A stretch of 64,000 nucleotides of DNA from Betaproteobacteria bacterium Ga0077523. GTDB lineage: Bacteria; Pseudomonadota; Gammaproteobacteria; Burkholderiales; Ga0077523. This document shows, one piece after another, positions 1-64,000 of the stretch. Made by a program: the position numbers and the translations under genes. The first letter of the stretch is position 1; each line of letters starts with the position of its first letter. The stretch lies in NCBI GenBank assembly GCA_001464695.1, contig LNDQ01000104.1, positions 4,748 to 68,747 of the forward strand. The letters run 5' to 3'. The notes below the pieces were generated by a model. The model did not search any database, was not told the DNA's origin, and saw nothing but the letters and a program-made list of their open reading frames with translations.

Positions 1-136
1 GCCGAGATTCTCGATGGCCTTCGCCAGCGCTTCGTCGGGCGCCGAGATCGCGTTGGTGGCAGCGCTCGCAGGCAAGCGCGTGGTGCTGGCGGACACGAGT
101 GACGAAGCGCTGGGGAAGGCTATCGAGAATCTCGGC
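1..136. repeat. 36-bp inverted duplication (1-36 vs 101-136) at the window start
   Basis: 1-36 gccgagattctcgatggccttcgccagcgcttcgtc is the reverse complement of 101-136 gacgaagcgctggggaaggctatcgagaatctcggc, with 2 mismatches. Confidence 0.9.
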
Positions 137-862
137 AAGGTGCTCGACAAGGGCATCCAGCGCAGCTTCTACAAAGAGACGCAGAAGGACGAAGCCCTCG
201 GTCGCATCACCACCACGACCGATCTCACGCACTTCGCAGAGTGCGATCTCGTGACCGAAGCGGTGTTCGAGTCGGAGGAGGTCAAGGCGGCGGTCTTTCG
301 CAAGCTCGACCAGGTCTGCAAGGCTGATGCCCTGATTGCCAGCAATACATCGACCATCGCCATCACGGGGCTCGCGTCCTACGTCGCGCCGGGGCGGCGG
401 CCGCGCTTTGCAGGCACGCACTATTTCTCGCCGGTGTCGCGCATGAAGCTGGTCGAGGTCATTCCCGGCATCGATACCGGCGAGGACACCGTCGACGCGC
501 TGATGCAGTACAGCCGCGATGTCGGCAAGGTGCCCATCAGGGTCAAGGACGTGGTCGGCTTCGCGGTGAACCGCGTGCTGCACGCCTTCATGATCGAGGC
601 GGTGCGCCTGGTGGAAGAGGGCGTGTGTACGCCGGAGGAAGTGGACCTCGCGTGCAAGCTGGGTCTCGGGCATCCGGTCGGCCCGTTCGAGTTGTGCGAC
701 GCGGTCACCAACAAGCTGTCGCTGCAGGTGCAGGAGATCCTGCAGGGCGCCTACGGTGAGCGCTTCCGGCCGCGGCCGCTGTTGAAGCAGATGGTGCAGG
801 CCGGCTACAACGGCAAGAAGTCCGGGCGCGGCTGGTACCGCTACGAGGGCAAGACGCGATGA
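38..862 (+). CDS. 3-hydroxyacyl/3-hydroxybutyryl-CoA dehydrogenase (5' end truncated or corrupted)
   Basis: GAEIA tail of the Rossmann motif, EAVFE, ASNTSTI, GTHYFSPV, GFAVNR, GHPVGPF and GKKSGRGWY motifs. The GxGxM start is replaced by the inverted 36-mer. Confidence 0.85.
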   Translation, partial: GAEIALVAALAGKRVVLADTSDEALGKAIENLGKVLDKGIQRSFYKETQKDEALGRITTTTDLTHFAECDLVTEAVFESEEVKAAVFRKLDQVCKADALIASNTSTIAITGLASYVAPGRRPRFAGTHYFSPVSRMKLVEVIPGIDTGEDTVDALMQYSRDVGKVPIRVKDVVGFAVNRVLHAFMIEAVRLVEEGVCTPEEVDLACKLGLGHPVGPFELCDAVTNKLSLQVQEILQGAYGERFRPRPLLKQMVQAGYNGKKSGRGWYRYEGKTR

Positions 863-1317
863 GTGCGAAATACTGGTGGGAAGATTTCAAGGTGGGCGAA
901 GTGAGCGAGATGGGCCGGCGCACCGTGACCAAGAGCGAGGTCATCGCGTTCGCGCAGCAGTTCGATCCGCAGTCATTCCATGTGGATGAGGCGGCGGCAA
1001 CCCAGTCCATGTACGGTGGCCTCATCGCGAGCGGCTGGCACACGGTCGCGATGGTCATGCGCATGATGTGTGACAACTACCTGCTCGATTCGGCGAGCCT
1101 CGGTTCACCCGGCGTGGACCACGTGAAGTGGCTGAAGCCGGTACGTCCCGGCGATACCATCCGCGCGATGCGCACGGTACTCGAGTCGCGCCGTTCCGCC
1201 AGCAAACCGGATGTGGGTATCGTGAAGACGCTGTGGGAAGTCTTCAACCAGAACGACGAACGGGTGATGACGATGGAAGGCTACGGCATGTTCAAGGTTC
1301 GCGGGGCGGCATCGTGA
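859..1317 (+). CDS. MaoC-family (hotdog) enoyl-CoA hydratase/dehydratase
   Basis: FDPQSFHVD, GLIASGWHT and PVRPGD motifs; ATGA overlap with the upstream gene. Confidence 0.85.
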   Translation: MSAKYWWEDFKVGEVSEMGRRTVTKSEVIAFAQQFDPQSFHVDEAAATQSMYGGLIASGWHTVAMVMRMMCDNYLLDSASLGSPGVDHVKWLKPVRPGDTIRAMRTVLESRRSASKPDVGIVKTLWEVFNQNDERVMTMEGYGMFKVRGAAS

Positions 1318-2045
1318 TCGGGTCGAACAAGATTCACGTGCTGTATCGCAAGGAAGATCTCGACGGCTATCGCCTGGCGGGCAAGGTCGTCATCGTCCTC
1401 GACATCCTGTTCGCCACCTCGACCATCGTCAGTGCGCTGGCCCATGGGGCGACCGATGTCATCCCGACTCTCGATGAGCAGGCGGCCCGAGCCAAATTGA
1501 AGGAGCTGCCGAAGGATTCATACGTGGCCTCCGGTGAGTTGTACGCCGAGACGATCGAGGGCTTCGCCTCGCCGACGCCGCTAGCGTTGATCGACCATGG
1601 AGTGTCCGGGCGCACCTTGGTGTATTCGACGACCAACGGCACGGTGGCACTGCAGATGTCATCGACCGCAGCGCATGTCTACGCCGGCGCCATGTTGAAT
1701 GCGACCGCGGTGGTCGAGCACGTTCTGACCGAACACACCGGCGACACCGTGATCATCGTGTGCTCGGGTTCGGCCGGCAGCGTCAATCTCGAGGACATGG
1801 TGGGCGCGGGTTACTACGTGGAACTGTTCGCCAAGGCGCTGGCCGGCGAGGAGGATTTCTCCGACGCCGCGCTGGCGGCACTGCATCTGTTCCGTTCGGT
1901 CGATCCGTTCGAAGCGCTGATGAACTCGCGCGTGGGGCGCATGATGCAGGACCGGGACCTGGTGCACGAGGTGGAGTACGCCTCGCGTCGTTCCGAGATC
2001 GATCTGGTGCCGCGCCTTACCGATGGTCGCCTGGTTGCAGTCTGA
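1314..2045 (+). CDS. 2-phosphosulfolactate phosphatase (ComB)-like protein
   Basis: VIVLDILFATSTI, STTNGT and NLEDMVGAG motifs; GTG start overlaps the upstream TGA. Confidence 0.8.
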   Translation: MIGSNKIHVLYRKEDLDGYRLAGKVVIVLDILFATSTIVSALAHGATDVIPTLDEQAARAKLKELPKDSYVASGELYAETIEGFASPTPLALIDHGVSGRTLVYSTTNGTVALQMSSTAAHVYAGAMLNATAVVEHVLTEHTGDTVIIVCSGSAGSVNLEDMVGAGYYVELFAKALAGEEDFSDAALAALHLFRSVDPFEALMNSRVGRMMQDRDLVHEVEYASRRSEIDLVPRLTDGRLVAV

Positions 2046-2052
2046 CCGCGCA

Positions 2053-2433
2053 ATGCCCTTCTGCGCCTGGTGTGCCGTGCTGTTGCTCGCGGCCTGCGTG
2101 ACGCAAGCCCCGAAGGGGCTCGAGAAGATCCGCTTCGACCTGAAGAAGATCGACCCCAACGGTCTGGAAGGGCCGCCCGCCGGCAAGCGCGAGATCCAGT
2201 ACCAGTTCTGTGTGCCGAATACGGAGGCGCGCCGGCTCGAGATCGCCGAGCTGGACCCGACGGCACGCTTCGAATCGGAAGTCGCCGGGCGCGCCGGGTG
2301 CACGGCCGACGAGATCCTCGTGCATGCGCGCACGGGCGCGCCGAACTGGCGCGGGCGCATGGAGGCCGTCGCCGCGTTGCCGTACGTGAAGTCGATCCGA
2401 CGTACGCCGTACGGGCCGATTTCTCAACCCTAG
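2053..2433 (+). CDS. hypothetical lipoprotein
   Basis: lipobox-like LLAAC, normal codon usage, operon context. Confidence 0.6.
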   Translation: MPFCAWCAVLLLAACVTQAPKGLEKIRFDLKKIDPNGLEGPPAGKREIQYQFCVPNTEARRLEIAELDPTARFESEVAGRAGCTADEILVHARTGAPNWRGRMEAVAALPYVKSIRRTPYGPISQP

Positions 2434-2455
2434 GTTGTCCGCAAAGGAAGGCTGC

Positions 2456-2857
2456 ATGCGTATCGTCTTCTCGATACTCCTGGCTCTGGTGACCGGATGT
2501 GCGGCGCAGCCCGCGATTCCCGACAAGCCGCTCAAGACGCTCGATGGCACGATCACCTACCGCCAGCGCGTCGCCTTGTCGCCCGAAGCTATCGTGAAGA
2601 TCTGGCTGCAGGACGTTTCGAAGTTGGACGCCGTGGCGGAAGTGCTCGACGAGGTCGAGATCCGCAACCCGGGGCAGGTGCCGATCGTCTTCCGCGTCAA
2701 GTACGACCCGGAACGGATCGTCGAGAAGCACCGCTATACGCTGCTCGTGAAGATCTACGAAGGCGACCGGACGCGCTTTCTCAACGCGTCCTCCTATCCC
2801 GTGATCACGCAGGGTTGCACCGACCGCTGCGAGGTCGTCCTCGACATGATGCAATGA
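2456..2857 (+). CDS. YbaY/YscW-family lipoprotein
   Basis: lipobox VTGC; GTITYRQRVALSPEA, LQDVSKLDA and GQVPI motifs. Confidence 0.85.
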   Translation: MRIVFSILLALVTGCAAQPAIPDKPLKTLDGTITYRQRVALSPEAIVKIWLQDVSKLDAVAEVLDEVEIRNPGQVPIVFRVKYDPERIVEKHRYTLLVKIYEGDRTRFLNASSYPVITQGCTDRCEVVLDMMQ

Positions 2858-2867
2858 GGTCAACACC

Positions 2868-3689
2868 ATGCTCGTGACCCGCTTCTTTCCCGCCGATGCC
2901 TTCAAAGGTACGACTGTCTTCGTCACCGGCGGGGGCTCCGGCATCAATCTCGGCATCGCGAAGAACTTTGCGGCGCTGGGTGCCAACGTGGCCATCTGCG
3001 GGCGCAAGCAGGACAAGCTCGACCGGGCGGCCGAGGAGTTGCGAGCCCTCGGTGCCAAGGTCCACGCGGAGGCGGCGGATGTTCGCGACGCGGCGCGTCT
3101 CGAGACCGTCATCGGCAACGCGGCCGCGGCCCTCGGACCCATAGGTGTCCTCGTATGCGGTGCTGCGGGCAATTTCCCCGTTCCGGCCGAAGAGCTCTCG
3201 CCCAACGGGTTCAAGACCGTGGTCGACATCGATCTCATCGGCTCGTTCAACGCCACCCGTGCCGCCTTCGAGCAGCTCAAGGCGACCAAGGGAAGTGTCA
3301 TCTTCATCTCGGCCGGCATGGCCTATGTCCCGTTTCCCTATCAGGTGCACGTGGGCGCGGCCAAGGCGGGCATCGACATGATGATGAAGAACCTGGCACT
3401 GGAATGGGGCAAGTACGGCATCCGCGCGAACAGCATCGTGCCCGGACCCATCGAAGGCACCGAGGGCATGAAGCGGCTTGGCGGTGGCGACTACGAGTCC
3501 TCGCGCTATCGCTCGATCCCGCTCGGGCGGTTCGGCGCGGTCGACGAGATCGGGCAGGCGGCCGTGTTCCTGGCCTCGCCGCTCGCCGCTTACATCACCG
3601 GCACGGTACTGGTGGTGGATGGCGGGTCCAACCTGGCCGGGTCCACCCTGTTCGGGCAGGCGATCGAGGCGATGCGGGGTGCACCTTAG
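2868..3689 (+). CDS. SDR oxidoreductase, 2,4-dienoyl-CoA reductase-like
   Basis: TGGGSGI, AAGNF, SPNGFKTVVDID and PGPIEGTEG motifs. Confidence 0.85.
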   Translation: MLVTRFFPADAFKGTTVFVTGGGSGINLGIAKNFAALGANVAICGRKQDKLDRAAEELRALGAKVHAEAADVRDAARLETVIGNAAAALGPIGVLVCGAAGNFPVPAEELSPNGFKTVVDIDLIGSFNATRAAFEQLKATKGSVIFISAGMAYVPFPYQVHVGAAKAGIDMMMKNLALEWGKYGIRANSIVPGPIEGTEGMKRLGGGDYESSRYRSIPLGRFGAVDEIGQAAVFLASPLAAYITGTVLVVDGGSNLAGSTLFGQAIEAMRGAP

Positions 3690-3692
3690 GAA

Positions 3693-4778
3693 ATGATGCT
3701 TCGCTGCCTCGCAATCGCAGGATTGCTGTGCATCGCCACTGCAGCCGCAGCCCACAACACGCAGTTGTCCAGTGCCGCGCTCGAACTGTCCGGTTCTGTC
3801 GTCCGCGCCGACCTGGACCTGAACGGCCGCGATCTCGAGGTCGCTCTGGGCACGACCCTGCTGTCGCCCCAGGGCACAGTGAGTGCCGAAGCGCTGGACG
3901 GCACGCGCAGCGGCATCGAAGCCTACCTGGTCGAACACGTTCAGCTGCAGGCGGGAGAGGCCCGTTGCGAACTGCGCGTGCTCGGACTGGAACCAGCTGC
4001 CGAGCACGTTCGCGTGCGGGCGCAGTTCGACTGTCCCAGGCATGCCGGCTCGCTTGTCTACCGAGCGACCCCTTTTGCCGAGATCGATCCGCGCGCGCGC
4101 CACATGGTCACCGTGACGGGTGAGGCCAAACGCTTCGGATTGCTTTCGATCAGCACGCCGGAGCTGGCGATCACCACCGTGCGGCAGTCGGCCTGGTCGG
4201 TCTTCGGCCGCTATCTGCTCTCCGGCATCGAGCACATTGCCATCGGCTTCGACCACATCGCCTTCCTGCTCGGTACCATCGTCTGGGGTCGCAGGCTGCT
4301 GCCGCTGGTCAAGGTCATCACCGCCTTCACCGTGGCCCATTCGATCACGCTGACCGCGGCGGTGCTCGGTGCCGTGACGCCGAATCCGGCGTGGGTCGAG
4401 GCCGCGATCGCCGCCAGCATCGTGTACGTGGCCGCGGAGAACTTCTTCGTGCGCGACGTCGGGCGGCGCTGGCCGCTCACCTTTGCCTTCGGTCTGGTAC
4501 ACGGTTTCGGTTTCGCGAGCGTGCTGCGCGAGTACGGTCTGCCGCAGGAAGCGCTGGTGCCGGCGCTCGCTGCGTTCAATATCGGCGTGGAAGTGGGGCA
4601 GCTCGCGATCGTCGCCACGGCGCTGGTGGTGTTGCACGGTGTGGATCGCCTCGAGCGCCGAGCGGGGGTGGCCGAGATTCCCGACCGGCGCGTCGCATGG
4701 GCGATCTCGGTTGCCGTCGGGCTCCTCGGCCTGTGGTGGCTTTTCGAGCGCATCGGCGCGATCGTCGCACCAGGATGA
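3693..4778 (+). CDS. HupE/UreJ-like (type 2) membrane protein with N-terminal periplasmic domain
   Basis: signal peptide ending AAAH; GIEHIAIGFDHIAF, TAFTVAHSITL, FGLVHGFGFA and FNIGVEVGQ motifs. Confidence 0.85.
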   Translation: MMLRCLAIAGLLCIATAAAAHNTQLSSAALELSGSVVRADLDLNGRDLEVALGTTLLSPQGTVSAEALDGTRSGIEAYLVEHVQLQAGEARCELRVLGLEPAAEHVRVRAQFDCPRHAGSLVYRATPFAEIDPRARHMVTVTGEAKRFGLLSISTPELAITTVRQSAWSVFGRYLLSGIEHIAIGFDHIAFLLGTIVWGRRLLPLVKVITAFTVAHSITLTAAVLGAVTPNPAWVEAAIAASIVYVAAENFFVRDVGRRWPLTFAFGLVHGFGFASVLREYGLPQEALVPALAAFNIGVEVGQLAIVATALVVLHGVDRLERRAGVAEIPDRRVAWAISVAVGLLGLWWLFERIGAIVAPG

Positions 4779-4882
4779 CGCGCACATTGACAGGCGGCTT
4801 GGCGTGTATCCATAGTCCGGGCCACGTCGCACCTCAGGCGGGTGCGATCCCCTCGAGACCGTAGGAACCCGGGAGAAAAGAT

Positions 4883-6133
4883 ATGAAGCTGCGCGCCTTC
4901 GTACTCGCCGTACCTGTGCTTCTGTTCGCTGCTGGCAGCTACGCGGACACCACCGATGTGAAGACGCAGTCGCGGGTGTTCGTGAAGAAGATGGGCAAGC
5001 ATTGCGTCGACGATCCCAACTGCTTCAACCGCTATCACCCGGCGATCAAGCCGATCGGGACCGCCAAGCCGGGACAGCTCGTCACGTTCGAGACCCGCGA
5101 TGCGCTCGATTCGGATCTGACGGTGAACTCGGTGCCGAAGGACCTCGGTGCCATCGACCTCAACCTCGTGCACCCGCTCACCGGTCCGGTGACCATCGAA
5201 GGCGCGAAGCGTGGCGATGTCCTCGCCGTCACGTTGATCGACATCGAGCCCGATGAATACGGTTACACCACCGTGGTGCCGGGTTTCGGCTTCCTGCGCG
5301 ACCGCTTCACCGAGCCCTTCATCGCCAACTGGAAGCTGAATCATCTGGAGGCGGTATCCGACCAGTTGCCCGGCGTGCGTATTCCCTTCAACGGCTTCAT
5401 GGGGACGGTAGGCGTGCTGCCCGGCGAGCCCGAGGTGAATGCGTGGGAGGCGCGCGAAACGCAGCTCGCGGCGGCCGGCGGCGCGGCGCTCGGTCCGCAG
5501 CCCGTGGGGGCGTTGCCGGCGGCCGTCTGCGGCCCGAACGGCAGCCACAAGGACAAGTGCCTGCGCACCATCCCGCCGCGCGAGAACGGCGGCAACATGG
5601 ACATCAAGCAGATGGTGGTCGGGACCACGTTGCTGTTGCCTTGCTTCGTCGACGGCTGCGGGCTCTTCATCGGTGACGTGCACTACGCGCAGGGCGACGG
5701 CGAAGTGGCCGGCACCGCGATCGAGATGGGCGCCACCGTGACGGTCCGCACCGAGATCCGCAAGGGCCTGGCCTCCACGATCAAGTCCGGCCCGCACTTC
5801 GAGGGCGGTTCGCAGATCAAGCAGCTGGAGCCGGACCGCTTCCACGCGACGGTTGCCTACCCGATCAAGAAGGCCGGCGAGATTCCGCCGCAGCACAAGT
5901 ACCTGAACGGCGACAAGATCGGCCCGCTCGTCAACCTCTCGGAAGACCTTACCGTGGCCGCGCGCGGCTCGCTGAACGAGATGATCGACTGGCTGGTTCG
6001 GACCTACGGCTGGACGCCGGTACAGGCCTACGTCTACACGAGCGTGGCGTGCGACCTGCGCATCGGCAACGTGGTGGACGTGCCGAACTACGCGGTGTCG
6101 ACCATCTGCCCGCTGGAGCACATCAAGAAATAG
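4883..6133 (+). CDS. acetamidase/formamidase (FmdA/AmdA) family protein with signal peptide
   Basis: HPLTGP, PPRENGGNMD and GDVHYAQGDGE metal-binding motifs; Sec-type signal ending AGSYA. Confidence 0.9.
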   Translation: MKLRAFVLAVPVLLFAAGSYADTTDVKTQSRVFVKKMGKHCVDDPNCFNRYHPAIKPIGTAKPGQLVTFETRDALDSDLTVNSVPKDLGAIDLNLVHPLTGPVTIEGAKRGDVLAVTLIDIEPDEYGYTTVVPGFGFLRDRFTEPFIANWKLNHLEAVSDQLPGVRIPFNGFMGTVGVLPGEPEVNAWEARETQLAAAGGAALGPQPVGALPAAVCGPNGSHKDKCLRTIPPRENGGNMDIKQMVVGTTLLLPCFVDGCGLFIGDVHYAQGDGEVAGTAIEMGATVTVRTEIRKGLASTIKSGPHFEGGSQIKQLEPDRFHATVAYPIKKAGEIPPQHKYLNGDKIGPLVNLSEDLTVAARGSLNEMIDWLVRTYGWTPVQAYVYTSVACDLRIGNVVDVPNYAVSTICPLEHIKK

Positions 6134-6139
6134 GCGGAC

Positions 6140-6171
6140 GCCGCGACCCGTGCGGATTCACGGGTCGCGGC
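6140..6171 (+). promoter_or_regulatory. perfect 13-bp intergenic hairpin without U-tract (possible mRNA stabiliser or pause site)
   Basis: gccgcgacccgtg-cggatt-cacgggtcgcggc. Confidence 0.6.
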
Positions 6172-6178
6172 ACCAGCC

Positions 6179-6733
6179 ATGGAACGCCGCCGCTTTCTCA
6201 CTGCCGCCGCCGCGATGGCGGCCGCGGGCCTGCTCTCCGGTCACGCGCCGTATCGCCAGTGGGTCGTCTATCGCCAGACTCATCTGGTCATCCTGACGAG
6301 CCGCGACGATCCGGGCGCCGACGATCTGGGCGAGCAATGTGCGGCCGTGATGCGCACGGTCCTGCCGGACAGCAAGGCGGCCGTCGGTCGTGGGCCCCGC
6401 GTGCAGCGGATCGCGAGCCTCATCGCGACACGGCAGGCCGAGGTCGGGATCGTGTCGCAGTCGAATGCCACGGCGATGTACCACGGCGCAGCACCGTTCG
6501 GCGACATCGGGGCGATCCCGTTGCGGGTGCTGGTGCAGAACGAGGTCTACCGCATGGTGTGCCGCGAGGATTTTCCGCAGCAGCATGGATACCTGATCGC
6601 GGAAGCGCTGGCCGGTGGCGACGCCGATCTGGGGCTCGTGGTTCCGCGGACGGATCAGACCGAGATTCCGGTGCACGCGGGTGCCCAGGCGTTCGCCACG
6701 GGCGTCCCGCTGGAGGCGGGTGAGAGCAAGTAG
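6179..6733 (+). CDS. Tat-exported hypothetical protein, possibly TAXI/periplasmic-binding fold
   Basis: MERRRFL twin-arginine signal; fold guess is weak. Confidence 0.65.
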   Translation: MERRRFLTAAAAMAAAGLLSGHAPYRQWVVYRQTHLVILTSRDDPGADDLGEQCAAVMRTVLPDSKAAVGRGPRVQRIASLIATRQAEVGIVSQSNATAMYHGAAPFGDIGAIPLRVLVQNEVYRMVCREDFPQQHGYLIAEALAGGDADLGLVVPRTDQTEIPVHAGAQAFATGVPLEAGESK

Positions 6734-7448
6734 TCTCGTCCGCGCTGTGCTCCTGGTCGGGAGCCTGGGCGCGGGGGCGTTCGTTCAGGCCCACGATCTG
6801 ATCACTGCCGAAGCCGCGGAGCGCTACATCGCGCAGGCGCAGCGCAACGTCGCGACGATTCGATCGCGCGACGAGACCGCCACACGGCGCGCCGAGGCGC
6901 ACCTGGCGCTGGCCCGCATGCAGGACGAGATTCGCGATCTGCTCAATCGCGATCTCGCCATGCACGGGCGCGTGCAGGGCCTGCCCTCCAATCTCGTGCT
7001 TGAGCGGCTGAAGGCTGCCGGTGCGCCGTTGCCGTGGTCCGAGCGACTGGGGCGCTTTGCGGCGCCGGTGGAACACTACGGCGCCGCCTACGAACTCGAT
7101 CCGCAGGGTGCGGGCGCGAATGCGGCGCTCTACGGCGTCGTGTACGGGCGGTTCTACGACAGTTTTCGCGACGATCCGCTGGTGTCGCTCGATCCTGAAC
7201 CGGCCTCGAGCCACGCCCTGATCGAGGCTGGCGAGCGCTTGGTGAATGCGTACCCGCGCGACGCCAACGTGGAAGAAGTGCGGTTCATCGTCGCCGTCGC
7301 CTGGGTGCGTGCAGCACGCAGCGGTTCGGACGCAAGGCACAGTGCGGCGCGGGCCCGCGATCTGCTCGAGCGATTTCGCAAGGACTATCCGGACAGCCTG
7401 CGATCGGCGGCAGTCCCGGTGATGCTGGAAGCGCTGCCGGCGCGGTGA
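6720..7448 (+). CDS. exported helical (TPR-like) hypothetical protein
   Basis: GTG start, signal ending VQA-H, TPR/YbgF-like C-terminus LLERFRKDYPDS. Confidence 0.6.
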   Translation: MRASSLVRAVLLVGSLGAGAFVQAHDLITAEAAERYIAQAQRNVATIRSRDETATRRAEAHLALARMQDEIRDLLNRDLAMHGRVQGLPSNLVLERLKAAGAPLPWSERLGRFAAPVEHYGAAYELDPQGAGANAALYGVVYGRFYDSFRDDPLVSLDPEPASSHALIEAGERLVNAYPRDANVEEVRFIVAVAWVRAARSGSDARHSAARARDLLERFRKDYPDSLRSAAVPVMLEALPAR

Positions 7449-7533
7449 TCCGTGCCGGACCTCCTCGGTCGGCTGGTCTCGAAGTGCGCGATGGGGAAGC
7501 ATCCCGTCGTCGAGACGGCGCCATCGGTACGAA

Positions 7534-8325
7534 TCAGTTTCCCTGGGAATCCATCGGCTCGATCCAGTTGTGCAATGCCAGGCCGCCGTCCACCACGACG
7601 GTGGTCCCGGTGACGTAGCTGGAGAAACGGTCGGCGACCAGCGCGACGGCCATACTGGCGATCTCTTCCGGCTTGCCCAATCTCCGCAGGCTGGTACAAC
7701 GCGCCAGGCGATCGGCGCCGGCGGCATTCGCGTCGAAGCCGCCGCCTGGAATGGCGCCGGGCGCGATCGCGTTGACCCGGATGCCGTGCGGACCGAATGC
7801 GCGCGCAAGCTCCTTCACCAACATGGTCTGGCCCGCCTTCGACGCGCTGTAGTGCGGCAGGTTGCGCGGTGTCTCGGCATGCAGCGAGGTCACGAAGACC
7901 ATCCGGCCCTTGATGCCGCGACGGTGCATCTCCAGCGCGGCTGCCCGGGCAAGCACGAACCCGGAGCGCAGGTTCACCGCGAGCATCTCGTCGAAGGTGC
8001 TGAGGTCGACTGCCGCGACGTGATCGCGCTCGTGCCTCCGCGGGCTCGCCGCGTGCACCAGTATCGATGGGCAACCTGCCGAATCGATGGTGGCGCGCAA
8101 CAGGCGCTCCGGCGACTCCGGCGTGGCCAGGTCGGCCGCGACGAAGCTCGCATCCGGATGGCGGGCGCGCAGCGCGGCGACGGCGGCTTCTCCGGCGGGT
8201 CCGGGCAAGTCGCTCGACACGACCCGGGCTCCCTCCTGGGCCAGGGCGGCGGCGATGCTGCGGCCGATGCCGGATGCAGCGCCGGTCACCAGCGCGACGT
8301 CTCCGGCAAGCAGTGCGGTGTTCAT
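7534..8325 (-). CDS. SDR family oxidoreductase
   Basis: VTGAASGIG, YSASK, VNAIAPG and VVDGG motifs. Confidence 0.85.
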   Translation of the reverse strand: MNTALLAGDVALVTGAASGIGRSIAAALAQEGARVVSSDLPGPAGEAAVAALRARHPDASFVAADLATPESPERLLRATIDSAGCPSILVHAASPRRHERDHVAAVDLSTFDEMLAVNLRSGFVLARAAALEMHRRGIKGRMVFVTSLHAETPRNLPHYSASKAGQTMLVKELARAFGPHGIRVNAIAPGAIPGGGFDANAAGADRLARCTSLRRLGKPEEIASMAVALVADRFSSYVTGTTVVVDGGLALHNWIEPMDSQGN

Positions 8326-8499
8326 GGCAGCGTCCTTTGCGTTGGGTGGAAATGCAGCGGGATCGAGATTCTGAACGAGATCCGCAGAGGGGGGCGCATG
8401 CGACTTCGGTATGCTCCCGGTGCGAGAGGCGCAGGGGAGCGACGGCACGAGTTCGGTGCAACCCGATGACCCGCTCGAGACGAGGAGAGGTGCCGGACG

Positions 8500-9327
8500 A
8501 TGGCGACGGTGGAATCCAATGGCGTGAAGCTGTACGCGGAATCGACGGGCAGCGGGACGCCGATCGTGTTCGTGCACGAGTTCGCGGGCGATTACCGCAA
8601 CTGGGAAAGCCAGGTGCGCTTCTTCGCGCGCCGGTACCGCTGCATCACCTTCAATGCGCGCGGTTATCCGCCCTCCGAGGTGCCGGCGGATCCCGAGCAG
8701 TACAGTCAGGCGCACGCCGTCGACGACATCGCGAGCATCCTGCGGCATTTCGGCGTCGAGCGGGCACACGTGGTCGGTCTATCCATGGGAGGTTACGCGA
8801 CTCTCAATTTCGGCGTGCGCTACCCCGCCATGGCGCGATCGCTGGTCGTCGCCGGCGCTGGCCATGGGTCGGATCCGGACAAGCGGCAGCGCTTCCTGGC
8901 CGACTGCGAAGAGCTCGCCGGCCGGTTGGTCCGGCTCGGCATGCAGGAGGGCATCGCGCACTACGCGAACAGTCCGATCCGAGCCCGGTATCGGGAGAAG
9001 GATCCGCGCGGGTTCGACGAGTTCAATCGCCAGTTCGCGGAGCACTCGCCGCTCGGTTCGGCGCTCACGATGCGCGGCTATCAGATGCGGCGCGCATCGA
9101 TCTATGAACTGGAGCCGCAGTTGCGTGCGATGCTGGTGCCGACCCTGGTCGTGACAGGCGATGATGACGACCCGTGCCTCGAACCCGCACTGTTCATGAA
9201 GCGCACCATCCCCGATGCGAAGCTCTGGGTCGTGCCGCGCACCAGCCACCCGGTCAATCTCGAGGAACCGGAAGCCTTCAACCGGACCGTGCTCGATTTC
9301 ATCTCGGCCGTCGACCAGCGCCCCTGA
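8500..9327 (+). CDS. alpha/beta hydrolase
   Basis: GLSMG nucleophile elbow; GDDDD acid and SHPVNLEEP His regions. Confidence 0.85.
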   Translation: MATVESNGVKLYAESTGSGTPIVFVHEFAGDYRNWESQVRFFARRYRCITFNARGYPPSEVPADPEQYSQAHAVDDIASILRHFGVERAHVVGLSMGGYATLNFGVRYPAMARSLVVAGAGHGSDPDKRQRFLADCEELAGRLVRLGMQEGIAHYANSPIRARYREKDPRGFDEFNRQFAEHSPLGSALTMRGYQMRRASIYELEPQLRAMLVPTLVVTGDDDDPCLEPALFMKRTIPDAKLWVVPRTSHPVNLEEPEAFNRTVLDFISAVDQRP

Positions 9328-9360
9328 TGGATCGCGACTACGGGTCTGCGTAGCGACGCC

Positions 9361-12186
9361 ATGTTCTCCGATCTTGCGCTCGGTGCCCGATGCGATGCGC
9401 TGCTCGATGCGGGCAGTGGCCGTCCCATCGCTTGCGGACCGGGGGCATTGCAGGTGGTCTCTGCCACGGTCGAAGGCCGGCCGGTCACGGTCGTCGGTTT
9501 CGATTACGCGGTCGAACGAGGATCGATCGGTGCGCACGAGGCCGACCAGCTCGTGCGGGTCCTGAGGCGTGCGATGCAGGAACCGGTGCCGCTGGTGTTT
9601 CTGATGGACACCAGCGGTGTCCGCGTGACCGAAGGCGCTGAGGGCATCGCGGCGTTGCGCCGACTTCTGCGAGCGGCGCTCGATGCCCGCTTCGCGGGCG
9701 TGCGGATGCTGGCACTGATCGCGCGCCACTGCTTCGGCGGCGCGAGCGTGCTGGCGGCATCGTGCGAAGGTCGTATCGTGAACGCCCGGTGCATGATCGG
9801 CATGTCGGGTCCGAGGATGATCGAGTGGAGCGCGATCGACGGTCCTGCTCCGGCAAACGATGCCGACGCTGCTCGACAGCTGCTTGGCGGCGAGGCGCGA
9901 GCCAAGGTCTCCCCCGGGTTCGTTCTGATCGACGATGACGAGCAGGCCTATCGGACCGCTTTGTCGGAGTGGCTGCGTCAGGGGGCCGGCCGACCGGCGA
10001 ACGACGATCTGCTCGCTGAGGACAGGGCGCGTCTGCGTGAGCGACTGGTGAACGTGCGTCGATGGCCGCCCGCGGGTGAGGGCGCCGCGGTCGTCCTCCA
10101 TGGGGCGAATGCGTTCGTGGCAAAGAGCATTCTGGGCGATCGACACGAAGCCCGGCAATCGGGCGCGGTCCTGGATGCGTGCGCGAAGGACGGCAGTCGC
10201 CGCGTGCTTTACGGCTTGCTGGGCGGTGCCAAGGCCGACGCGGTCGACGTGCTGCGCCTCGCGGAAGCGCTGGCGGACTTGCCTGCGGACACCCGACAGG
10301 TCTCGGTCCTGCTCGACTGCGAGAGCCATTCCACCCGTGCAGCCGACGAGCAGGTCATCCTGTCCGAGTATCTCGCCTACCTCGCCCTGCAGACGCGGCA
10401 CCTGCATCGCCGCGGTATCCGCGTGACGCTCATGGTCACGGGTGTCGCCGGCGGCGGGATTCTCGCTGCTCTTGCCTGCGCTGCGAGCGAGGTCGGCATC
10501 GTGGCCGACGGCCGCCTGCGCGTCCTGCCGCGAGCGGCGCTGGCTGCCATCAACAAGTCGGGGGCCGCGTACGACAGCACGCCTGAGCATGCGGTCGCGA
10601 CCGGCGCAGTGGACGCGATCTTCGACAGCGACACCGAGCGCGCGAATGCGTCGAACGGTAACCGCAACTTCTACGCCGTGGTTGCAGCCCGGTGGGCGGA
10701 GCGGCCCGATGCCGAGTGCATCGAAAGCGATCGCGGCGTCTCGTACACGTTCGCGGACATCGACTGCCTGTCGGCGCAGTATGCCCATGCGCTGCTCGCA
10801 CTGGGCTGCATGCGCGACGACAGGGTCGCAGTTCAGGTGGAGAAGTCAGCGCAGGCGCTGGCGCTGTTCCTGGCGTGCCTGCGCGCCGGGATCATCTATC
10901 TGCCACTCAACACGGCATACCAGCCTGCGGAACTGGTCCAGTTCCTCGCCGATGCGCAGCCGCGCGTCTTCGTGTGTCGGGAGGAGCAGATCGATGAGAT
11001 GCGCGAGCTCGCACGCGGGGCCGGTGTGCCGCATGTGGCGGGGTTGAATCCAGCGGGGCTGGGATCGTTCGCCGAAGCCGCCGCCCATCGTCCGGTGCAT
11101 TTCGTCACCGCCGCCCGGTCCGAGGAGGATACGGCGACGATCCTGTACACATCGGGTACCACCGGCCGCTCGAAGGGCGCGATGCTGAGTCACCGCGCGA
11201 TGATCTGGTGTGCCCGGACGCTCGCCCGTTGCTGGGCGTTCAGCGAGCGCGATACGCTGCTGCACGCACTGCCGCTGTTCCACGGGCACGGTCTGTTCGT
11301 GTCGTCCTGTGTCGCACTGGTGTCGGGCGCCCGGATGATCTTCCATCGGAAGTTCGATGCCGCCGCTGTGCGGGATGCCTTGCCTCGTGCCACCGTGTTC
11401 ATGGCGGTACCCACGTTCTACCATCGGCTGCTCGCCGACGCGGCCTTCGATCGCGATTCGATTCGTGGGGTGCGCTTGTTCACCTCGGGCTCGGCGCCGC
11501 TGTCGGCTCAGGTGCACGAGGCGTTCCATGCTCGCACCGGATTTCGGATCGTCGAGCGCTATGGGGCGACGGAGACCATGATTCTGACGTCGAACCCGCT
11601 GCAGGGCGAACGGCGTGCCGGTTCGGTCGGAATCCCGCTGCCGGGCGTCGAGCTGCGCATCGCCAACCAGGAGGACCGGCCCTTGAGCATGGGTGAGGTG
11701 GGCATGATCCAGGTGCGCGGGCCTGGCCTTTTTTCGGGATACTGGCGCATGCCCGAGAAAACTCAGGAGGACTTTACCGCCGACGGATTCTTCCGGACCG
11801 GCGATCTGGGCACGGTTTCCGCCGATGGCTACCTCGAGATCACCGGGCGTGCGAAGGACATGATCATCAGCGGTGGCTACAACGTGTACCCCATCGAGAT
11901 CGAAGGCGTGCTCGATTCACACCCTTCGGTCGCGGAATCGGCGGTCATCGGTGTGCCGCATCCCGATTTCGGCGAGGCGGTCGTTGCGGTCATCGTCCCG
12001 AGCGATGCGAACTGCAGGGCGGAGGAACTGGTGTCGTGGGTCAGGACACGTCTCGCGAACTACAAAGTGCCGAAACACGTGGTGGTCATCGATCAGCTCC
12101 CGCGCAATGCTCTGGGCAAGGTGCAGAAGAACGTGTTGCGCGAGTCGTACGCGAGTCTCGGTCGAGGCGCCGCGGGCGGGGGGTAG
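9361..12186 (+). CDS. fusion of malonate decarboxylase MdcD-like and MdcE-like carboxyltransferase domains with a MatB-like malonyl-CoA synthetase
   Basis: N-terminal LLDAGS, DTSGVRVTEG, CFGG and GMSGPRMIE (MdcD/AccD-like); LLDCESH..EQVILSEYLA and GVAGGG (MdcE-like); C-terminal YLPLNTAY, YTSGTTGRSKG, ERYGATET, FRTGD and PRNALGKVQK (MatB). Confidence 0.8.
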   Translation: MFSDLALGARCDALLDAGSGRPIACGPGALQVVSATVEGRPVTVVGFDYAVERGSIGAHEADQLVRVLRRAMQEPVPLVFLMDTSGVRVTEGAEGIAALRRLLRAALDARFAGVRMLALIARHCFGGASVLAASCEGRIVNARCMIGMSGPRMIEWSAIDGPAPANDADAARQLLGGEARAKVSPGFVLIDDDEQAYRTALSEWLRQGAGRPANDDLLAEDRARLRERLVNVRRWPPAGEGAAVVLHGANAFVAKSILGDRHEARQSGAVLDACAKDGSRRVLYGLLGGAKADAVDVLRLAEALADLPADTRQVSVLLDCESHSTRAADEQVILSEYLAYLALQTRHLHRRGIRVTLMVTGVAGGGILAALACAASEVGIVADGRLRVLPRAALAAINKSGAAYDSTPEHAVATGAVDAIFDSDTERANASNGNRNFYAVVAARWAERPDAECIESDRGVSYTFADIDCLSAQYAHALLALGCMRDDRVAVQVEKSAQALALFLACLRAGIIYLPLNTAYQPAELVQFLADAQPRVFVCREEQIDEMRELARGAGVPHVAGLNPAGLGSFAEAAAHRPVHFVTAARSEEDTATILYTSGTTGRSKGAMLSHRAMIWCARTLARCWAFSERDTLLHALPLFHGHGLFVSSCVALVSGARMIFHRKFDAAAVRDALPRATVFMAVPTFYHRLLADAAFDRDSIRGVRLFTSGSAPLSAQVHEAFHARTGFRIVERYGATETMILTSNPLQGERRAGSVGIPLPGVELRIANQEDRPLSMGEVGMIQVRGPGLFSGYWRMPEKTQEDFTADGFFRTGDLGTVSADGYLEITGRAKDMIISGGYNVYPIEIEGVLDSHPSVAESAVIGVPHPDFGEAVVAVIVPSDANCRAEELVSWVRTRLANYKVPKHVVVIDQLPRNALGKVQKNVLRESYASLGRGAAGGG

Positions 12187-12206
12187 CAGGGGACGGTCGA
12201 TGGGGC

Positions 12207-13244
12207 TTACGCGACCGCCCCTCCGCAAGACGATCCTGCTCCGGCCGTGCATCCGTAGCAGTGGTTTGCCGTGACGATGCTTCGACCATCGAGCAGGGTG
12301 GCATCGAAGTCCCGAACATGTCGCGGCGCGCCTGCCGTCACCGGCAGGTCGAGCATCTGGTTGAAGTCGCAGTCGTACAGCGTGCCGTCCCAACCGACGG
12401 AGATGGTGTTGCGGCACATCACGGCCTGTGCCGCGGCCGGATTGAACGCGTTCGCGAGCCGCTCCATGTAGCCCTCGAGGTTGCCGCTGTCCACCAGGAA
12501 CTCGAGAAAGCGGCTGATCGGCATGTTGGTGATCGTATAGAGATTGTTGAACACGACGTCGTACGAACGCGCGAGCTCGCGCTTGAATTGCGCTTCGATG
12601 CTGTGCTGGGCCGGCGGCAGGAACGCCCCTACCGGGTTGTGCACGAGATTCAGAGTGAGGCCGCTGCCTTCGACCCCGTAGCCGAGCGCGTTCAGTTTGC
12701 GCAAGGCCGTGATGGACTTGTCGAAGATGCCCTCGCCGCGCTGTGCATCGGCCTGGGTCGGACGGAAGTAGGGCAGGGATGCCACGATCTCCACGCGCTG
12801 CTCGGCCAGGAATTCGGCGAGATTTTCCTGCGGTTTCACCAGCAGGATGGAGAGGTTGCAGCGATCCATGACGTGGCGCCCGAGTGCGCGCGCTTCCTGC
12901 ACCAGCCAGCGGAAGCTCGGATTGAGCTCGGGCGCGCCACCGGTGATGTCCAGGGTCGGGATGTCGGTTTGTGCCAGGGCGCGGATGCACAGCTCCGCCG
13001 TCTCGCGGCTCATCTGCTCGGTACGCTCCGGGCCGGCATCCACGTGGCAATGCCGGCAGGTCTGATTGCAGAACTTGCCGATGTTGATCTGGAAGATCTC
13101 GATGCGGGATGCAGAGAGCGGCGGGAGACCGGCGGCGGCGATGCGTTCGTCGAACGACGTCCACGGTCCGGGCCGTGCCAGCACTTCCAGTTGCGACCGG
13201 CTCGACGCAAGCGGTGCCCGCCGTGCGATCAGGGTTTGACCCAC
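12207..13244 (-). CDS. radical SAM/Cys-rich protein, ArsS (arsenosugar-associated) family
   Basis: CNQTCRHC, TGGAPE, YDCDFNQML and HCYGCTAGAGSSCGG motifs. Confidence 0.85.
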   Translation of the reverse strand: MGQTLIARRAPLASSRSQLEVLARPGPWTSFDERIAAAGLPPLSASRIEIFQINIGKFCNQTCRHCHVDAGPERTEQMSRETAELCIRALAQTDIPTLDITGGAPELNPSFRWLVQEARALGRHVMDRCNLSILLVKPQENLAEFLAEQRVEIVASLPYFRPTQADAQRGEGIFDKSITALRKLNALGYGVEGSGLTLNLVHNPVGAFLPPAQHSIEAQFKRELARSYDVVFNNLYTITNMPISRFLEFLVDSGNLEGYMERLANAFNPAAAQAVMCRNTISVGWDGTLYDCDFNQMLDLPVTAGAPRHVRDFDATLLDGRSIVTANHCYGCTAGAGSSCGGAVA

Positions 13245-13271
13245 GTCCTGTTCCTTTTCGGTGAGGGGCGA

Positions 13272-13604
13272 CTACATCGAGAGCTTTTCGGCCACGTTGC
13301 GCATCTGCACTCCGTGTACCAGCGAAGCGCCGCCGCGGATGGCGCACGCCACGTGTACCGCTTCGGTCATCTCCTCGATGTTGGAGCCCTGCTCCAGCGA
13401 TGCCTGGGTATAGGCATCGATGCAGTAGGGGCATTGCACCGCGTGCGACACGCCCAGCGCGATGAGCGCCTTCTCGCGAGCCGTCAGGGCACCTTCGGCG
13501 AACACGGCACCGTAGTAGGCCATGAACTTGTCCCACAGTTCGGTGTTGCTCTTGCCCATTTCGGCGAACTTGCCGAGGTCGTGCGGATGGTAGTAAGTAT
13601 CCAA
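13272..13604 (-). CDS. AhpD/CMD-family peroxidase-like partner of the ArsS-type radical SAM
   Basis: QCPYCIDAY and IRGGASLVHGVQM motifs; TTG start; adjacent to the radical SAM gene. Confidence 0.85.
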   Translation of the reverse strand: MDTYYHPHDLGKFAEMGKSNTELWDKFMAYYGAVFAEGALTAREKALIALGVSHAVQCPYCIDAYTQASLEQGSNIEEMTEAVHVACAIRGGASLVHGVQMRNVAEKLSM

Positions 13605-13753
13605 TCAGGTCTCCGTTGGGAAATTCCGTTGCTGCGGTGTCTGCGCTCGCGCCAAGGTAGCGCATCGAACTCGGCGCGCCAAGCGTCAATTGGAGGCTAC
13701 GCGGCGGACGCGCGATCGGATGCAGGTGAGGCCACATCGCGTAACATTCGTTC

Positions 13754-14582
13754 ATGATCCGGTCCCGGTTCGTCGATCTGGCCAACGGCCAGCGCCTGCA
13801 CGTCCTGGCGTCGGGCGCGGGGCCGCTCATGCTGTTCCTCCACGGTTTTCCGGAGTATTCGGGCATGTGGCGGCGGCAGCTCGAGCACTTCGGGCGGGAT
13901 CACCATTGCGTCGCCCCGGATCAGCGTGGACACAATCTTTCGTCCAAGCCGGCGGCGGTGCGCGACTACCGTGCGAAACCGCTGGTGCAGGACGTCGTGC
14001 AACTGGCCGATGCGCTCGGCCACGACAAGTTCACCCTGATCGCCCACGACTGGGGCGGAGCCATCGCGTGGAACGTGGCGGCCTGGCACCCCGAGCGGGT
14101 GGAGAAGCTGGTGATCGTGAACGCCCCCCATCCGATCGCGTTCCTGCGGGAGTTGCGGGTGAACGCCGCGCAGCAGAAGGCGAGCGCCTACATGACCCTG
14201 TTCCGGACCGAGCGGGCCGAGGCGGTGCTGACGGAGGACGGCTTCCGCCGCCTGAAGCGAATGACCATCGAGCAATGGGGCGCCAATGGCGGGGATGCGT
14301 CCGAGGCCGGCCATGCTGAACTGGTACCGTGCCTCGCCATTGCATCCGCCTGAACCGGACACACCGCTGCCCGACCTCGATCCGGCGACGTTCCGGGTGC
14401 GCGTGCCCACGCTGGTGATCTGGGGCGAGCGCGACCAGGCGCTGCTGCCCTCGATCCTAGACGGGCTGGACGAGCACGTGGACCAGCTCGAGATCGAGCG
14501 GATCGCCGATGCGTCGCACTGGGTCGTGCACGAGCGCGGCGATCGGGTGACCGCGTCGATCGAACGCTTTCTCGCGACGTGA
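13754..14582 (+). pseudogene. epoxide hydrolase-like alpha/beta hydrolase, frameshifted near 14310
   Basis: first frame has HGFPE and AHDWGG; second frame has MLNWYRA, IWGERD and SHWVVHE; the helix normally preceding MLNWYRA is missing. Confidence 0.75.
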
Positions 14583-14606
14583 GATGATCGGATCGATTCG
14601 TCCTGC

Positions 14607-14933
14607 GTGAGTCATCGAATGAACTGGTTTCGTCTCGCCGCCATATCGCTCCTGCTGTTGGTCGCCGTGTCGATCGAAGCCGCGCAGGATTGCAGCCGGC
14701 CCAAGAGCAACGTCGAACGCCTCATCTGTTCCAACGATCGGGTGAGCGAGGCCAACGAGCGCCTCGCATTCGCGTTTTTCCTGAAGTACCGGCGCACCCC
14801 CGACGACGAGCTGCGCGAGCGCATTCGGGTGGAACACCGCGACTGGGAGACGCGGGTGCGCGATGCCTGCGAGGACGTGCCCTGTCTGTTGCGCGCCTAC
14901 GACGAACGCACGCTCTATCTCGACCAGAACTAG
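14607..14933 (+). CDS. exported LprI-like Cys-containing protein
   Basis: signal peptide; DC...VERLIC and RDAC.DVPCL..AYDER patterns. Confidence 0.7.
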   Translation: MSHRMNWFRLAAISLLLLVAVSIEAAQDCSRPKSNVERLICSNDRVSEANERLAFAFFLKYRRTPDDELRERIRVEHRDWETRVRDACEDVPCLLRAYDERTLYLDQN

Positions 14934-14981
14934 GATGAAACAGTCATCACGCTCGGATTGGCTACGGCACACCAAAGAACA

Positions 14982-15083
14982 GCTCCCAACGCGGCGGACA
15001 CGGCGGACGCGGGGGAAACCTGAACACCCGATCTGTTTGGTCTGTGTTTCCGCCGCGTCCGCCGTGTCCGCCGCGTTGGGAGC
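14982..15083. repeat. long palindromic REP-like element, family A copy 1
   Basis: 38-bp arms gctcccaacgcggcggacacggcggacgcgggggaaac / gtttccgccgcgtccgccgtgtccgccgcgttgggagc; second copy at 52048. Confidence 0.85.
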
Positions 15084-15139
15084 CTTGGTGTCGCCGGTGC
15101 CTCTAGGCCCTTCTCGCGGGATGGTTCGACGACTCTGAC

Positions 15140-15862
15140 ATGAAAGTCCTGGTGAGCCCCGAGACGCTCGAGGAAGCCCGCGCGGCTTTCGAGGGTGGCG
15201 CCGACATCATCGACGTGAAGAACGTCGAGGAAGGTTCGCTTGGCGCCAACTACCCGTGGGTGATCCGCGAGATCGTCGAAGGGATCGGTGCCGGTGCGGT
15301 GTTTTCCGCATCCATCGGGGATCTGGGCCATGAACCCGGCAACGCAGCGCTGGCGGCCCTGGGGGCCGTGGTGAGCGGTGCGCGGTACGTCAAGGCTGGC
15401 CTGTACGGCGTGCGGTCGATCGCTGAAGGCGTCGACGTGATGACCGCGGTGCAGCGCGCGTGCAAGGAGCGCGATGGGGGTGTCACCGTGGTGGCTGCCG
15501 GCTATGCGGACTGGCCGCGGTTCGGCGGTATCGACCCGGCCGCGACCGTCGAAGTCGCCGCGGTGGCCCGCTGCGACGTGGTCATGCTCGACACAGCCAT
15601 CAAGGATGGTCGCACGTTGTTCGATGCGCTCGACGCGGCCCAGCTGCGTGCCTTCGTCGACGCCGGGCACCGTGCCGGGCTCGCCGTGGCGCTCGCCGGG
15701 TCCATCCGCTTCGATGACATCGCGCGCGTGGCTGCAACCGGTGCCGACATCGTCGGCGTGCGCGGGGGCGTGTGCGCTGCGAACGACCGGTCCGCGCGCA
15801 TCGATCTCGCGCGCGTGCGCCGGTTCACGCAACGCTGCCGAGATTTCGCTCGTGTTGCCTGA
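15140..15862 (+). CDS. mfnB: (5-formylfuran-3-yl)methyl phosphate synthase (methanofuran biosynthesis, Orf22/DUF556)
   Basis: GGADIIDVKN..EGSLGANYPW, MLDTAIKDG, LAGS and DIVGVRG motifs. Confidence 0.9.
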   Translation: MKVLVSPETLEEARAAFEGGADIIDVKNVEEGSLGANYPWVIREIVEGIGAGAVFSASIGDLGHEPGNAALAALGAVVSGARYVKAGLYGVRSIAEGVDVMTAVQRACKERDGGVTVVAAGYADWPRFGGIDPAATVEVAAVARCDVVMLDTAIKDGRTLFDALDAAQLRAFVDAGHRAGLAVALAGSIRFDDIARVAATGADIVGVRGGVCAANDRSARIDLARVRRFTQRCRDFARVA

Positions 15863-15915
15863 GTATTCAGCGGCCTTGATTGAGCCGTGCCCAGTCCCTG
15901 GACGTATCTCGGGCG

Positions 15916-16416
15916 GTGGGTGAGTCGGTCGTCCGTGCCTGGGTCGGCCTCGGATCGAACCGGGCCGCGCCGCAGGAACAACTCGCAAGCGCGCTCGCGG
16001 CCTTGGGCGCGCTGTCCGACACCCGGGTCCTGCGGGTTTCGTCGTTTTACCGCACTGCGCCGGTGGGTTACGCGGGCCAGCCGGATTTCATCAACGCGGT
16101 TGCTGCGATCGAAACGGGGTTGGGGCCGCGTGCGCTGCTGGACGCGCTGCTGAACATCGAACGCCGGCACGGCCGGGTTCGCACCATTCCAAACGGTCCG
16201 CGGACCCTCGATCTCGATCTGCTGATCCATGGCGACCAACGCATCGACCAAGCCGGGCTGACACTGCCGCACCCGCGCATGCACGAACGTGCCTTCGTGA
16301 TGGTGCCCCTGGCAGAGATCGCCCCGGCGCTGGTGCTTCCGGGGCGCGGCACTGCGGCCGATCTGGCGCGAGCGCTCATGGAGTCGCAGCGCGTCGAGCG
16401 CATAGAGCCGGGGTGA
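15916..16416 (+). CDS. folK: 6-hydroxymethyl-7,8-dihydropterin pyrophosphokinase (start approximate)
   Basis: VGLGSN, QPDFINAVA, GPRTLDLDLL and LPHPRMHERAFV motifs. Confidence 0.9.
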   Translation: MGESVVRAWVGLGSNRAAPQEQLASALAALGALSDTRVLRVSSFYRTAPVGYAGQPDFINAVAAIETGLGPRALLDALLNIERRHGRVRTIPNGPRTLDLDLLIHGDQRIDQAGLTLPHPRMHERAFVMVPLAEIAPALVLPGRGTAADLARALMESQRVERIEPG

Positions 16417-16484
16417 GGTGACGTCCCCCCCGATGGGCCTGCGGCCCTTCCCCCCGAGGGGGCCAGCCCTTTTGTGGGCTGAGC
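16414..16484. repeat. intergenic REP-like element, family B copy 1
   Basis: tgaggtga-cgtcccccccgatgggcctgcggcccttccccccgagggggccagccct...gggctgagc, closely matching 44506-44590. Confidence 0.8.
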
Positions 16485-16497
16485 TCCGGAGCGCAGG

Positions 16498-17082
16498 TCA
16501 GCGCATCTGATCGAGCGCATCGTCCGCCCCGGTGGCGATCGACCAGCGAAAGGTCTGTCCTGCGACGTAACGCGGGAAGCTCGGGTCCACGATGCCGGCG
16601 GTGGCAAGCCCGGCTGCGTCCTGTCCCATGCCATCGGGCACGACGCACGACTTCACCACGACCAGACGTGTTGCCGCCACGCGCGCCGCGAGCCATGCGG
16701 CGAGGCTGTCGGAAGTCACGTCCCAGGTCTGGGCAATTTCGGGAGCCACGGCCACCAGGGCGATGGGTGTCCATACCGGCGTCAGGCCTCCGTTCCAGGC
16801 GTCGGCGAACTCCGGCAGGGTGCTCGCGCAGACGAAGCCAGGCGTTGAATCTGTCAGAACGCGCCCGGACATCTCCATCGCCATCAACGCCAGGCGATGA
16901 GCTGTGGCGTCGCTGAAGCCGAGTTCGGCCTGCCCGGTGCGGACCGCGTCGGCAAAGATGCCACCGCCTGGCACGACGATGTGGCGCGTTCCCGGCGAGC
17001 GCGGCCAGCGCTCGAGCAATCGCACGGCCGCGTTCGACCGCATCAGGCTGCCGCCGATCTTGACGAGGACGATGTCGCTCAC
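16498..17082 (-). CDS. amino-acid-kinase family, MfnE/Orf21-like furan phosphate kinase
   Basis: VKIGGSL, VPGGGIFAD, AHRLAL.AM and WDVTSDSLAAWLA motifs. Confidence 0.85.
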   Translation of the reverse strand: MSDIVLVKIGGSLMRSNAAVRLLERWPRSPGTRHIVVPGGGIFADAVRTGQAELGFSDATAHRLALMAMEMSGRVLTDSTPGFVCASTLPEFADAWNGGLTPVWTPIALVAVAPEIAQTWDVTSDSLAAWLAARVAATRLVVVKSCVVPDGMGQDAAGLATAGIVDPSFPRYVAGQTFRWSIATGADDALDQMR

Positions 17083-18104
17083 GTCGCATCCAGTGCCAGG
17101 CGGGCGACCGCGTACGCCGGCCCGCAGACGTCCACCGCATTCGCATCGTCGGCAGCAACGCCGGCCAGGGTGGCGAATGTGATGAAGCGCCGGCCGAGTC
17201 GTGCCGCGAGCTTGGCCGCGAGAAAGCGCCCGACGCCGAGCCCCACCACCGGCGCATCGGCCGGGATGCAATTGCGCGCCAACTGGCGCTCGCAGGCCTC
17301 CAGAAGCAACTGTTCCTGGGCGCGTGCGAACCAGGCCGCGAGGGCGACCCATTGGGATACGGTAGCGTCCGCAGCATCCAGCCCGACCATGCGCGCGAGC
17401 CGTGCGGTGCTTTCCGCTGGCGATTTTCCGCGCCCGTCTGCCGTGTCCGCGTGGTCGAACGCGGCGTCGAGTTCACCCGAGATCCGGTACACGTCGGCCG
17501 AGGTGGCGAAGTACTCCGCCATGACGCCCACGTCGCGGCCCCCGAAGGGGACACGCTGGGCCAGCGCCATCAACGGCGTGCGGACGACACCGGAGTAGAC
17601 CAGCGTCCGTGCGGCGAGCCGGTCGTGGTCGTTTTGCGACGGGTCGACCGGCGTTCCGTTGGCCACCAGCATGAGGTCCGTGGTGGTGCTGCCGACGTCG
17701 AGCACCAGCGCAGCGTCGACGAGTCGCGCCGCCAGCAGCAGGGTCGCGCGCCAATTGGCGGATGCGACGTCGTGCCAGCGCGTGCGTGCGACATCCGTGC
17801 CGGTGAATCCGGTACCGGCGAACACCATCGCATCGCGCCGGGCGACGACACGCTCGAAGGTGTCCAGGATGGCGGCCACGCCGGCGGCACGATTCGGGAA
17901 ATGGTCCACCAGCTCGCCCGTCATGGTGAGCGCGTGGCGGTGCGTGTGCGCATCGCCCGCTCCCAGTGCACGCAAGGCCTCGGCGAGTTGGTCGGAGCCA
18001 AGCCAAAGGCGGCACGGTGTCTGCACCGCTCGCACCAGGTGCCCTTGTTCGTCGAGGGCTGCGAGCTTGACGTGTGCCCCGCCGAGGTCCCACCCGAGGA
18101 TCAT
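17079..18104 (-). CDS. hydantoinase/oxoprolinase-family MfnF/Orf9-like protein
   Basis: GWDLGGAHVK, TMTGEL.D, DVGSTTTD and EYFATSAD motifs. Confidence 0.85.
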   Translation of the reverse strand: MILGWDLGGAHVKLAALDEQGHLVRAVQTPCRLWLGSDQLAEALRALGAGDAHTHRHALTMTGELVDHFPNRAAGVAAILDTFERVVARRDAMVFAGTGFTGTDVARTRWHDVASANWRATLLLAARLVDAALVLDVGSTTTDLMLVANGTPVDPSQNDHDRLAARTLVYSGVVRTPLMALAQRVPFGGRDVGVMAEYFATSADVYRISGELDAAFDHADTADGRGKSPAESTARLARMVGLDAADATVSQWVALAAWFARAQEQLLLEACERQLARNCIPADAPVVGLGVGRFLAAKLAARLGRRFITFATLAGVAADDANAVDVCGPAYAVARLALDAT

Positions 18105-18125
18105 CGGAATGCGTGCCCGAGCCCG

Positions 18126-19118
18126 TCAGGCCGGCAGTTCGACGTCGATGCTGGTGTTGCCGCGCATGGGCATTTCGAAGGCCCCCTCGTCGCCCAGAAG
18201 ATCGAGCACGAGCTTGGCCGGATTGACGCCGAGTGCGGCGCGCAGCCCGACCCAGGAGGTCGTGAGGCGCGGATTGACGTCGACCACCCGCGGGCCGTCC
18301 TCCGACAGGATGAGGTCGATGCCGAAATACCCGGCGAGCCCCGGCATGGCCCGGGCTACCCGCACGACGAGTGCGGCAAATGCACCGTCCTCGTCCGGCA
18401 GGGCGTTCACCTGGGTTCCGGTGTAGGTGAACACGCCGTCGCGCACGTGCACGCGCTGCCGATTGACGCAAAGGAGCCAGCCGATGCCATCTCGGGCGAG
18501 CGCACACAGGCTGAGCGGTTCACCGCCGACGTAGGGCTGCACGACGAAACGGGCAGCGTCGGGCCGCGACGCGATCCAGCGCCGTGCATGATCGGCCTGC
18601 GCGAACAGCCGCGTATGTTCGCAACCGCAGCCGTCGTCGGGCTTGGCGACCCACGGGCCGCCGAAGGACGAGTGCGGTTCGTCCGGCCGGAACGTCGGCA
18701 CCGAGGCGATGCCGTTCTGAGTGAAGAGGCGATGGGTCTCGCGCTTGCTGGACGCGATGTGGATCGTCTCCGGGGCACTGCCGAGCAGGCGCTGGCCGGC
18801 ATCCAGCACGGACTGCGACAGGCGCTCCAGTTCGCCACCGGTTTCCGGGGCGATCGGCCAAACGGCGTCCGACGACTCGATCAACGCACGCTTGGCGGCG
18901 CGCCAGCGCGGCGCATCGCGCACGATCTCGGACTGGGTGGCTGCCACCGGCGGTGCCACCCGGTGGTCATAGAGCGTCATGACCTGAACGCCCGGCACTC
19001 GCACCAGGTCACGCACCAGTGCATCGCGCATCATGCGGCCTTCCAGCGCGAGCGAGGCGGGGAGCGATCCGCCGAGCATACCCCCCCCGGTGATATGCTC
19101 GTACGCGAAGATGTTCAT
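18126..19118 (-). CDS. ATP-grasp ligase, MfnD (tyramine-glutamate ligase)/Orf1-like
   Basis: YEHITGGG, EGRMM, IAPETGG, KPDDGCG and VNPRLTTS motifs. Confidence 0.85.
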   Translation of the reverse strand: MNIFAYEHITGGGMLGGSLPASLALEGRMMRDALVRDLVRVPGVQVMTLYDHRVAPPVAATQSEIVRDAPRWRAAKRALIESSDAVWPIAPETGGELERLSQSVLDAGQRLLGSAPETIHIASSKRETHRLFTQNGIASVPTFRPDEPHSSFGGPWVAKPDDGCGCEHTRLFAQADHARRWIASRPDAARFVVQPYVGGEPLSLCALARDGIGWLLCVNRQRVHVRDGVFTYTGTQVNALPDEDGAFAALVVRVARAMPGLAGYFGIDLILSEDGPRVVDVNPRLTTSWVGLRAALGVNPAKLVLDLLGDEGAFEMPMRGNTSIDVELPA

Positions 19119-19136
19119 CGAACGTTCCGGTGGCGC

Positions 19137-19838
19137 GTGTTCGTCGTTCCTGTGATCGATCTGAAGGGCGGCCGCGTGGTGCATGCGCGGCGGGGCGAGC
19201 GGTCATCCTATCATCCGCTCGAGACACCGCTGGCGCGTTCGAGCCACCCCCTCGACGTGGTGCGCGGCCTGCTTGCCGTGGCGCCGTTTCGCGCCATGTA
19301 CGTGGCGGATCTGGATGCCATCGGCGGTGCCGGTAGCCACGCCGACTTCGTACGCACGTTGCGTGCCGAATATCCCGCTCTCGAGGTGTGGGTGGACGCC
19401 GGCTGCCGCGATGCGGCGGCGCTCGGGGCGTGGCTGGCGCCGGGGCTGGTGCCCGTGATCGGCACGGAAAGCCTGCCGTCGGCGGCGGCGCTCGCTGCCA
19501 TGCTGGCCGTCTGTCCGGCCGCCATGCTGTCGCTCGACTCGCGCGAGGAGGCCCTGCTGGGACCACCGGAGGTGTTCGCGCAGCCGCAACTATGGCCGGC
19601 GAGCGTGATCGTGATGACCCTCGAGCGGGTCGGCGCCGGCACGGGCCCGGCCGCCGATCGGCTGCGCGCCATCCGCGCCGCTGCGCCGGATTGTCGCGTG
19701 ATAGCGGCGGGCGGGGTGCGCGACGCCCAGGACCTCGAAACGCTGGAAGCCCTGGGGATACACGCCGCACTGGTGGCGAGCGCGATCCACGACGGCAGCC
19801 TGGATCGCTCGACCCTCGCCCGTTTCGCGGGCCGCTAG
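19137..19838 (+). CDS. HisA/HisF-related TIM-barrel protein (Orf17-like, C1 cofactor biosynthesis)
   Basis: PVIDLKGGRVVHA..G.R..Y, YVADLDAI, WVDAG and AAGGVR motifs. Confidence 0.85.
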   Translation: MFVVPVIDLKGGRVVHARRGERSSYHPLETPLARSSHPLDVVRGLLAVAPFRAMYVADLDAIGGAGSHADFVRTLRAEYPALEVWVDAGCRDAAALGAWLAPGLVPVIGTESLPSAAALAAMLAVCPAAMLSLDSREEALLGPPEVFAQPQLWPASVIVMTLERVGAGTGPAADRLRAIRAAAPDCRVIAAGGVRDAQDLETLEALGIHAALVASAIHDGSLDRSTLARFAGR

Positions 19839-19863
19839 CGCGGCGGCCCGGAAACGGTGCTGC

Positions 19864-20373
19864 CTACTTCGGCGAGAACGGGTGCTTGGCCGAGGCCCGC
19901 TTTGCCGTGACTTCCGACGGTTGCGGATCACCGCGCACCGCGCGCTCGATCGACTCCTTCACCGCCTTGTAGTTGTAGTCGTAGATCTTGGCGTCGTCCG
20001 CCGCTTCCCAGTGAATGAACACGCCGACGCAAACGAACACGTCATTGGCTTCGTCCTGGGGAATGGTGCCCTCGGCCACACAGTCAGCCACCGCACGTGC
20101 GACTGCCGCCTGCGCCGGGCCGAACATCTGCACCGCCTGCTTCGCGCCCTTGATGGTGACCTTGTTGAACATCACCGTGTTGGGCTTGCACATGAGGTTC
20201 GGTGCGATGACCGCGAGCAGCGACGTGAAGCCGTCCTTGTTGTTGGTGAGGCAATTGGCGAATGCAGTCTCGGCAGCGCTGCCGCGCGGCCCCAGGATCA
20301 GGTCGATGTGCGCGACCTCGTTGCCATCGCCGACCAGCGATTCGCCGACCATCAGTTTGTTGATCTTTGCCAT
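19864..20373 (-). CDS. fae: formaldehyde-activating enzyme
   Basis: [30 protein letters not shown] and GVFIHW motifs. Confidence 0.97.
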
Positions 20374-20454
20374 GGTTCTCCTCCGTTCTCGTCGTGGTTG
20401 AACAGCCAACGGTTCGAGGACACTCCTACCCCATCGTGCGCGCGAGACAACGGT

Positions 20455-21297
20455 TCAGTCGCCGGTGGTTCTCCAACCCCATGCATCTTCCAGCAAGCCT
20501 GCGAACAGCGTCGCCACGGTGAGATCGGCACTGGTGCCCGGGTTGATCCCCTGCGCCTTGAGGTCGCCGTCCCACGAGCACAATCGTGCCTGGAATGCCC
20601 TGCTACTGGACGCGTCGCGGACGACGCGCGCCGCTTCCTCACGCAGGGCTACCGCACGGCCCGGTCCCAGTTTGCGCAGTACATGCGAGTCCGGGTAGCG
20701 GCTGAGGAACGCCAAGAATACCTCAGTTGTGCTCTGGCGCCAGTCGAGTCCGCGCCTGCGCCCTGCTGCGAGAGCAGCGTGTCCGGTGCCGAGCACGTCT
20801 GCATAGCCACCGGCGTATTGCGCTGCAATGAAATCGCGTGGTGCGGCTTCACGCATGGCTTCGAGCAGCGTCACCCGTGCCGGTGCGTGCACGTCGTGGC
20901 GATCGCTATGGCCCAGTCCGCCGGGGCGCGCCAGGCGGATGGCCGCGAACGCCTGCTCCGCGTCGTCGACCGTCAGGGCGGCGAGCGTTTCGGCGAGGGT
21001 GCCACCGGGCGACAGCGCGGCGTGCGCGAGCGGTGCGGCAAGCAGCACGATGCCGAGGTTGGTGTTGGTGCCGACCGCAGCCTGCGTGGCCTCGATGGCG
21101 CCGAGGATGCGTTGTCCGACCGTGGATCGCGGCGCGGCGAGCGCCGGCGCAGCCGCTCGCGCACTCGCGATGAACTGGGCCACCGACAGGCCGTGCCCCG
21201 CCCCGTGGAAGCCGACGCTGCCGGGTTTGAGTGCGCTCACGTCCAGTAGACACGCGTCGACGAAGGCCTGCGCGACGATGGCGGACGCTAGCCCCAT
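20455..21297 (-). CDS. CitG-like triphosphoribosyl-dephospho-CoA synthase family (Orf7)
   Basis: ALKPG, NTNLGIVLL, DSH..RK and INPGTSADL motifs. Confidence 0.85.
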   Translation of the reverse strand: MGLASAIVAQAFVDACLLDVSALKPGSVGFHGAGHGLSVAQFIASARAAAPALAAPRSTVGQRILGAIEATQAAVGTNTNLGIVLLAAPLAHAALSPGGTLAETLAALTVDDAEQAFAAIRLARPGGLGHSDRHDVHAPARVTLLEAMREAAPRDFIAAQYAGGYADVLGTGHAALAAGRRRGLDWRQSTTEVFLAFLSRYPDSHVLRKLGPGRAVALREEAARVVRDASSSRAFQARLCSWDGDLKAQGINPGTSADLTVATLFAGLLEDAWGWRTTGD

Positions 21298-22214
21298 CAG
21301 CGCGCCGCCGAATGGGCGAGTGCGAGGTGACGATCGTGGAAATGGCGTGCCAGCCGCTGCGCGATGTCCTCGGTGCTCACCGACTGCAGACCTTTCCAGG
21401 CGGGGATGCCGTTCACCTCGATCACCAGGGGAGTGCCGTCCGCGGTGCGCATCAGATCGACGCCTGCGTAGTCGGCACCGACAGCGGCCACGGCGCGTTC
21501 GGCGAGGCGGCACAGATCCGCTTCGAGCGCTACGGCGTCGCAGCGCGCGCCCAGCGCGACGTTGTGGACCCAGTCGGCACCTTGCCGGGTCATGGCCGCG
21601 ACCGATCGGCCACCGATCACGAACACGCGATAGTCGCGTCCGCCGTCCGCGGCCGGCTCCACGAAGCGCTGTAGATAGTAGACGCCCTGGACCGTCGCGG
21701 GGTCCGGCAGGGAATCGCCGACACCGAGGCGCAACAGGCCTTTGCCTTGCGAGCCGAACAGCGGCTTCAGCACCACGCGGTGGCCGGCGGCGGTCTCGCG
21801 CATGAGGATCGCGCGCGCTTGCGCCACCGATTCGGTCACCCAGGTGGGCGGGGTCGAGATGCCGGCATGCCGCAACAGCATCGAGGTCATGGACTTGTCC
21901 ACGGTGCGTTCGACCGCGCGCGCGGAGTTGCAGACCGGGATGCCCCATTCGGCGAGCGCGTGCAGCAGGCCGAGGCGCAGCGTGACCTGCTCGAAGCTGC
22001 CGGCGGCAATCTCGCGCACCAGCACGCCGTCGGGCAGTGCGTTCTCGAAACCGGGCATCACGATGCCCCAGCGATTCGCTTCCAGGTCGACCCTGCACTG
22101 CCCGAGCGAGACGACGCGTGTCTCGAGACCCAAGGTGGCGAAGGCGCGGGCGAGCCGTCGTCCGTGCCAGCCTGGGGTGTCGGTGGCGATCGCGATCGCG
22201 CGCGCGCCGCTCAC
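21297..22214 (-). CDS. RimK-family alpha-L-glutamate ligase (Orf5-like)
   Basis: GSFEQVTLRL, ERTVDKSMTS, KPLFGSQG and EVNGIPAW motifs. Confidence 0.88.
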   Translation of the reverse strand: MSGARAIAIATDTPGWHGRRLARAFATLGLETRVVSLGQCRVDLEANRWGIVMPGFENALPDGVLVREIAAGSFEQVTLRLGLLHALAEWGIPVCNSARAVERTVDKSMTSMLLRHAGISTPPTWVTESVAQARAILMRETAAGHRVVLKPLFGSQGKGLLRLGVGDSLPDPATVQGVYYLQRFVEPAADGGRDYRVFVIGGRSVAAMTRQGADWVHNVALGARCDAVALEADLCRLAERAVAAVGADYAGVDLMRTADGTPLVIEVNGIPAWKGLQSVSTEDIAQRLARHFHDRHLALAHSAAR

Positions 22215-23188
22215 TTCGCGAACGATTCCCGCAGTCGATCCAGATCGCGTCGTCCGGCCTCGAACACGGCGCCGGTGCCGAGGTTGCACACCCGCACTTC
22301 CGCCGGTGCGAACAGGAGCGGGTCGATCTTGTAGAAGTCGTAGCCGTAGTCCTTGAAGATGCGCGCGAACGGCTTGCCGTAGTCGCGCGAGGCCGAGGCC
22401 GGCAGCGCGTCGGCCAGCGTCCGCGCCGCATCGTCGGTGGTGTCGACGAACAACGTGGTGTGACCGCCGAACAGGATCGCGTCGTTGGTGCGACCCATCG
22501 CCGTCACGAAGTCTGGCGCCGGGGGCGGCAGCGGTGCCCAGCCGGCGCCGTCCACGATGGCGGCGAGGGGAAAGCCGAGGGTGTGCGCCTTGTGCAGCGC
22601 CACTTCCAGCACGCGCGCGACGATCTGCACGGTTCCGGCGAGGCTGCGGGTGGGTGTCAGGATGAACGCGATGCGCTCCACGTCGAGCCCGCAATCGCGC
22701 GCGACCTTCTCGATCACGGTCGCAGGGGGCGGCCGCTCCACCTCGAGCACGAACACGGCCCGATCGGCCCGGTCGGCATAGCCCAATTGGTCGAACAACG
22801 CTTCGCGGCGGGCCAGCGCGCGGCCGGGTCCCGAAGCGAGCGCGCGGAACGCATCGCGGCCATCACCCTCGGCGATGCTCCAGCCGGCGTACTGGCTCGC
22901 CAGGCACGCGAGGACCGGATCGGCGCTGTGTACGTGCACCTGGGTGGTGCCTTCGCCGGGTACGAGCGTGACGGTGCCGAGCCCGCCCATGCAGATCTCG
23001 GCGATCCGGCGGCCGGCCTCGAGACCGCCGCGCATGTCGATCCCGGCGTCGATCAGGGTCGCGCCGCGCGCGCTCCGCGCGAGACCGAGGCGCAGCGTGG
23101 TCGCCGAGCCGATCAGCGCATCCACCAGTGGTGCGGCGAGACCGTTGACGCTCGGCCGGGTGGCGAAGGGCGGTTCCGCTTCGTTCAC
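22211..23188 (-). CDS. mch: methenyl-H4MPT cyclohydrolase
   Basis: EICMGGLG, CLASQYAGW, SGPGRAL, MGRTND and FYKIDPLLFAPA motifs. Confidence 0.95.
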   Translation of the reverse strand: MNEAEPPFATRPSVNGLAAPLVDALIGSATTLRLGLARSARGATLIDAGIDMRGGLEAGRRIAEICMGGLGTVTLVPGEGTTQVHVHSADPVLACLASQYAGWSIAEGDGRDAFRALASGPGRALARREALFDQLGYADRADRAVFVLEVERPPPATVIEKVARDCGLDVERIAFILTPTRSLAGTVQIVARVLEVALHKAHTLGFPLAAIVDGAGWAPLPPPAPDFVTAMGRTNDAILFGGHTTLFVDTTDDAARTLADALPASASRDYGKPFARIFKDYGYDFYKIDPLLFAPAEVRVCNLGTGAVFEAGRRDLDRLRESFAK

Positions 23189-24339
23189 GGCGTGGCTCCG
23201 AGGGCGACGACGGTATCGCGCACTGCGTACTGCACGATTTGCCGCCGGATGGATTCGATGCGCCGGTCAAGTTCGTCTAGCGCTGCGTCCGGCGTCCCGC
23301 CGGTGGCTGCAACCGTCAACACGGGTGCCCCGGCTGCAATCGTGGTGCCCGCTACCGGCTGGTCGCGGCACCAGGCGGGCCAGACCGCGCTCTCGGATAT
23401 CGCCATGTCACGGTCGGCGTAGACGACGCGCAGGGCGCGAGCGGCCGAACGCTCCGTGCGCGCGACGAACTCTCGCAACGGACCTGCGAAGCTCGCGATG
23501 TGCCAATGCACCAGTCCCTCCTCGTAGTCCGCGTCGTAGAGCTCGAAACTCGCCGTTGGGCGCGGATTCACTTCCAGCGCGACAGCGTCGTCGCCGACCA
23601 GCAGGAAATCGAGGCCGTTGAGGCCACGCAGCCCGGTGACCCTGACCAGCCGATCGAGCCGATCCTGCAAGGTTGCACGCAGTCCCCCCGGCAAGCTTAC
23701 GCCCGACACGATACCCGCGTGACACCAGGGCAATGTCCCGATCGCCACCGACAAGAGGCGATTGCAGCCGAGCACGTGGGCCCGTTCGCCGTCCGCCAGG
23801 AACGTGATCGAGAGTGCGATCCCTTCGACCTCCCGCTGATAGTAGTGGTGCGCGGCGTGCTTGCGGCCTGCGGCACGGCGCACGTGAATGCCGCCGGCAC
23901 CGCCGACCCGTTTCTGCAACCAGCCCGCGCGTACCGAGGGTACCGTGCGTTGCGTCTCCGGCACGGTCCAGCCCTGGGCCTGCAGCAATTCCATGGCGAT
24001 GTCCGGATCCTTCAGCGCCCGCACGACGGCGCTGTCATTGGCGCACAGCCGCCCGTGGCGCGCCATGCGATCGAGCCACTGCGGCGAACGCTCGAAGCCG
24101 CTGCCGACGAGGACGGTCGCGTTGCGACCTGCGCTCACCTGCGCCAGCGCGGCCAGCATGCGCCTGCCATCGATGCCGATGCCGTGGTGCAGACCCACGT
24201 TCACCGCATGCCCGGTGCGGCGCGTGTCGGCATCGGCAAAGGCATCGAGGATCACCACCGGTCCATGGCTCCGCGCGGCGGACTGCGCGAGAGCGCGACC
24301 GGACACCGCAACCACCACCAGGGGATCGGACGAGGGCAC
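23185..24339 (-). CDS. ATP-grasp protein (OrfY-like)
   Basis: SGRALAQSA, DAFADADT, GAGGIH, GLNGLDF and LEVNPRP motifs; position between mtdB and mch. Confidence 0.8.
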   Translation of the reverse strand: MPSSDPLVVVAVSGRALAQSAARSHGPVVILDAFADADTRRTGHAVNVGLHHGIGIDGRRMLAALAQVSAGRNATVLVGSGFERSPQWLDRMARHGRLCANDSAVVRALKDPDIAMELLQAQGWTVPETQRTVPSVRAGWLQKRVGGAGGIHVRRAAGRKHAAHHYYQREVEGIALSITFLADGERAHVLGCNRLLSVAIGTLPWCHAGIVSGVSLPGGLRATLQDRLDRLVRVTGLRGLNGLDFLLVGDDAVALEVNPRPTASFELYDADYEEGLVHWHIASFAGPLREFVARTERSAARALRVVYADRDMAISESAVWPAWCRDQPVAGTTIAAGAPVLTVAATGGTPDAALDELDRRIESIRRQIVQYAVRDTVVALGATP

Positions 24340-24350
24340 GGTGAAAGGTT

Positions 24351-25259
24351 TCAGCTCGCCGCGGCCAGTTCGCGTGCCTTGGCGAACGCGTCGCGGAAGT
24401 CGAGATAGACCGCCCGGTCGCCCGTGCGCATGCTTTCGAAGAGCAGCCGTTCGCACTGGTACTTGATGTTGCCGATCGCGAGTGCGCCGATCCCTACGGC
24501 CCGGCCCGAGCCGGCACCAGGCAGTGCGACGCCGTCATCCATGACACCGATGCCCGCGATGCCGGCGGGCGGCACTGCGTTGACGTCGGCAGCCACCAGC
24601 AGCGCCTTCGCCTGGGCGAGCGCCGCGGCCGGCAGGACTTCGGCGCCGGCCTTCGCGGCGCTGATCACTACCTCGGCGCCTGCGGCGAGCGAACCCGCAT
24701 TGGCGCTCGCGGCGAACACCGGGGCGACGGACAGCCCGTAGCGCGCGCGCACCAGTTCGGCCGCAGCCTGGGCGCGGCCAAGGCTCGTATGGCTCGCGAG
24801 TTCCACCCGTGCACCCTCCTGGGCACACAGTGCGGCGGCCACCAGTCCGACCGGGCCCGTGCCGCCGAGCACCAGGACTCTTCGCCCCGACAGTCCGCCG
24901 GGGTGCGTGCGCTTCAAATGTCGTTCCACGGCGGCGACGACCGCGCCGGCCGTGGTGAACGCACCGCTCGGATCGGCGAATACCGAGACTTCGAACGGCG
25001 GCACCATTGCCCTGCGCGCGACGTCGAGCATGTCGAGCGCGACGTCGACGTCGCGCCCACCGATGAAGATGCCGGTGCGGCGCACGCCCTTGGGTCCGCG
25101 CGAGAAGATCGCATCCTGCGTGAGCGCCGCGACACCGGCGGTGCTGACGCCGGTGTACGGGACCACGGCATCGAAGCCGGCGTCATAGGCCATGTTGACG
25201 TCGAACGGGCTCGCCTGTGCGGCCGGGGTGAACAGATGGAGGATGTGAGGTTTTTCCAT
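24351..25259 (-). CDS. mtdB: NAD(P)-dependent methylene-H4MPT dehydrogenase
   Basis: SPFDVNMAYDAG, QDAIFSRGP, DPSGAFTTA, GGTGPVG and DVNAVPPAG motifs. Confidence 0.93.
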   Translation of the reverse strand: MEKPHILHLFTPAAQASPFDVNMAYDAGFDAVVPYTGVSTAGVAALTQDAIFSRGPKGVRRTGIFIGGRDVDVALDMLDVARRAMVPPFEVSVFADPSGAFTTAGAVVAAVERHLKRTHPGGLSGRRVLVLGGTGPVGLVAAALCAQEGARVELASHTSLGRAQAAAELVRARYGLSVAPVFAASANAGSLAAGAEVVISAAKAGAEVLPAAALAQAKALLVAADVNAVPPAGIAGIGVMDDGVALPGAGSGRAVGIGALAIGNIKYQCERLLFESMRTGDRAVYLDFRDAFAKARELAAAS

Positions 25260-25264
25260 GGGAC

Positions 25265-26314
25265 TCAAGGTCGAGCTTGACGGTACCGTTCGGAGTGTTC
25301 GGCAGCGGCGGCATCCCAGGTGTCGAGCCGATGGCCCGCGTTGCGTCCGCGCACCAGGGCGAACTCGAGTTGCGTGCGATCCTTGAAAGCGTGCCGTACT
25401 TCGGTGAGCAGCGCATGGGCGCGCACTTCGGAGTCGAGCAGCGCGAATCCGGTCGGACCCCACGAGGTCTGCCCCACGCCTTCGATGCCGCGCTGCTCGA
25501 ACCACGCGAGCACTTCCGCGACGGCGTCGCTCGCGAAGCGCCCGCCTTGCGCCAGTGCGAAATAGTCGCCGACCACTCGCTGGATCTCGCCGACGGCTGC
25601 GCCGAAGCGCTGGCAATCTTCCTCGGCCAGCGCGGGCATGGCTCGCATCAGTACGAGATGCGCCAGGTGTGCGGCGCGCGCCTGCGGAAACGCCTTCAGG
25701 CGGCGGAACGCATCGCGTTCGGCTTCGCCGTGCAGGCCGCGCTCGTTGCGATCGAAGACGAGCAGCACGCGCCATGCAGGCGGGAAGGGCAGACGCGCGA
25801 TCACAGGTGGTGGGCCGCCGCCCGCGGTGCGACCGCCGTCGACCACGAAGCCGCCCTGTTCAAACGCGCCGATGCCGATACCCGAACGCGCACCTCGGTC
25901 CAGACGTGCGGCAGTTGCGGTGGAGGAGTACGTGATGCCGAACAAGGTGCTGAACGCGCGTCCGATCGCGAACGCGAGCTGCGTTCCGGAGCCGAGCCCC
26001 GCATGCTCAGGAATCGCACGATGTATCCGTACTGCGACACCGTCGGGCGGATCGTGCTCATCGACCAGCCGGCGCAGGTAGTGCAGAGCGCGGTCGGCGT
26101 CGGGGCCCTCGGCGGCCAGGCGATCGGCACGTCGCAGCTCGACCACGGTCGCCAAGTCCTCGAGGGTCAGTCCGATGCTGCCGAAGCGCCGGCCGATACT
26201 GCCGCTCACGTCGATGAAGCCCAGGTGCAGCCGCGCCGGCGCCTCGACGCGCACCAGCGCCGGTGTCGTTGCTGCGCCGCACGGTCCTGCCGGATTCTCG
26301 TTCGTTGCGGTCAT
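25265..26314 (-). CDS. mptG: beta-ribofuranosylaminobenzene 5'-phosphate synthase
   Basis: PARLHLGF, HAGLGSGTQ, RGARSGIG and GQTSWGPT motifs. Confidence 0.92.
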   Translation of the reverse strand: MTATNENPAGPCGAATTPALVRVEAPARLHLGFIDVSGSIGRRFGSIGLTLEDLATVVELRRADRLAAEGPDADRALHYLRRLVDEHDPPDGVAVRIHRAIPEHAGLGSGTQLAFAIGRAFSTLFGITYSSTATAARLDRGARSGIGIGAFEQGGFVVDGGRTAGGGPPPVIARLPFPPAWRVLLVFDRNERGLHGEAERDAFRRLKAFPQARAAHLAHLVLMRAMPALAEEDCQRFGAAVGEIQRVVGDYFALAQGGRFASDAVAEVLAWFEQRGIEGVGQTSWGPTGFALLDSEVRAHALLTEVRHAFKDRTQLEFALVRGRNAGHRLDTWDAAAAEHSERYRQARP

Positions 26315-26457
26315 CGTTCGGACGCGATCGGGAGCCAGGGGCCCTGCGGAATGCGCACCGGGGGAGTGTGCCACAAGCCGACCGCGATTTTTTGAACCGG
26401 GCATTACGGGGTAAGCTCGCGCCGGTCCCGGTCGATCGTCATCCGAACAAGAGTCCG

Positions 26458-27699
26458 ATGCCCCTGCGTGGAGCCACCTGCGGTTTCTGCGGCCTGCTGT
26501 GCGACGATCTCGAAGTCGAGGTCGATGGTGCAGCGCTGCGCGTGGTGCGCGGTGCGTGCGCTCGCAGCGAGGCGGCGCTGGCTGCGCTCGGCGCCGTGGT
26601 CGACCCGGTACCGCGGATCGCTGGAAAACCGGCGTCCCTGGATGCTGCCCTTGCCGCTACGGTCGAGGTGCTCCGCGCCGCACGCCGGCCGGTGATCGGC
26701 GGGCTGGACGTGGATGTTGCCGGCATGCGTTCGGTACTCGCGCTGGCGCGGAGAATCGGCGCCGTGGTCGATCATGCCGGCGGCTCGATCAAGTACCGCA
26801 ACCTGCACGTGTTGCAGGAGTTCGGTGGCATCACGACGACGTTTGCCGAAGCTCGCAACCGCGCCGATCTGGTGCTGCTGGTGGGTGACGGCTGGTGGCG
26901 CCGCTTTCCGCGCTTCGTCGAACGCATCCTGGCTCCGAATGGCACCGAACGCCGCATCGTTACCCTCAGCGCCCTCGATCCTGCGACCCGTCTCACGCTG
27001 CCGAAGGACGCGGATGTCCTGGCCCTCGATGCCCCGCTCACCGGCATGCCGGCCGTCTGTTCGATGTTGAACGCACTGGTGGAGGAACGTCCGGTGAAGC
27101 CGGCGCGTCTCGCCGGCGTGACGCCGCAAGCACTGCAGCGCTGCGCGGAATGGCTGCGCGCGGCGCAATACGGCGTGATCGTCTGGTCGGCCGCGGACCT
27201 CGATTGGCCTCACGCGGAACTGACGGTGCAGGCGATCGCACGGCTCGTGCGCACGCTCAATGGGACGACGCGGTTCGCGGCGCTGCCCCTGGCCGGCAGC
27301 GATGCCGATCTCACGGCCAACGCGGTGCAGACCTGGCAGTCGGGCGTGCCCTTGCCGGCGAGCTACGCGAACCGGTCGGTGGATTTCGATCCGAATCGCT
27401 ATGCGCTGCGCAATGTGCTGGCGCGGGGCGAAGCGGATGCGTTGCTCTGGGTGTCGAGTCTCAGCGGTGCTGCGCCGCCACCGGTGCCTGGTATGCCCTG
27501 TGTCGTGTTGACCCGCGCCGACGTGGAACTCGACACTGCGGCCAACGTTCAGATTCCGGTTGCAACTCCGGGCATCGATGCGGCCGGGCACCTGTTGCGC
27601 GGCGACAAGGTCATCACCCTGCGCTTGCCGCGCCTGCGCGAGGGCGGGCCGCCCGCGGTTTCGACCGTGCTCGACTTGCTGCTCGCGCGGCTGGGTTGA
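26458..27699 (+). CDS. fhcB: formyltransferase/hydrolase complex subunit B
   Basis: CGFCGLLCDDL, TTTFAEARNRAD and PVATPGID motifs; heads the fhcBADC operon. Confidence 0.88.
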   Translation: MPLRGATCGFCGLLCDDLEVEVDGAALRVVRGACARSEAALAALGAVVDPVPRIAGKPASLDAALAATVEVLRAARRPVIGGLDVDVAGMRSVLALARRIGAVVDHAGGSIKYRNLHVLQEFGGITTTFAEARNRADLVLLVGDGWWRRFPRFVERILAPNGTERRIVTLSALDPATRLTLPKDADVLALDAPLTGMPAVCSMLNALVEERPVKPARLAGVTPQALQRCAEWLRAAQYGVIVWSAADLDWPHAELTVQAIARLVRTLNGTTRFAALPLAGSDADLTANAVQTWQSGVPLPASYANRSVDFDPNRYALRNVLARGEADALLWVSSLSGAAPPPVPGMPCVVLTRADVELDTAANVQIPVATPGIDAAGHLLRGDKVITLRLPRLREGGPPAVSTVLDLLLARLG

Positions 27700-27703
27700 T
27701 GCG

Positions 27704-29374
27704 ATGCTGACCAGGCTCTCTGGTGCGCGCATCGTCGATCCGGCCCACGGCACACAACAGGACGTTCGCGATCTCTACGTGCGCGACGGCAGGATGGTGG
27801 ATCGGCCGCGCGACGGCGAACGGATCGACCGCACTTGGGACGCTGCCGGGACCATCGTGATGGCGGGCGCCATCGACCTGCACACCCACATCGGCGGCGG
27901 CAAGGTCAACATCGCCCGCGGGTTGCTGCCGGAACTGGGGCGGCAGCACAGCCTGGCGGCCACGGACGTATGTGGAGCCTGCACGATCGGTCCGGCGCCG
28001 TCGACGCTCGCCACCGGATACCGTTATGCAGCCATGGGCTACACCGCCTGCTTCGAGCCGGCGATGCTGCCCGTGAATGCACGCCAGGCGCACATGGAGA
28101 TGGGCGATACGCCGATCGTCGACAAGGGCGCTTACGCGATGCTCGGCAACGATGACTTCCTGCTGCGCCTGCTGGCCGATGGCGCGAACCGCGCCGAAAT
28201 CCGCGACTACGTCGCCTGGACACTGCACGCGACCCAGGCCATCGGCATCAAGGTGGTGAACGCCGGCGGTATCAGCGCCTTCAAGTTCAACCAGCGCAGC
28301 CTCGACGTGGACGAGGCGCACGTTCACTACGGGATCACGCCACGGACGATCCTGCGCGAACTGGCGCGGGCGGTGCACGATCTCGGCGTACCCCATCCGC
28401 TGCACGTGCACTCGAGCAACCTCGGCGTGCCCGGCAACGTCGACAGCACCCTTGCCACCATCGATGCGGCCGAAGGGCTGCCGATCCATCTTACGCACCT
28501 CCAGTTCCACAGCTACGGCACCGAAGGCGACCGCAAATTTTCGTCGGCCGCCGCGCGCATTGCCGAGAAGGTGAATGCGTCGCCGAACGTGAGCGTGGAC
28601 GTCGGGCAGATCCTGTTCGGCCAGACTGTCACGGCTTCCGGCGACAGCATGCTGCAGTGTCGCAACTCACGGCACGGACGGCCGCCCAAGTGGGTGGTGA
28701 TGGACATCGAATGCGACGCCGGTTGCGGGGTGGTGCCGTTTCGCTATCGCGATCGCGATTTCGTCAACGCGCTGCAATGGGCCATCGGTCTCGAGCTGTT
28801 CCTCATGATCCGCGATCCGTGGCGAGTGTTCCTCACCACCGATCATCCCAACGGCGGTCCGTTCACCAGCTATCCGCACCTCATCAAGCTGCTGATGGAT
28901 CGCAGCTTCCGCAACGGCGTGCTGGCCTCCATCAACCCTGAGGCGGCCGCCATGAGCGCGCTGGGCAGTCTCGAGCGCGAGTATTCGCTGCACGAGATCG
29001 CGATCATGACGCGCGCGGCGCCGGCCCGCATTCTCGGACTGGAGGACCAGGGTCACCTGGGGCCCGGGGCCGCGGCAAACATCGTCGTCTACGAGCCGCA
29101 TCCCGATCCCGAGGTCATGTTCGCGACACCGCGGTGGGTGTTCAAGGACGGCGAGCTGGTGGCGGAACGGGGCGAAGTGAAGACCGTCATTTGCGGCGCC
29201 ATTCACACGGTGAAGCCGGATTTCGACCGCGGCATCGAGCGCAAGCTGAAGGGCTGGTTCGAGCAACACCACACACAGTCGCTGTCGAGCTTCAAGATCG
29301 ACGACGAGGAAGTTTGCGAGTGCGGGCGCGCACCGCGGCTTGCCGTGCACGCTTGCCGGGCGCGGACCGCATGA
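27704..29374 (+). CDS. fhcA: formyltransferase/hydrolase complex subunit A (amidohydrolase)
   Basis: [26 protein letters not shown] and LTTDHPNGG motifs. Confidence 0.95.
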
Positions 29375-30288
29375 ACGTCGCGGGCGAGATCGAAGGCGTT
29401 CCGATCGAGGACACGTTCGCCGAAGCCTTCGGCATGCGCGCCACGCGGCTCGTGATCACAGCCGAGACCCGGGCATGGGCGCGGCATGCGGCGGTCTCGG
29501 CCACTGGCTTCGCGACCTCTGTGATCGGCTGCGGCTGCGAGGCCGGGATCGAACGCGAGCTGACGGCACGCGAAACGCCGGACGGTCGCCCCGGGGTCGC
29601 GATCCTGATCTTCGCGATGTCGTCCAAGGACCTGCAGAAGCATCTCGAGCGGCGTGCCGGGCAATGCGTGCTGACCTGTCCCACTACGGCGGCGTTCAAC
29701 GGTGTGCCGAAAGAGATTGCCCACGAGTGGCTGCAGCTAGGTGGCGCGCTGCGCTATTTCGGCGACGGCTGGCAGATCTCCAAGCTGATCGGCGGCAAGC
29801 GCTACTGGCGCATTCCCGTGATGGACGGCGAGTTCGTGTGCGAGGAGAAGGCCGGGCTCGTGAAGGGCATCGGCGGCGGAAACTTCCTGATCCTCGCGGC
29901 CGATGGTGACAGTGCGCGCGGTGCGGCGGAGCGCGCCGTCGCGGCCATGCGCAAGGTGCGCAACGTGATCCTGCCGTTTCCGGGCGGGGTGGTGCGTTCG
30001 GGATCGAAGGTGGGATCGAAGTACAAGGCGCTGATCGCTTCGACCAATGACGCGTACTGCCCGACGCTCGTGGGATTGACCAGGTCGGCATTGCCCGAAG
30101 GCACGGGGGCAGTGCTGGAGATCGTGATCGACGGGCTGGATGCGGCGAGCATCGCTCAAGCCATGGATGTGGGCATCCGCGCCGCCTGCCATGGCGGCAC
30201 CGACGCCGGCGTGGTGGGCATCACGGCCGGCAACTATGGTGGCAAGCTCGGACCGCATCACTTCCATCTGAAGGCGCTGTTCGCGTGA
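29371..30288 (+). CDS. fhcD: formylmethanofuran:H4MPT formyltransferase
   Basis: [22 protein letters not shown] and AGNYGGKLG motifs. Confidence 0.95.
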
Positions 30289-31109
30289 GCGCGCTCAAGT
30301 TCGTGCTCAGGCATTCGCCGCCGAGTGCGGTCGACGTCTCCGGTCTCCGGCCGGCCATGCTCGCCGGCAAGTCGCGCAAGGAGATCGCGCAGCTGTCGCT
30401 GACCGGATGGAACGAGGTCCATCGGGTAGGGGATCTGTTTGCGGTCCGTGGTGACGACGCGCAAAGGATCGTGATCGATGGTGCCGATGAGCGGCTGGTG
30501 CGCATCGGGGCGGGGCTCGACAGTGGCGAGCTGACGGTCGTGGGTGCTGCTGGCGACTATCTGGGCGAGTCGATGCGCGGCGGATCGATCGTGGTGCGCG
30601 GCGATGCCGGTGCGCTGATCGGTGCCGGCATGCGCGGCGGTCGCATTGACGTATCCGGCAATGTGGGTGCGTTCGCGGGCTCCGGCCGTGCGGGGACTCT
30701 GCAGGGAATGGCCGGTGGGGTGATCGTCGTGCGCGGCAACGCCGGCGACCGCGCGGCCGATCGGATGCGGCGCGGGCTGCTGCTCATCGAGGGCAACGCG
30801 GGCGACTACTGTGCGTCGCGCATGCTGGCCGGAACCACGGTGGTACTCGGCCGGGTCGGAATCGATGCAGGCTACCTCATGCGTCGCGGGACGCTGGTAC
30901 TGGGCCGCTCACCCCACGAGCTACTGCCGACGTTCAATCACAACGGCTGGCACGACCTGCTGGCGATCCGACTGCTGCTCGAGTCGCTCGCCGTGTACGG
31001 CAAACGCTTCCAGTCGTTCGCGCGGAGTCGGCCTTCGCTGTCACGGTGGTTGGGTGACCTCGGGTGCGACGGGAAGGGGGAGATCCTGATCGCGCCGGGG
31101 CGGCCGTGA
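30285..31109 (+). CDS. fhcC: formyltransferase/hydrolase complex subunit C
   Basis: repeated GxxMxGG beta-helix motifs, MRRG and GKGEI. Confidence 0.93.
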
Positions 31110-31199
31110 GCAGGCTCTTGACACATGAGGCGGGCTGACCAGACCGGGGGCCTGTGATGCGACAGTCAGCCGGGAAGACGGGATTGGGATGATTGGTTG

Positions 31200-31280
31200 C
31201 AAGACCTGACCCCATTTATGACCCCATTTAACCAAGACCTGACCCCATTCAACTTGCCCATTTAACTGACCCAATTGACT
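31200..31280. repeat. AT-enriched cluster of short direct repeats (TGACCCCATT core)
   Basis: caagacctgaccccatt at 31200 and 31233; tgaccccattta at 31219; degenerate copies at about 31255 and 31267. Confidence 0.8.
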
Positions 31281-31299
31281 GCTTCGCGGCCTTCGGCAG

Positions 31300-31710
31300 C
31301 TACCTCCGCCGCTGCGTCTCGTACCCCACCACGCAATCGCGATGCGCCTCCAGCTTCGCGATCTGCAACCGCAGCCCTTGTACCTGCGGATATTCGAAGC
31401 ACATCGCCACGATGCGCTCGGCGAGGGTCTCCAGCAGATTGATATGCCCGGCACCGACGATGTCGAGGATGCCCTGCCGCAGCCGGTCGTAGTCGAGCAC
31501 TTCCTCCAGGCGGTCGTGCCACTCGAATGGCGGCTGCAGCTCGATGCGCAGATCGAACCGCAGGTTCTGGGGGTGGCCTTGTTCCTGGGGGTACACGCCG
31601 ATGTCCACCGGGATCACGAGGTCGCGGATGATGAGCGCGCGCACGTCGCGGTCGTCTTCGCGGTTCCACACCAGCGGATGCAGCTGGTACAGGGGTTCCT
31701 TCATGTCCAT
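31300..31710 (-). CDS. folB: dihydroneopterin aldolase
   Basis: IGVYPQE, VLDYD and LLETLAE motifs. Confidence 0.85.
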   Translation of the reverse strand: MDMKEPLYQLHPLVWNREDDRDVRALIIRDLVIPVDIGVYPQEQGHPQNLRFDLRIELQPPFEWHDRLEEVLDYDRLRQGILDIVGAGHINLLETLAERIVAMCFEYPQVQGLRLQIAKLEAHRDCVVGYETQRRR

Positions 31711-31809
31711 GGGAACGTCGCTCGCGCGTGTCGGGGTGGGGCCGGAATGCTACACCAGGGGGCGATCGGGTAAAGTGGCACACGACGCACCGAGCACGGA
31801 GCGAACGCC

Positions 31810-32190
31810 ATGGAACGCAAGAAGCAGGATCCGTACACCGAGAGCGAGATCAAGCAGCGGCTGGAGCGCGATCTGCCGCAGTGGTACTTCGAGGAAGGCT
31901 GGATCCGCCGCAAGTACCGCACCGAAGGCTGGAAGGGCACGCTGATGGTGGTGAACACGGTCGGCCATCTGGCCGAGGCGGCATGGCATCACCCCGATCT
32001 CACCGTGTCCTATGCATTCGTGATCGTGAAGCTGCAGAGCCACGACGCGAAGGGCATCACCGATCGCGATTTCGAGTTGGCGCAGAAGATCGAAGAGGTG
32101 GTGCACTGGCAGCCGGCCAAGGCGGGCGGAGCCCTTACCGGCACGCCGGCCGACGACCAGCGCTTCCGCTACATCAAGTACGACTACTGA
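31810..32190 (+). CDS. pterin-4a-carbinolamine dehydratase (PcbD)
   Basis: AEAAWHHPDL and HDAKGITDRDFELA motifs. Confidence 0.9.
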   Translation: MERKKQDPYTESEIKQRLERDLPQWYFEEGWIRRKYRTEGWKGTLMVVNTVGHLAEAAWHHPDLTVSYAFVIVKLQSHDAKGITDRDFELAQKIEEVVHWQPAKAGGALTGTPADDQRFRYIKYDY

Positions 32191-32201
32191 AGCGACGCGC
32201 C

Positions 32202-32798
32202 ATGGATCGACCGGAACGACCGCGCCTCGCCTGGGGTCTCACCGGCTCGGGCCATTACCTGCGCGAATGCCTCGACCTCGCCAACGAGCTCGAGGACGTG
32301 GATCTGTTTCTGTCGCGCGCCGGCGAGGAGGTGCTGCACATGTACGGGCATCCGCTCACGGGCCTGCGCGAGGGCTTTCGCATCTTCCGCGACAACACGG
32401 CGAGCGCCGCACCGGTGGGTCTTTTCTATCACGGGCACTACCACACGGTGGTGATCGCGCCGGCCACCTCGAACACGGTCGCGAAATGCGTGGCCGGCAT
32501 CTCGGATTCGCTACCGACCAACATCTTCGCCCAGGCGGGCAAGTGCCGCATTCCCTCCATCGTGTTCGCTTGCGATACGGCACCGCAGATGGAGACCGAG
32601 TCGCCGAGCGACTGGGTGACCGTATATCCGCGACCGATCGACCTCGAGAACACGCGCCGCCTCACCGATTTCGATCAGGTGGTAGTGGTCGAGACTTTCG
32701 ATGCCTTGCAGGCGGCACTGCGCACGCGCCTCGCCGCCGTTGAACGGGAGCTCGGTGCGACCGCACCCGCAAGGCAGCGGAGCGGCCTCGCGACGTGA
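32202..32798 (+). CDS. archaeal-flavoprotein-like dihydromethanopterin reductase (AfpA/DmrB type)
   Basis: AWGLTGSGH, APATSNTVAK, AQAGKCR and VYPRPID motifs. Confidence 0.85.
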   Translation: MDRPERPRLAWGLTGSGHYLRECLDLANELEDVDLFLSRAGEEVLHMYGHPLTGLREGFRIFRDNTASAAPVGLFYHGHYHTVVIAPATSNTVAKCVAGISDSLPTNIFAQAGKCRIPSIVFACDTAPQMETESPSDWVTVYPRPIDLENTRRLTDFDQVVVVETFDALQAALRTRLAAVERELGATAPARQRSGLAT

Positions 32799-34213
32799 GT
32801 GCGGCGGAGGGCCAGGAGCGCATCCTGTTCCTGACGGGCAGGCTGGCGGAAAAGAGCCTGCGGCGCACCCTCGGTGCCATGGCCGCGCCGCCCTTCGAGT
32901 GGGAAGTGCGCGAGCTGGGCTTGAGCGTCGCGGCGTTGATGACTGCCGACATGATCGGCCGGCGCCTTGCCGATGCGCCGGGGTTCGACCGGATCGTCGT
33001 GCCGGGCCGCTGCCGCGGCGATCTCGATCCTGTCGCGAGGCAACTGGGCGTGCCCGTGGTGCGCGGCCCCGAGGAGTTGGTGGACCTGCCGAAGTTCTTC
33101 GGGCGCGCCGCTGAGGCACGCGACCTGTCGCGGTACGAGGCACGACTGTTCGTCGAGATCATCGATGCACCGCAACTCAGCGTGGAGGTGATCGGCCAGC
33201 GCGCGCGGGAGCTTGCCGCGCAGGGGGCGGACGTCATCGATCTCGGTTGCCTGCCCGCCACACCGTTTCCCCACCTCGAGGAGGCGGTGGCACATGTGAA
33301 ATCGCTCGGGTTCGCCGTCAGTGTCGATTCGCTCGAGACGGATGAATTGCTGCGCGGCGGCAAGGCGGGTGCGGATTTTCTGCTGAGTCTGAAGGAAGAC
33401 ACGCTGTGGATCGCCGACGAAGTGGCTGCCACCCCGATCCTGATCCCGACCGAGGCGGGCGATCTCGCTTCGCTCGAGCGGGCGATGGCGCTGCTCGATC
33501 ACAAGGGCCGGCGCTATCTCGCCGATCCGATCCTCGACCCGATCCACTTCGGGTTCACCGACTCGATCGCTCGCTACCACGCGTTGCGGGCAGCCCATCC
33601 GGACGCCGGCATCATGATGGGCATCGGCAACGTGACCGAACTCACTCACGCCGACACCATGGGCATGAACGCACTGCTGTTCGGCATCGTGTCGGAGCTG
33701 CACATCGATGCGGTGCTGGTGGTGCAGGTGAGCGAACACGCGCGATCGGTCGTGCGCGAAGCTGACGCGGCACGCCGCATCATGTTCGCGGCGCGGGAGG
33801 AAGGCGCACTACCGAAGGATGTTTCCGGCGTACTGATGGCGCTGCACGAGAAGAAGCCGTTCGTGCACGACGTCGACGAGATCGCCGAGCTGGCGGCGGC
33901 GGTGCGCGATCCCAACTTCCGCGTGATGGCCGCACCCGATGGCATGCACGTCTTCAACCGCGACGGTCATCGCGTGGCCACCGATCCGTTCGCGTTCTGG
34001 CCCGAACTGGGACTCGAGCACGACGCGGCACACGCTTTCTACCTGGGCGTGGAACTGGCGCGGGCGCAGATCGGCTGGCAACTCGGCAAACGCTATGTGC
34101 AGGACGAGGCACTGCGGTGGGGAGCGGCGTTGCCGCCGTCGGCGGAGAGCCTGCTCGAACCGAAGGCGCCTGGTGCGACCCTGGCCCACGGCCGACGCAA
34201 GCGCTCGTCATGA
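32795..34213 (+). CDS. dihydropteroate synthase-like protein (Orf20, DUF6513/DUF4346 type)
   Basis: FLTGRLAE, DVIDLGCLP, DPILDPIHFG and HAFYLGVELARA motifs. Confidence 0.85.
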   Translation: MSAAEGQERILFLTGRLAEKSLRRTLGAMAAPPFEWEVRELGLSVAALMTADMIGRRLADAPGFDRIVVPGRCRGDLDPVARQLGVPVVRGPEELVDLPKFFGRAAEARDLSRYEARLFVEIIDAPQLSVEVIGQRARELAAQGADVIDLGCLPATPFPHLEEAVAHVKSLGFAVSVDSLETDELLRGGKAGADFLLSLKEDTLWIADEVAATPILIPTEAGDLASLERAMALLDHKGRRYLADPILDPIHFGFTDSIARYHALRAAHPDAGIMMGIGNVTELTHADTMGMNALLFGIVSELHIDAVLVVQVSEHARSVVREADAARRIMFAAREEGALPKDVSGVLMALHEKKPFVHDVDEIAELAAAVRDPNFRVMAAPDGMHVFNRDGHRVATDPFAFWPELGLEHDAAHAFYLGVELARAQIGWQLGKRYVQDEALRWGAALPPSAESLLEPKAPGATLAHGRRKRSS

Positions 34214-34223
34214 GGCCGCTGCG

Positions 34224-34796
34224 ATGATCTGGGAAACAGTGGTGACGACGCGCGCGCCGGACGGTCGAGTGCACATCGCGCCGATGGGCATCCGAATCGA
34301 GGGGGGGCGGGTCGTCCTTGCGCCGTTTCGACCGTCCACGACGCTCGACAACGTCCTGGCCACCGGCGTCGCGACCGTCAACATGACCGACGATGTGCGC
34401 ATCTTCGCGGGCTGCCTCACCGGACGCCACGACTGGCCGACCGTGGCGTGCGAGCGCATCGCCTGCGTGCGCCTGGCCGATCCGCTCGCGCATCGGGAAC
34501 TGAAGCTCGCACGCGTCGAGGACGACGCCACGCGTCCCCGGCTGCTGTGCGACATCGTGTTCGAACGCACGCACCGCCCTTTCGCCGGTTTCAATCGCGC
34601 GCAGGCCGCCGTGGTGGAGGCGGCGATCCTGGTGAGCCGGCTCGAAATGCTGCCGGCGGACAAGATCGACGCCGAGCTCGCCTACCTGACGATTGCCATC
34701 GAGAAGACCGCCGGGCCGGCCGAACGCGAGGCCTGGAGTTGGCTGACAGCTCGCATCGCGCAGTTCCGCGGTGGCGGTCGTCAAGAAAAAATCTGA
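34224..34796 (+). CDS. DUF447 family protein (Orf19)
   Basis: ETVVTT, HIAPMG, GFNRAQAAVVE and IEKTAG motifs. Confidence 0.85.
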   Translation: MIWETVVTTRAPDGRVHIAPMGIRIEGGRVVLAPFRPSTTLDNVLATGVATVNMTDDVRIFAGCLTGRHDWPTVACERIACVRLADPLAHRELKLARVEDDATRPRLLCDIVFERTHRPFAGFNRAQAAVVEAAILVSRLEMLPADKIDAELAYLTIAIEKTAGPAEREAWSWLTARIAQFRGGGRQEKI

Positions 34797-35177
34797 CAGT
34801 TCTGGCGCGGACCAGCTACCTCGATCCCTCTGGGAGTGGCGTTTTCCGCACTCAGAAATCTTCCCGCCAAAGGGCCATGTCGGGACTTGGATGCGGCGAC
34901 GCAACATCCTGAATGATTGGACAAATGTTCCTTGTCTCGCGTTGACCCGCTCAGGGCGATGTGCTTAGATCATCGCGTCCCTGCCTGGGAAGTAAATCTG
35001 CAGTTGCGTGGCTCCCGAAGTCGGCGAAGCTCATGCGTTTCCGACTTTGCGGTCAACCGCCTTCACGGCGGCATCGGTGGAGCAAGAACCGGGGGCAGTA
35101 ACGATGTGAAGAGTGGTGACCCGTCGTGCCGGGCCGCCTCGATTTTCATTCGGAAAAATCTCGGGAGGAGTGACGCA

Positions 35178-36986
35178 ATGAAGTGCACCTATAAACAGGT
35201 AGTGTTTTCGCTCGCGCTCGCAACGACCCCGCTGGCGGCGTTCGCGAATGCGGACGTCGAGAAGCTGACCGCAGACCCGAAGAACTGGGCGATGCAGGCC
35301 GGCGATATGTACAACCAGCGCTACAGCAAGTTGAAGCAGGTCAACGACAGCAACGTCAACAAGTTGCAGGTCGCATGGATGTTCTCGACCGGTGTACTGC
35401 GCGGGCATGAAGGTTCGCCCCTGGTGATCGGCGACATGATGTACCTCCATTCGCCGTTCCCCAACAAGGTGTTCGCGATGGACCTGAACACCAACAAGAT
35501 CGTGTGGAAGTACGAGCCGAAGCAGGATCCGGCCGTCATTCCGCAGATGTGCTGCGACACGGTCAACCGGGGTCTGGCCTATGGCGAAGGCAAGGTGATC
35601 CTGCAGCAGGCCGACAGTACCCTGGTCGCCCTGGACGCCAAGACCGGCAAGGTGGTGTGGTCGGTGAAGAACGGCGATCCGAAGCTGGGTGCCGTCAACA
35701 CCAACGCCCCGCACATCTTCAAGGACAAGGTGATCACCGGCATCAGCGGCGGCGAGTGGGGTGTGCGCGGTTTCGTCGCGGCCTACAACCTCAAGGACGG
35801 CAAGATGGCCTGGAAGGGCTACAGCGTCGGTCCGGACGAGGAGATGCTGATCGATCCGAACACCACGACCACGTGGGCCGACGGCAAGGTCACGCCGGTG
35901 GGTGCCGATTCCTCGCTGAAGACCTGGAAAGAGGATCAGTGGAAGATCGGCGGCGGCACCACCTGGGGCTGGTACAGCTACGACAAGGCGCTCAACCTGA
36001 TGTACTACGGCACGGGCAACCCGAGCACGTGGAATCCGGCCCAGCGTCCCGGCGACAACAAGTGGAGCATGACCATCTTCGCGCGTGACGTCGACACCGG
36101 CAAGGCGAAGTGGGTCTACCAGATGACGCCGTACGACGAGTGGGATTTCGACGGCATCAACGAGATGATCCTCGCCGACATCAACGTGAAGGGCAAGGCC
36201 ACCAAGGCGCTGGTGCACTTCGACCGCAACGGCTTCGGCTACACGCTCGACCGTACCAACGGCGCGCTGCTGGTGGCCGAGAAGTACGACCCGAAGGTGA
36301 ACTGGGCCACGCACGTCGACATGAAGTCCGGTCGGCCGCAAGTGGTCGCGAAGTACAGCACCGCGCAGAACGGTCCCGACGTCAACACCAAGGGCGTGTG
36401 TCCTGCAGCCCTCGGCAGCAAGGACCAGCAACCGGCTGCGTACTCGCCCGACACCAAGCTCTTCTACGTCCCGACCAACCACGTGTGCATGGACTACGAG
36501 CCGTTCGCGGTCGAGTACACCGCGGGTCAGCCGTATGTGGGTGCGACGCTGTCCATGTACCCGGCGCCCGGCAGCCATGGCGGCATGGGCAACTTCATCG
36601 CCTGGGACGCGGGCGCTGGCAAGATCGTCTATTCCATTCCCGAGAAGTTCTCGGTGTGGAGCGGCGCACTCGCCACCGCCGGCAACCTGGTGTTCTACGG
36701 AACGCTCGAGGGCTACATCAAGGCGATCCGCAAGAGCGACGGCAAGGAGCTCTGGAAGTTCAAGACGCCGTCCGGGATCATCGGCAACGTCTTCACCTAC
36801 GAGCACAAGGGCAAGCAGTACGTGGGCGTCTTCTCGGGCATCGGCGGCTGGGCCGGCATCGGCATGGCGGCGGGTCTCGAGAAGGACACCGACGGCCTCG
36901 GCGCCGTGGGCGGCTATCGCGAGCTGAATCAGTACACGGATCTGGGCGGTTCGCTCACCGTGTTCGCGATTCCCGGCGGTAACTGA
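35178..36986 (+). CDS. xoxF: lanthanide-dependent PQQ methanol dehydrogenase (probably XoxF5 clade)
   Basis: RGHEG, vicinal MCCD and DEWDFDG with the extra lanthanide-binding Asp; signal peptide; no mxaI nearby. Confidence 0.95.
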
Positions 36987-37019
36987 CGGTTCGATCCTTC
37001 GCGGATCGTCATCGGTAAC

Positions 37020-37054
37020 GGCATCCCGCACGTTGGTGCGGGATGCCTTGTTTT
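37020..37054 (+). terminator. intrinsic terminator/attenuator between xoxF and xoxG
   Basis: ggcatcccgcac-gttg-gtgcgggatgcc followed by ttgtttt. Confidence 0.75.
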
Positions 37055-37075
37055 CATCGTACGAAGGAGCTTCGA

Positions 37076-37483
37076 ATGCATCGAGTGATACTCGCGGCGG
37101 CACTTGCCTGTGCGTCCGCGGCGGTGGTCCTGGCCGAGGACAAGGCAGGCACCGTGAAGACCGAGCTGTACACCGTCGTCGACGGCTACAAGGTGGATGG
37201 CAATACCATGAAGGGCTTTCGCACCTGGCGCGCCGCCGCCTGTGATCGCTGTCACGGCGCGAACCAGGAGGGACTGGTCGGTCCTTCCCTGATCGCCAGC
37301 CTGAAAGTCCTCACCAAGGACGAGTTCAAGACCACGGTCGTCGAGGGCCGGCTCGAGAAGGGCATGGTGGCGTTCAAGACCAGCCAGCAGGTCATGGACA
37401 ATCTCGACAACCTGTACGCGTATCTCAAGGGTCGTTCCGACGGAGCCATCACGCGCACCAAGGTCGAGGAGTTGAAAGAGTGA
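37076..37483 (+). CDS. xoxG: cytochrome c, XoxG-like electron acceptor
   Basis: signal peptide, CDRCH, GPSL and distal Met in KGM; directly after xoxF. Confidence 0.8.
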   Translation: MHRVILAAALACASAAVVLAEDKAGTVKTELYTVVDGYKVDGNTMKGFRTWRAAACDRCHGANQEGLVGPSLIASLKVLTKDEFKTTVVEGRLEKGMVAFKTSQQVMDNLDNLYAYLKGRSDGAITRTKVEELKE

Positions 37484-38340
37484 GCTGCCGCGCCGTGCTG
37501 CGCGGCGTCTGCATGGCGATCGCCGGTGCGGCCGCGCTGTCTGGCGCCGGCGCGATGGCCGAAGATGCTCCCGAGCGCAAGGCGTTCCGCGTCTGCAGCG
37601 ACCCCGCCAACCTGCCGTTCTCGAACCAGGCCGGCGAGGGCTTCGAGAACAAGATCGCGGAGCTGCTTGCCGGCAGGATCGGGCTGCCGCTCGAGTACTA
37701 CTACTTTCCCCAGCGCATGAACTTCGTGCGCAACACGCTGCGCTTCAAGCTGCCTGACGAGGATTACCGGTGCGACGTCATCATGGGCGTGCCGGTCGGA
37801 TTCGAGCAGGTCGCCGCCACCCCGGCGTACTTCCGCTCGACCTATGCGCTGGTCTACGCCAAGGGGCGCAAGCTCGATGGCGTGAGTTCCGCAGCGGATC
37901 TGCTGGCGCTTGGCGAGAAACTTAAATCGATTCGGATCGGTGTATACGACCGCTCGCCCGGCACAGCGTGGCTGGCGCACCACGGCATCGTCGACTCCGG
38001 CGTGCCGTATCGCATGATGAATGCACGGCCCGATTTCTACCCGGGCGAGATCGTCGAGAAGGATGTCGTGGCTGGCGACATCGACGCGGCGATCGTCTGG
38101 GGCCCGGTCGCGGGCTACGCGGCGCGCCGGGTCACCGGTGTCGAACTGGTCGTCGTCCCCCTCAAGTCGGAGCCGGGCGTCAAGTTCGACTTCGCCGTCG
38201 CCATGGGCGTGCGGTTCGGGGAACCGAACTGGAAGCGCACCATCGAAACCCTCATCGCCGAGAATCAGGCACAGATACTGCAGATATTGCGGGAGTATCG
38301 TGTGCCTCTGGTGGATGAGCATGGAAATCCGGTTCCCTGA
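37480..38340 (+). CDS. xoxJ: XoxJ/MxaJ-like periplasmic binding protein
   Basis: RVCSDPANLPFSN, GFENKIAE and IVWGPVAGY motifs. Confidence 0.85.
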   Translation: MSCRAVLRGVCMAIAGAAALSGAGAMAEDAPERKAFRVCSDPANLPFSNQAGEGFENKIAELLAGRIGLPLEYYYFPQRMNFVRNTLRFKLPDEDYRCDVIMGVPVGFEQVAATPAYFRSTYALVYAKGRKLDGVSSAADLLALGEKLKSIRIGVYDRSPGTAWLAHHGIVDSGVPYRMMNARPDFYPGEIVEKDVVAGDIDAAIVWGPVAGYAARRVTGVELVVVPLKSEPGVKFDFAVAMGVRFGEPNWKRTIETLIAENQAQILQILREYRVPLVDEHGNPVP

Positions 38341-39253
38341 CGTATGGGCATCAACCTTCAGCCCGACACTTCGCACGAGCGGGCCGGCCGGCCCGGCATT
38401 GCGGGCGAGTCGTGGTCGCGCGGATGCTCGCTTTCCGGTCGTCCTCGGCAGCCTGCTGCTCGCTTTTTGTGCGCCGGCCCAGGCGGTGGACGCCCTGGAA
38501 CTGCGGGCGGCGATGCAGAAACTGGCACCCAGCGTGGTGCGCATCGAAGCCGCGCGCGGCGACCAGGGGCGCAACGGCATGGGCAGTGGCGTGGTGTTCG
38601 CGCCGGAGCGGGTGGCGACCAACTGCCACGTGGTCCGCAATGCGGCCGAAGTCGCGGTGCTGTCCGGCACGATGCGGTGGGAAGCAACCGCCCGGCAGGC
38701 GCACCCCCAGCACGACGTGTGCATCCTGACGGTGCCCGGCCTGTCGCTGCCATCGGTGGATTCGGCACCGTCCGGGTCGGTGCCTCCGGGTGGCCGCGTT
38801 CTCGCTCTGGGTTACAGCGGCGGCTTCGGACTGTCGCCGTCGACCGGGGCGGTCCGCGCGGCGCACGCCTTCGACGGCGGCCATGTGCTGCAGACGGATG
38901 CCGGTTTCAGCTCCGGCGCCAGCGGCGGTGGGCTCTTCGACGAGGCCGGGCACCTGGTGGGTCTGCTCACGTTCCGGCTGCCGGCGCGTGGTGCGTACTT
39001 CTTTACGGTGCCGGTGGAATGGGTGCACGCGGCTGCCGGCGCCGAGGTCACGGCGATCGGTCCGATCGTCGGCGTGGCGTCGTTCTGGGAAGGGCAGCCG
39101 AACCTGCTGCCGTACTTCCTGCGGGCTGCGACGCTGGAGGCCGCGGGCAATGCTTCGGGGCTTCTGGAACTGACCGCCCTCTGGCTCGAGGAAGAACCGC
39201 AGAACGCCGACGCACGCGCCTTTCGCGAACGCGCGCTGTCGCTGCAACGCTGA
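38321..39253 (+). CDS. trypsin-like (S1C) serine protease without PDZ domain (start uncertain)
   Basis: GSGV, TNCHV, HDVC and GASGGG catalytic-triad motifs. Confidence 0.8.
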   Translation: MEIRFPDVWASTFSPTLRTSGPAGPALRASRGRADARFPVVLGSLLLAFCAPAQAVDALELRAAMQKLAPSVVRIEAARGDQGRNGMGSGVVFAPERVATNCHVVRNAAEVAVLSGTMRWEATARQAHPQHDVCILTVPGLSLPSVDSAPSGSVPPGGRVLALGYSGGFGLSPSTGAVRAAHAFDGGHVLQTDAGFSSGASGGGLFDEAGHLVGLLTFRLPARGAYFFTVPVEWVHAAAGAEVTAIGPIVGVASFWEGQPNLLPYFLRAATLEAAGNASGLLELTALWLEEEPQNADARAFRERALSLQR

Positions 39254-39269
39254 TCCGGAGGGTCTCATA

Positions 39270-39608
39270 ATGAAGCGGCTGCTCTGCACCGCCTTGATGG
39301 CGGCTGCGCTGCCGATTGCGCACGCGAACGATTTCCCGACGGTGGACCGGGTGGAATTCGTCGAAGCATGCATGCGCGACCGCCAGGGAATGCGCCAGGA
39401 ATTCCTCTACAAGTGCGCGTGCGCCATCGATGCGCTCGCGGCCGAGGTGAAGTACGCTGAATACGTCGAGTTGCTGACGGCCGCCCGCGCGATCACCATT
39501 GCCGGCGAACGCGGTGCCGTGGTGCGCGAGGCCGCCGATGCGCAGGCCATGGCGAAACGTTTTCGTTCGCTCGAGGACAAAGCCAAGAAGCAGTGCTTTC
39601 TGGACTAG
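39270..39608 (+). CDS. small exported 4-Cys hypothetical protein
   Basis: signal ending AHA; NDFPT.DRV..V.AC, KCACAID and terminal CF. Confidence 0.75.
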   Translation: MKRLLCTALMAAALPIAHANDFPTVDRVEFVEACMRDRQGMRQEFLYKCACAIDALAAEVKYAEYVELLTAARAITIAGERGAVVREAADAQAMAKRFRSLEDKAKKQCFLD

Positions 39609-39753
39609 GATCTGACCGACCGCGGTGGGGCAGCGCCCAGCGCAGCTGGGGCGCACAGCCCTGCGGTGTATCTTGGGCGGTGGGTGAGCGTCGGCGTTCG
39701 GTCGACGCGGCAGCCGCCGCGAGTGGCGGCGTCGCTACGGAGGAGGCAATCCC

Positions 39754-40590
39754 ATGAAACACGCCGCCACGCTGGTGCTTCTTTCGATGGGCTTCTCGCT
39801 AGGTGCCGCGAATGTGCGGGCCGAGGATGCCGCCGGCACCGATATCTGGACACTGGTCCGCACCAGCCTGTTCGCGGATCGTCCCATCCAGGAACCGGCC
39901 GATGACGTTGTGCGCCTGCGGATACCTTCGCGCGCCGCGGATGCTGCCGTGGTTCCCCTTGCCGTGAGTGTCGGCGGCCCGCAATCGGACGATCGCTACG
40001 TGCGGGCGTTGTACGTCGTGATCGATCGCAACCCCTCTCCGGTCGCGGCCATATTCCGCTTCACGCCGCTGAGCGGGCGCGCCGACATCGAAACGCGGGT
40101 GCGAATCGAGGACTACACCCACGTGCGTGCCATCGCCGAAATGAACACCGGCGAGCTGTACGCCGCGACGAAATACGTGAAGGCTGCGGGCGGATGCTCG
40201 GCGCCGGCCGCGAAGTCGGACGGCACGACCGGGCTCGGCCGCATGCGGCTGGTGCTGGAGGATGCCGCCGCTTCAGGCGGGCCGGCTACGGCGCGCCTGT
40301 CGGTGATGCATCCGAACCATTCCGGTCTGGCCATGGATCAGTTCACGCGTCACTACACGCCTGCCTATTTCGTGCGCTCCATCGCAGTGAGCTTTCGCGG
40401 CGAACCGGTCATGACGGCCGACGTGGATTTCTCCATCAGCGAGAATCCGAGCGTGCGCTTTCATTTCGTCGCGAGCGAAGCGGGCGAGTTGAAGGCGCAG
40501 GTGGTGGATACGAAGGACCTCACGTTCGAGACGGTGCTCGATGTGAATCCGGCGGGGGTGAGCAAGGCTGCGGCGGAGGTCGGGCGGTAG
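39754..40590 (+). CDS. quinoprotein dehydrogenase-associated SoxYZ-like fusion carrier
   Basis: DRNPSP, VKAAGGCSAP swinging-arm motif, HPNHSG and SISENP. Confidence 0.88.
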   Translation: MKHAATLVLLSMGFSLGAANVRAEDAAGTDIWTLVRTSLFADRPIQEPADDVVRLRIPSRAADAAVVPLAVSVGGPQSDDRYVRALYVVIDRNPSPVAAIFRFTPLSGRADIETRVRIEDYTHVRAIAEMNTGELYAATKYVKAAGGCSAPAAKSDGTTGLGRMRLVLEDAAASGGPATARLSVMHPNHSGLAMDQFTRHYTPAYFVRSIAVSFRGEPVMTADVDFSISENPSVRFHFVASEAGELKAQVVDTKDLTFETVLDVNPAGVSKAAAEVGR

Positions 40591-40599
40591 GTTTCCGCA

Positions 40600-40691
40600 G
40601 GCCCCCATCCCAGCCTTCCCCCAGCAAAGCTGGGGGAAGGAGCAGTACACCCCTACCCCCGCGAACGCGGGGGTAGGTCGGGATGGGGGCC
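40600..40691. repeat. composite palindromic repeat, family C copy 1, between convergent genes
   Basis: outer ggcccccatccc/gggatgggggcc enclosing hairpins ccttcccccagc-aaa-gctgggggaagg and cctacccccgcg-aa-cgcgggggtagg. Confidence 0.85.
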
Positions 40692-40698
40692 AGCCGTC

Positions 40699-41625
40699 CT
40701 AAACCGCGATCGGTCGCGTGATATCGACCGTCCCCAGCGCCGCCGCCAGCAACCTCTCGAGCTGCTCCCCCGTGCCCGGAGGCAATCCCCCGCCCGGATG
40801 TCGCACGGTGGCCGTGGACAACAACCCACGCCGCCGCAATATCTCCTTGCGCACCGCCACACCGGGCTGCTGCTCGAACACGATGAGCGGCAGGAAGCGC
40901 GTGTAGAGGGCACGCACACGATCCCAGTCGCTGCCTCGAGCGGCACGCACCATCGCGCTCAACACTTCGGGAAATGCAAAGCCGGTGTTGAAGCCGTCGC
41001 TGCCGGCTTCGAGATCGAACAATCCATAGAGCGCCCCCAGCCCCGTGAGTATGCGTACCTTGCGCTCGGTCATGCCGGCCCGCAACGCCCGCAGCTTTGG
41101 TGGTGTCGGCACCGCCTCCTCCTTGATCGCGATCACGCGCTCGACCTCACGGATGATCTTCAGCATCAGCGGCACCGGCATGTGCACACCGGTGGAAGCG
41201 GGGTGGTCCTGCAGCACGATCGGCAGCCGTGCGCGCTCGCCGATGCGGCGGAAGTACTCGAACACGCGTTCATCGCTGGGCACCGGTTCCGCGGATGGTG
41301 TGATCATCACCGCGGATGCGCCGAGGTCCGCCGCCATGGCGACCAGATCGATGGTGGCCTGCGTGCCGGGATGGCTGGCGCCGACGATCACCGGTGAGCG
41401 TCCCTGCGCCGCGGCCACGGCGGTGCGGATCGCGTTCTCGCGATCGCGATCGGAAAGACGATTCGATTCGCCCAGCACGCCGAGCACGGTGACCCCGTCG
41501 GTACCGGCATCCACCATGAAGCGCACCAGGCGGTCGAGGGATTCGGGGTCGAGCGATTCATCCTCGCGAAACGGGGTGGCGAGGATCGGGATGACGCCTT
41601 GCGGTTCGAGGGACGTGGCCACCAT
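40699..41625 (-). CDS. DapA/NanA-family class I aldolase
   Basis: GVIPILATPF, LGVLGE and Schiff-base IKEE motifs. Confidence 0.85.
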   Translation of the reverse strand: MVATSLEPQGVIPILATPFREDESLDPESLDRLVRFMVDAGTDGVTVLGVLGESNRLSDRDRENAIRTAVAAAQGRSPVIVGASHPGTQATIDLVAMAADLGASAVMITPSAEPVPSDERVFEYFRRIGERARLPIVLQDHPASTGVHMPVPLMLKIIREVERVIAIKEEAVPTPPKLRALRAGMTERKVRILTGLGALYGLFDLEAGSDGFNTGFAFPEVLSAMVRAARGSDWDRVRALYTRFLPLIVFEQQPGVAVRKEILRRRGLLSTATVRHPGGGLPPGTGEQLERLLAAALGTVDITRPIAV

Positions 41626-41734
41626 GGGCGCTCCGGGTTTGGCGAGGCACGAATTCTCGCGATGCAGTCGCCCGCTGTAAACGCTCGTCTACAATGCCGG
41701 GTACAACAACAACCGGTTGCAGGGGAGGAACAGC

Positions 41735-42499
41735 ATGGACATGCCCATCAATGCTTTCAAGCGTGGGCTCAAGGAAGGCCGCAAACAGGCTGGCTGCTGG
41801 CTGAGCCTCGCGAGCCACACGGCGGCGGAGATCTGCGCGGGTGCCGGCTTCGACTGGGTACTCGTCGACATGGAGCATGCGCCGGCCGATCTCGAGAACG
41901 TGCACCACCAGCTGCAGGCGGTGGCGCCGTATCCGGTCTCCGCCATGGTGCGGCCGCCCTGGAACGATCCTGTGGTCATCAAGCGCCTGCTCGACGTCGG
42001 TGTGCAGACCCTCCTGCTGCCCTACGTGCAGAACGCCGACGAAGCCCGCAGAGCCGTGGCCGCGATCCGCTATGCGCCCCATGGTTTCCGCGGTGTCTCC
42101 ACCAGTTCCCGCGCCAACCGCTACGGCCGCGTGAAGGATTATTTCACCCGGGTACACGACGAGCTCTGCCTGATCGTGCAGATCGAGTCGCCCGCGGCGG
42201 TAGAGCAGATCGAAGCGATCGCCGCGATCGACGGCATCGACGGCTTGTTCATCGGTCCGCAGGATCTCGCTGCCGGATTCGGGCATCTCAACAATCCGGG
42301 ACATCCGCAGGTGCAGGCGGCCATTGCCGACGCCATCACCCGGATGAAGAAGGCCGGCAAGGGTGCGGGCATCCTCGCGTTCGCCGAGCCCGACGCGAAG
42401 CGCTGGTTCGATCACGGCGCGGACTTCGTCGCCGTGACGTCCGATCAGTTCCTGCTGGCGAAGGAGTCGAGTGCGGTGGCCGCGCGGTTCAGGTCGTAG
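41735..42499 (+). CDS. HpcH/HpaI-family class II pyruvate aldolase
   Basis: DMEH, IKRLLDVG, VQIES and FIGPQDL motifs. Confidence 0.9.
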   Translation: MDMPINAFKRGLKEGRKQAGCWLSLASHTAAEICAGAGFDWVLVDMEHAPADLENVHHQLQAVAPYPVSAMVRPPWNDPVVIKRLLDVGVQTLLLPYVQNADEARRAVAAIRYAPHGFRGVSTSSRANRYGRVKDYFTRVHDELCLIVQIESPAAVEQIEAIAAIDGIDGLFIGPQDLAAGFGHLNNPGHPQVQAAIADAITRMKKAGKGAGILAFAEPDAKRWFDHGADFVAVTSDQFLLAKESSAVAARFRS

Positions 42500-42502
42500 G
42501 GC

Positions 42503-43045
42503 TCAGAAACCGATCCCGATCCCGAAGCGGAACACCCACGGGCTGGAGTAGGGCGAGGGCGACTGGCTCTCATAGCTGAAGTTGTAGAGCGCGGCGGCGT
42601 AGACGCTCGCGTTGCTGCCGATCGGCTGCGAGATTCCGCCGCCACCGAAGAAACTGGTGGCGTTGGTGCGGTTGGTGCTGAGATCGGCGCGGACGTACTC
42701 GTAGCTCAGTTGCTCGACTTCGCCGTGGACGAAGAACGGACCCACCACGGTGTAGCGCGCGAACAAGTTGGCGCCGTAGTCGTTAGTGGTAAGGTCGCGG
42801 CCGAAGCGCTCGTCGCTGGTGTGGCGATAGATCAGGCCCGCGCCCACCGCGAGGCGTTCGTCGACCCGATAGCCCACGAAGGGCGAGATGTTGATGTAGG
42901 TGACGTCGCCGAACCCGACCCCGACGCCGCCGCCGAAGAAGATCCTGCCGGTGCTCGAACCGATGGATGCCTGGCTCCACGCGGGTGCGGACAGGGCGGC
43001 GAGGATGAGGAAGACGGCGGCAGCCGGCCGCGTGGATCGGGACAT
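42503..43045 (-). CDS. small outer-membrane beta-barrel protein
   Basis: signal peptide, alternating aromatic/Gly strands, C-terminal Phe (FGIGIGF). Confidence 0.75.
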   Translation of the reverse strand: MSRSTRPAAAVFLILAALSAPAWSQASIGSSTGRIFFGGGVGVGFGDVTYINISPFVGYRVDERLAVGAGLIYRHTSDERFGRDLTTNDYGANLFARYTVVGPFFVHGEVEQLSYEYVRADLSTNRTNATSFFGGGGISQPIGSNASVYAAALYNFSYESQSPSPYSSPWVFRFGIGIGF

Positions 43046-43332
43046 GTCGGGCTCCGGAAGGTGTTGATATCGGCGCGCTGATTATGGCCGCGTTGACCGC
43101 TCCGGGCGACCGTCCCGTTCGTGCGACGCAGAGGCGTGCAGGACATCGGAACGCACAGTGATGGTGCGGCGCGGAAAACACGCACCGGTGGCGGGCACCG
43201 GTTGACAATGTGTCGCCGTGGAACGAAATTGCGGGCGTCGGCGGTGCAATGCGCGTCGATTCGTTGCGGAACGCATCGGGATCAGGCGAATCCCCGGGCG
43301 GTCCGACCTTCGCACAATACGGGAGACCAGCC

Positions 43333-44508
43333 ATGAAGCGGACCCTGACGTCTGTCGCTTTCGCCGCCGCCTGCCTCGCAGCAGCGCCGGTCGTCCTGGC
43401 GGACGAGCTGAAGGACCTGCCGGCGAGCGCGAAGCCGCTCGGGGGCGAGCAGCACAACCTCGCGACCCTGTCGAAGCCCTATCCGAAGCGCGTGTACGTG
43501 CTGGAACCGATCTTCCCGGTCTTCGTCGCCGGCAAGATCTGGGTCATCAACGGCGAGAAGCAGGACATCGAGGCCGTGATGAGCGCGGGTTATGCACCGA
43601 ACTTCGCCATCGCCCCCGATCATTCCCAGCTCTACGTCTTCGACACGTACTGGTCGAAGGGCTTCCGCGGTACCCGCTCGGACATGGCGACATTCTATGA
43701 CCCGCTCAACCTCACGATCGGCGCGGATGTCGATCTGCCCAAGGGGCGGTTCCTGGTGGTGCCGAAGAAGCAGAATGCCGAGGTGACGCCCGACGGGCGC
43801 TACCTGCTCTCCTACAACCTTGCTCCGGCAACGACGGTGAGCGTGGTCGACACCAAGGAGCGCAAGTACAAGGGCGACGTCGAGATTCCCGGCTGCGGGC
43901 TCATCTTCCCGTCCGCCGGCAACCGCTTCTCGTCGGTCTGCTCGGACGGTACGCTCGCCACGGCCACCTTCGACGCGAACATCAAGGCGACGATCACGCG
44001 CAGCAGCAAGTTCTTCGATCCCGACGGCGATCCGGTGCTGGAGCACGTCGGCATCGACAAGAAGAAGGGCATGGTCTATTTCGTCAGCTACGAGGGCAAC
44101 ATCTTCCCGGTCGATATATCCAAGGAGAAGCCGGCATTCCAGCCCAAGTGGTCGCTGCTGACCGACGAGGACAAGGCCGAGAGCTGGTATCCCGGCGGCT
44201 GGCAGCTGATCGCGCTGCACCGGGCGACGCAGAAGCTGTACGTGCTGATGCACAAGGGGCCGAAATGGACCCACAAGCAGGCCGGCGAGGAAGTGTGGGT
44301 GTTCGATGCCAAGACCAAGAAGCGCATCGACCGCATCAAGTTGAAGGAACACGCCATCTCCATCACCGTGTCGCAGGATGCGGAGCCGTACCTGTTCACC
44401 CAGACCGAGAAGCCGAGCCTGATCACGTACAACCTGAAGGACGGTTCCGAGGTCGGAGAGGTGGAGTTCGGCATTTCCCCCTACCTGCTCTACGTGGACG
44501 GCGACTGA
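43333..44508 (+). CDS. mauB: TTQ amine dehydrogenase large (beta-propeller) subunit
   Basis: signal peptide; G.RSD, NLAPATTVSVVD, IPGC, PGGWQ, HK..GEEVWV motifs. Confidence 0.9.
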   Translation: MKRTLTSVAFAAACLAAAPVVLADELKDLPASAKPLGGEQHNLATLSKPYPKRVYVLEPIFPVFVAGKIWVINGEKQDIEAVMSAGYAPNFAIAPDHSQLYVFDTYWSKGFRGTRSDMATFYDPLNLTIGADVDLPKGRFLVVPKKQNAEVTPDGRYLLSYNLAPATTVSVVDTKERKYKGDVEIPGCGLIFPSAGNRFSSVCSDGTLATATFDANIKATITRSSKFFDPDGDPVLEHVGIDKKKGMVYFVSYEGNIFPVDISKEKPAFQPKWSLLTDEDKAESWYPGGWQLIALHRATQKLYVLMHKGPKWTHKQAGEEVWVFDAKTKKRIDRIKLKEHAISITVSQDAEPYLFTQTEKPSLITYNLKDGSEVGEVEFGISPYLLYVDGD

Positions 44509-44590
44509 GGTGAACGTTCCCCCCGATAGGCCTTTCGGCCTCTCCCCCCAGGGGGCCAGCCCTCTTGGGGCGGCCCGGCGAGGGCTGAGC
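44506..44590. repeat. intergenic REP-like element, family B copy 2
   Basis: tgaggtgaacgttccccccgataggcctttcggcctctccccccagggggccagccct...agggctgagc. Confidence 0.8.
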
Positions 44591-44607
44591 CTCGAAGAGA
44601 TGCGCCC

Positions 44608-45168
44608 GTGACACTCGATCCGATCCTCGGCCTCACCGCCGCACTGACGCTCGCGCTCGTCTTCGGGCTGGGTGCGGTGAGCAAGTTCGCCGCGTGGGCC
44701 GAGCTGGAAGGGGTCGTCGCGAATTTCCGGGTGCTGCCGCGGGCGCTGGTGCCCTTGGTCGCCCGCTTGCTGCCGCCGGTGGAAGTGCTGCTCGCCATCG
44801 GCGTGTTGATCCCGGCGACCCGTGCTGCCGCGGCGCTGGGCATGGCCGTGCTGCTGGTGGTCTTCGCGGCGGCCATCGCACTCAACGTCGCGCGCGGACG
44901 CACCGGCATCGATTGCGGGTGCTTCCGCTCGTCGCTCAAGCAGAACCTGTCGTGGTGGCTGGTGCTGCGCAACGGCTTGCTGCTGGGGCTCGCCCTCGCC
45001 TGTGTTGCCACCCCCGGACCCCGCGAACTCGGCTGGGCCGACAACTTCATCGTCGTGATGGCGGCGCTCACGCTGTTCATCGCCTATCTGTCGGTGGGCT
45101 ACGTCACGCTGAGGGTGCTGCCCACCTTCGAAGACAACTATCAGCGCTCGCTCTCCGGGCGAGGTTAG
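44608..45168 (+). CDS. mauE: methylamine utilisation membrane protein MauE
   Basis: several TM helices, RGR..IDCGC and LRN motifs. Confidence 0.9.
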   Translation: MTLDPILGLTAALTLALVFGLGAVSKFAAWAELEGVVANFRVLPRALVPLVARLLPPVEVLLAIGVLIPATRAAAALGMAVLLVVFAAAIALNVARGRTGIDCGCFRSSLKQNLSWWLVLRNGLLLGLALACVATPGPRELGWADNFIVVMAALTLFIAYLSVGYVTLRVLPTFEDNYQRSLSGRG

Positions 45169-45177
45169 GAATACGCC

Positions 45178-45810
45178 ATGTCCTACGAAGTGCTGCTCTA
45201 CTCGAACATCCTGCTGTGGGTCGTGGTGCTCGCCCTTGGTGCCGTGATATTCGGCATGGTGCGCCAAGTGGGCATCCTGCACGAGCGCGTGGCGCCCATG
45301 GGCGCGATGATGAACGACCACGGTCCGGAAGTCGGCGAGATGGCGCCCGACATGAAGGTGGCCGGCATCGACGGCAACCTGATCCGCATCGGCGGGGCCG
45401 CTGCGGACCGGAAGGGGCGCCTCCTGCTGTTCGTGTCGCCGACGTGCCCGATCTGCAAGAAGCTACTGCCGATCGCGAAGTCGTTCGCCTCCGGCGAGAA
45501 GCTTGCCGTCGTGCTGGTGGGCGATGGCGACCTGGCCGAGCAGCGGCAGATGATCGCTCAGCACAAGCTCGAGGGCATCGACTACGTGAATTCGCCACAG
45601 GTCGGCATGACGTTCCAGGTGGGCAAGCTGCCCTATGCGATCCTGATCGACGAAGACGGTGTCATCCGCGCCAAGGGGCTCGTCAACAGTCGCGAGCACC
45701 TCGAAAGCCTCGCCATCGCGCGCGAGACCGGCTACGGCACCATCCAGGCCTATCTCAAGGCGCAGGGTTACGTGAAGGACGATGCGGCGGCGCATCGGGA
45801 AGCGGCGTGA
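45178..45810 (+). CDS. mauD: thioredoxin-like amine dehydrogenase accessory protein MauD
   Basis: RQVGILHERVAP, SPTCPICK and KGLVNSREHLESL motifs. Confidence 0.93.
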   Translation: MSYEVLLYSNILLWVVVLALGAVIFGMVRQVGILHERVAPMGAMMNDHGPEVGEMAPDMKVAGIDGNLIRIGGAAADRKGRLLLFVSPTCPICKKLLPIAKSFASGEKLAVVLVGDGDLAEQRQMIAQHKLEGIDYVNSPQVGMTFQVGKLPYAILIDEDGVIRAKGLVNSREHLESLAIARETGYGTIQAYLKAQGYVKDDAAAHREAA

Positions 45811-45870
45811 ACGGGTTGGGGTTCGGATTGACTATCATCGAAACGGCGTTGGACTAGAGGAGAAGCGGTC

Positions 45871-46413
45871 ATGGCCAAGGGACTCCAGTTCATGGACAGG
45901 TTCTTCGAACGAATGAGCCGGCGCACGGCGCAGCAGGTGTCGCGGCGGCACTTCGTGTCGGGATTGGGTGCCGCGATGGTCGGCGCGACGTTCCTGCCCG
46001 TGCTCCCGGTGAGCCGCAAGGCGCAGGCGGCCGAGGATCCGGCGGCTGCCTGGGCCAAACAGGTCGAGGCGCAGACGAAGGATCCACGCGCCTGCAACTA
46101 TTGGCGCTACTGCTCGAGCGACGGTTACCTGTGCTCGTGCTGCGGCGGCGGTCCGGCCACGTGCCCGCCGGGTTCCGTGCCTTCGCCCACGTCGTGGGTC
46201 GGCAGTTGCCTGAACCCCGACGACGGTAAGACCTATCTCATCGCCTACCGCGATTGCTGCGGCAAGGATTCGTGCCCCAAGTGTGCCTGCCTCGGTTCCG
46301 CCGGCGAGAAACCCGCGTACATTCCGCAGCTCAACAACGACATCATCTGGTGCTTCGGCGCGAGCTCGATGATCTATCACTGCTCGAGTGCGGCCATCGT
46401 CGGCCAGATCTGA
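45871..46413 (+). CDS. mauA: TTQ amine dehydrogenase small subunit
   Basis: Tat signal SRRHF; Cys-rich; both TTQ Trp positions present (TSWVGSC and NDIIWCFG). Confidence 0.93.
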   Translation: MAKGLQFMDRFFERMSRRTAQQVSRRHFVSGLGAAMVGATFLPVLPVSRKAQAAEDPAAAWAKQVEAQTKDPRACNYWRYCSSDGYLCSCCGGGPATCPPGSVPSPTSWVGSCLNPDDGKTYLIAYRDCCGKDSCPKCACLGSAGEKPAYIPQLNNDIIWCFGASSMIYHCSSAAIVGQI

Positions 46414-46431
46414 GCGCAAAGCGGAGTCGTC

Positions 46432-46968
46432 GTGAAGGGGAGGATGGCCAGCTTCGCGCTGGCCATTGCGTTCGTGCCGACGAGCGCGTTGGCGCAGACA
46501 CCGACCGTCTCGCCCGAGTCGGTGCCCGACGTGCTCGTGCGCGAGCGCGGCACATGGTTGCCCAAGGTGGCGCCGGTGGAAGAGGACTATTCCCGCAACT
46601 GCCAGGGTTGCCACGGGCACGAAGGGCATTCGGTACAGGAGGTGCCGCGCCTGCAGGGGCGGGCCGGCTGGTTCACCCATACCAGCGCAGGTCGGGCGTA
46701 CCTGGTGCAGGTGCCCAACGTACTGCAATCGTCGCTGCCCGACGAGCGGCTCGCCGCGATGCTGAACTGGCTGCTGACCCAGTTCAGCGGCGAGCAGCTG
46801 AAGCCCGGCTTCGAGCCTTACACCGCGGCTGAGGTCCATGCGTTGCGCGCGCAGCGCATCGAAAGCGTCATTGCACGGCGGCGCGAAGTGGTCGATGGTC
46901 TGGTCCGCGCCGGGGTCATCCCCGACGCCGCCGCGCTCGCGTTCAGTCTCGAACCGGGTCGATATTGA
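46432..46968 (+). CDS. monoheme cytochrome c associated with amine dehydrogenase
   Basis: signal peptide, CQGCH, GRAYLVQVP. Confidence 0.85.
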   Translation: MKGRMASFALAIAFVPTSALAQTPTVSPESVPDVLVRERGTWLPKVAPVEEDYSRNCQGCHGHEGHSVQEVPRLQGRAGWFTHTSAGRAYLVQVPNVLQSSLPDERLAAMLNWLLTQFSGEQLKPGFEPYTAAEVHALRAQRIESVIARRREVVDGLVRAGVIPDAAALAFSLEPGRY

Positions 46969-48335
46969 TCTCGCGTCGGCGCTTTCTTCAGGCCTCGGGT
47001 GGCCTGGTGCTGCCGTTCGCCGACGTCGGGCTGCGTGCGGCGTTCGGTTCGCAACCGGAGTTGCCGGCCGTGCCGGAGCTGGCGTTCGATCGCAGCGAAC
47101 CGGGGCTCGCGCGCGGCAGGCTGGTCGCGGCACCGGCGCGTGCGACGATCAACGGCCAGGTGGTGAACGCGCTCACCTACAACGGCAGTTTTCCGGGACC
47201 GCTACTCAGGGTGCGGGAGGGCGAGACGGTGCAGTTGCGCTTCGAGAATCGCACCGATGCCGACAGCAACCTGCATTTCCACGGGCTGTCGCTGCCGCCC
47301 GGCGGCCGTGCGGACAACGTCTGGCTCCATCTGCCGCCGGGTGTTGCATTCGACTACGAGTTCGTCGTGCCGCACGGTAACGCGGGCCTGCACTGGTACC
47401 ACCCGCATATCCACGGCAAGACGGCGCGGCCGATGTTTCGCGGCCTGGCGGGGCCGATCCTGGTCGAAGGCGACTACGCGTTCGAACGGGAACTCGATTG
47501 CGACGACCGGGTGCTGGTGCTGAAGGACATCACGTTCGACGGCGACGGGATCGAGGAGCACTCGCGCAACGAATGGGCGGTGGGCAAGGAAGGCAAGCTG
47601 CTGCTCGTGAACGGCGTGGAGCGCCCCGTCATCCGGGCGCGCAAGTCGCTGGTGCGGTTGCGCCTCCTCAATGCCTCGAACGCGCGCTATTGGCGTCTCA
47701 GGCGATCCGACGAACGGCCGCTGGTGGTGATCGCACACGACGGACGCTATCTCGATCATCCGCGGGAATCCGCGGATATCTTCCTCGTGCCCGGTGCTCG
47801 CGCCGAGGTACTGGTGGTGCTCGACGATGCCGCGCCCGTGGAACTCTGGTATTTCCCCACGCCGCGCCGCGGCATGGCGTTCACCGAACCGCAGCCGCTC
47901 GTGACGATCGAGCCGCCGGGCGTTCTCACGAAGGCGTCGTGGCCCGATGCGCTGGTGCCGCACACGCCGTTCCGAGAAAGCGAGGCCGAGATCGAACGCG
48001 AGATCATCCTGTCGCTCTTCAACATCTGTTCGCGCTTTCTCGACGAGAGCCAGGTCAACATCCGCACGCACCGCGACGCGAAGGAGATCTGGCGCGTGCG
48101 CAACGTGGACATCATGGACCATCCGTTCCACCTGCATACGTGGCACTACGAGGTGCTCGACGTGAACGGCACCGCACCGGCCTATCGTGCCCAGCGCGAC
48201 ATGTTCAACATCCGCGAAGGCGACACGGTGCGCATCGGCATCCACTTCACCGAGCACACCGGACGTACCCTCTATCACTGCCATTTTGCCGAGCACGCGG
48301 ACCGCGGCATGATGGCCATCCTGCAAGTCGACTGA
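46965..48335 (+). CDS. Tat-exported three-domain multicopper oxidase
   Basis: SRRRFLQ; HFHG, WYHPH, HPFHLH and HCHFAEHADRGM copper motifs; TTGA overlap with the upstream gene. Confidence 0.92.
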   Translation: MISRRRFLQASGGLVLPFADVGLRAAFGSQPELPAVPELAFDRSEPGLARGRLVAAPARATINGQVVNALTYNGSFPGPLLRVREGETVQLRFENRTDADSNLHFHGLSLPPGGRADNVWLHLPPGVAFDYEFVVPHGNAGLHWYHPHIHGKTARPMFRGLAGPILVEGDYAFERELDCDDRVLVLKDITFDGDGIEEHSRNEWAVGKEGKLLLVNGVERPVIRARKSLVRLRLLNASNARYWRLRRSDERPLVVIAHDGRYLDHPRESADIFLVPGARAEVLVVLDDAAPVELWYFPTPRRGMAFTEPQPLVTIEPPGVLTKASWPDALVPHTPFRESEAEIEREIILSLFNICSRFLDESQVNIRTHRDAKEIWRVRNVDIMDHPFHLHTWHYEVLDVNGTAPAYRAQRDMFNIREGDTVRIGIHFTEHTGRTLYHCHFAEHADRGMMAILQVD

Positions 48336-48356
48336 CTTTCCTTCGAAGGAGCTGCC

Positions 48357-48665
48357 ATGAATCGGACCCTCGTACTTATCGCTCTCGCCCTGTGTGCCAC
48401 CGGCGCGCAGGCGGGTGACCCCGAAGCGGGCAAGGCCAAGTCCGCGCCCTGTTCGATCTGTCATGGGGCCGACGGCAAGGCCCAGATTCCCATGTATCCG
48501 AAGCTGGCGGGTCAGAACGAGCCCTACCTGGTGAGTGCGCTCAAGGCGTACAAGAACGGCGATCGCAAAGGGGCGATGGCCGGCATGATGACGCCGAACG
48601 TGGCGAATCTCTCCGACGCCGATATCGAGGATCTCGCGGCGTTCTACCACAGCCTGCAGCCGTGA
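48357..48665 (+). CDS. cytochrome c553/c554-like
   Basis: [22 protein letters not shown] and distal Met in MMTP. Confidence 0.92.
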
Positions 48666-48707
48666 TTGCGCCGGCCGGAGCGCGTCGCGCTGCGGCCGAT
48701 TTCAGTG

Positions 48708-49910
48708 TCACCAGCTCGGTTCGCGGTCCGGTGTGGCGCCGATCTTGTGGATCGACAGATCCGCCCCTTCGAATTCCTGTTCGGCATCGAGCCGCAGCCC
48801 CACCAGGCGCTTCAGGAACTGGTAGATGATGAAGCCGCCGACCACCGCGATGCCGATGCCCAGCGCAGTTCCGATGAGCTGCGCACCGAGGGTCACGCCA
48901 CCCATGCCTCCGAGCGCCTTGGCGCCGAAGATGCCGCATGCGATGCCGCCCCATGCACCGCACAGGCCGTGCAGCGGCCACACCCCCAGCACGTCGTCGA
49001 TCTTCCAGCGATTCTGGATGAGCGGAAACATGAACACGAAGAGCCATCCGGCCACGCCGCCCACCACGAGAGAACCGACCGGGTGCATCACGTCGGAGCC
49101 TGCACAGACCGCGACCAGCCCGGCGAGCGGTCCGTTGTGCACGAAGCCCGGGTCGTTCTTGCCGAAGAAGGTCGCGGCGAGCGTGCCGCCGACCATCGCC
49201 ATCAGCGAGTTCATCGCGACCAGCCCGCTCATCTTGTCGAGAGTCTGCGCGCTCATCACGTTGAAGCCGAACCAGCCCACCGTGAGGATCCACGCCCCGA
49301 GCGCGAGGAACGGAATGCTCGAGGGCGGATGCGACGAGACCCCGCCATCCTTCGAATAGCGGCCGCGGCGCGGACCGAGGTGGACGACGGCCATCAGACC
49401 CAGCCAGCCCCCCACGGCATGCACGACGATCGAGCCCGCGAAGTCGTGGAAGGTCGCCCCCGTGGCTTCCAGGATCTTGTCCTGGATGCCGAAAGCGCCG
49501 TTCCAGGCGATGCCTTCGAAGAACGGATAGACGAATCCGACCACCAGGAACGTCGCGGCGAGTTGCGGGTTGAAGCGCGCGCGCTCGGCGATGCCGCCCG
49601 AGATGATCGCCGGGATCGCGGCTGCGAAGGTGAGGAGGAAGAAGAACTTCACCAGCTCGAAGCCGTTCTTCTCGGCCAGCACTTCGGCGCCCGACATGAA
49701 ATGCACGCCGTAGGCGATGCCGTAGCCGATGAAGAAATACGCGATCGTGGACACCGAAAAATCCACCAGGATCTTCACCAGCGCATTGACCTGATTCTTC
49801 TGCCGCACCGTGCCGAGCTCGAGAAACGCGAAGCCCGAGTGCATCGCCAACACCATGATCGCGCCGAGCATGACGAACAGTGCGTCGGAACCGTGTCTGA
49901 TGTCTTCCAT
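48708..49910 (-). CDS. amtB: ammonium transporter (Amt family)
   Basis: GFAFLE.G, ISGGIAER, DFAGSIVVH, GWFGFN and DDVLGVWPLHG motifs. Confidence 0.92.
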   Translation of the reverse strand: MEDIRHGSDALFVMLGAIMVLAMHSGFAFLELGTVRQKNQVNALVKILVDFSVSTIAYFFIGYGIAYGVHFMSGAEVLAEKNGFELVKFFFLLTFAAAIPAIISGGIAERARFNPQLAATFLVVGFVYPFFEGIAWNGAFGIQDKILEATGATFHDFAGSIVVHAVGGWLGLMAVVHLGPRRGRYSKDGGVSSHPPSSIPFLALGAWILTVGWFGFNVMSAQTLDKMSGLVAMNSLMAMVGGTLAATFFGKNDPGFVHNGPLAGLVAVCAGSDVMHPVGSLVVGGVAGWLFVFMFPLIQNRWKIDDVLGVWPLHGLCGAWGGIACGIFGAKALGGMGGVTLGAQLIGTALGIGIAVVGGFIIYQFLKRLVGLRLDAEQEFEGADLSIHKIGATPDREPSW

Positions 49911-50040
49911 GATGCCTCCGTGATTTTGTCGTTAGCTGCGGCGCGCAGTATGCCGCTAAATGCGCGAGGCGTGAGGTGAAGGTCGGGGCGCGCGACGTGG
50001 GGCGTTAGAAGTGAGCGGTGCGGCGCGCGACTATGCCAAC

Positions 50041-50093
50041 CGGAGGCACTCCTTCCCCCGCGCATGCGGGGAACGCTGGGATGGGGGCCTCCG
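50041..50093. repeat. partial family C palindromic repeat (copy 2)
   Basis: ccttcccccgc-gcat-gcggggaa...gggatgggggcc, resembling 40652-40691, enclosed by cggaggc/gcctccg. Confidence 0.7.
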
Positions 50094-50100
50094 TGCCACT

Positions 50101-50589
50101 TCACGCCCGATCCCCCAAACCCAATCCCTTCAAGATTCTCTCCGCCAGCACCTCCGGCATATCCGCGACGTCGACGGTGAGCGCCGCATCCGGCGGCTCA
50201 AGGGTGTCGAACTGTGAAGCCAGCAGCGTTGCGGGCATGTAGTGCCCCTTGCGGGCAGCGAGCCGCGCACCGATCAGTTCGAACGTACCCACGAGGTGCA
50301 CCCACCGTATGTCGTCGACACCGGCCGCGATCCGGTCGCGGTAGCGTTGCCGGAGGGCGGAGCACGCGAGGATCGCCGGGCCGTCTTCGCGCAGCAATCC
50401 GTTGAGACGGTCGAGCCATGGCCAGCGATCGTCGTCGGTGAGCGGCTGGCCGCTGCGCATCTTCTCCACGTTAGCCGGCGAATGGAAATCGTCGGCATCA
50501 AGGAAGCGCCAGCCAAGCCGCTCGGCCAACAGCAGGCCCACGGTGGTCTTGCCGCAACCGGCCACGCCCATCAGGACGATGGCGCTCAT
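50101..50589 (-). CDS. gntK: gluconokinase (GntK/IdnK)
   Basis: MGVAGCGKT, DADDFH, PLTDDDRWPWL, ACSAL and SQFDTLE motifs. Confidence 0.92.
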   Translation of the reverse strand: MSAIVLMGVAGCGKTTVGLLLAERLGWRFLDADDFHSPANVEKMRSGQPLTDDDRWPWLDRLNGLLREDGPAILACSALRQRYRDRIAAGVDDIRWVHLVGTFELIGARLAARKGHYMPATLLASQFDTLEPPDAALTVDVADMPEVLAERILKGLGLGDRA

Positions 50590-51491
50590 TGCTTCACCGC
50601 ATGGCCGCCGAAGCCGGCGCGCATCAGCGCGAGCAGCTTCGAGGCGAAGTCGTCCTTGCCCTGGCTCGCGAAGCGCGCCATGAGTGCCAAGCTCATCACG
50701 GGCGTGGGCACGCCCAGTTCGATCGCTTCGAGCGCGGTCCAGCGGCCCTCGCCGGAATCGGCCACGAAGGGTTTGACCGCATCGACGGACGTCTCGTCAC
50801 GCAGGAAATCCGCGGTGAGATCGAGCAACCACGAGCGCACCACGCTGCCGTGCCGCCACATCTCCGCGATCGCACCGAGATCCAGATCGAATTCGCGCTT
50901 CGCTTCCATCAAGGCGAGGCCCTCGGCCAGCGCCTGCATCATGCCGTACTCGATGCCGTTGTGGACCATCTTCACGAAGTGGCCGCTGCCGGCCGGGCCG
51001 CAATGCAGCCAGCCGGTATCGGGCGTCGGTGCCAGGGCACGGATCACCGGCTCGACGATGTGTGCGGCATCCGGCGTGCCGCCGAACATGAGCGCGTAGC
51101 CGTTCGCGAGGCCCCACACGCCGCCTGAGACGCCGGCATCGACGAAGTGGATGCCGCGTTCGGACAGCACCTGCGCCCGGCGCTTCGAATCGCGGTAGTT
51201 GGCGTTGCCGCCATCGACGATGACGTCGCCCTTCGCCAGCAGTCCGGCGACGGCGGTGACGGTCTGCTCGGTGATGTCGCCTGCCGGCAGCATGATCCAC
51301 ACGATGCGCGGTGCGGTGAGTTTTGCGATCGCGTCCTCGAGACTGGTCGCAGCGGTGGTGCGTGCCTCGTCCGCGAGGCCGGCGCGGGCCTCGGCGTTCG
51401 CATCGTACGCGACCACTTCGACGCCGGCGCGTGCCAGGCGCCGCGCCATGTTGGCGCCCATGCGCCCCAATCCGATCATGCCGAGCTGCAT
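50586..51491 (-). CDS. gnd: decarboxylating 6-phosphogluconate dehydrogenase (short NAD+ type)
   Basis: GLGRMG, GVSGGVWG, HFVKMVHNGIEYG, DSGEGRW and FGGH motifs. Confidence 0.95.
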   Translation of the reverse strand: MQLGMIGLGRMGANMARRLARAGVEVVAYDANAEARAGLADEARTTAATSLEDAIAKLTAPRIVWIMLPAGDITEQTVTAVAGLLAKGDVIVDGGNANYRDSKRRAQVLSERGIHFVDAGVSGGVWGLANGYALMFGGTPDAAHIVEPVIRALAPTPDTGWLHCGPAGSGHFVKMVHNGIEYGMMQALAEGLALMEAKREFDLDLGAIAEMWRHGSVVRSWLLDLTADFLRDETSVDAVKPFVADSGEGRWTALEAIELGVPTPVMSLALMARFASQGKDDFASKLLALMRAGFGGHAVKQ

Positions 51492-51567
51492 CGCTTCTCC
51501 TCACCGGTCCATTAGTCGACCGCTCCGTATAATGCCGCGCATTCGATCGACCGGGCAGGGGTGTGCG

Positions 51568-52029
51568 ATGCCGAAAGTGAAGTTCGGGAGTCTCGCCGAG
51601 CTGAAAGCTCTGGTGGGCAAGGAAGTGGTCGTGAGCGACTGGGTGGAGGTCACGCAGGAGCGCGTCGATCGTTTCGCGCAGGCCACCGACGATTTCCAGT
51701 GGATCCACGTGGACGTGGAGCGGGCGAAGCGCGACTCACCGTTCGGTGCGCCGATCGCCCATGGGTTTCTCACGCTGTCGCTGCTCTCGAAGTTCCTGAA
51801 CGAGTCGGTGGACTTCGGTCCGTCAAGGATGGGTGTGAATTACGGCGGCAATCGGGTGCGATTCACTGATCCGGTGGCCGTGGGCAGCAAACTCCGGGCT
51901 CGACTGGTGTTGGGCAAGCTGGAGGACATTCCGGGCGGAGTGCAGATCCAGTGGAACGTGACGATGGAGCGTGAGGGCAGCGACAAGCCTTGCCTCGTTG
52001 CCGAGTGGCTTACGCGTAGGTACGACTGA
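51568..52029 (+). CDS. MaoC-family dehydratase
   Basis: ATDDFQWIHVD, IAHGFLTLS and VNYG motifs. Confidence 0.9.
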   Translation: MPKVKFGSLAELKALVGKEVVVSDWVEVTQERVDRFAQATDDFQWIHVDVERAKRDSPFGAPIAHGFLTLSLLSKFLNESVDFGPSRMGVNYGGNRVRFTDPVAVGSKLRARLVLGKLEDIPGGVQIQWNVTMEREGSDKPCLVAEWLTRRYD

Positions 52030-52047
52030 CTGTACAGAAGGGCGATC

Positions 52048-52140
52048 AACGCGGCGGACACGGCGGACGCGGCGGAAACCCGAAGGGCTTTGCTCTGCTT
52101 TGCGGGTTCCCGCCGCGTCCGCCGCGTTCGGCGCTGTTCG
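52048..52140. repeat. palindromic REP-like element, family A copy 2
   Basis: aacgcggcggacacggcggacgcggcggaaacc...gggttcccgccgcgtccgccgcgtt. Confidence 0.85.
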
Positions 52141-52147
52141 GTAGTGC

Positions 52148-52966
52148 CTAAGCCGCTGCCGGCATCTCGGAATCGAGCCGCTCCGCTGCAAACACGTACG
52201 CATCCATCCCGATGACCCCATAGGTCACGGCAGAATGCACACGCTCGTGCCGCTGCCCACCGGCAGCGGCGCCGTAGGCCACGAACAGCGGCAGGAAGTG
52301 ATCCTCGCTCGGATGCGCGCGCGCGGCATGCGGTGCGCGGTTGCGGTAGTCGACCACGGCTTCGGTATCGCCGGCCGCAAGACGATCGGCGAGCCAGTCG
52401 CGGAACTCGGTCACATACGGTGCGACCGATTCGTTCTCGCGCGACATGCGGAATTCGCGCAGGTTATGGGTGACGCCACCGGACCCCAGGATCAGCACGC
52501 CTTCGTCAGCTAGCGGCGCAAGCGCCTGACCTACCGCGAAGTGATGCGCGGCCCCCAGAGGCGTCTGGATCGACAGCTGTACGATGGGTATGTCCGCCTT
52601 CGGCCACATGTGCAACAGTGGCACCCACGCGCCGTGGTCGAGGCCTTGGCCGGCATCGACCACCACGGGAAGCTTTGCCTGACCCAGCAGAGTGGCCACG
52701 CGTTCCGCTAGCCAGGGCGCGCCCGCGGCCGGATACCGCAGCCGATAGAGCGGTTCGGGAAACCCGTAGAAGTCGTGGATGGTTTCCGGGTTGGTGGCCG
52801 CGCTCACCGCCGGAGCCGCGGTTTCCCAATGGGCGGAGACGGCCAGGATCGCTTTCGGGCGAGGCAGCCGGGCAGCCAGCGAAGCGATGGCGGCACCGGT
52901 GCTGCCGGGATCGAGCGCGAAGGTGGGTGCGCCGTGCGACACGAAGAGGGTGGGTAGGGCGGCCAT
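52148..52966 (-). CDS. DODA/YgiD-type class III extradiol dioxygenase
   Basis: FVSHGAP, SAHW, HDFYGFP, GLDHGAW, GSGGVTHN and HPSEDH motifs. Confidence 0.92.
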   Translation of the reverse strand: MAALPTLFVSHGAPTFALDPGSTGAAIASLAARLPRPKAILAVSAHWETAAPAVSAATNPETIHDFYGFPEPLYRLRYPAAGAPWLAERVATLLGQAKLPVVVDAGQGLDHGAWVPLLHMWPKADIPIVQLSIQTPLGAAHHFAVGQALAPLADEGVLILGSGGVTHNLREFRMSRENESVAPYVTEFRDWLADRLAAGDTEAVVDYRNRAPHAARAHPSEDHFLPLFVAYGAAAGGQRHERVHSAVTYGVIGMDAYVFAAERLDSEMPAAA

Positions 52967-53057
52967 GTGCAGCTCCGATACAAGAGATCTCATGACACAC
53001 TGTATGGGCTAAGGATCGACGAATAAAGGGCAACCCACGCGAGGATTCGGCAGGCAC

Positions 53058-53492
53058 ATGGCAAGAAGCGACTTCAAGCTCGCGCACCCGATGCGCGTGC
53101 GCTGGGCGGAAGTGGACCGGCAGGGCATCGTGTTCAACGGCCACTACCTCATGTATTTCGACTGCGGCATCACCGAGTACTGGCGCGCGATCGGCACGCC
53201 GTACCCGGAAGGTCTGACGGAGCACGGCAGCGACCTCTACGTGGTCAAGGCCACGGTCGAGTACCACGCTTCGGCCGGTTACGACGACGAGATCGAGGTC
53301 TGCGTGCGCGTGGCGGCCATCGGTCGCTCCAGCGTGCGGTTCGCGATCGAGATCCACCGCGGGCAGGACCACTTGGTCAGCGGCGAAGTGGTGTACGTGA
53401 ATGCGGACCCGGCGACCCGGAAGTCGGCGTCGGTCCCGGATTTCCTGCGCGATGCCATCGCACGCTTCGAGGGCCATGCACCGGTTGGGTGA
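53058..53492 (+). CDS. YbgC/4HBT-family acyl-CoA thioesterase
   Basis: [17 protein letters not shown] motif. Confidence 0.9.
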
Positions 53493-53554
53493 ATGCGGGT
53501 GCCGGTGGCATACTCCGAGGTTCTCCGCAGCCCGCTCGAGGACCCACCGACACC

Positions 53555-54985
53555 ATGCAGATCAAGGACCGACTCTACATCGGCGGGCAGTGGGTTGCGC
53601 CTGCATCGACCGACACCCTGACAGTCGTGTCGCCGTCCACCGAGGCGGCCATCGCGACCATCCCGGCCGGTACGCGCGAGGACGCGGATCGTGCCGTGCG
53701 CGCCGCCCGGGGCGCGTTCGAAGCCTGGAGCACGACGCCGCCTGCGCAACGCGCTGACTTCCTGCGCCGGATCCATGAAGGGCTCAAGGCGCGGCAGGAC
53801 GAGATCGCCCGCGACATCGCCACCGAGGTGGGTATGCCGCTCAAGATGGCGTCCCGCATCCAGGCCAACCTGCCGATCCTCTCGTTCGGCCTGTACGCGA
53901 AGCTGGCTGGCGAATACGCCTTCGAGGAGCAGGTCGGCAACTCGCTGGTGATGCGCGAACCGGTGGGCGTCGTGGCGGCAATCACGCCTTGGAACTACCC
54001 GCTGCACCAGATCGCGGCGAAGGTGGCCGCGGCTCTGGCCGCCGGCTGCACCGTAGTGCTGAAGCCCTCGGAGGTGGCACCGCTCAACGCCTTCATCCTG
54101 GCCGAGATCGTGGACCAGGCCGGCGTACCGGCGGGCGTGTTCAACCTGGTTACCGGCCTCGGGCCCGTGGTGGGTGAAGCCCTGGCGGGACATCCCGAAG
54201 TGGACATGGTGTCCTTCACCGGTTCGACCCGGGCCGGCAAGCGCGTGGCGGAACTCGGCGGCGCCTTGGTCAAGCGCGTGTCGCTCGAACTGGGCGGCAA
54301 ATCCGCGTCGGTGGTGCTGGACGACGCCGACCTCGCGACGGCCGTGAAGGCGACGCTCAACTCCTGCTTCCTCAATTCCGGCCAGACCTGCAACGCGCTG
54401 ACCCGGCTGCTGGTGCCGCGCACTCGCTACGCCGAAGCGGCAACCCTCGCGGCCGAAGGTTCCAAGGCCTTCACGCCGGGCGACCCGCTGACCGATGCCG
54501 GCCGGATCGGCCCGCTGGTCACCTCGGCGCAGCGCGAGCGCGTGCGCGGCTTCATCCGCAAGGGCGTGGAGGAGGGGGCGGCGCTGCTGGCCGGTGGAGC
54601 CGAGCCGCCCGCCGGGCTGGCACAGGGCTGGTACATGCAGCCCACCGTGTTCGGCAACGTCAAGGCCGAAATGACCATCGCCCAGGAAGAGATCTTCGGG
54701 CCGGTACTCTCGATCATTCCCTACGACACGGAAGCCGAGGCGATCCGGATCGCCAACGGTACGGTCTACGGTCTCGCGGCGGCGGTGTGGTCCGGAGACG
54801 AAGCCCGTGCACAAGCGGTGGCGAAACGCATGCGCGCCGGCCAGGTGGAAGTGAACGGCGGCGCGTTCAACATCCAGGCCCCCTTTGGCGGCTTCAAGCA
54901 GTCCGGCCGCGGGCGCGAACTCGGCAAGTACGGGCTCGAGGAGTTCCTCGAGTTCCGTTCCCTGCAATTGAAGCCGGCGGCCTGA
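53555..54985 (+). CDS. aldehyde dehydrogenase
   Basis: [24 protein letters not shown] and EEIFGP motifs. Confidence 0.93.
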
Positions 54986-55037
54986 GCGCGCGTCGGCAGG
55001 CATTCACGATACCAACGACAACGGAGGAGGGGCGACG

Positions 55038-56258
55038 ATGGACTTCGATTTCACACCGAAGGTGAAGGAACTGCAGGGACGCGTCTCGGCGTTCATGGAC
55101 GAGCACGTGTATCCCGTCGAGAACCGGTTCCACGAAGAGATCGAAGCCAATCGCGCCAAGGGCAACGCCTGGATACCGACCCGCATCGTCGAGGATCTCA
55201 AGGTCAAGGCGCACGCGGCCGGCCTGTGGAACCTGTGGCGGCCGAAGGATCATGGCGGCGCGCTGACCAACCTCGAGTACGCCCCGCTGTGCGAGATCAT
55301 GGGCCGGATCTCGTGGGCGCCGGAGATCTTCAACTGCTCGGCGCCGGACACCGGCAACATGGAAGTGCTGCTCCGCTACGGCACCCCGGCGCAGCAGAAA
55401 CAATGGCTCGAGCCGCTGCTCGCCGGCCAGATCCGCTCGGCGTTCCTGATGACCGAGCCGGCCGTGGCGTCCTCGGACGCGACCAACATCGAGTGCCGCA
55501 TCGAGAAGAAGGGTGACGAATACGTCATCAACGGCCGCAAGTGGTGGTCTTCCGGCGCCGGCGACCCGCGCTGCAAGATCTTCATCCTGATGGGCAAGAC
55601 CGACCCGGACAACGCCAATCGCCACCTGCAGCAATCGATGGTGCTGGTGCCGGCGGACGCCAAGGGCGTCAAGGTGCTGCGTGCGCTGACCGTGTTCGGC
55701 TTCGACGACGCCCCGCACGGGCACATGGAAGTGGATCTGGTCGACGTCCGGGTGCCGGCGAGCAACATCCTGCTCGGCGAAGGGCGCGGCTTTGAGATCG
55801 CCCAGGGCCGTCTCGGGCCGGGGCGGATCCATCACTGCATGCGCATTCTCGGTCAGGCCGAACGCGCCCTGGAGCTGACGTGCAAGCGCCTGCAGGCGCG
55901 CGTCGCCTTCGGCAAGCCGGTGGCCGAACAGAGCGTGTGGCACGAGCGCATTGCCGAATCGCGCATCATGATCGAGCAGGCACGTCTGCTCACGCTGAAG
56001 GCGGCTTTCATGATGGATACGGTGGGCAACAAGGCGGCCAAGGCCGAGATCGCCATGATCAAGGTGCTGGCGCCCAACGTCGCGCAACAGGTGATCGACT
56101 GGGCGATCCAGGCGCACGGCGGCGGCGGCGTATCGCAGGAGTTCGCGGTGGCGCAGATGTACGCGCACAACCGTACGCTGCGGCTGGCGGACGGCCCGGA
56201 CGAAGTGCACCGGAGCCAGATCGCCAAGCTCGAACTGCGCAAGTACCAGCACCGGTGA
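55038..56258 (+). CDS. acyl-CoA dehydrogenase (ACAD10/11, FadE2-like)
   Basis: [34 protein letters not shown] and DGPDEVH motifs. Confidence 0.93.
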
Positions 56259-56923
56259 TCCGGCTCTGCGGGTTCCCCGCGAGCAACTACTACAACAAGG
56301 TCAAGCTCGCGCTGCTCGAGAAGGGCATCCCGTTCCAGGAGGAACTGGTCTATCCGTCCCAGGAGGACGGGATGCTCGCCGAGTCGCCGATGGGGAAGGT
56401 GCCGTTCCTGCGGCTTCCCGGCGGGTCTCTGGCGGAATCTCAGGCGATCTCCGAATACCTCGAGGATTCTCATCCGGAGCCGCCGCTCTACCCGCGCGAT
56501 TCGTACCAGCGCGCCAAGGCCCGAGAGTTGATCGAGCTGCTCGAACTGCATCTCGAGCTGCCGGCCCGGCGCCTGTACGGCGAGGCGTTCTTCGGCGGCA
56601 AGGCCTCGGACGAGGCCAAGCGCGAGGTGGAGAAGCTGCTCACCAAGGGGCTGCGGGCGCTGGCGCGCAGCGCACGGTTCGCGCCTTACATCGCGGGCTC
56701 CGAATACACCCATGCCGATTGCGCGGCGATCGTGCACCTGCCGACGGTGGTGGGCGTCACGAAGCTGATCTTCGGTACCGACCCGCTGGCGACTCTCGTG
56801 CCGGAGGCCCCGGCCTATCTCAAGGCCATGTTCGCGCGGCCGGCATCGAAAACGATGAACGAAGCGCGCAAGGCGGGCATGGAGACGTTCCTCGCCCTGC
56901 GCAAGGCCGCGGGTCCGCGCTGA
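56255..56923 (+). CDS. glutathione S-transferase
   Basis: SNYYNKV, SPMGKVP and ESQAI motifs; GTGA overlap. Confidence 0.9.
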
Positions 56924-57014
56924 AACGGGTGCCGGCGACCCCCGTGGCGCGCGCACCGCAACGGGCATCACGGTCGGTATCAAGGTTGTCCATGCGCGCC
57001 TGTCCAATCGGTTC

Positions 57015-57101
57015 TTGGTGCGCCGCACAATGCACCAACACGCTGATTGCGAAGCGTGTTGATCGGCTTCGGGAAACGGGGTTGTAGTGCTCGAGTACTA
57101 C
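57015..57101. promoter_or_regulatory. cluster of inverted repeats upstream of the molybdoenzyme genes
   Basis: ttggtgc-N10-gcaccaa (57015-57038), aacacgct-N8-agcgtgtt (57037-57060), near-palindrome gtagtgctcgagtactac (57084-57101). Confidence 0.4.
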
Positions 57102-57263
57102 CATCGTTGTATCGGTGAAAACATAAGGCATTTCAACGCCTTCGCGTGCGCCGGAAGATGTTGATACCCCTAGATAGTTCGTGTAACTTCCGCGCGTCTT
57201 GCAGTTGTGTAGGACGGCGTAGTTCAACAACCTCGAACCTGACCGAAAGGGGGAGTTCACAAG

Positions 57264-57713
57264 ATGAATATCTCTTTTAATCTGAACGGCAAACCAGCCA
57301 GCGCGGACGTCGCCCCCGACACGCCGCTGCTCTGGGTCCTGCGCGATACCCTGGGAATGACCGGCACCAAGTTCGGTTGCGGCAAAGCGCTCTGCGGCGC
57401 CTGTACCGTGCACCTGAACGGCAATGCCGTGCGCTCCTGTCAGACCCCGATCGGCTCCGTCGCCGGTCAGAAGGTCACCACGATCGAAGGCTTGCCCGCG
57501 AACCATGCGGTCAAGAAGGCCTGGATCGCCCTCGACGTCCCGCAGTGCGGTTACTGCCAGCCCGGCCAGATGATGCAGGCCGCGGCACTGGTCGCGCAGA
57601 ACAAGAAGCCGAGCGATGCGGACATCGACGCCTGGATGTCGGGCAACATCTGCCGTTGCGGCACCTACCCACGCATCCGCGCTGCGATCAAAGACGCCGC
57701 GCGCATGGCGTAA
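57264..57713 (+). CDS. 2x[2Fe-2S] subunit, isoquinoline 1-oxidoreductase alpha (IorA)-like
   Basis: KFGCG..LCGACTV, QCGYCQ and NICRCGTY motifs. Confidence 0.92.
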
Positions 57714-57728
57714 CGGAGGCCCCACACC

Positions 57729-59936
57729 ATGGAAAACATTCAAATGACTGCCCGTCGTGATTTCCTGAAGGCCTCCGCAGCCGTCGGTGGCGGCTTGACG
57801 CTCGGCATGTACCTGCCGCTGGGTGCCAAGGTTGCCGAAGCCCAGGCCAAGACCAACTCGCCCAACGCGTGGGTCAAGATCGGCACCGACAACAGCATCA
57901 CGATCATGTGCGCCCGCTCCGAAATGGGGCAGGACGTCTACACGTCGATGCCGATGCTGGTGGCCGAAGAGCTCGAAGTCGACATCAACAAGATCAAGGT
58001 CGAGTTCGCCCCGCCTGCCGAGGTCTACATCAACTCCCTGCTGGGTGGTCAGCTGACCGGCGGTTCCACCGCTGTCCGTGACGCCTGGGAGAAGCTGCGC
58101 AAGGCTGGTGCCTCCGCCCGCATGATGCTGGTGGGCGCTGCCGCCAAGGAGTGGGGTGTCGACGCCGGCCAGTGCAAGGCCGCGAACGGCATGATCACCG
58201 GCCCCGGCGGCAAGAAGACCACCTACGGTGCCGTGGCCGAAGCGGCCGCGAAGATGGAAGTGCCGAAGGATGTGCCGCTGAAGCCCGCGAAGGAGTTCAA
58301 GATCGTCGGCAACAAGGCGCAGAAGCGTCTCGACACGCCGATGAAGGTGGCCGGCACGGCTACGTTCGGTATCGACGTCCGTGTGCCCAACATGCTGTAC
58401 GCCGCGGTTGCCATGCCCCCGATGATCGGCGGCAAGGTGCAGAGCTTCGACGATTCCCGCGCCAAGAACATGCCCGGCGTGAAGGCCGTGGTGCAGTACA
58501 GCCGTGGCGTCGCCGTGGTGGCCGAGTCGTACTGGCAGGCGAAGAAGGCTAAGGACCTCCTCCTCATCACCTGGGATGAAGGCCCCAACGCCAACAACGA
58601 CATGGTCAAGGTCTGGGCCGGCCTGAAGGATGCGTCGAACCAGCCCGGTGCCGTGTTCCGTGAAGCCGGTGATGCCGACGGCGCGATCGCCGGTGCCGCC
58701 AAGGTCTACGAGGCCACCTACGAGCTGCCGCACCTGTCGCACTCGCCGATGGAGCCGCAGAACACCGTGGCCGACGTGCGTGCCGATGGCGCGACGATCA
58801 TCACCCCGACCCAGTTCCAGCAACTGGTGCCGTTCGTGGTGGCGGGTGCCACGGGCCTCAAGCCCGAGCAGATCACCGTGATCACGACGTTCCTGGGCGG
58901 CGGTTTCGGTCGCCGCGTGGAAGTCGACTACACGATCGATGCCGCGGAAATTTCCAAGGCGGTCGGCGCTCCGGTGAAGATGGTGTGGAGCCGTGAAGAC
59001 GACATGACGCACGACTCCTATCGTCCGGGCGGCTACTACAAGGTCCAGATGGGCGTCGACGCCGGCGGCAAGCTGGTCGGCTATCGCTATCACGGCACCA
59101 GCCCGTCGATCTCCTCGCGCCTGTTCCCCAGCATCGTGAAGGACGGCATCGACCCGTTTGCGGTCGAGGCCATCGACAACTTCCCGTATGCGGTCCCGAA
59201 CCACAAGCTCACGTATCAGATGCACGACACGGGCATCACGCCGGGTTACTGGCGCGGCGTGTCGCACAACCTGAACGCGTACGTGGTCGAGGGCTTCATC
59301 GACGAGGTGGCGCATGCGGTCGGCAAGGACCCGATCCAGTTCCGCATCGACAACCTCGACTACACCGAAGAGAAGCACAAGTGGTCAGGCCTGTCCGCGG
59401 GTGTGGCGGTCGGCGGCCGTCTCAAGAAGGTTCTCGAGATGGTTCGCGAGAAGTCCGGCTGGGGCAAGAAGTACCCCGAAGGCCGCGGCCAGGGCGTGGC
59501 GGTGATGGAAGGCTACAACACCTGCCTCGCGTGCGTCGCCGAAGTGTCGGTCACGAAGAACTATGACGTGATCGTCGACAAGGTGACCTACGCGATCGAC
59601 GCCGGCCAGCTGATCCACCCGGATCAGGCCAAGGCGCAGGTCGAGTCGTGCACCATCTTCGGCCAGTCCGCTTGCATGTACGGCGAGATCACCGTGAAGA
59701 ACGGTGGCGTGGAACAGACCAACTTCGACGGCTATCGCGTAGTTCGCATGAACGAAGCGCCGAAGGCGATGGACATCCACTGGCTCGAGAGCAACAACAC
59801 CCCGGGTGGTCTCGGTGAGCCCGCGACGGCGCTGGTCCAGGCCGCCATCGGCAACGCCATCTTCGCCGCAACCGGTATCCGCGTGCGCAAGATGCCGTTC
59901 ACGCCCGAGAACATCAAGGGCTCGATGAAGGCCTAA
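57729..59936 (+). CDS. molybdopterin-binding subunit, IorB/aldehyde oxidoreductase-like, Tat-exported
   Basis: RRDFLK signal; RSEMGQ, TGGS, LGGGFGRR and GGLGEP motifs. Confidence 0.92.
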   Translation: MENIQMTARRDFLKASAAVGGGLTLGMYLPLGAKVAEAQAKTNSPNAWVKIGTDNSITIMCARSEMGQDVYTSMPMLVAEELEVDINKIKVEFAPPAEVYINSLLGGQLTGGSTAVRDAWEKLRKAGASARMMLVGAAAKEWGVDAGQCKAANGMITGPGGKKTTYGAVAEAAAKMEVPKDVPLKPAKEFKIVGNKAQKRLDTPMKVAGTATFGIDVRVPNMLYAAVAMPPMIGGKVQSFDDSRAKNMPGVKAVVQYSRGVAVVAESYWQAKKAKDLLLITWDEGPNANNDMVKVWAGLKDASNQPGAVFREAGDADGAIAGAAKVYEATYELPHLSHSPMEPQNTVADVRADGATIITPTQFQQLVPFVVAGATGLKPEQITVITTFLGGGFGRRVEVDYTIDAAEISKAVGAPVKMVWSREDDMTHDSYRPGGYYKVQMGVDAGGKLVGYRYHGTSPSISSRLFPSIVKDGIDPFAVEAIDNFPYAVPNHKLTYQMHDTGITPGYWRGVSHNLNAYVVEGFIDEVAHAVGKDPIQFRIDNLDYTEEKHKWSGLSAGVAVGGRLKKVLEMVREKSGWGKKYPEGRGQGVAVMEGYNTCLACVAEVSVTKNYDVIVDKVTYAIDAGQLIHPDQAKAQVESCTIFGQSACMYGEITVKNGGVEQTNFDGYRVVRMNEAPKAMDIHWLESNNTPGGLGEPATALVQAAIGNAIFAATGIRVRKMPFTPENIKGSMKA

Positions 59937-59982
59937 GGCAACAGCAACAATTCGCCGCGGGCAACCCGCGGCCGCAGCACCC

Positions 59983-60034
59983 TGGCCTCAACCTCCCGCC
60001 CTCCAAGGCGGGGCGTTGAGGCCAAATTCTTTTT
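59983..60034 (+). terminator. probable intrinsic terminator after the iorB-like gene
   Basis: tggcctcaac..cccgcc-loop-ggcggg..gttgaggcca followed by aattcttttt. Confidence 0.6.
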
Positions 60035-60091
60035 GAGGCATGCTCTCCCGACGGGGTCGCCCGTCGGTCAGGTAAAGGATTCACAAGCACT

Positions 60092-61093
60092 ATGGACAGC
60101 GTCGATCTGCAGGTCTTGAAGAGCACCGCGACCTGGTTGGCCGAAGGCCACCGCGTCATCCTGGCCACCGTCACGGAGACATGGGGGTCGTCGCCTCGTC
60201 CGGTCGGTGCCATGCTCGCGGTACGGGGCGACGGCATGGTGGCCGGCTCCGTTTCCGGCGGCTGCGTGGAGGACGACCTGATCGAGAAGGTCAGGACTTC
60301 GTCGTTGGCCGCGGAGCGGCCCGAGACGACGATCTACGGGATCAGCAAGGAAGATGCGCAACGCTTCGGCTTGCCCTGCGGCGGACGCCTGCAGCTCGTC
60401 CTGGAGCCCGTGGCGGACCGCGCCAGCATCGACGGGGTGCTGAACGGCATCGAACGCCACGAACTGGTGGCGCGCACTCTGGACATGGAGTCGGGTGTTG
60501 CCACCCTCGTGGCCGCCTCCCGCAACGACATCCTCGAATTCGACGGCAAACGGCTCACCACCGTGCACGGGCCGCGCTGGCGGCTGCTGGTGATCGGCGC
60601 GGGTCAGCTCTCCAAGTACGTAGCGCAGATGGCACAGGCACTCGACTACGAGGTCATCGTCTGCGATCCGCGGGCGGAGTACGCCGACATGTGGGACGTC
60701 CCGGGAGCCGCACTGGTGCGGGGCATGCCCGACGACGTGATCGTGGAACTGAATCTGGACAGCCACAGCGCCGTTGTGGCTGTCACGCACGACCCCAAGC
60801 TCGATGATCTCGCCCTCATCGAAGCCCTCAAGTCGCCGGCGTTCTATGTCGGGGCACTGGGGTCGCGTCTCAACACCGAGAAGCGCCGTGAACGGCTCGC
60901 GCAGTTCGACCTGTCGCAGGCCGAACTCGCACGGTTGCACGGTCCGGTGGGTTTGCGCATCGGCAGCAAGACGCCGCCGGAGATCGCCGTGGCGATCCTC
61001 GCGGAAATGACGGCTGTGCGCCACGACGTGGCGCTGGAAACGGTGGGCATCAAGACACTCGACAAGTCCGCGACGCAGACGGTCTGCAGTTGA
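60092..61093 (+). CDS. XdhC/CoxI-family molybdoenzyme maturation chaperone
   Basis: WGSSPRP, GSVSGGCVE, LPCGG, THDPKLDD and YVGALGS motifs. Confidence 0.92.
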   Translation: MDSVDLQVLKSTATWLAEGHRVILATVTETWGSSPRPVGAMLAVRGDGMVAGSVSGGCVEDDLIEKVRTSSLAAERPETTIYGISKEDAQRFGLPCGGRLQLVLEPVADRASIDGVLNGIERHELVARTLDMESGVATLVAASRNDILEFDGKRLTTVHGPRWRLLVIGAGQLSKYVAQMAQALDYEVIVCDPRAEYADMWDVPGAALVRGMPDDVIVELNLDSHSAVVAVTHDPKLDDLALIEALKSPAFYVGALGSRLNTEKRRERLAQFDLSQAELARLHGPVGLRIGSKTPPEIAVAILAEMTAVRHDVALETVGIKTLDKSATQTVCS

Positions 61094-61164
61094 TGCATTG
61101 AGGACAGGATGGAACAGCGCGGGAGCCTTCAGGGCTCCCGCTTCACTTTGGAGAGGGGTGGAAC

Positions 61165-61920
61165 GTGAGGCTCGAGCACAAGATCGCGATCGTGACCGGC
61201 GCCGGCTCCGGGTTCGGGGCGGGGATCGCCAGGCGCTTCGCACAGGAAGGCTGCGCCGTCATCGCTGCGGACATCAACGATGAAGGCGGGCAGCGTGTCG
61301 CTGCGGAGATCGCGGCAGCGGGCGGCAAGGTGCGCTTCGTCCATGCCGACGTTTCGAAGGATGCCGACTGGGCCGCGCTCGTGCAGGCCGCGAAGGATGC
61401 TTTCGGTGGACTTCACATCGTCATCAACAACGCCGGCATCACCCATCGCAACCAGCCGATGCTGAGCGTCCCGGAAGAGATGTTCGACCGCATCTACGCG
61501 GTCAACGTGAAGAGTCTCTTCCACAGTGCCAGGCATTGCGTGCCGCACTTTCGTTCGATCGGTGGCGGCGTGTTCGTCAACATCGCGTCCACCGCAGGAA
61601 TCCGCCCTCGGCCGGGATTGACCTGGTACAACGGCTCCAAGGGCGCTGTGATCATGACCAGCCGGTCCATGGCTGGCGAACTTGCGCCGGATCGCATCCG
61701 CGTGAACATCATCAACCCCGTGGCCGGTGAGACCGGAATGCTGCCGGAGTTCATGGGGCAGGACACGCCAGAGATCCGCGCGAAGTTCGTTGCATCGATT
61801 CCGCTGGGCCGCCTGTCGCAACCCCTCGATATCGCCAACGCAGCGCTCTACCTTGCGTCCGACGAAGCCGAGTTCATCACCGGGGCTTGCCTGGAAGTCG
61901 ACGGCGGGCGGTGCATATAG
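61165..61920 (+). CDS. SDR oxidoreductase (FabG-like)
   Basis: [17 protein letters not shown] and EVDGG motifs. Confidence 0.9.
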
Positions 61921-61959
61921 CGGCGGGCGCCTGCAGCGCCGTGCTGAAAACCGGAGTCC

Positions 61960-62247
61960 CTACGGCGTCTTGGTGAAGTCGACGAGCCACGCAATCACGG
62001 CAGCCCGTTCGTCGGCCTTGGGGAGGTTGTGGCTGGGGAGGAACTTCTCCCATTTGGCGACGCGCTTGTCCTCGGGCGAGCGCGACGCATAGACCTTGAG
62101 CTTCTCCAGGTTGTGGCAGCTCGTGCAGCGCGCCTTCACGATGGCCTCGCCGTCACCTGCGTCTGCCGCCGAAGCGATGCATGACGCACCGGCCAGCCAC
62201 AGGCCCAGGCCGAATGCGGTGATCGTCTGATTCAGGTTGACGTTCAT
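61960..62247 (-). CDS. small monoheme cytochrome c
   Basis: RBS gaggagagg, signal peptide, CTSCH. Confidence 0.8.
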   Translation of the reverse strand: MNVNLNQTITAFGLGLWLAGASCIASAADAGDGEAIVKARCTSCHNLEKLKVYASRSPEDKRVAKWEKFLPSHNLPKADERAAVIAWLVDFTKTP

Positions 62248-62495
62248 ATCCTCTCCTCCTTCGGGAACGGGATGGTGCGGGTATCGCGCACCGGTGCCCT
62301 GACGCTTACGTCGAGGCTTTCCAGCGCGGGGCAGCACCGAGCCGGACGCACCCTGCGCACGGCGAGCCAGAACCGGCGGAGCCCGTGAGTACCATGCAAG
62401 CTTTCCCCATGACGCGTGGGTTCGAGTGTACGCGCCTTGGCGGGCGACTCATGCCACAGCTCGGACTCCGGCGGTCCCTGGGTGTGAACCTCACC

Positions 62496-63254
62496 TCAGG
62501 CCACGACGACTCTGGTCCCGCCCTCCGTGGCGGCCCGTGCCAGCAGTTCGGGCAGCGGCGCATCGGTCACGATCGTCCCCAGCGCCGAGAAATCGCACAC
62601 CGTCTCGACCGACGTGCGCTCGAACTTGCTGTGATCGAGCACCAGCATGGTGGCGGCGGCGCGCCGCAGCATGGCCCGCTTGACCGCGGCAGCTCCAGGT
62701 ACGGCTTCGCTCGGACCTTCGCCCGCCAGGCCGCTCGCGCCGATGATCGCGACGTGGGCATGAAAGCGCGCGAGATATTCGGTAGTGTCCTCGCCGAACA
62801 CGCTGCCTTCGCCGGCATGATAGCGACCGGGACACAGCAACACGCGAAACGTGGGGTTGGCCCCGGCCGCGATCGCGACACCGAGGCTGTTGGTGATGAT
62901 GGTGAGGTCGCGTCGCAGTTGTGCGAGATGGCGTGCGACTGCGCGCGTTGTCGATCCACCGTCGAGCGTGACGAGCTGACCGTTCTCGACCTCCTGTGCC
63001 GCAGCCGCGGCGATGCGGAAGCGCTCCGCCACGAGCGTGCGATCGCGTTCGCCCACACTCGGTTCCGCGACGAAGGGTGCCAGCGTCGCACCGCCGTAGG
63101 TACGGCTCACCAGCCCGGCATCGACGAGTTCCGCGAGGTCGCGACGGATCGTCTCGCCCGAGACGCCGATGCGCTGCGCGAGTTCGGATACGCGGATGGC
63201 GGCGCTGGAGCGCACCTCCGAGACGATCAGGTGGTGGCGGTCCTTCTTGTTCAC
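62496..63254 (-). CDS. DeoR/GlpR-family transcriptional regulator
   Basis: VSGETIRRDL..L...G...RTYGGA HTH; LDGGSTT, ITNS and DHSKF motifs. Confidence 0.92.
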   Translation of the reverse strand: MNKKDRHHLIVSEVRSSAAIRVSELAQRIGVSGETIRRDLAELVDAGLVSRTYGGATLAPFVAEPSVGERDRTLVAERFRIAAAAAQEVENGQLVTLDGGSTTRAVARHLAQLRRDLTIITNSLGVAIAAGANPTFRVLLCPGRYHAGEGSVFGEDTTEYLARFHAHVAIIGASGLAGEGPSEAVPGAAAVKRAMLRRAAATMLVLDHSKFERTSVETVCDFSALGTIVTDAPLPELLARAATEGGTRVVVA

Positions 63255-64000
63255 GCCCTGTGCTCCTGGCCCTTGGCTTCGATCAGCGCATCCGCCACCT
63301 CGGCAAAGCCGCGTGCGGAGCGTCCTTCGGTGATCCAGCGCGGGTGGGCTGTCATCGCATCCAGGGCATCGCGCACGTTCGCGACGCCGACCGCGTTCGG
63401 AAAGTAGCCGAACATCGGTGCGTCATTGGGCGAATCGCCGACGAAGACCACGGCCTCACGGGCCTCACCGAGGTCGCGACCGAACGCTTCCTTGAACAGC
63501 ACTTGCGAAGTGGATAGCTTGTCGTAACCGCCGAACCAGCCGTTCACGTGGATCGACGATACCTTGGCCGTCGCCCCGAAGCGCTCGAAGATGGCGACGA
63601 TGCCGTCCACGGCCGTGCGCGGCAGGGGCGGCACGTCCTCGCGGAAATCGATGGCGAGATCGGCCTCGCGGTACGCCTGGTCCGACGCGACGGCGGCACC
63701 GGGCACTTCGGTCAGCACCGCGCGCTGGATCTCGTCCAGGCGGTCGCGGGCAATGCGTCTTTGACCGTCGTCCTTGGCGTAGCGGCGGATCATGCGTTTC
63801 GTCGCCGGCTCGTAACGGAAGTAGAACGCGCCGTTCTCGCCCACGACGGCGTCGACCGGCCACTGCCGCGCAATCAGGTCGCACCAGCCGGCAGGCCGCC
63901 CGGTGACCGGCACCACGAGGAAGCCGGCGAGCTGCAGACGTTCCAGCGCATCGTAGGCGATCGCCGGCAGGCGGCCTTCGTGGGTGAGTGTGTCGTCGAT
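63251..64000 (-). CDS. HAD-IIB family hydrolase (5' end outside window)
   Basis: open to the window edge with (D)IDDTLT, VTGR, SSIHVN and GDSPND motifs. Confidence 0.88.
   Translation of the reverse strand: MDDTLTHEGRLPAIAYDALERLQLAGFLVVPVTGRPAGWCDLIARQWPVDAVVGENGAFYFRYEPATKRMIRRYAKDDGQRRIARDRLDEIQRAVLTEVPGAAVASDQAYREADLAIDFREDVPPLPRTAVDGIVAIFERFGATAKVSSIHVNGWFGGYDKLSTSQVLFKEAFGRDLGEAREAVVFVGDSPNDAPMFGYFPNAVGVANVRDALDAMTAHPRWITEGRSARGFAEVADALIEAKGQEHRA

Follow-up and report, generated by a model that had tools for sequence, protein, structure and literature searches.

Described routes of malonate breakdown

Textbooks describe two routes for malonate breakdown, the MatB-MatA pathway and the Mdc and Mad complexes based on an acyl-carrier protein (ACP). 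In Rhizobium, MatB and MatA are a malonyl-CoA synthetase and a malonyl-CoA decarboxylase encoded in one operon, and they convert malonate to acetyl-CoA by way of malonyl-CoA. The MdcACDE complex of Pseudomonas aeruginosa acts on malonyl-S-ACP, and its MdcD and MdcE subunits form two crotonase-fold domains with one active site (PDB 5VIP, 5VIT and 5VJ1; PMC5534430). In that paper, V121 and G162 make up the oxyanion hole of MdcD, and Q100, Y102 and S142 of P. aeruginosa MdcE are proposed to hold the malonyl group. The MdcD-MdcE pairs of P. aeruginosa and A. calcoaceticus are also stated there to decarboxylate malonyl-CoA in vitro. This activity is weak, with a kcat 14-fold below that of human MCD, and its physiological relevance was left open by its discoverers (PMC5534430). 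A further relative, the single-chain AccADCB of Shewanella oneidensis (PDB 9kkm), is biotin-dependent, has its own carrier and carboxylase parts and contains no adenylating domain.

The locus considered here lies in a window of 64,000 nucleotides from Betaproteobacteria bacterium Ga0077523 (contig LNDQ01000104.1). It shares features with each of these systems. As in MdcD-MdcE, the N-terminal module of its product has two carboxyltransferase-type domains with conserved oxyanion-hole positions, but these are carried on a single chain rather than on two subunits, and the chain continues into a MatB domain. The MatB half belongs to the family used in the Rhizobium route, and the proposed logic is the same, whereas MatA has an unrelated fold.

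The fused gene and its junction

An open frame beginning with ATG runs from 9361 to 12186 (+) and encodes a protein of 941 residues, in which an MdcD-like domain, an MdcE-like domain, a linker and a MatB domain follow one another. Recomputing the frame reproduced the single ORF of the first-pass annotation. Relatives align from residue 1 or 2 (MFS.L...), which speaks for the ATG at 9361 as the start codon; the database copy of the fused protein, P0003 (912 residues), has been called 29 residues shorter. The linker feature spans 10624..10665 (+, residues 422-435), and the linker sequence DSDTERANASNG occupies residues 422-433 (about 10624-10659), in agreement with the short linker placed earlier at about 10625-10660. 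As also annotated, the junction contains no Met, and the next one downstream is residue 484. Model confidence is low here, with residues 426-432 below a pLDDT of 50 in the AlphaFold model, and both length and sequence vary among fused relatives (alignment columns 513-536).

Among 23 related loci examined, 21 keep module and matB as individual genes, and since the split loci have a stop codon just a few bases 5' of matB, a single error could mimic a fusion. An assembly or sequencing artefact joining two neighbours is nonetheless barely conceivable. Contigs of four public runs, from four studies, bridge the region 10600-10700 with zero indels, which leads us to reject this reading. One of them (X2), which shares its study with the probable source sample, covers 10344-11038 with no differences; the others cover 10320-11150 with three substitutions (X3), 10495-10679 across the junction with no indel (X6), and 10432-10764 with two substitutions (X8). 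The same architecture is moreover present in a 91%-identical protein of another assembly and in 19 further fused clusters.

The carboxyltransferase module

The module (residues 1-421) begins with an MdcD-like, beta-type carboxyltransferase domain at 9361..10053 (+, residues 1-231), which matches Pfam Carboxyl_trans (PF01039) at residues 36-155 with 36.6-38.5 bits, above the gathering cut-off of 22.3; all 37 module relatives match this family. It is followed by an MdcE-like, alpha-type domain at 10081..10623 (+, residues 241-421). Here the window copy scores 19.4-20.5 bits on Pfam MdcE (PF06833) at residues 299-400, under the cut-off of 32.7, and the assignment is made at family level, with 35 of the 37 relatives matching at E ≤ 0.001 (best E 3.3e-22). 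MdcD and MdcE are the best curated family matches, but their cut-offs are far from reached: 34.1 bits against 237 for TIGR03134 (MdcE), and for MdcD 86.7 against 228 (NF005530) and 79.5 against 278.15 (TIGR03133). The module of the window is thus a relative of MdcD and MdcE, not a member of either family. The three-part architecture described earlier holds, and the resemblance of two domains to the beta and gamma subunits of malonate decarboxylase holds as kinship with MdcD and MdcE.

Searched against the PDB, the family profile has its best match in MdcD (5vip_B, E 4.2e-30), with 12S transcarboxylase at E 2.2e-28, and a single-sequence search with the module places 12S first. The MdcE-like half alone finds no match among PDB sequences at E ≤ 10 (phmmer). 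Domain 1 superposes on 5vip_B with a VIA Z of 21.9 and an rmsd of 3.0 over 213 residues at 28% identity. In the AlphaFold model (pLDDT 91.9, pTM 0.93), the best whole-module structural match is S. oneidensis AccADCB, only 11% identical, and both halves fit 9kkm_A together (VIA Z 23.7, rmsd 3.9, 396 residues). This rigid superposition suggests that the two domains pair as the beta and alpha parts of an active carboxyltransferase do. The module would then be two crotonase-fold domains on one chain, packed like a carboxyltransferase subunit pair. The domain arrangement of PccB, 12S and AccD6 was tried and rejected (Foldseek TM about 0.4, rmsd about 18), and VIA alignment confirms the difference, with an rmsd of about 17 to the within-chain arrangement of PccB or 12S. 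Fold alone does not separate a decarboxylase from a transferase.

The oxyanion-hole motifs of domain 1 are G86-V87 and F125-G126-G127. V121 and G162 of MdcD align with V87 and G127, and no variation is seen at G86, G126 and G127 among 37 module sequences. In domain 2, D319, H323, D329-E330, L334-S335, G361 and G365 are conserved, and a set of polar residues of this half is invariant or nearly so across the same 37 sequences, at 29-62% identity.

The MatB half

The remainder of the protein is a MatB-type malonyl-CoA synthase domain (10666..12159, +, residues 436-933). It passes NCBIfam NF005702 (malonyl-CoA synthase) with 712.3 bits against a cut-off of 558 over residues 434-933, or 714.5 bits in the genome-wide profile search. 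Pfam AMP-binding is found at 443-795 and AMP-binding_C at 846-920. The solved MatB of R. palustris (4fuq) is matched at E 3.7e-147. Three motifs are invariant in the 21 fused proteins: YTSGTTGRSKGA, which we take to be the P-loop, and GYNVYP and the C-terminal GK.QK with its Lys, presumably core motifs of adenylate-forming enzymes. On this evidence the MatB half is a member of the malonyl-CoA synthase family, and its description as a full MatB-like adenylating domain is borne out. Some databases label homologues malonyl-CoA/methylmalonyl-CoA synthetase.

Distribution of the gene pair

The protein is not a lone hybrid. The triple fusion is found, full-length, in 20 other database clusters at 41-91% identity, so homologues are not always split, and the two-gene form is widespread in the order. 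Herbaspirillum is represented among the isolates with the fusion, and Collimonas and Ramlibacter among metagenome bins. The sample of 401 genomes from the order holds 124 MatB loci in 119 genomes, relatives whose counts are not independent. In 55 of these 124 loci a same-strand module lies no more than 2.5 kb away, and in 55 of 55 it is upstream, so that the decarboxylase-like part precedes matB, an arrangement that differs from MatB-MatA. It is mostly a separate gene, the fused form being rarer. The fused gene is a variant of a common unnamed gene pair, the module followed by matB. Within the sample, the D-like and E-like parts occur as individual genes, joined to each other (D-E) or joined to MatB as well (D-E-MatB). 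A quick IQ-TREE analysis of 57 rows, 22 of them fused, requires seven changes, at least four of these fusion gains or losses being forced by well-supported branches. Open-frame length was discarded as a proxy for fusion: in G051, G045, G189 and the host copy on C111, the frames are long but the genes are split by a different frame or a stop. One locus of G394 (L039) seems to continue in frame into MatB, but a TAG interrupts the module match, and the locus was not counted.

A clean alternation between MatA and the module is not observed. MatA is matched in 13 of the 50 genomes bearing the pair (37 of 50 have no match), against 32 of the 69 MatB genomes without it, a mild trend only, among related genomes. 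MatB is accompanied by neither partner in 37 sampled genomes, so it does not require a decarboxylase. In four genomes (G048, G312, G191 and G348) MatA adjoins the pair in the same operon; a merely redundant decarboxylase would be odd there, and this shared operon argues against simple replacement of MatA everywhere.

Host genome and neighbouring genes

The whole host genome, 87.15% complete, has no match to MdcA (PF16957), MdcC, the ACP (PF06857), or MatA/MCD (PF05292), the last of which is also unmatched in the 941-residue protein. The only CitG-family match, at 20500-21273 (-), lies in the C1 island of the window. The absence of mdcA and mdcC and the single CitG/MdcB-family gene, noted earlier for the window, thus extend to the available genome and set the locus apart from MdcACDE. 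Both MatB genes of the host carry a module. The second copy is unfused, lies on another contig, and passes Pfam MdcE with 39.4 bits against 32.7.

Upstream of the fused gene by 34 bases is a probable operon partner, an alpha/beta hydrolase (8500..9327, +; Pfam Abhydrolase_1). It reaches no NCBIfam cut-off, its best matches being PcaD-, MenH- and RutD-like, and an orthologue stands upstream of the module in all four same-genus loci of the window paralogue (L024-L027). Beyond it, a divergent SDR oxidoreductase is encoded at 7534..8320 (-), with an approximate start (Pfam adh_short_C2 from residue 158 of a 411-residue frame); in relatives, the SDR gene sits between hydrolase and module on the same strand. 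Three of the four relatives within the genus have a GntR regulator ahead of this hydrolase-SDR set.

Proposed function and alternatives

We consider it rather likely that the product of the fused gene converts malonate to malonyl-CoA and then to acetyl-CoA and CO2, without ACP or biotin, both activities being read from sequence kinship. The C-terminal MatB domain would form malonyl-CoA from malonate, ATP and CoA. The N-terminal module would hold the malonyl thioester in its conserved oxyanion hole and remove CO2 with neither biotin nor an acyl-carrier protein, yielding acetyl-CoA. Malonate is thus the inferred substrate, and free malonyl-CoA, rather than the malonyl-S-ACP of MdcACDE, is the presumed intermediate, which may be channelled between the two active sites. 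The first-pass annotation had proposed such a ligase-decarboxylase hybrid. Its functional link between module and MatB is supported by conserved adjacency, repeated fusion and the MdcD-MdcE precedent (PMC5534430), while activity and substrate stay predictions. The pair of module and matB probably serves as a third way of degrading malonate, in addition to MatB-MatA and MdcACDE. A broader reading has, in our estimate, about an even chance: an undescribed route free of ACP, biotin and MatA, in which the module belongs to a distinct clade of single-chain MdcD/MdcE-like decarboxylases, the fusion makes a one-protein pathway with possible hand-over of malonyl-CoA, and substituted malonyl-CoA is used where MatA shares the operon. 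In keeping with the first-pass annotation, the openly accessible literature searched, including passages of PMC12799670, contains no description of the pair or of the fusion.

The same chemistry could act on another substrate, a substituted malonate such as methylmalonate, ethylmalonate or another 2-substituted dicarboxylate, the window paralogue being specialised and the second copy handling malonate. Two module-MatB loci occur in the host and in four of the nine further genomes sampled from the genus. The two modules are 33-34% identical, and their contexts differ, the hydrolase-SDR set for the window paralogue and an ABC transporter with an ArgE/DapE-type deacylase for the other. The window MatB half also scores lower on NF005702 (714.5 against 771.8 bits), a substrate split would explain the operons shared by MatA and the module, and the double naming of homologues fits as well. 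This half is still above the malonyl-CoA synthase cut-off and close to R. palustris MatB, however, and no adjacent gene points to a substituted malonate, which makes the idea possible but unlikely.

Less probable again is a module acting as a true carboxyltransferase, with its biotin carrier encoded elsewhere, or having a different crotonase-superfamily activity on acyl-CoA, for instance hydrolysis. The near-equal profile matches to 12S and MdcD, the first place of 12S in the single-sequence search and the inability of the fold to tell the two chemistries apart all leave room for it. Against it, none of the neighbouring genes scanned, in the window or at 18 retrieved loci, is seen to encode a biotin carrier or biotin carboxylase, and the curated families that match best, MdcD and MdcE, are biotin-independent. 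To our knowledge, every bacterium has a BCCP for ACC. We give slightly less credence still to a catalytically silent module that serves as scaffold, oligomerisation or regulatory domain, leaving malonyl-CoA as product, which could feed fatty-acid or polyketide synthesis, for instance. Such an end product would be normal, given the 37 genomes with MatB and no decarboxylase partner, and the window copy is poor on the MdcE model; yet the oxyanion-hole glycines and the polar residues of the second half are kept across divergent sequences, and most lineages retain the module as an independent gene.

If the preferred decarboxylase reading is correct, the third route would offer a natural setting for the decarboxylation of malonyl-CoA that MdcD-MdcE perform in vitro, and the separate, D-E and D-E-MatB forms bear on the evolution of the Mdc decarboxylase pair. 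The fused enzyme would be a natural test case for the hand-over of substrate from an adenylating enzyme to a carboxyltransferase-fold decarboxylase, and, if active as proposed, a compact one-gene tool for turning malonate into acetyl-CoA. The route would also fill an annotation gap in the 37 sampled genomes that have MatB and the module without MatA. These proteins appear in public databases as "AMP-binding protein", "hypothetical protein" or "acetyl-CoA carboxylase beta subunit".

The fused gene and its junction

The frame at 9361-12186 (+) of the window runs uninterrupted from an ATG through 941 codons. Its product matches Pfam Carboxyl_trans (residues 36-155, 36.6 bits, above cut-off), MdcE (residues 299-400, 19.4 bits, under the cut-off of 32.7), AMP-binding (residues 443-795) and AMP-binding_C (residues 846-920), and NCBIfam recognizes a malonyl-CoA synthase over residues 434-933 (NF005702, 712.3 bits vs a cut-off of 558). 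This confirms the single frame proposed by the first-pass annotation, in which carboxyltransferase-type domains, a linker and a MatB-like domain follow one another. The linker DSDTERANASNG (residues 422-433) is free of Met, the first one afterwards being residue 484, so the junction indeed lacks an in-frame Met. Because relatives align from residue 1 or 2, the start codon at 9361 is supported; in P0003, the database copy of the protein, the start is called 29 residues shorter. Contigs of four public runs from four studies, one being the study of the probable source sample, span 10600-10700 with substitutions only and zero indels; the junction is not an assembly error.

The carboxyltransferase module

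With the N-terminal module alone (P0002, residues 1-432) as the query, the two top curated families, NF005530 (86.7 bits) and TIGR03133 (79.5 bits), are those of the beta subunit of biotin-independent malonate decarboxylase; AccD comes next. When a profile from 37 relatives (alignment A1) is run against all PDB sequences, P. aeruginosa MdcD heads the ranking (5vip_B, E 4.2e-30), with 12S transcarboxylase a near second (E 2.2e-28). Carboxyl_trans is matched by all 37 relatives and MdcE by 35 (best E 3.3e-22), so the second half is MdcE-like at the family level, although the window's own copy is weak and falls under the MdcE cut-off. Its scores for NF005530 and TIGR03133 likewise lie far under the cut-offs of both.

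AlphaFold gives a model of high confidence (pLDDT 91.9, pTM 0.93). In VIA-align its first half superposes on MdcD (Z 21.9, rmsd 3.0, 213 residues), and both halves on the single-chain AccA-AccD enzyme 9kkm_A (Z 23.7, rmsd 3.9, 396 residues). Two-domain alignments to PccB, 12S or AccD6 give an rmsd of about 17, and an arrangement as within a single PccB chain was thus rejected; the halves are instead predicted to face each other as an active beta/alpha (MdcD/MdcE) pair. The MdcD oxyanion-hole residues V121 and G162, as named in the structure paper (PMC5534430), align with module V87 and G127. A1 shows no variation at G127 or at the adjacent G86 and G126.

A word-indexed search with the fused protein found 20 further fused clusters from several sources (875-961 aa, at least 96% query coverage, 41-91% identity), so homologues are not always split. 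Their names go no further than 'AMP-binding protein' or 'malonyl-CoA/methylmalonyl-CoA synthetase'. The alignment covers them from one end to the other, the linker differing in length, and a clade with Collimonas and Herbaspirillum entries retains a Met (MNANIF...) at the beginning of MatB. When the module alone was searched exhaustively against 1.84 billion representatives, 64 proteins reached E <= 1e-30. Two are about 900 aa long (P0004, P0020); most others stand free at roughly 370-450 aa, and a few are shorter fragments. Fusion of D with E is thus common, whereas their further fusion to MatB is rare.

Pairing with MatB

Pairs were defined as a module match within 2.5 kb of a MatB locus on the same strand. 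Among 401 sampled genomes of the same order, 124 MatB loci lie above cut-off (119 genomes), and 55 of them, in 50 genomes, have the module alongside, always upstream; since these genomes are related, the counts are non-independent and no statistics are claimed. The tallies of module matches (105/401) and MatA matches (97/401) each include one unpublished-flagged genome (G026 and G205), and because neither has a MatB locus the pairing counts are independent of them. At the sequence level, 21 of 23 related loci hold separate genes, the module stop lying a few bases ahead of matB; same-genus G264 is fused as in the window, and G394 is ambiguous. G233, G202, G148 and some other genomes have distinct D-like and E-like matches ahead of matB. 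A quick maximum-likelihood tree of 57 modules requires seven changes of state to account for its 22 fused rows, at least four of them forced by well-supported branches. Recurrent fusion of neighbors is a classical sign of two proteins sharing a pathway.

In the G394 locus (L039), the D-like, E-like and MatB parts share one frame with a TAG inside the E-like match, a sign that the fusion is broken or that the assembly is in error (genome 89% complete). At L028, L029 and L036, in small genomes of about 45% G+C, the module lies within an ABC-transporter operon beside a flavodoxin and an acyl-CoA ligase distinct from MatB (27-31% identity to it), the true MatB being elsewhere; the module may therefore also serve other ligases. 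MatA co-occurs in 13 of the 50 pair genomes, directly after MatB in four of one family (G048, G312, G191, G348), and in 37 genomes MatB lacks both partners. In three of that family (L034, L035 and L038, from G048, G312 and G191), the operon runs from a large FAD-linked oxidase (1049-1422 aa) that carries Fe-S and CCG domains through the module and MatB to MatA, with tripartite tricarboxylate transporter genes close by.

The host genome

Within the 87% complete host genome, there is no match to MatA, MdcA or MdcC; nor does MatA match in any of the 10 genomes of the genus. The only CitG-family gene is, as first described, that of the C1 island (20500-21273, -), and the only MdcE-family matches are the two modules. 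Exactly two MatB-type genes exceed the cut-off: that of the window, which is fused, and another that is preceded by its module as a gene of its own. This second pair (L023 5254-9163, -, with upstream context to 16912) lies on another contig after atpG-atpD-atpC, and is preceded by a Liv-type ABC transporter and an ArgE/DapE-family deacylase (TIGR01910, 226 bits vs 218). Speculatively, this set of genes could serve to salvage an amine or amino acid that is N-malonylated. The gene order recurs in three other families (L031, L032, L033, L039).

Proposed reaction and alternatives

In the best-supported reading, the MatB half would convert malonate, ATP and CoA into malonyl-CoA, and the module would decarboxylate this to acetyl-CoA and CO2, both steps taking place in one protein with neither ACP nor biotin. 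Published work supplies the key fact: MdcD-MdcE of two species decarboxylates malonyl-CoA in vitro, its physiological meaning being left open by the authors (PMC5534430). A role of the module as a simple MatA substitute is opposed by the 13 pair genomes with MatA, by the position of MatA after MatB in four, and by the 37 MatB genomes lacking both. The main rival is a substrate split between malonyl- and alkylmalonyl-CoA, especially for the window's paralogue, which is accompanied by a hydrolase and an SDR; such a split would account for the co-occurrence of MatA and module. Less likely are a biotin-dependent transferase role, a module serving as a silent scaffold, or a fusion that is an artefact, the last being countered by the indel-free contigs.

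The folds and the chemistry are already known; what is new is the widespread, unannotated module-MatB combination, which, if this reading is true, would give bacteria a third way of breaking down malonate. A full-text literature search, whose coverage excludes subscription journals, found no description of the pair or fusion, nor did passages of one 2026 review.

Gene neighborhood

An alpha/beta hydrolase (8500-9327) ends 34 bases ahead of the fused gene, and the SDR gene is divergent. In three of the four same-genus relatives, genes for a GntR(FCD) regulator, the hydrolase, the SDR, the module and MatB follow one another; the remaining one, G264, retains hydrolase, SDR and fused gene, with an MFS transporter added after them. 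Directly downstream on the opposite strand are an ArsS arsenosugar-type radical SAM gene (12207-13604, -; TIGR04167, 453 bits) and its peroxidase-like partner (TIGR04169), which are unrelated to the fused gene and conserved as a pair in G264. At 13754-14582 (+), an alpha/beta hydrolase frame of 199 aa (291 aa in G264) is overlapped at its end by a second frame (14286-14582), and may be frameshifted or broken. Two frames at 6179-7448 (+), of 184 and 277 aa, have coding-like third-position G+C and match nothing in Pfam or NCBIfam; a G264 frame shares 77% identity with the second. A formamidase/acetamidase-family gene (4883-6133, +; 182 bits, under the FmdA equivalog cut-off of 500) is preceded by one for a HupE/UreJ-type membrane protein.

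Follow-up and report, generated by a model that had tools for sequence, protein, structure and literature searches.

A MauG-less TTQ amine dehydrogenase operon with a c552-like cytochrome and a multicopper oxidase as a putative electron outlet to oxygen

How does a TTQ amine dehydrogenase encoded with neither mauG nor amicyanin acquire its cofactor and dispose of its electrons, and what is a multicopper oxidase (MCO) doing in the same operon? Analysis of a 64,000-nucleotide stretch of DNA from Betaproteobacteria bacterium Ga0077523 (hereafter the window) recovered, all on one strand, the seven genes of the original prediction: mauB-E-D-A followed by a cytochrome, an MCO and a second cytochrome (Table 1). 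From mauB to cytY, the intergenic gaps are 99, 9, 60, 18, -4 and 21 nt. The mauB open frame reaches upstream to a GTG at 43210, an ATG at 46444 is an alternative start for cytX, and cytY is preceded by a strong ribosome-binding site (GAAGGAG). The MCO was likewise as described beforehand: its TTG start overlaps the cytX stop by 4 nt (TTGA), it carries a Tat motif (RRRF), and its copper motifs (HFH, HPH, HPFHLH and HCH..H....M) supply all T1, T2 and T3 ligands, whose columns are invariant across 11 orthologues. With its ligands intact, the protein is predicted to be a competent oxidase. Among solved structures it is closest to the Thermus thermophilus laccase (Tth-MCO; E about 1e-92 to 1e-95), but it lacks the Met-rich hairpin of that enzyme. 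Two further MCO genes, on contig C38, are available for copper handling.

Table 1. Genes of the operon and the evidence for their assignment
Gene	Product and features	Position	Strand	Evidence
mauB	Large (propeller) subunit of TTQ amine dehydrogenase; Sec signal	43333..44508	+	PF06433, E 5.7e-69
mauE	Membrane accessory protein	44608..45168	+	PF07291, E 5.6e-25
mauD	Thioredoxin-like accessory protein; CPIC motif	45178..45810	+	TIGR02661, 249.6 bits (cut-off 188.6)
mauA	TTQ-carrying small subunit; twin-arginine leader SRRHF	45871..46413	+	PF02975, E 2.3e-48; TIGR02659, 212.3 bits (cut-off 196.85)
cytX	Monoheme c-type cytochrome; CQGCH motif	46432..46968	+	Profile and fold similarity to Thermus c552
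MCO	Tat-exported three-domain laccase-like multicopper oxidase	46965..48335	+	PF07732, PF00394, PF07731
cytY	Small class I cytochrome c; Sec signal; CSICH motif	48357..48665	+	PF00034, E 7.4e-11

Linkage of the MCO to mau genes in other genomes had been set in advance as one of the refuting tests, and the prediction passed it. With the MCO clade defined at an identity of at least 44%, its members adjoin a window-type dehydrogenase in each of the 20 loci for which the contig shows the neighbourhood. Within the genus, MCO orthologues occur in 16 of 25 genomes, which are exactly the 16 with a window-type mauA; the two genes share a contig, within about 1-2 kb, in 15 of these, and lie on separate small contigs in the other (G022). 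The order B-E-D-A-cytX-MCO-cytY is kept in all seven full loci, B-E-D-A-cytX-MCO recurs at 46-47% MCO identity in two other families of the order (genomes G180 and G197), and mau linkage extends to two metagenome loci at 45-48% identity. Among MCO loci below 40% identity, mau linkage was found in none of 76. Recurrence of this gene order in relatives with MCO identities as low as 44-48% shows that the arrangement is not a product of chance. The mauE gene is present in all related loci examined. The last gene of the operon, cytY, is outside the conserved core: the genus loci have it, as does L104, a metagenome locus, but it is absent after the MCO in L095, L098 and L105. Several cytY paralogues lie elsewhere in the genome. 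At L105 the MCO gene and the mau operon are convergent. The flanks of the module differ among L006, L008, L095 and L098, and no gene for an aldehyde dehydrogenase, a transporter or a regulator is conserved alongside it. As weak context, an ammonium transporter gene is convergent in four related loci, and urease accessory genes adjoin L095.

Alignment of MauA with solved light chains of methylamine dehydrogenase (MADH) showed that the tryptophans in SW... and IIWCF and the YRDCCG motif are kept, and we infer that TTQ forms in this protein. MauB scored 242.8 bits on TIGR02658, under the equivalog cut-off of 454.45, and matched the MADH heavy chain at 204 bits and aromatic amine dehydrogenase (AADH) at 180 bits among PDB chains. 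In the MauB tree, the 11 MCO-linked rows make up one side of a branch with support of 91/96 that was recovered in 93% of bootstrap trees, suggesting that MCO-linked MauB had a single origin on a branch distinct from AADH. The operon may encode a third type of TTQ amine dehydrogenase, comprising MauAB with the assembly factors MauD and MauE, in which MauAB would be the orthologue of neither the methylamine nor the aromatic-amine enzyme.

We took NCBIfam TIGR03791, with its cut-off of 443.85 bits, as the criterion for MauG, a score passed by one of 401 sampled genomes. No gene of the operon's own genome reached it, the best score being 198.6 bits. The absence of a linked mauG was confirmed, the only two PF03150 (CCP_MauG) genes lying on contigs C112 and C91; the genome-wide expectation held at the cut-off but had to be qualified, as the C112 gene encodes an unlinked MauG-like di-haem protein. 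The lack of amicyanin noted beforehand proved to extend beyond the window: a search for PF00127 cupredoxins (amicyanin/azurin type) gave none in the genome itself, G000, which is 87% complete, and none in G018, G004 or G014. A second TTQ locus in the same genome, on contig C50 and not foreseen in the original prediction, is of AADH type (large subunit 291 bits to the AADH heavy chain) and has cytX and no MCO. Of 25 sampled loci, 21 likewise have cytX without an MCO, and G004 and G014, from the genus, have cytX-bearing TTQ loci and no MCO orthologue genome-wide. Since these sister-type loci lack both MauG and MCO, TTQ is presumably made without either in many relatives. In G018 (99% complete) and G013, two genomes with both TTQ loci, the PF03150 family is represented solely by a Met-type peroxidase, as it is in G180, and G197 (98% complete, with B-E-D-A-cytX-MCO) has no PF03150 gene. 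The C112 paralogue does not track TTQ loci, and any TTQ maturation here would have to be MauG-independent. As the only extra gene common to all MauG-less loci, cytX is the prime suspect for its agent.

The cytX product has only weak Pfam matches and none in an NCBIfam search. Searched as a profile, its family matched c552 chains (E 3e-20). The AF2 model of cytX (pLDDT 89) likewise had c552 as its top fold matches (TM 0.66), with Ralstonia haem-Cu nitrite reductase chains as weak matches at ranks 9-17. CytX lacks c552 residues 50-66 and the Met-bearing loop. Across the family alignment no Met, His, Lys or Tyr is invariant except the CxxCH histidine; candidate ligands are nevertheless kept within subfamilies, Met in LMQVPG in the core AADH type and His in F(T/V)H in the MCO-linked type, so the haem may be six-coordinate after all. 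In MCO-linked loci, cytX is also extended at both the N and the C terminus in a clade-specific way. Members of the family were found in 31 of 401 genomes, adjoining mauA every time, and in 31 of 33 sampled TTQ genomes; the only mauA genomes without one are G281, with a true MauG, and G166, with a Met-retaining c552-like form. At locus L090, the gene after aauA encodes a c552-like cytochrome that keeps the Met-bearing insert. Across MauG-less loci it is cytX, rather than the MCO, that replaces mauG and amicyanin, a point missing from the original prediction.

On this gene content, we give an even chance to the MCO being a dedicated electron sink that would carry electrons from amines to oxygen via the cytochrome, and a self-contained amine-to-O2 chain is probably the best remaining reading of the operon. 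The dehydrogenase would oxidise a primary amine to an aldehyde and ammonium; reduced TTQ would pass electrons to cytX, in place of amicyanin or azurin; cytX would reduce the type-1 copper of the co-translated oxidase, which would reduce O2 to water; and cytY, where present, might serve as a second shuttle, to the oxidase or to the respiratory chain. We infer the direction of transfer, the partners and the amine substrate from the genes present. The dehydrogenase would need an acceptor, no PF00127 cupredoxin having been found, and cytX looks like an electron carrier by its c552 homology. Thermus c552 is itself a donor to the cupredoxin-fold CuA domain of ba3 oxidase. The strict linkage of the MCO, the single MauB branch, the invariant copper ligands, the stop-start overlap with cytX and the cytY ribosome-binding site also speak for this reading, as does the Met-retaining cytochrome of L090, and the ammonium transporter and urease accessory genes add weak context. 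Against the electron sink, the need for a private oxidase is not obvious: loci of AADH type manage with cytX but without an MCO, so cytX must have another outlet there. A soluble oxidase as electron target is also wasteful of energy, and a physiological route for electrons from a cytochrome c to a three-domain MCO has, to our knowledge, not been established. CytY stands outside the core, and the L105 MCO is not co-transcribed with the mau operon. A search for RNA runs that contain the stretch gave none. Finally, the lack of both an invariant distal Met or His and the Met-bearing loop makes cytX an unusual electron carrier.

These same features of cytX would suit a catalytic haem, and it is possible, though we hold it only tentatively, that cytX substitutes for MauG, the lost Met loop opening the haem to peroxide or O2 chemistry on pre-MauA. 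This role would be independent of that of the MCO and compatible with an electron sink. It would fit the constant position of cytX beside mauA, the two instructive exceptions (G281 and G166) and the missing invariant ligand, as well as A. faecalis AADH, for which azurin is the acceptor and the orf-2 cytochrome is kept after aauA all the same. However, cytX occupies the position of amicyanin, so the same pattern would be expected of a plain electron acceptor, and the ligands kept in subfamilies may leave the haem six-coordinate. MauG is described as storing two oxidising equivalents in a bis-Fe(IV) pair (PMC6405878), which the single haem of cytX could not hold.

Slightly less probable is a role for the MCO as a laccase, in detoxification or in a pathway, that would oxidise or polymerise a small molecule linked to the substrate range of the dehydrogenase, for example an amine (phenolic or aromatic) or a reactive product derived from the aldehyde. 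The nearest solved relatives of the MCO are laccases, the T1 site would lie open without the Met-rich hairpin, the large subunit is about equally far from MADH and AADH, and at L105 the MCO is a separate transcription unit. The absence of any conserved pathway gene from the module argues the other way, as do the translational coupling of the MCO start to cytX in the window and the clade-specific cytX extensions.

As an electron sink the MCO is also more likely to be rightly placed than as the TTQ-forming oxidant of this clade, alone or via cytX, a role that had been part of the original prediction and now appears improbable. Replacing MauG with copper chemistry, the MCO would draw electrons from the mono-hydroxylated Trp in pre-MauA, much as phenols and hydroxyindoles are oxidised by laccases, and would use O2 to drive cross-linking and quinone formation. 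The missing MauG equivalog, the PF03150 content of G197, G180, G018 and G013, and the strict linkage of the MCO to this MauAB clade are in its favour. T1 copper potentials are well below what oxidation of unmodified tryptophan needs, and MCOs move electrons and insert no oxygen. MauG is presented as acting at long range, by outer-sphere oxidation, on a precursor in which 7-hydroxy-Trp has already formed (PMC11951088); from this we reason that an outer-sphere copper oxidant is chemically conceivable. This role is weakened because cytX loci without an MCO are common; those on C50, in G004 and G014 and among the sampled loci indicate that a route independent of both MCO and MauG exists in the same cells. 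It is very unlikely that the C112 gene matures both TTQ enzymes, as a conventional MauG-dependent system with a scattered gene, for although tyrosine fills the column of the peroxidase Met ligand, as it does in G281's bona fide MauG, and the gene scores 102 bits to solved MauG and 198.6 bits on TIGR03791, it falls below the cut-off, scores higher on the MbnH-family model (229 bits), has unrelated neighbours, has orthologues (at least 57% identity) in only 9 of 18 TTQ-bearing genus genomes and also in G021, which lacks mauA, and is missing from near-complete G018 and G013, which keep the operon.

The mau cluster of Paracoccus denitrificans and methylotrophs has the order mauFBEDACJGLMN. The window shares its mauB-E-D-A core in the same order, with MauA and MauD passing their family models and the TTQ tryptophans and catalytic Asp motif kept, but its MauB is far under the MADH equivalog cut-off, its genome has no MauG equivalog, amicyanin or other PF00127 cupredoxin, and mauA is followed not by mauC-J-G but by a c552-like cytochrome, an MCO and a cytochrome c. 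Alcaligenes faecalis reportedly has aauBEDA and a monohaem cytochrome, orf-2, without mauG (work attributed to Chistoserdov 2001 and Hothi 2005). The window resembles it in a MauG-less B-E-D-A followed by a small monohaem cytochrome, orf-2 corresponding to cytX by position and type only, and the C50 locus is of this type; the window enzyme, in contrast, is not an AADH orthologue, falling on a separate branch, and its locus has an MCO, as none of the 21 sampled cytX-only loci does. CytX is like Thermus c552 in profile and fold and unlike it in lacking residues 50-66 and a conserved Met at the ligand position, while the MCO aligns end to end with Tth-MCO, except for the hairpin; we know of no joint function of these two Thermus proteins. 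In Nitrosomonas europaea, ncgABC (an MCO and two cytochromes c) adjoins nirK and likewise includes a cytochrome-linked copper enzyme. The Ralstonia and ncgABC enzymes differ in reducing nitrite or having undefined substrates, with no tie to a quinoprotein dehydrogenase, and the window has no fusion of the kind seen in cytochrome-fused copper enzymes. Electron donation from a c552-type haem to copper held in a cupredoxin fold has a precedent, and Ralstonia pickettii, in its three-domain haem-Cu nitrite reductase, has a class I cytochrome c that feeds the type-1 copper of a cupredoxin-domain enzyme.

Family and motif matches bore out the seven genes of the original prediction, all on the plus strand at window 43333-48665 and in the mauB-E-D-A order of TTQ dehydrogenases, including the accessory genes mauE and mauD. 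The matches make the family assignments of MauA, MauB, MauD, MauE and the multicopper oxidase (MCO) firm at the level of sequence. The genes downstream of mauA are separated by 18 nt, by a 4-nt TTGA overlap of the cytX stop with the MCO start, and by 21 nt that hold a GAAGGAG ribosome-binding site before cytY. A promoter and terminator scan gave no signal exceeding that of shuffled sequences, and the sequencing runs holding the stretch are DNA from activated-carbon, soil and biofilter metagenomes, with no RNA run listed. MauA has a twin-arginine leader, and alignment to solved light chains of methylamine dehydrogenase (MADH) showed that it keeps the TTQ tryptophans (..SW.., ..IIWCF..) and the YRDCCG active-site Asp motif. 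By our count, the mature parts of both small subunits of this genome, G000 (window 45871-46413; L061:11939-12463), hold 14 cysteines versus 12 in the solved Paracoccus light chain, and an additional disulfide is possible.

Features of the operon, its flanks and the second TTQ locus of G000 (window positions unless a contig or locus is named)
Feature	Position	Strand	Family or remark
PQQ-dependent dehydrogenase gene	34917-36986	+	upstream of operon
long ORFs	37252-39373		no Pfam matches; between PQQ-dependent dehydrogenase and SoxY-SoxZ genes
fused SoxY-SoxZ gene	39754-40590	+	upstream of operon
mauB	43333-44508	+	PF06433; propeller large subunit
mauE	44608-45168	+	PF07291
mauD	45178-45810	+	TIGR02661, above cut-off
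mauA	45871-46413	+	PF02975, E 2.3e-48; TIGR02659, 212.3 bits vs cut-off 196.85
cytX	46432-46968	+	monoheme cytochrome
MCO	46965-48335	+	PF07732, PF00394, PF07731 (three Cu-oxidase domains)
cytY	48357-48665	+	small cytochrome c
ammonium transporter gene	48708-49910	-	convergent, directly downstream of operon
AADH-type TTQ locus	G000 C50:23581-27005 (= L061:9564-13009)		aauB-E-D-A, then cytX-family cytochrome

Gene order and conserved motifs place the operon in the superfamily of TTQ amine dehydrogenases, which comprises MADH and aromatic amine dehydrogenase (AADH). Since MauG, amicyanin and large-subunit equivalog tests all fail, the last with window MauB at 242.8 bits on TIGR02658 against a cut-off of 454.45, the operon is judged not to be a MADH system proper. 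A PF02975 search of the genus revealed two mauA genes in most genomes, G000 included, where the second belongs to the locus on contig C50. That locus, which follows DUF1800, DUF1501 and trypsin-like protease genes, has neither an MCO gene nor mauG; its cytochrome, a monohaem protein of 140 residues (CSGCH), shares 34% identity with cytX. Against solved AADH and MADH, the C50 large subunit scores 291 and 141 bits and window MauB 180 and 204 bits, respectively. Because the C50 MauB is closest to AADH and the window MauB is not, the former is the AADH orthologue and the latter a third type, which occupies its own tree branch apart from the C50 paralogue. The AADH-type locus is present in 18 of 25 genus genomes.

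We then surveyed the linkage of the MCO to mau genes, which held in the genus, in two other families and in metagenome loci. Sixteen of 25 genus genomes carry an MCO orthologue (59-100% identity), and they are exactly those with the window-type mauA; the two genes are adjacent on one contig in all of them except G022, where they lie on separate small contigs. The B-E-D-A-cytX-MCO-cytY order is kept in seven full loci, which probably belong to some of the sampled genomes. Among the 401 genomes of the order sample, 33 carry a real mauA, and 25 loci were fetched from 24 genomes outside the genus, omitting G312 (unpublished), G305 (sub-cut-off) and G321 (a 23-residue fragment). Most of these loci (21 of 25) consist of B-E-D-A, in some cases cut by contig ends, with a cytX-family gene and no MCO. 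Two, from genomes G180 and G197 of two other families, have B-E-D-A-cytX-MCO with an MCO of 46-47% identity and without cytY, the next genes being ureGFE or lexA. The locus of G281 joins mauBEDA to a true MauG gene and lacks cytX, and locus L090 has a cytochrome related to cytX after aauA.

A metagenome scan that used more distant MCOs returned 80 loci; in four, the MCO matches that of the window at 44% identity or more. One of the four, L104, reads mauA-cytX-MCO-cytY, and in another, L105:7989-12842, an MCO of 45% identity is convergent to mauB-E-D-A-cytX, so co-transcription of MCO and mau genes is not universal. The remaining two (L125 and L128, MCO identity 48-54%) are cut by the contig end on the expected mau side and were counted as uninformative; in L128, a solute-binding protein gene lies upstream of the MCO in divergent orientation. 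None of the 76 metagenome loci below 40% MCO identity held mau or cytX genes. In a MauB tree of 33 rows, which leaves out the fragmentary L083 and five loci with no MauB, the 11 MCO-linked rows form one side of a branch (support 91/96; 93% of bootstrap trees) that groups with the MauG-linked row, apart from 21 AADH-like rows. This topology supports a single origin of the MCO-linked MauB clade, and together with the linkage surveys it indicates a clade-specific MCO that has been inherited stably as the partner of a single type of TTQ dehydrogenase.

The original prediction had described the system as lacking MauG and amicyanin. In G000 (4.70 Mb, 156 contigs, 87% complete) this stands insofar as TIGR03791 had no match at E 1e-60 and the amicyanin-type cupredoxin family PF00127 had none at all, as was also the case for PF00127 in G018, G004 and G014; it must be qualified by an unlinked MauG-like paralogue on contig C112. 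This is one of two CCP_MauG-family genes in G000, neither on the operon's contig. The other, on C91, encodes a canonical peroxidase that matches CcpR with 271 bits and carries Met in the ligand column. In that column the C112 protein has a tyrosine, as does the bona fide MauG of G281, a likeness of sequence only. The six-coordinate haem of MauG is Tyr-His ligated, and a Met-His versus Tyr-His rule is described in PMC6405878. The C112 protein gives the best G000 score on the MauG model TIGR03791, at 198.6 bits versus a cut-off of 443.85, and scores higher on the MbnH-family model; the genes around it are unrelated, and its orthologues (at least 57% identity) occur in 10 of 25 genus genomes, namely 9 of the 18 that bear TTQ genes and the mauA-less G021. 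Given its sub-cut-off score, its lack of linkage and its lack of co-occurrence with TTQ genes, it is very unlikely to be the missing MauG.

The same absence extends beyond G000. G018 (99% complete) and G013 (91%) each have the two TTQ loci and a single CCP_MauG-family member, a Met-type peroxidase, as is the sole member in G180, and a PF03150 search of G197 (98% complete, with mauBEDA-cytX-MCO) found no gene. Only G281, whose gene adjoins mauA, passes the MauG cut-off among the 401 genomes, leaving 32 of 33 mauA genomes without a gene above it; the MauG-less state is thus the rule in the order sample. Two further MauG-like genes were observed: a Tyr-type lipoprotein gene 7.5 kb from the TTQ genes of L083, one of the 21 MCO-less loci, on the opposite strand, and a second MauG-like gene in the complete genus genome G024 (C1:1802126-1803121), which reaches 319 bits on the MauG model, below its cut-off. 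The latter is about 4 kb from that genome's sole PF00127 match (C1:1806718-1806954), and 346 kb separate it from the closest TTQ locus.

The sequence of the MCO includes an RRRF Tat motif together with a full T1 and trinuclear ligand set (HFH / HPH / HPFHLH / HCH..H....M), and the copper-ligand columns are invariant among 11 orthologues. These features identify it as a three-domain multicopper oxidase of the laccase/CueO type, which is predicted to reduce O2. Its alignment with the Thermus thermophilus laccase Tth-MCO runs from end to end (E about 1e-92) and shows the Met-rich hairpin to be deleted; such a T1-covering segment is typical of the cuprous oxidases CueO and Tth-MCO. The best structure match is a shorter chain of 432 residues, 9cpm. 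Identity in the wider family declines from the genus clade, over a tier at 45-50%, to 37-40% in Thermaceae and Deinococcus proteins. The middle tier includes P0042, 49% identical to the window MCO, which its source attributes to the cultured alphaproteobacterium Inquilinus limosus; that species would offer a culturable system if P0042 is mau-linked. A predicted complex of MCO, cytX and haem scored 0.00 against a mark of 0.32 in a run made without controls, and is evidence neither way.

Assignment of cytX required more sensitive comparisons, as Pfam gave weak matches and NCBIfam none. A profile of 35 family members matched T. thermophilus cytochrome c552 (1c52, 2fwl) at E 3e-20 in two pieces, skipping c552 residues 50-66, a loop that leads into the Met ligand of c552, Met69. 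The AlphaFold model (pLDDT 89) likewise has c552 as its top Foldseek matches (TMt 0.66), so that profile and predicted structure agree on a CxxCH haem site in a c552 fold. The L090 cytochrome is homologous to cytX (hhalign probability 97.7%) and retains a 16-residue Met-containing insert, which suggests that cytX is a carrier of c552 type from which that loop was lost. The position aligned to the c552 Met ligand is variable in the family (L/A/V/S/M/Q/F/T), which has no invariant Met or His as a candidate sixth ligand, its invariant residues being limited to C36, G38, C39, H40, G44, P51, R67, A87, R129 and G140. Core AADH-type members keep a Met in LMQVPG, and the MCO-linked type, which also bears N- and C-terminal extensions, keeps a His in F(T/V)H; either might be the sixth ligand. 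The nearest solved relatives of both MCO and cytX are thus T. thermophilus proteins (laccase and cytochrome c552), a shared kinship that may be coincidence or may reflect an old common origin of the pair.

Of the 401 sampled genomes, 31 have a member of the cytX family; all 31 are mauA-positive, and each match adjoins mauA. Two mauA genomes lack the family: G281, which has the true MauG, and G166, which has the loop-retaining form. In a large protein collection it comprises 369 clusters at E 1e-10 or better, the named ones called just "cytochrome c" or "hypothetical". A second cytX-family gene occurs in some AADH-type loci, either in tandem with the first or as a partial copy about 2 kb away (L092 of G152, 10315-10641 and 10792-11121; L070 of G014, 6983-7210 and 9399-9758).

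We consider the chances evenly poised that the MCO is an electron sink to O2 for MauAB. It would be an add-on to a pre-existing MauAB-cytX pair and would act as a terminal oxidase, passing the electrons of the dehydrogenase to O2. The absent cupredoxin acceptor and the overlap of the cytX stop with the MCO start agree with this model, as do the complete copper site and missing Met-rich segment of the MCO and the apparent descent of cytX from a c552-type electron carrier. Cytochrome c552 donates electrons to the CuA domain, a precedent for transfer from a class I haem to copper in a cupredoxin fold, and the haem-Cu nitrite reductases, to which cytX has weak fold matches, provide a second. Several points weigh against the model: it wastes energy, loci with cytX and no MCO manage without a private oxidase, the haem ligation predicted for cytX is odd, and the MCO of L105 is convergent. 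If the model is true, the operon would be a soluble three-protein "amine oxidase" yielding water rather than H2O2, with the MCO as a rare private terminal oxidase of a dehydrogenase, and would bear on periplasmic bioenergetics, on nitrogen scavenging by biofilter and soil bacteria and on peroxide-free amine biosensors. The urease accessory genes that follow the module in G180 (L095:12240-14021; UreG-like P-loop and neighbours, assigned by eye) and the ammonium transporter gene beside the window operon, whose convergent arrangement is conserved solely in G018 and the closely related loci L003-L005, are a weak hint of a nitrogen-scavenging role. No conserved flanking genes emerged as a clue to the substrate, as the flanks of L006, L008, L095 and L098 differ and sharing is limited to close kin.

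TTQ formation without MauG has reportedly been an open question since the aau cluster was sequenced. TTQ dehydrogenase genes are kept without MauG or MCO in the genus genomes G004 and G014 and in 21 of the 25 sampled loci, so the lineage must have a way to form TTQ that needs neither protein. The sole additional gene common to all of these loci is cytX, and the comparison narrows the suspects for TTQ maturation to the uncharacterised cytX family, found only at TTQ loci, and to the MCO in one clade. That cytX is a MauG-independent maturation factor, a role compatible with the electron-sink model, is somewhat unlikely. It is unlikely, too, that the MCO acts as a laccase on a small molecule. The original prediction had also offered the MCO as a substitute for MauG. 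This is weakened by the many relatives that have neither gene and keep the dehydrogenase genes, and we regard the MCO as quite an improbable TTQ maturase, though it might have such a role within its own clade. Similarly improbable is a copper route to TTQ in this clade, in which the MCO, via a cytX devoid of the Met loop, would move electrons from a hydroxy-tryptophan precursor of MauA to O2, the pair perhaps doubling as an electron outlet; if true, this would be the first MCO shown to make a protein-derived quinone cofactor. Clean test cases are G197, with no CCP/MauG-family gene, and G018, with both locus types. Incidental linkage of the MCO, or a role for it in copper homeostasis, was rejected as the main interpretation on the 20 linked loci with differing flanks, the lack of a Met-rich segment and the two further MCO genes that G000 carries on contig C38.

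A literature search for an MCO tied to a TTQ enzyme found none, most of the older TTQ literature being outside its reach, and the matches for TTQ or mauG with multicopper terms concern CorA and methanethiol oxidase and no such operon. The nearest described relative in organisation is the aau cluster of A. faecalis, which carries the orf-2 cytochrome. Two elements are new, and both bear on MauG-independent TTQ biogenesis: the operon-level association of a private MCO with a quinoprotein dehydrogenase, and the cytochrome family that derives from c552 and is exclusive to TTQ loci.
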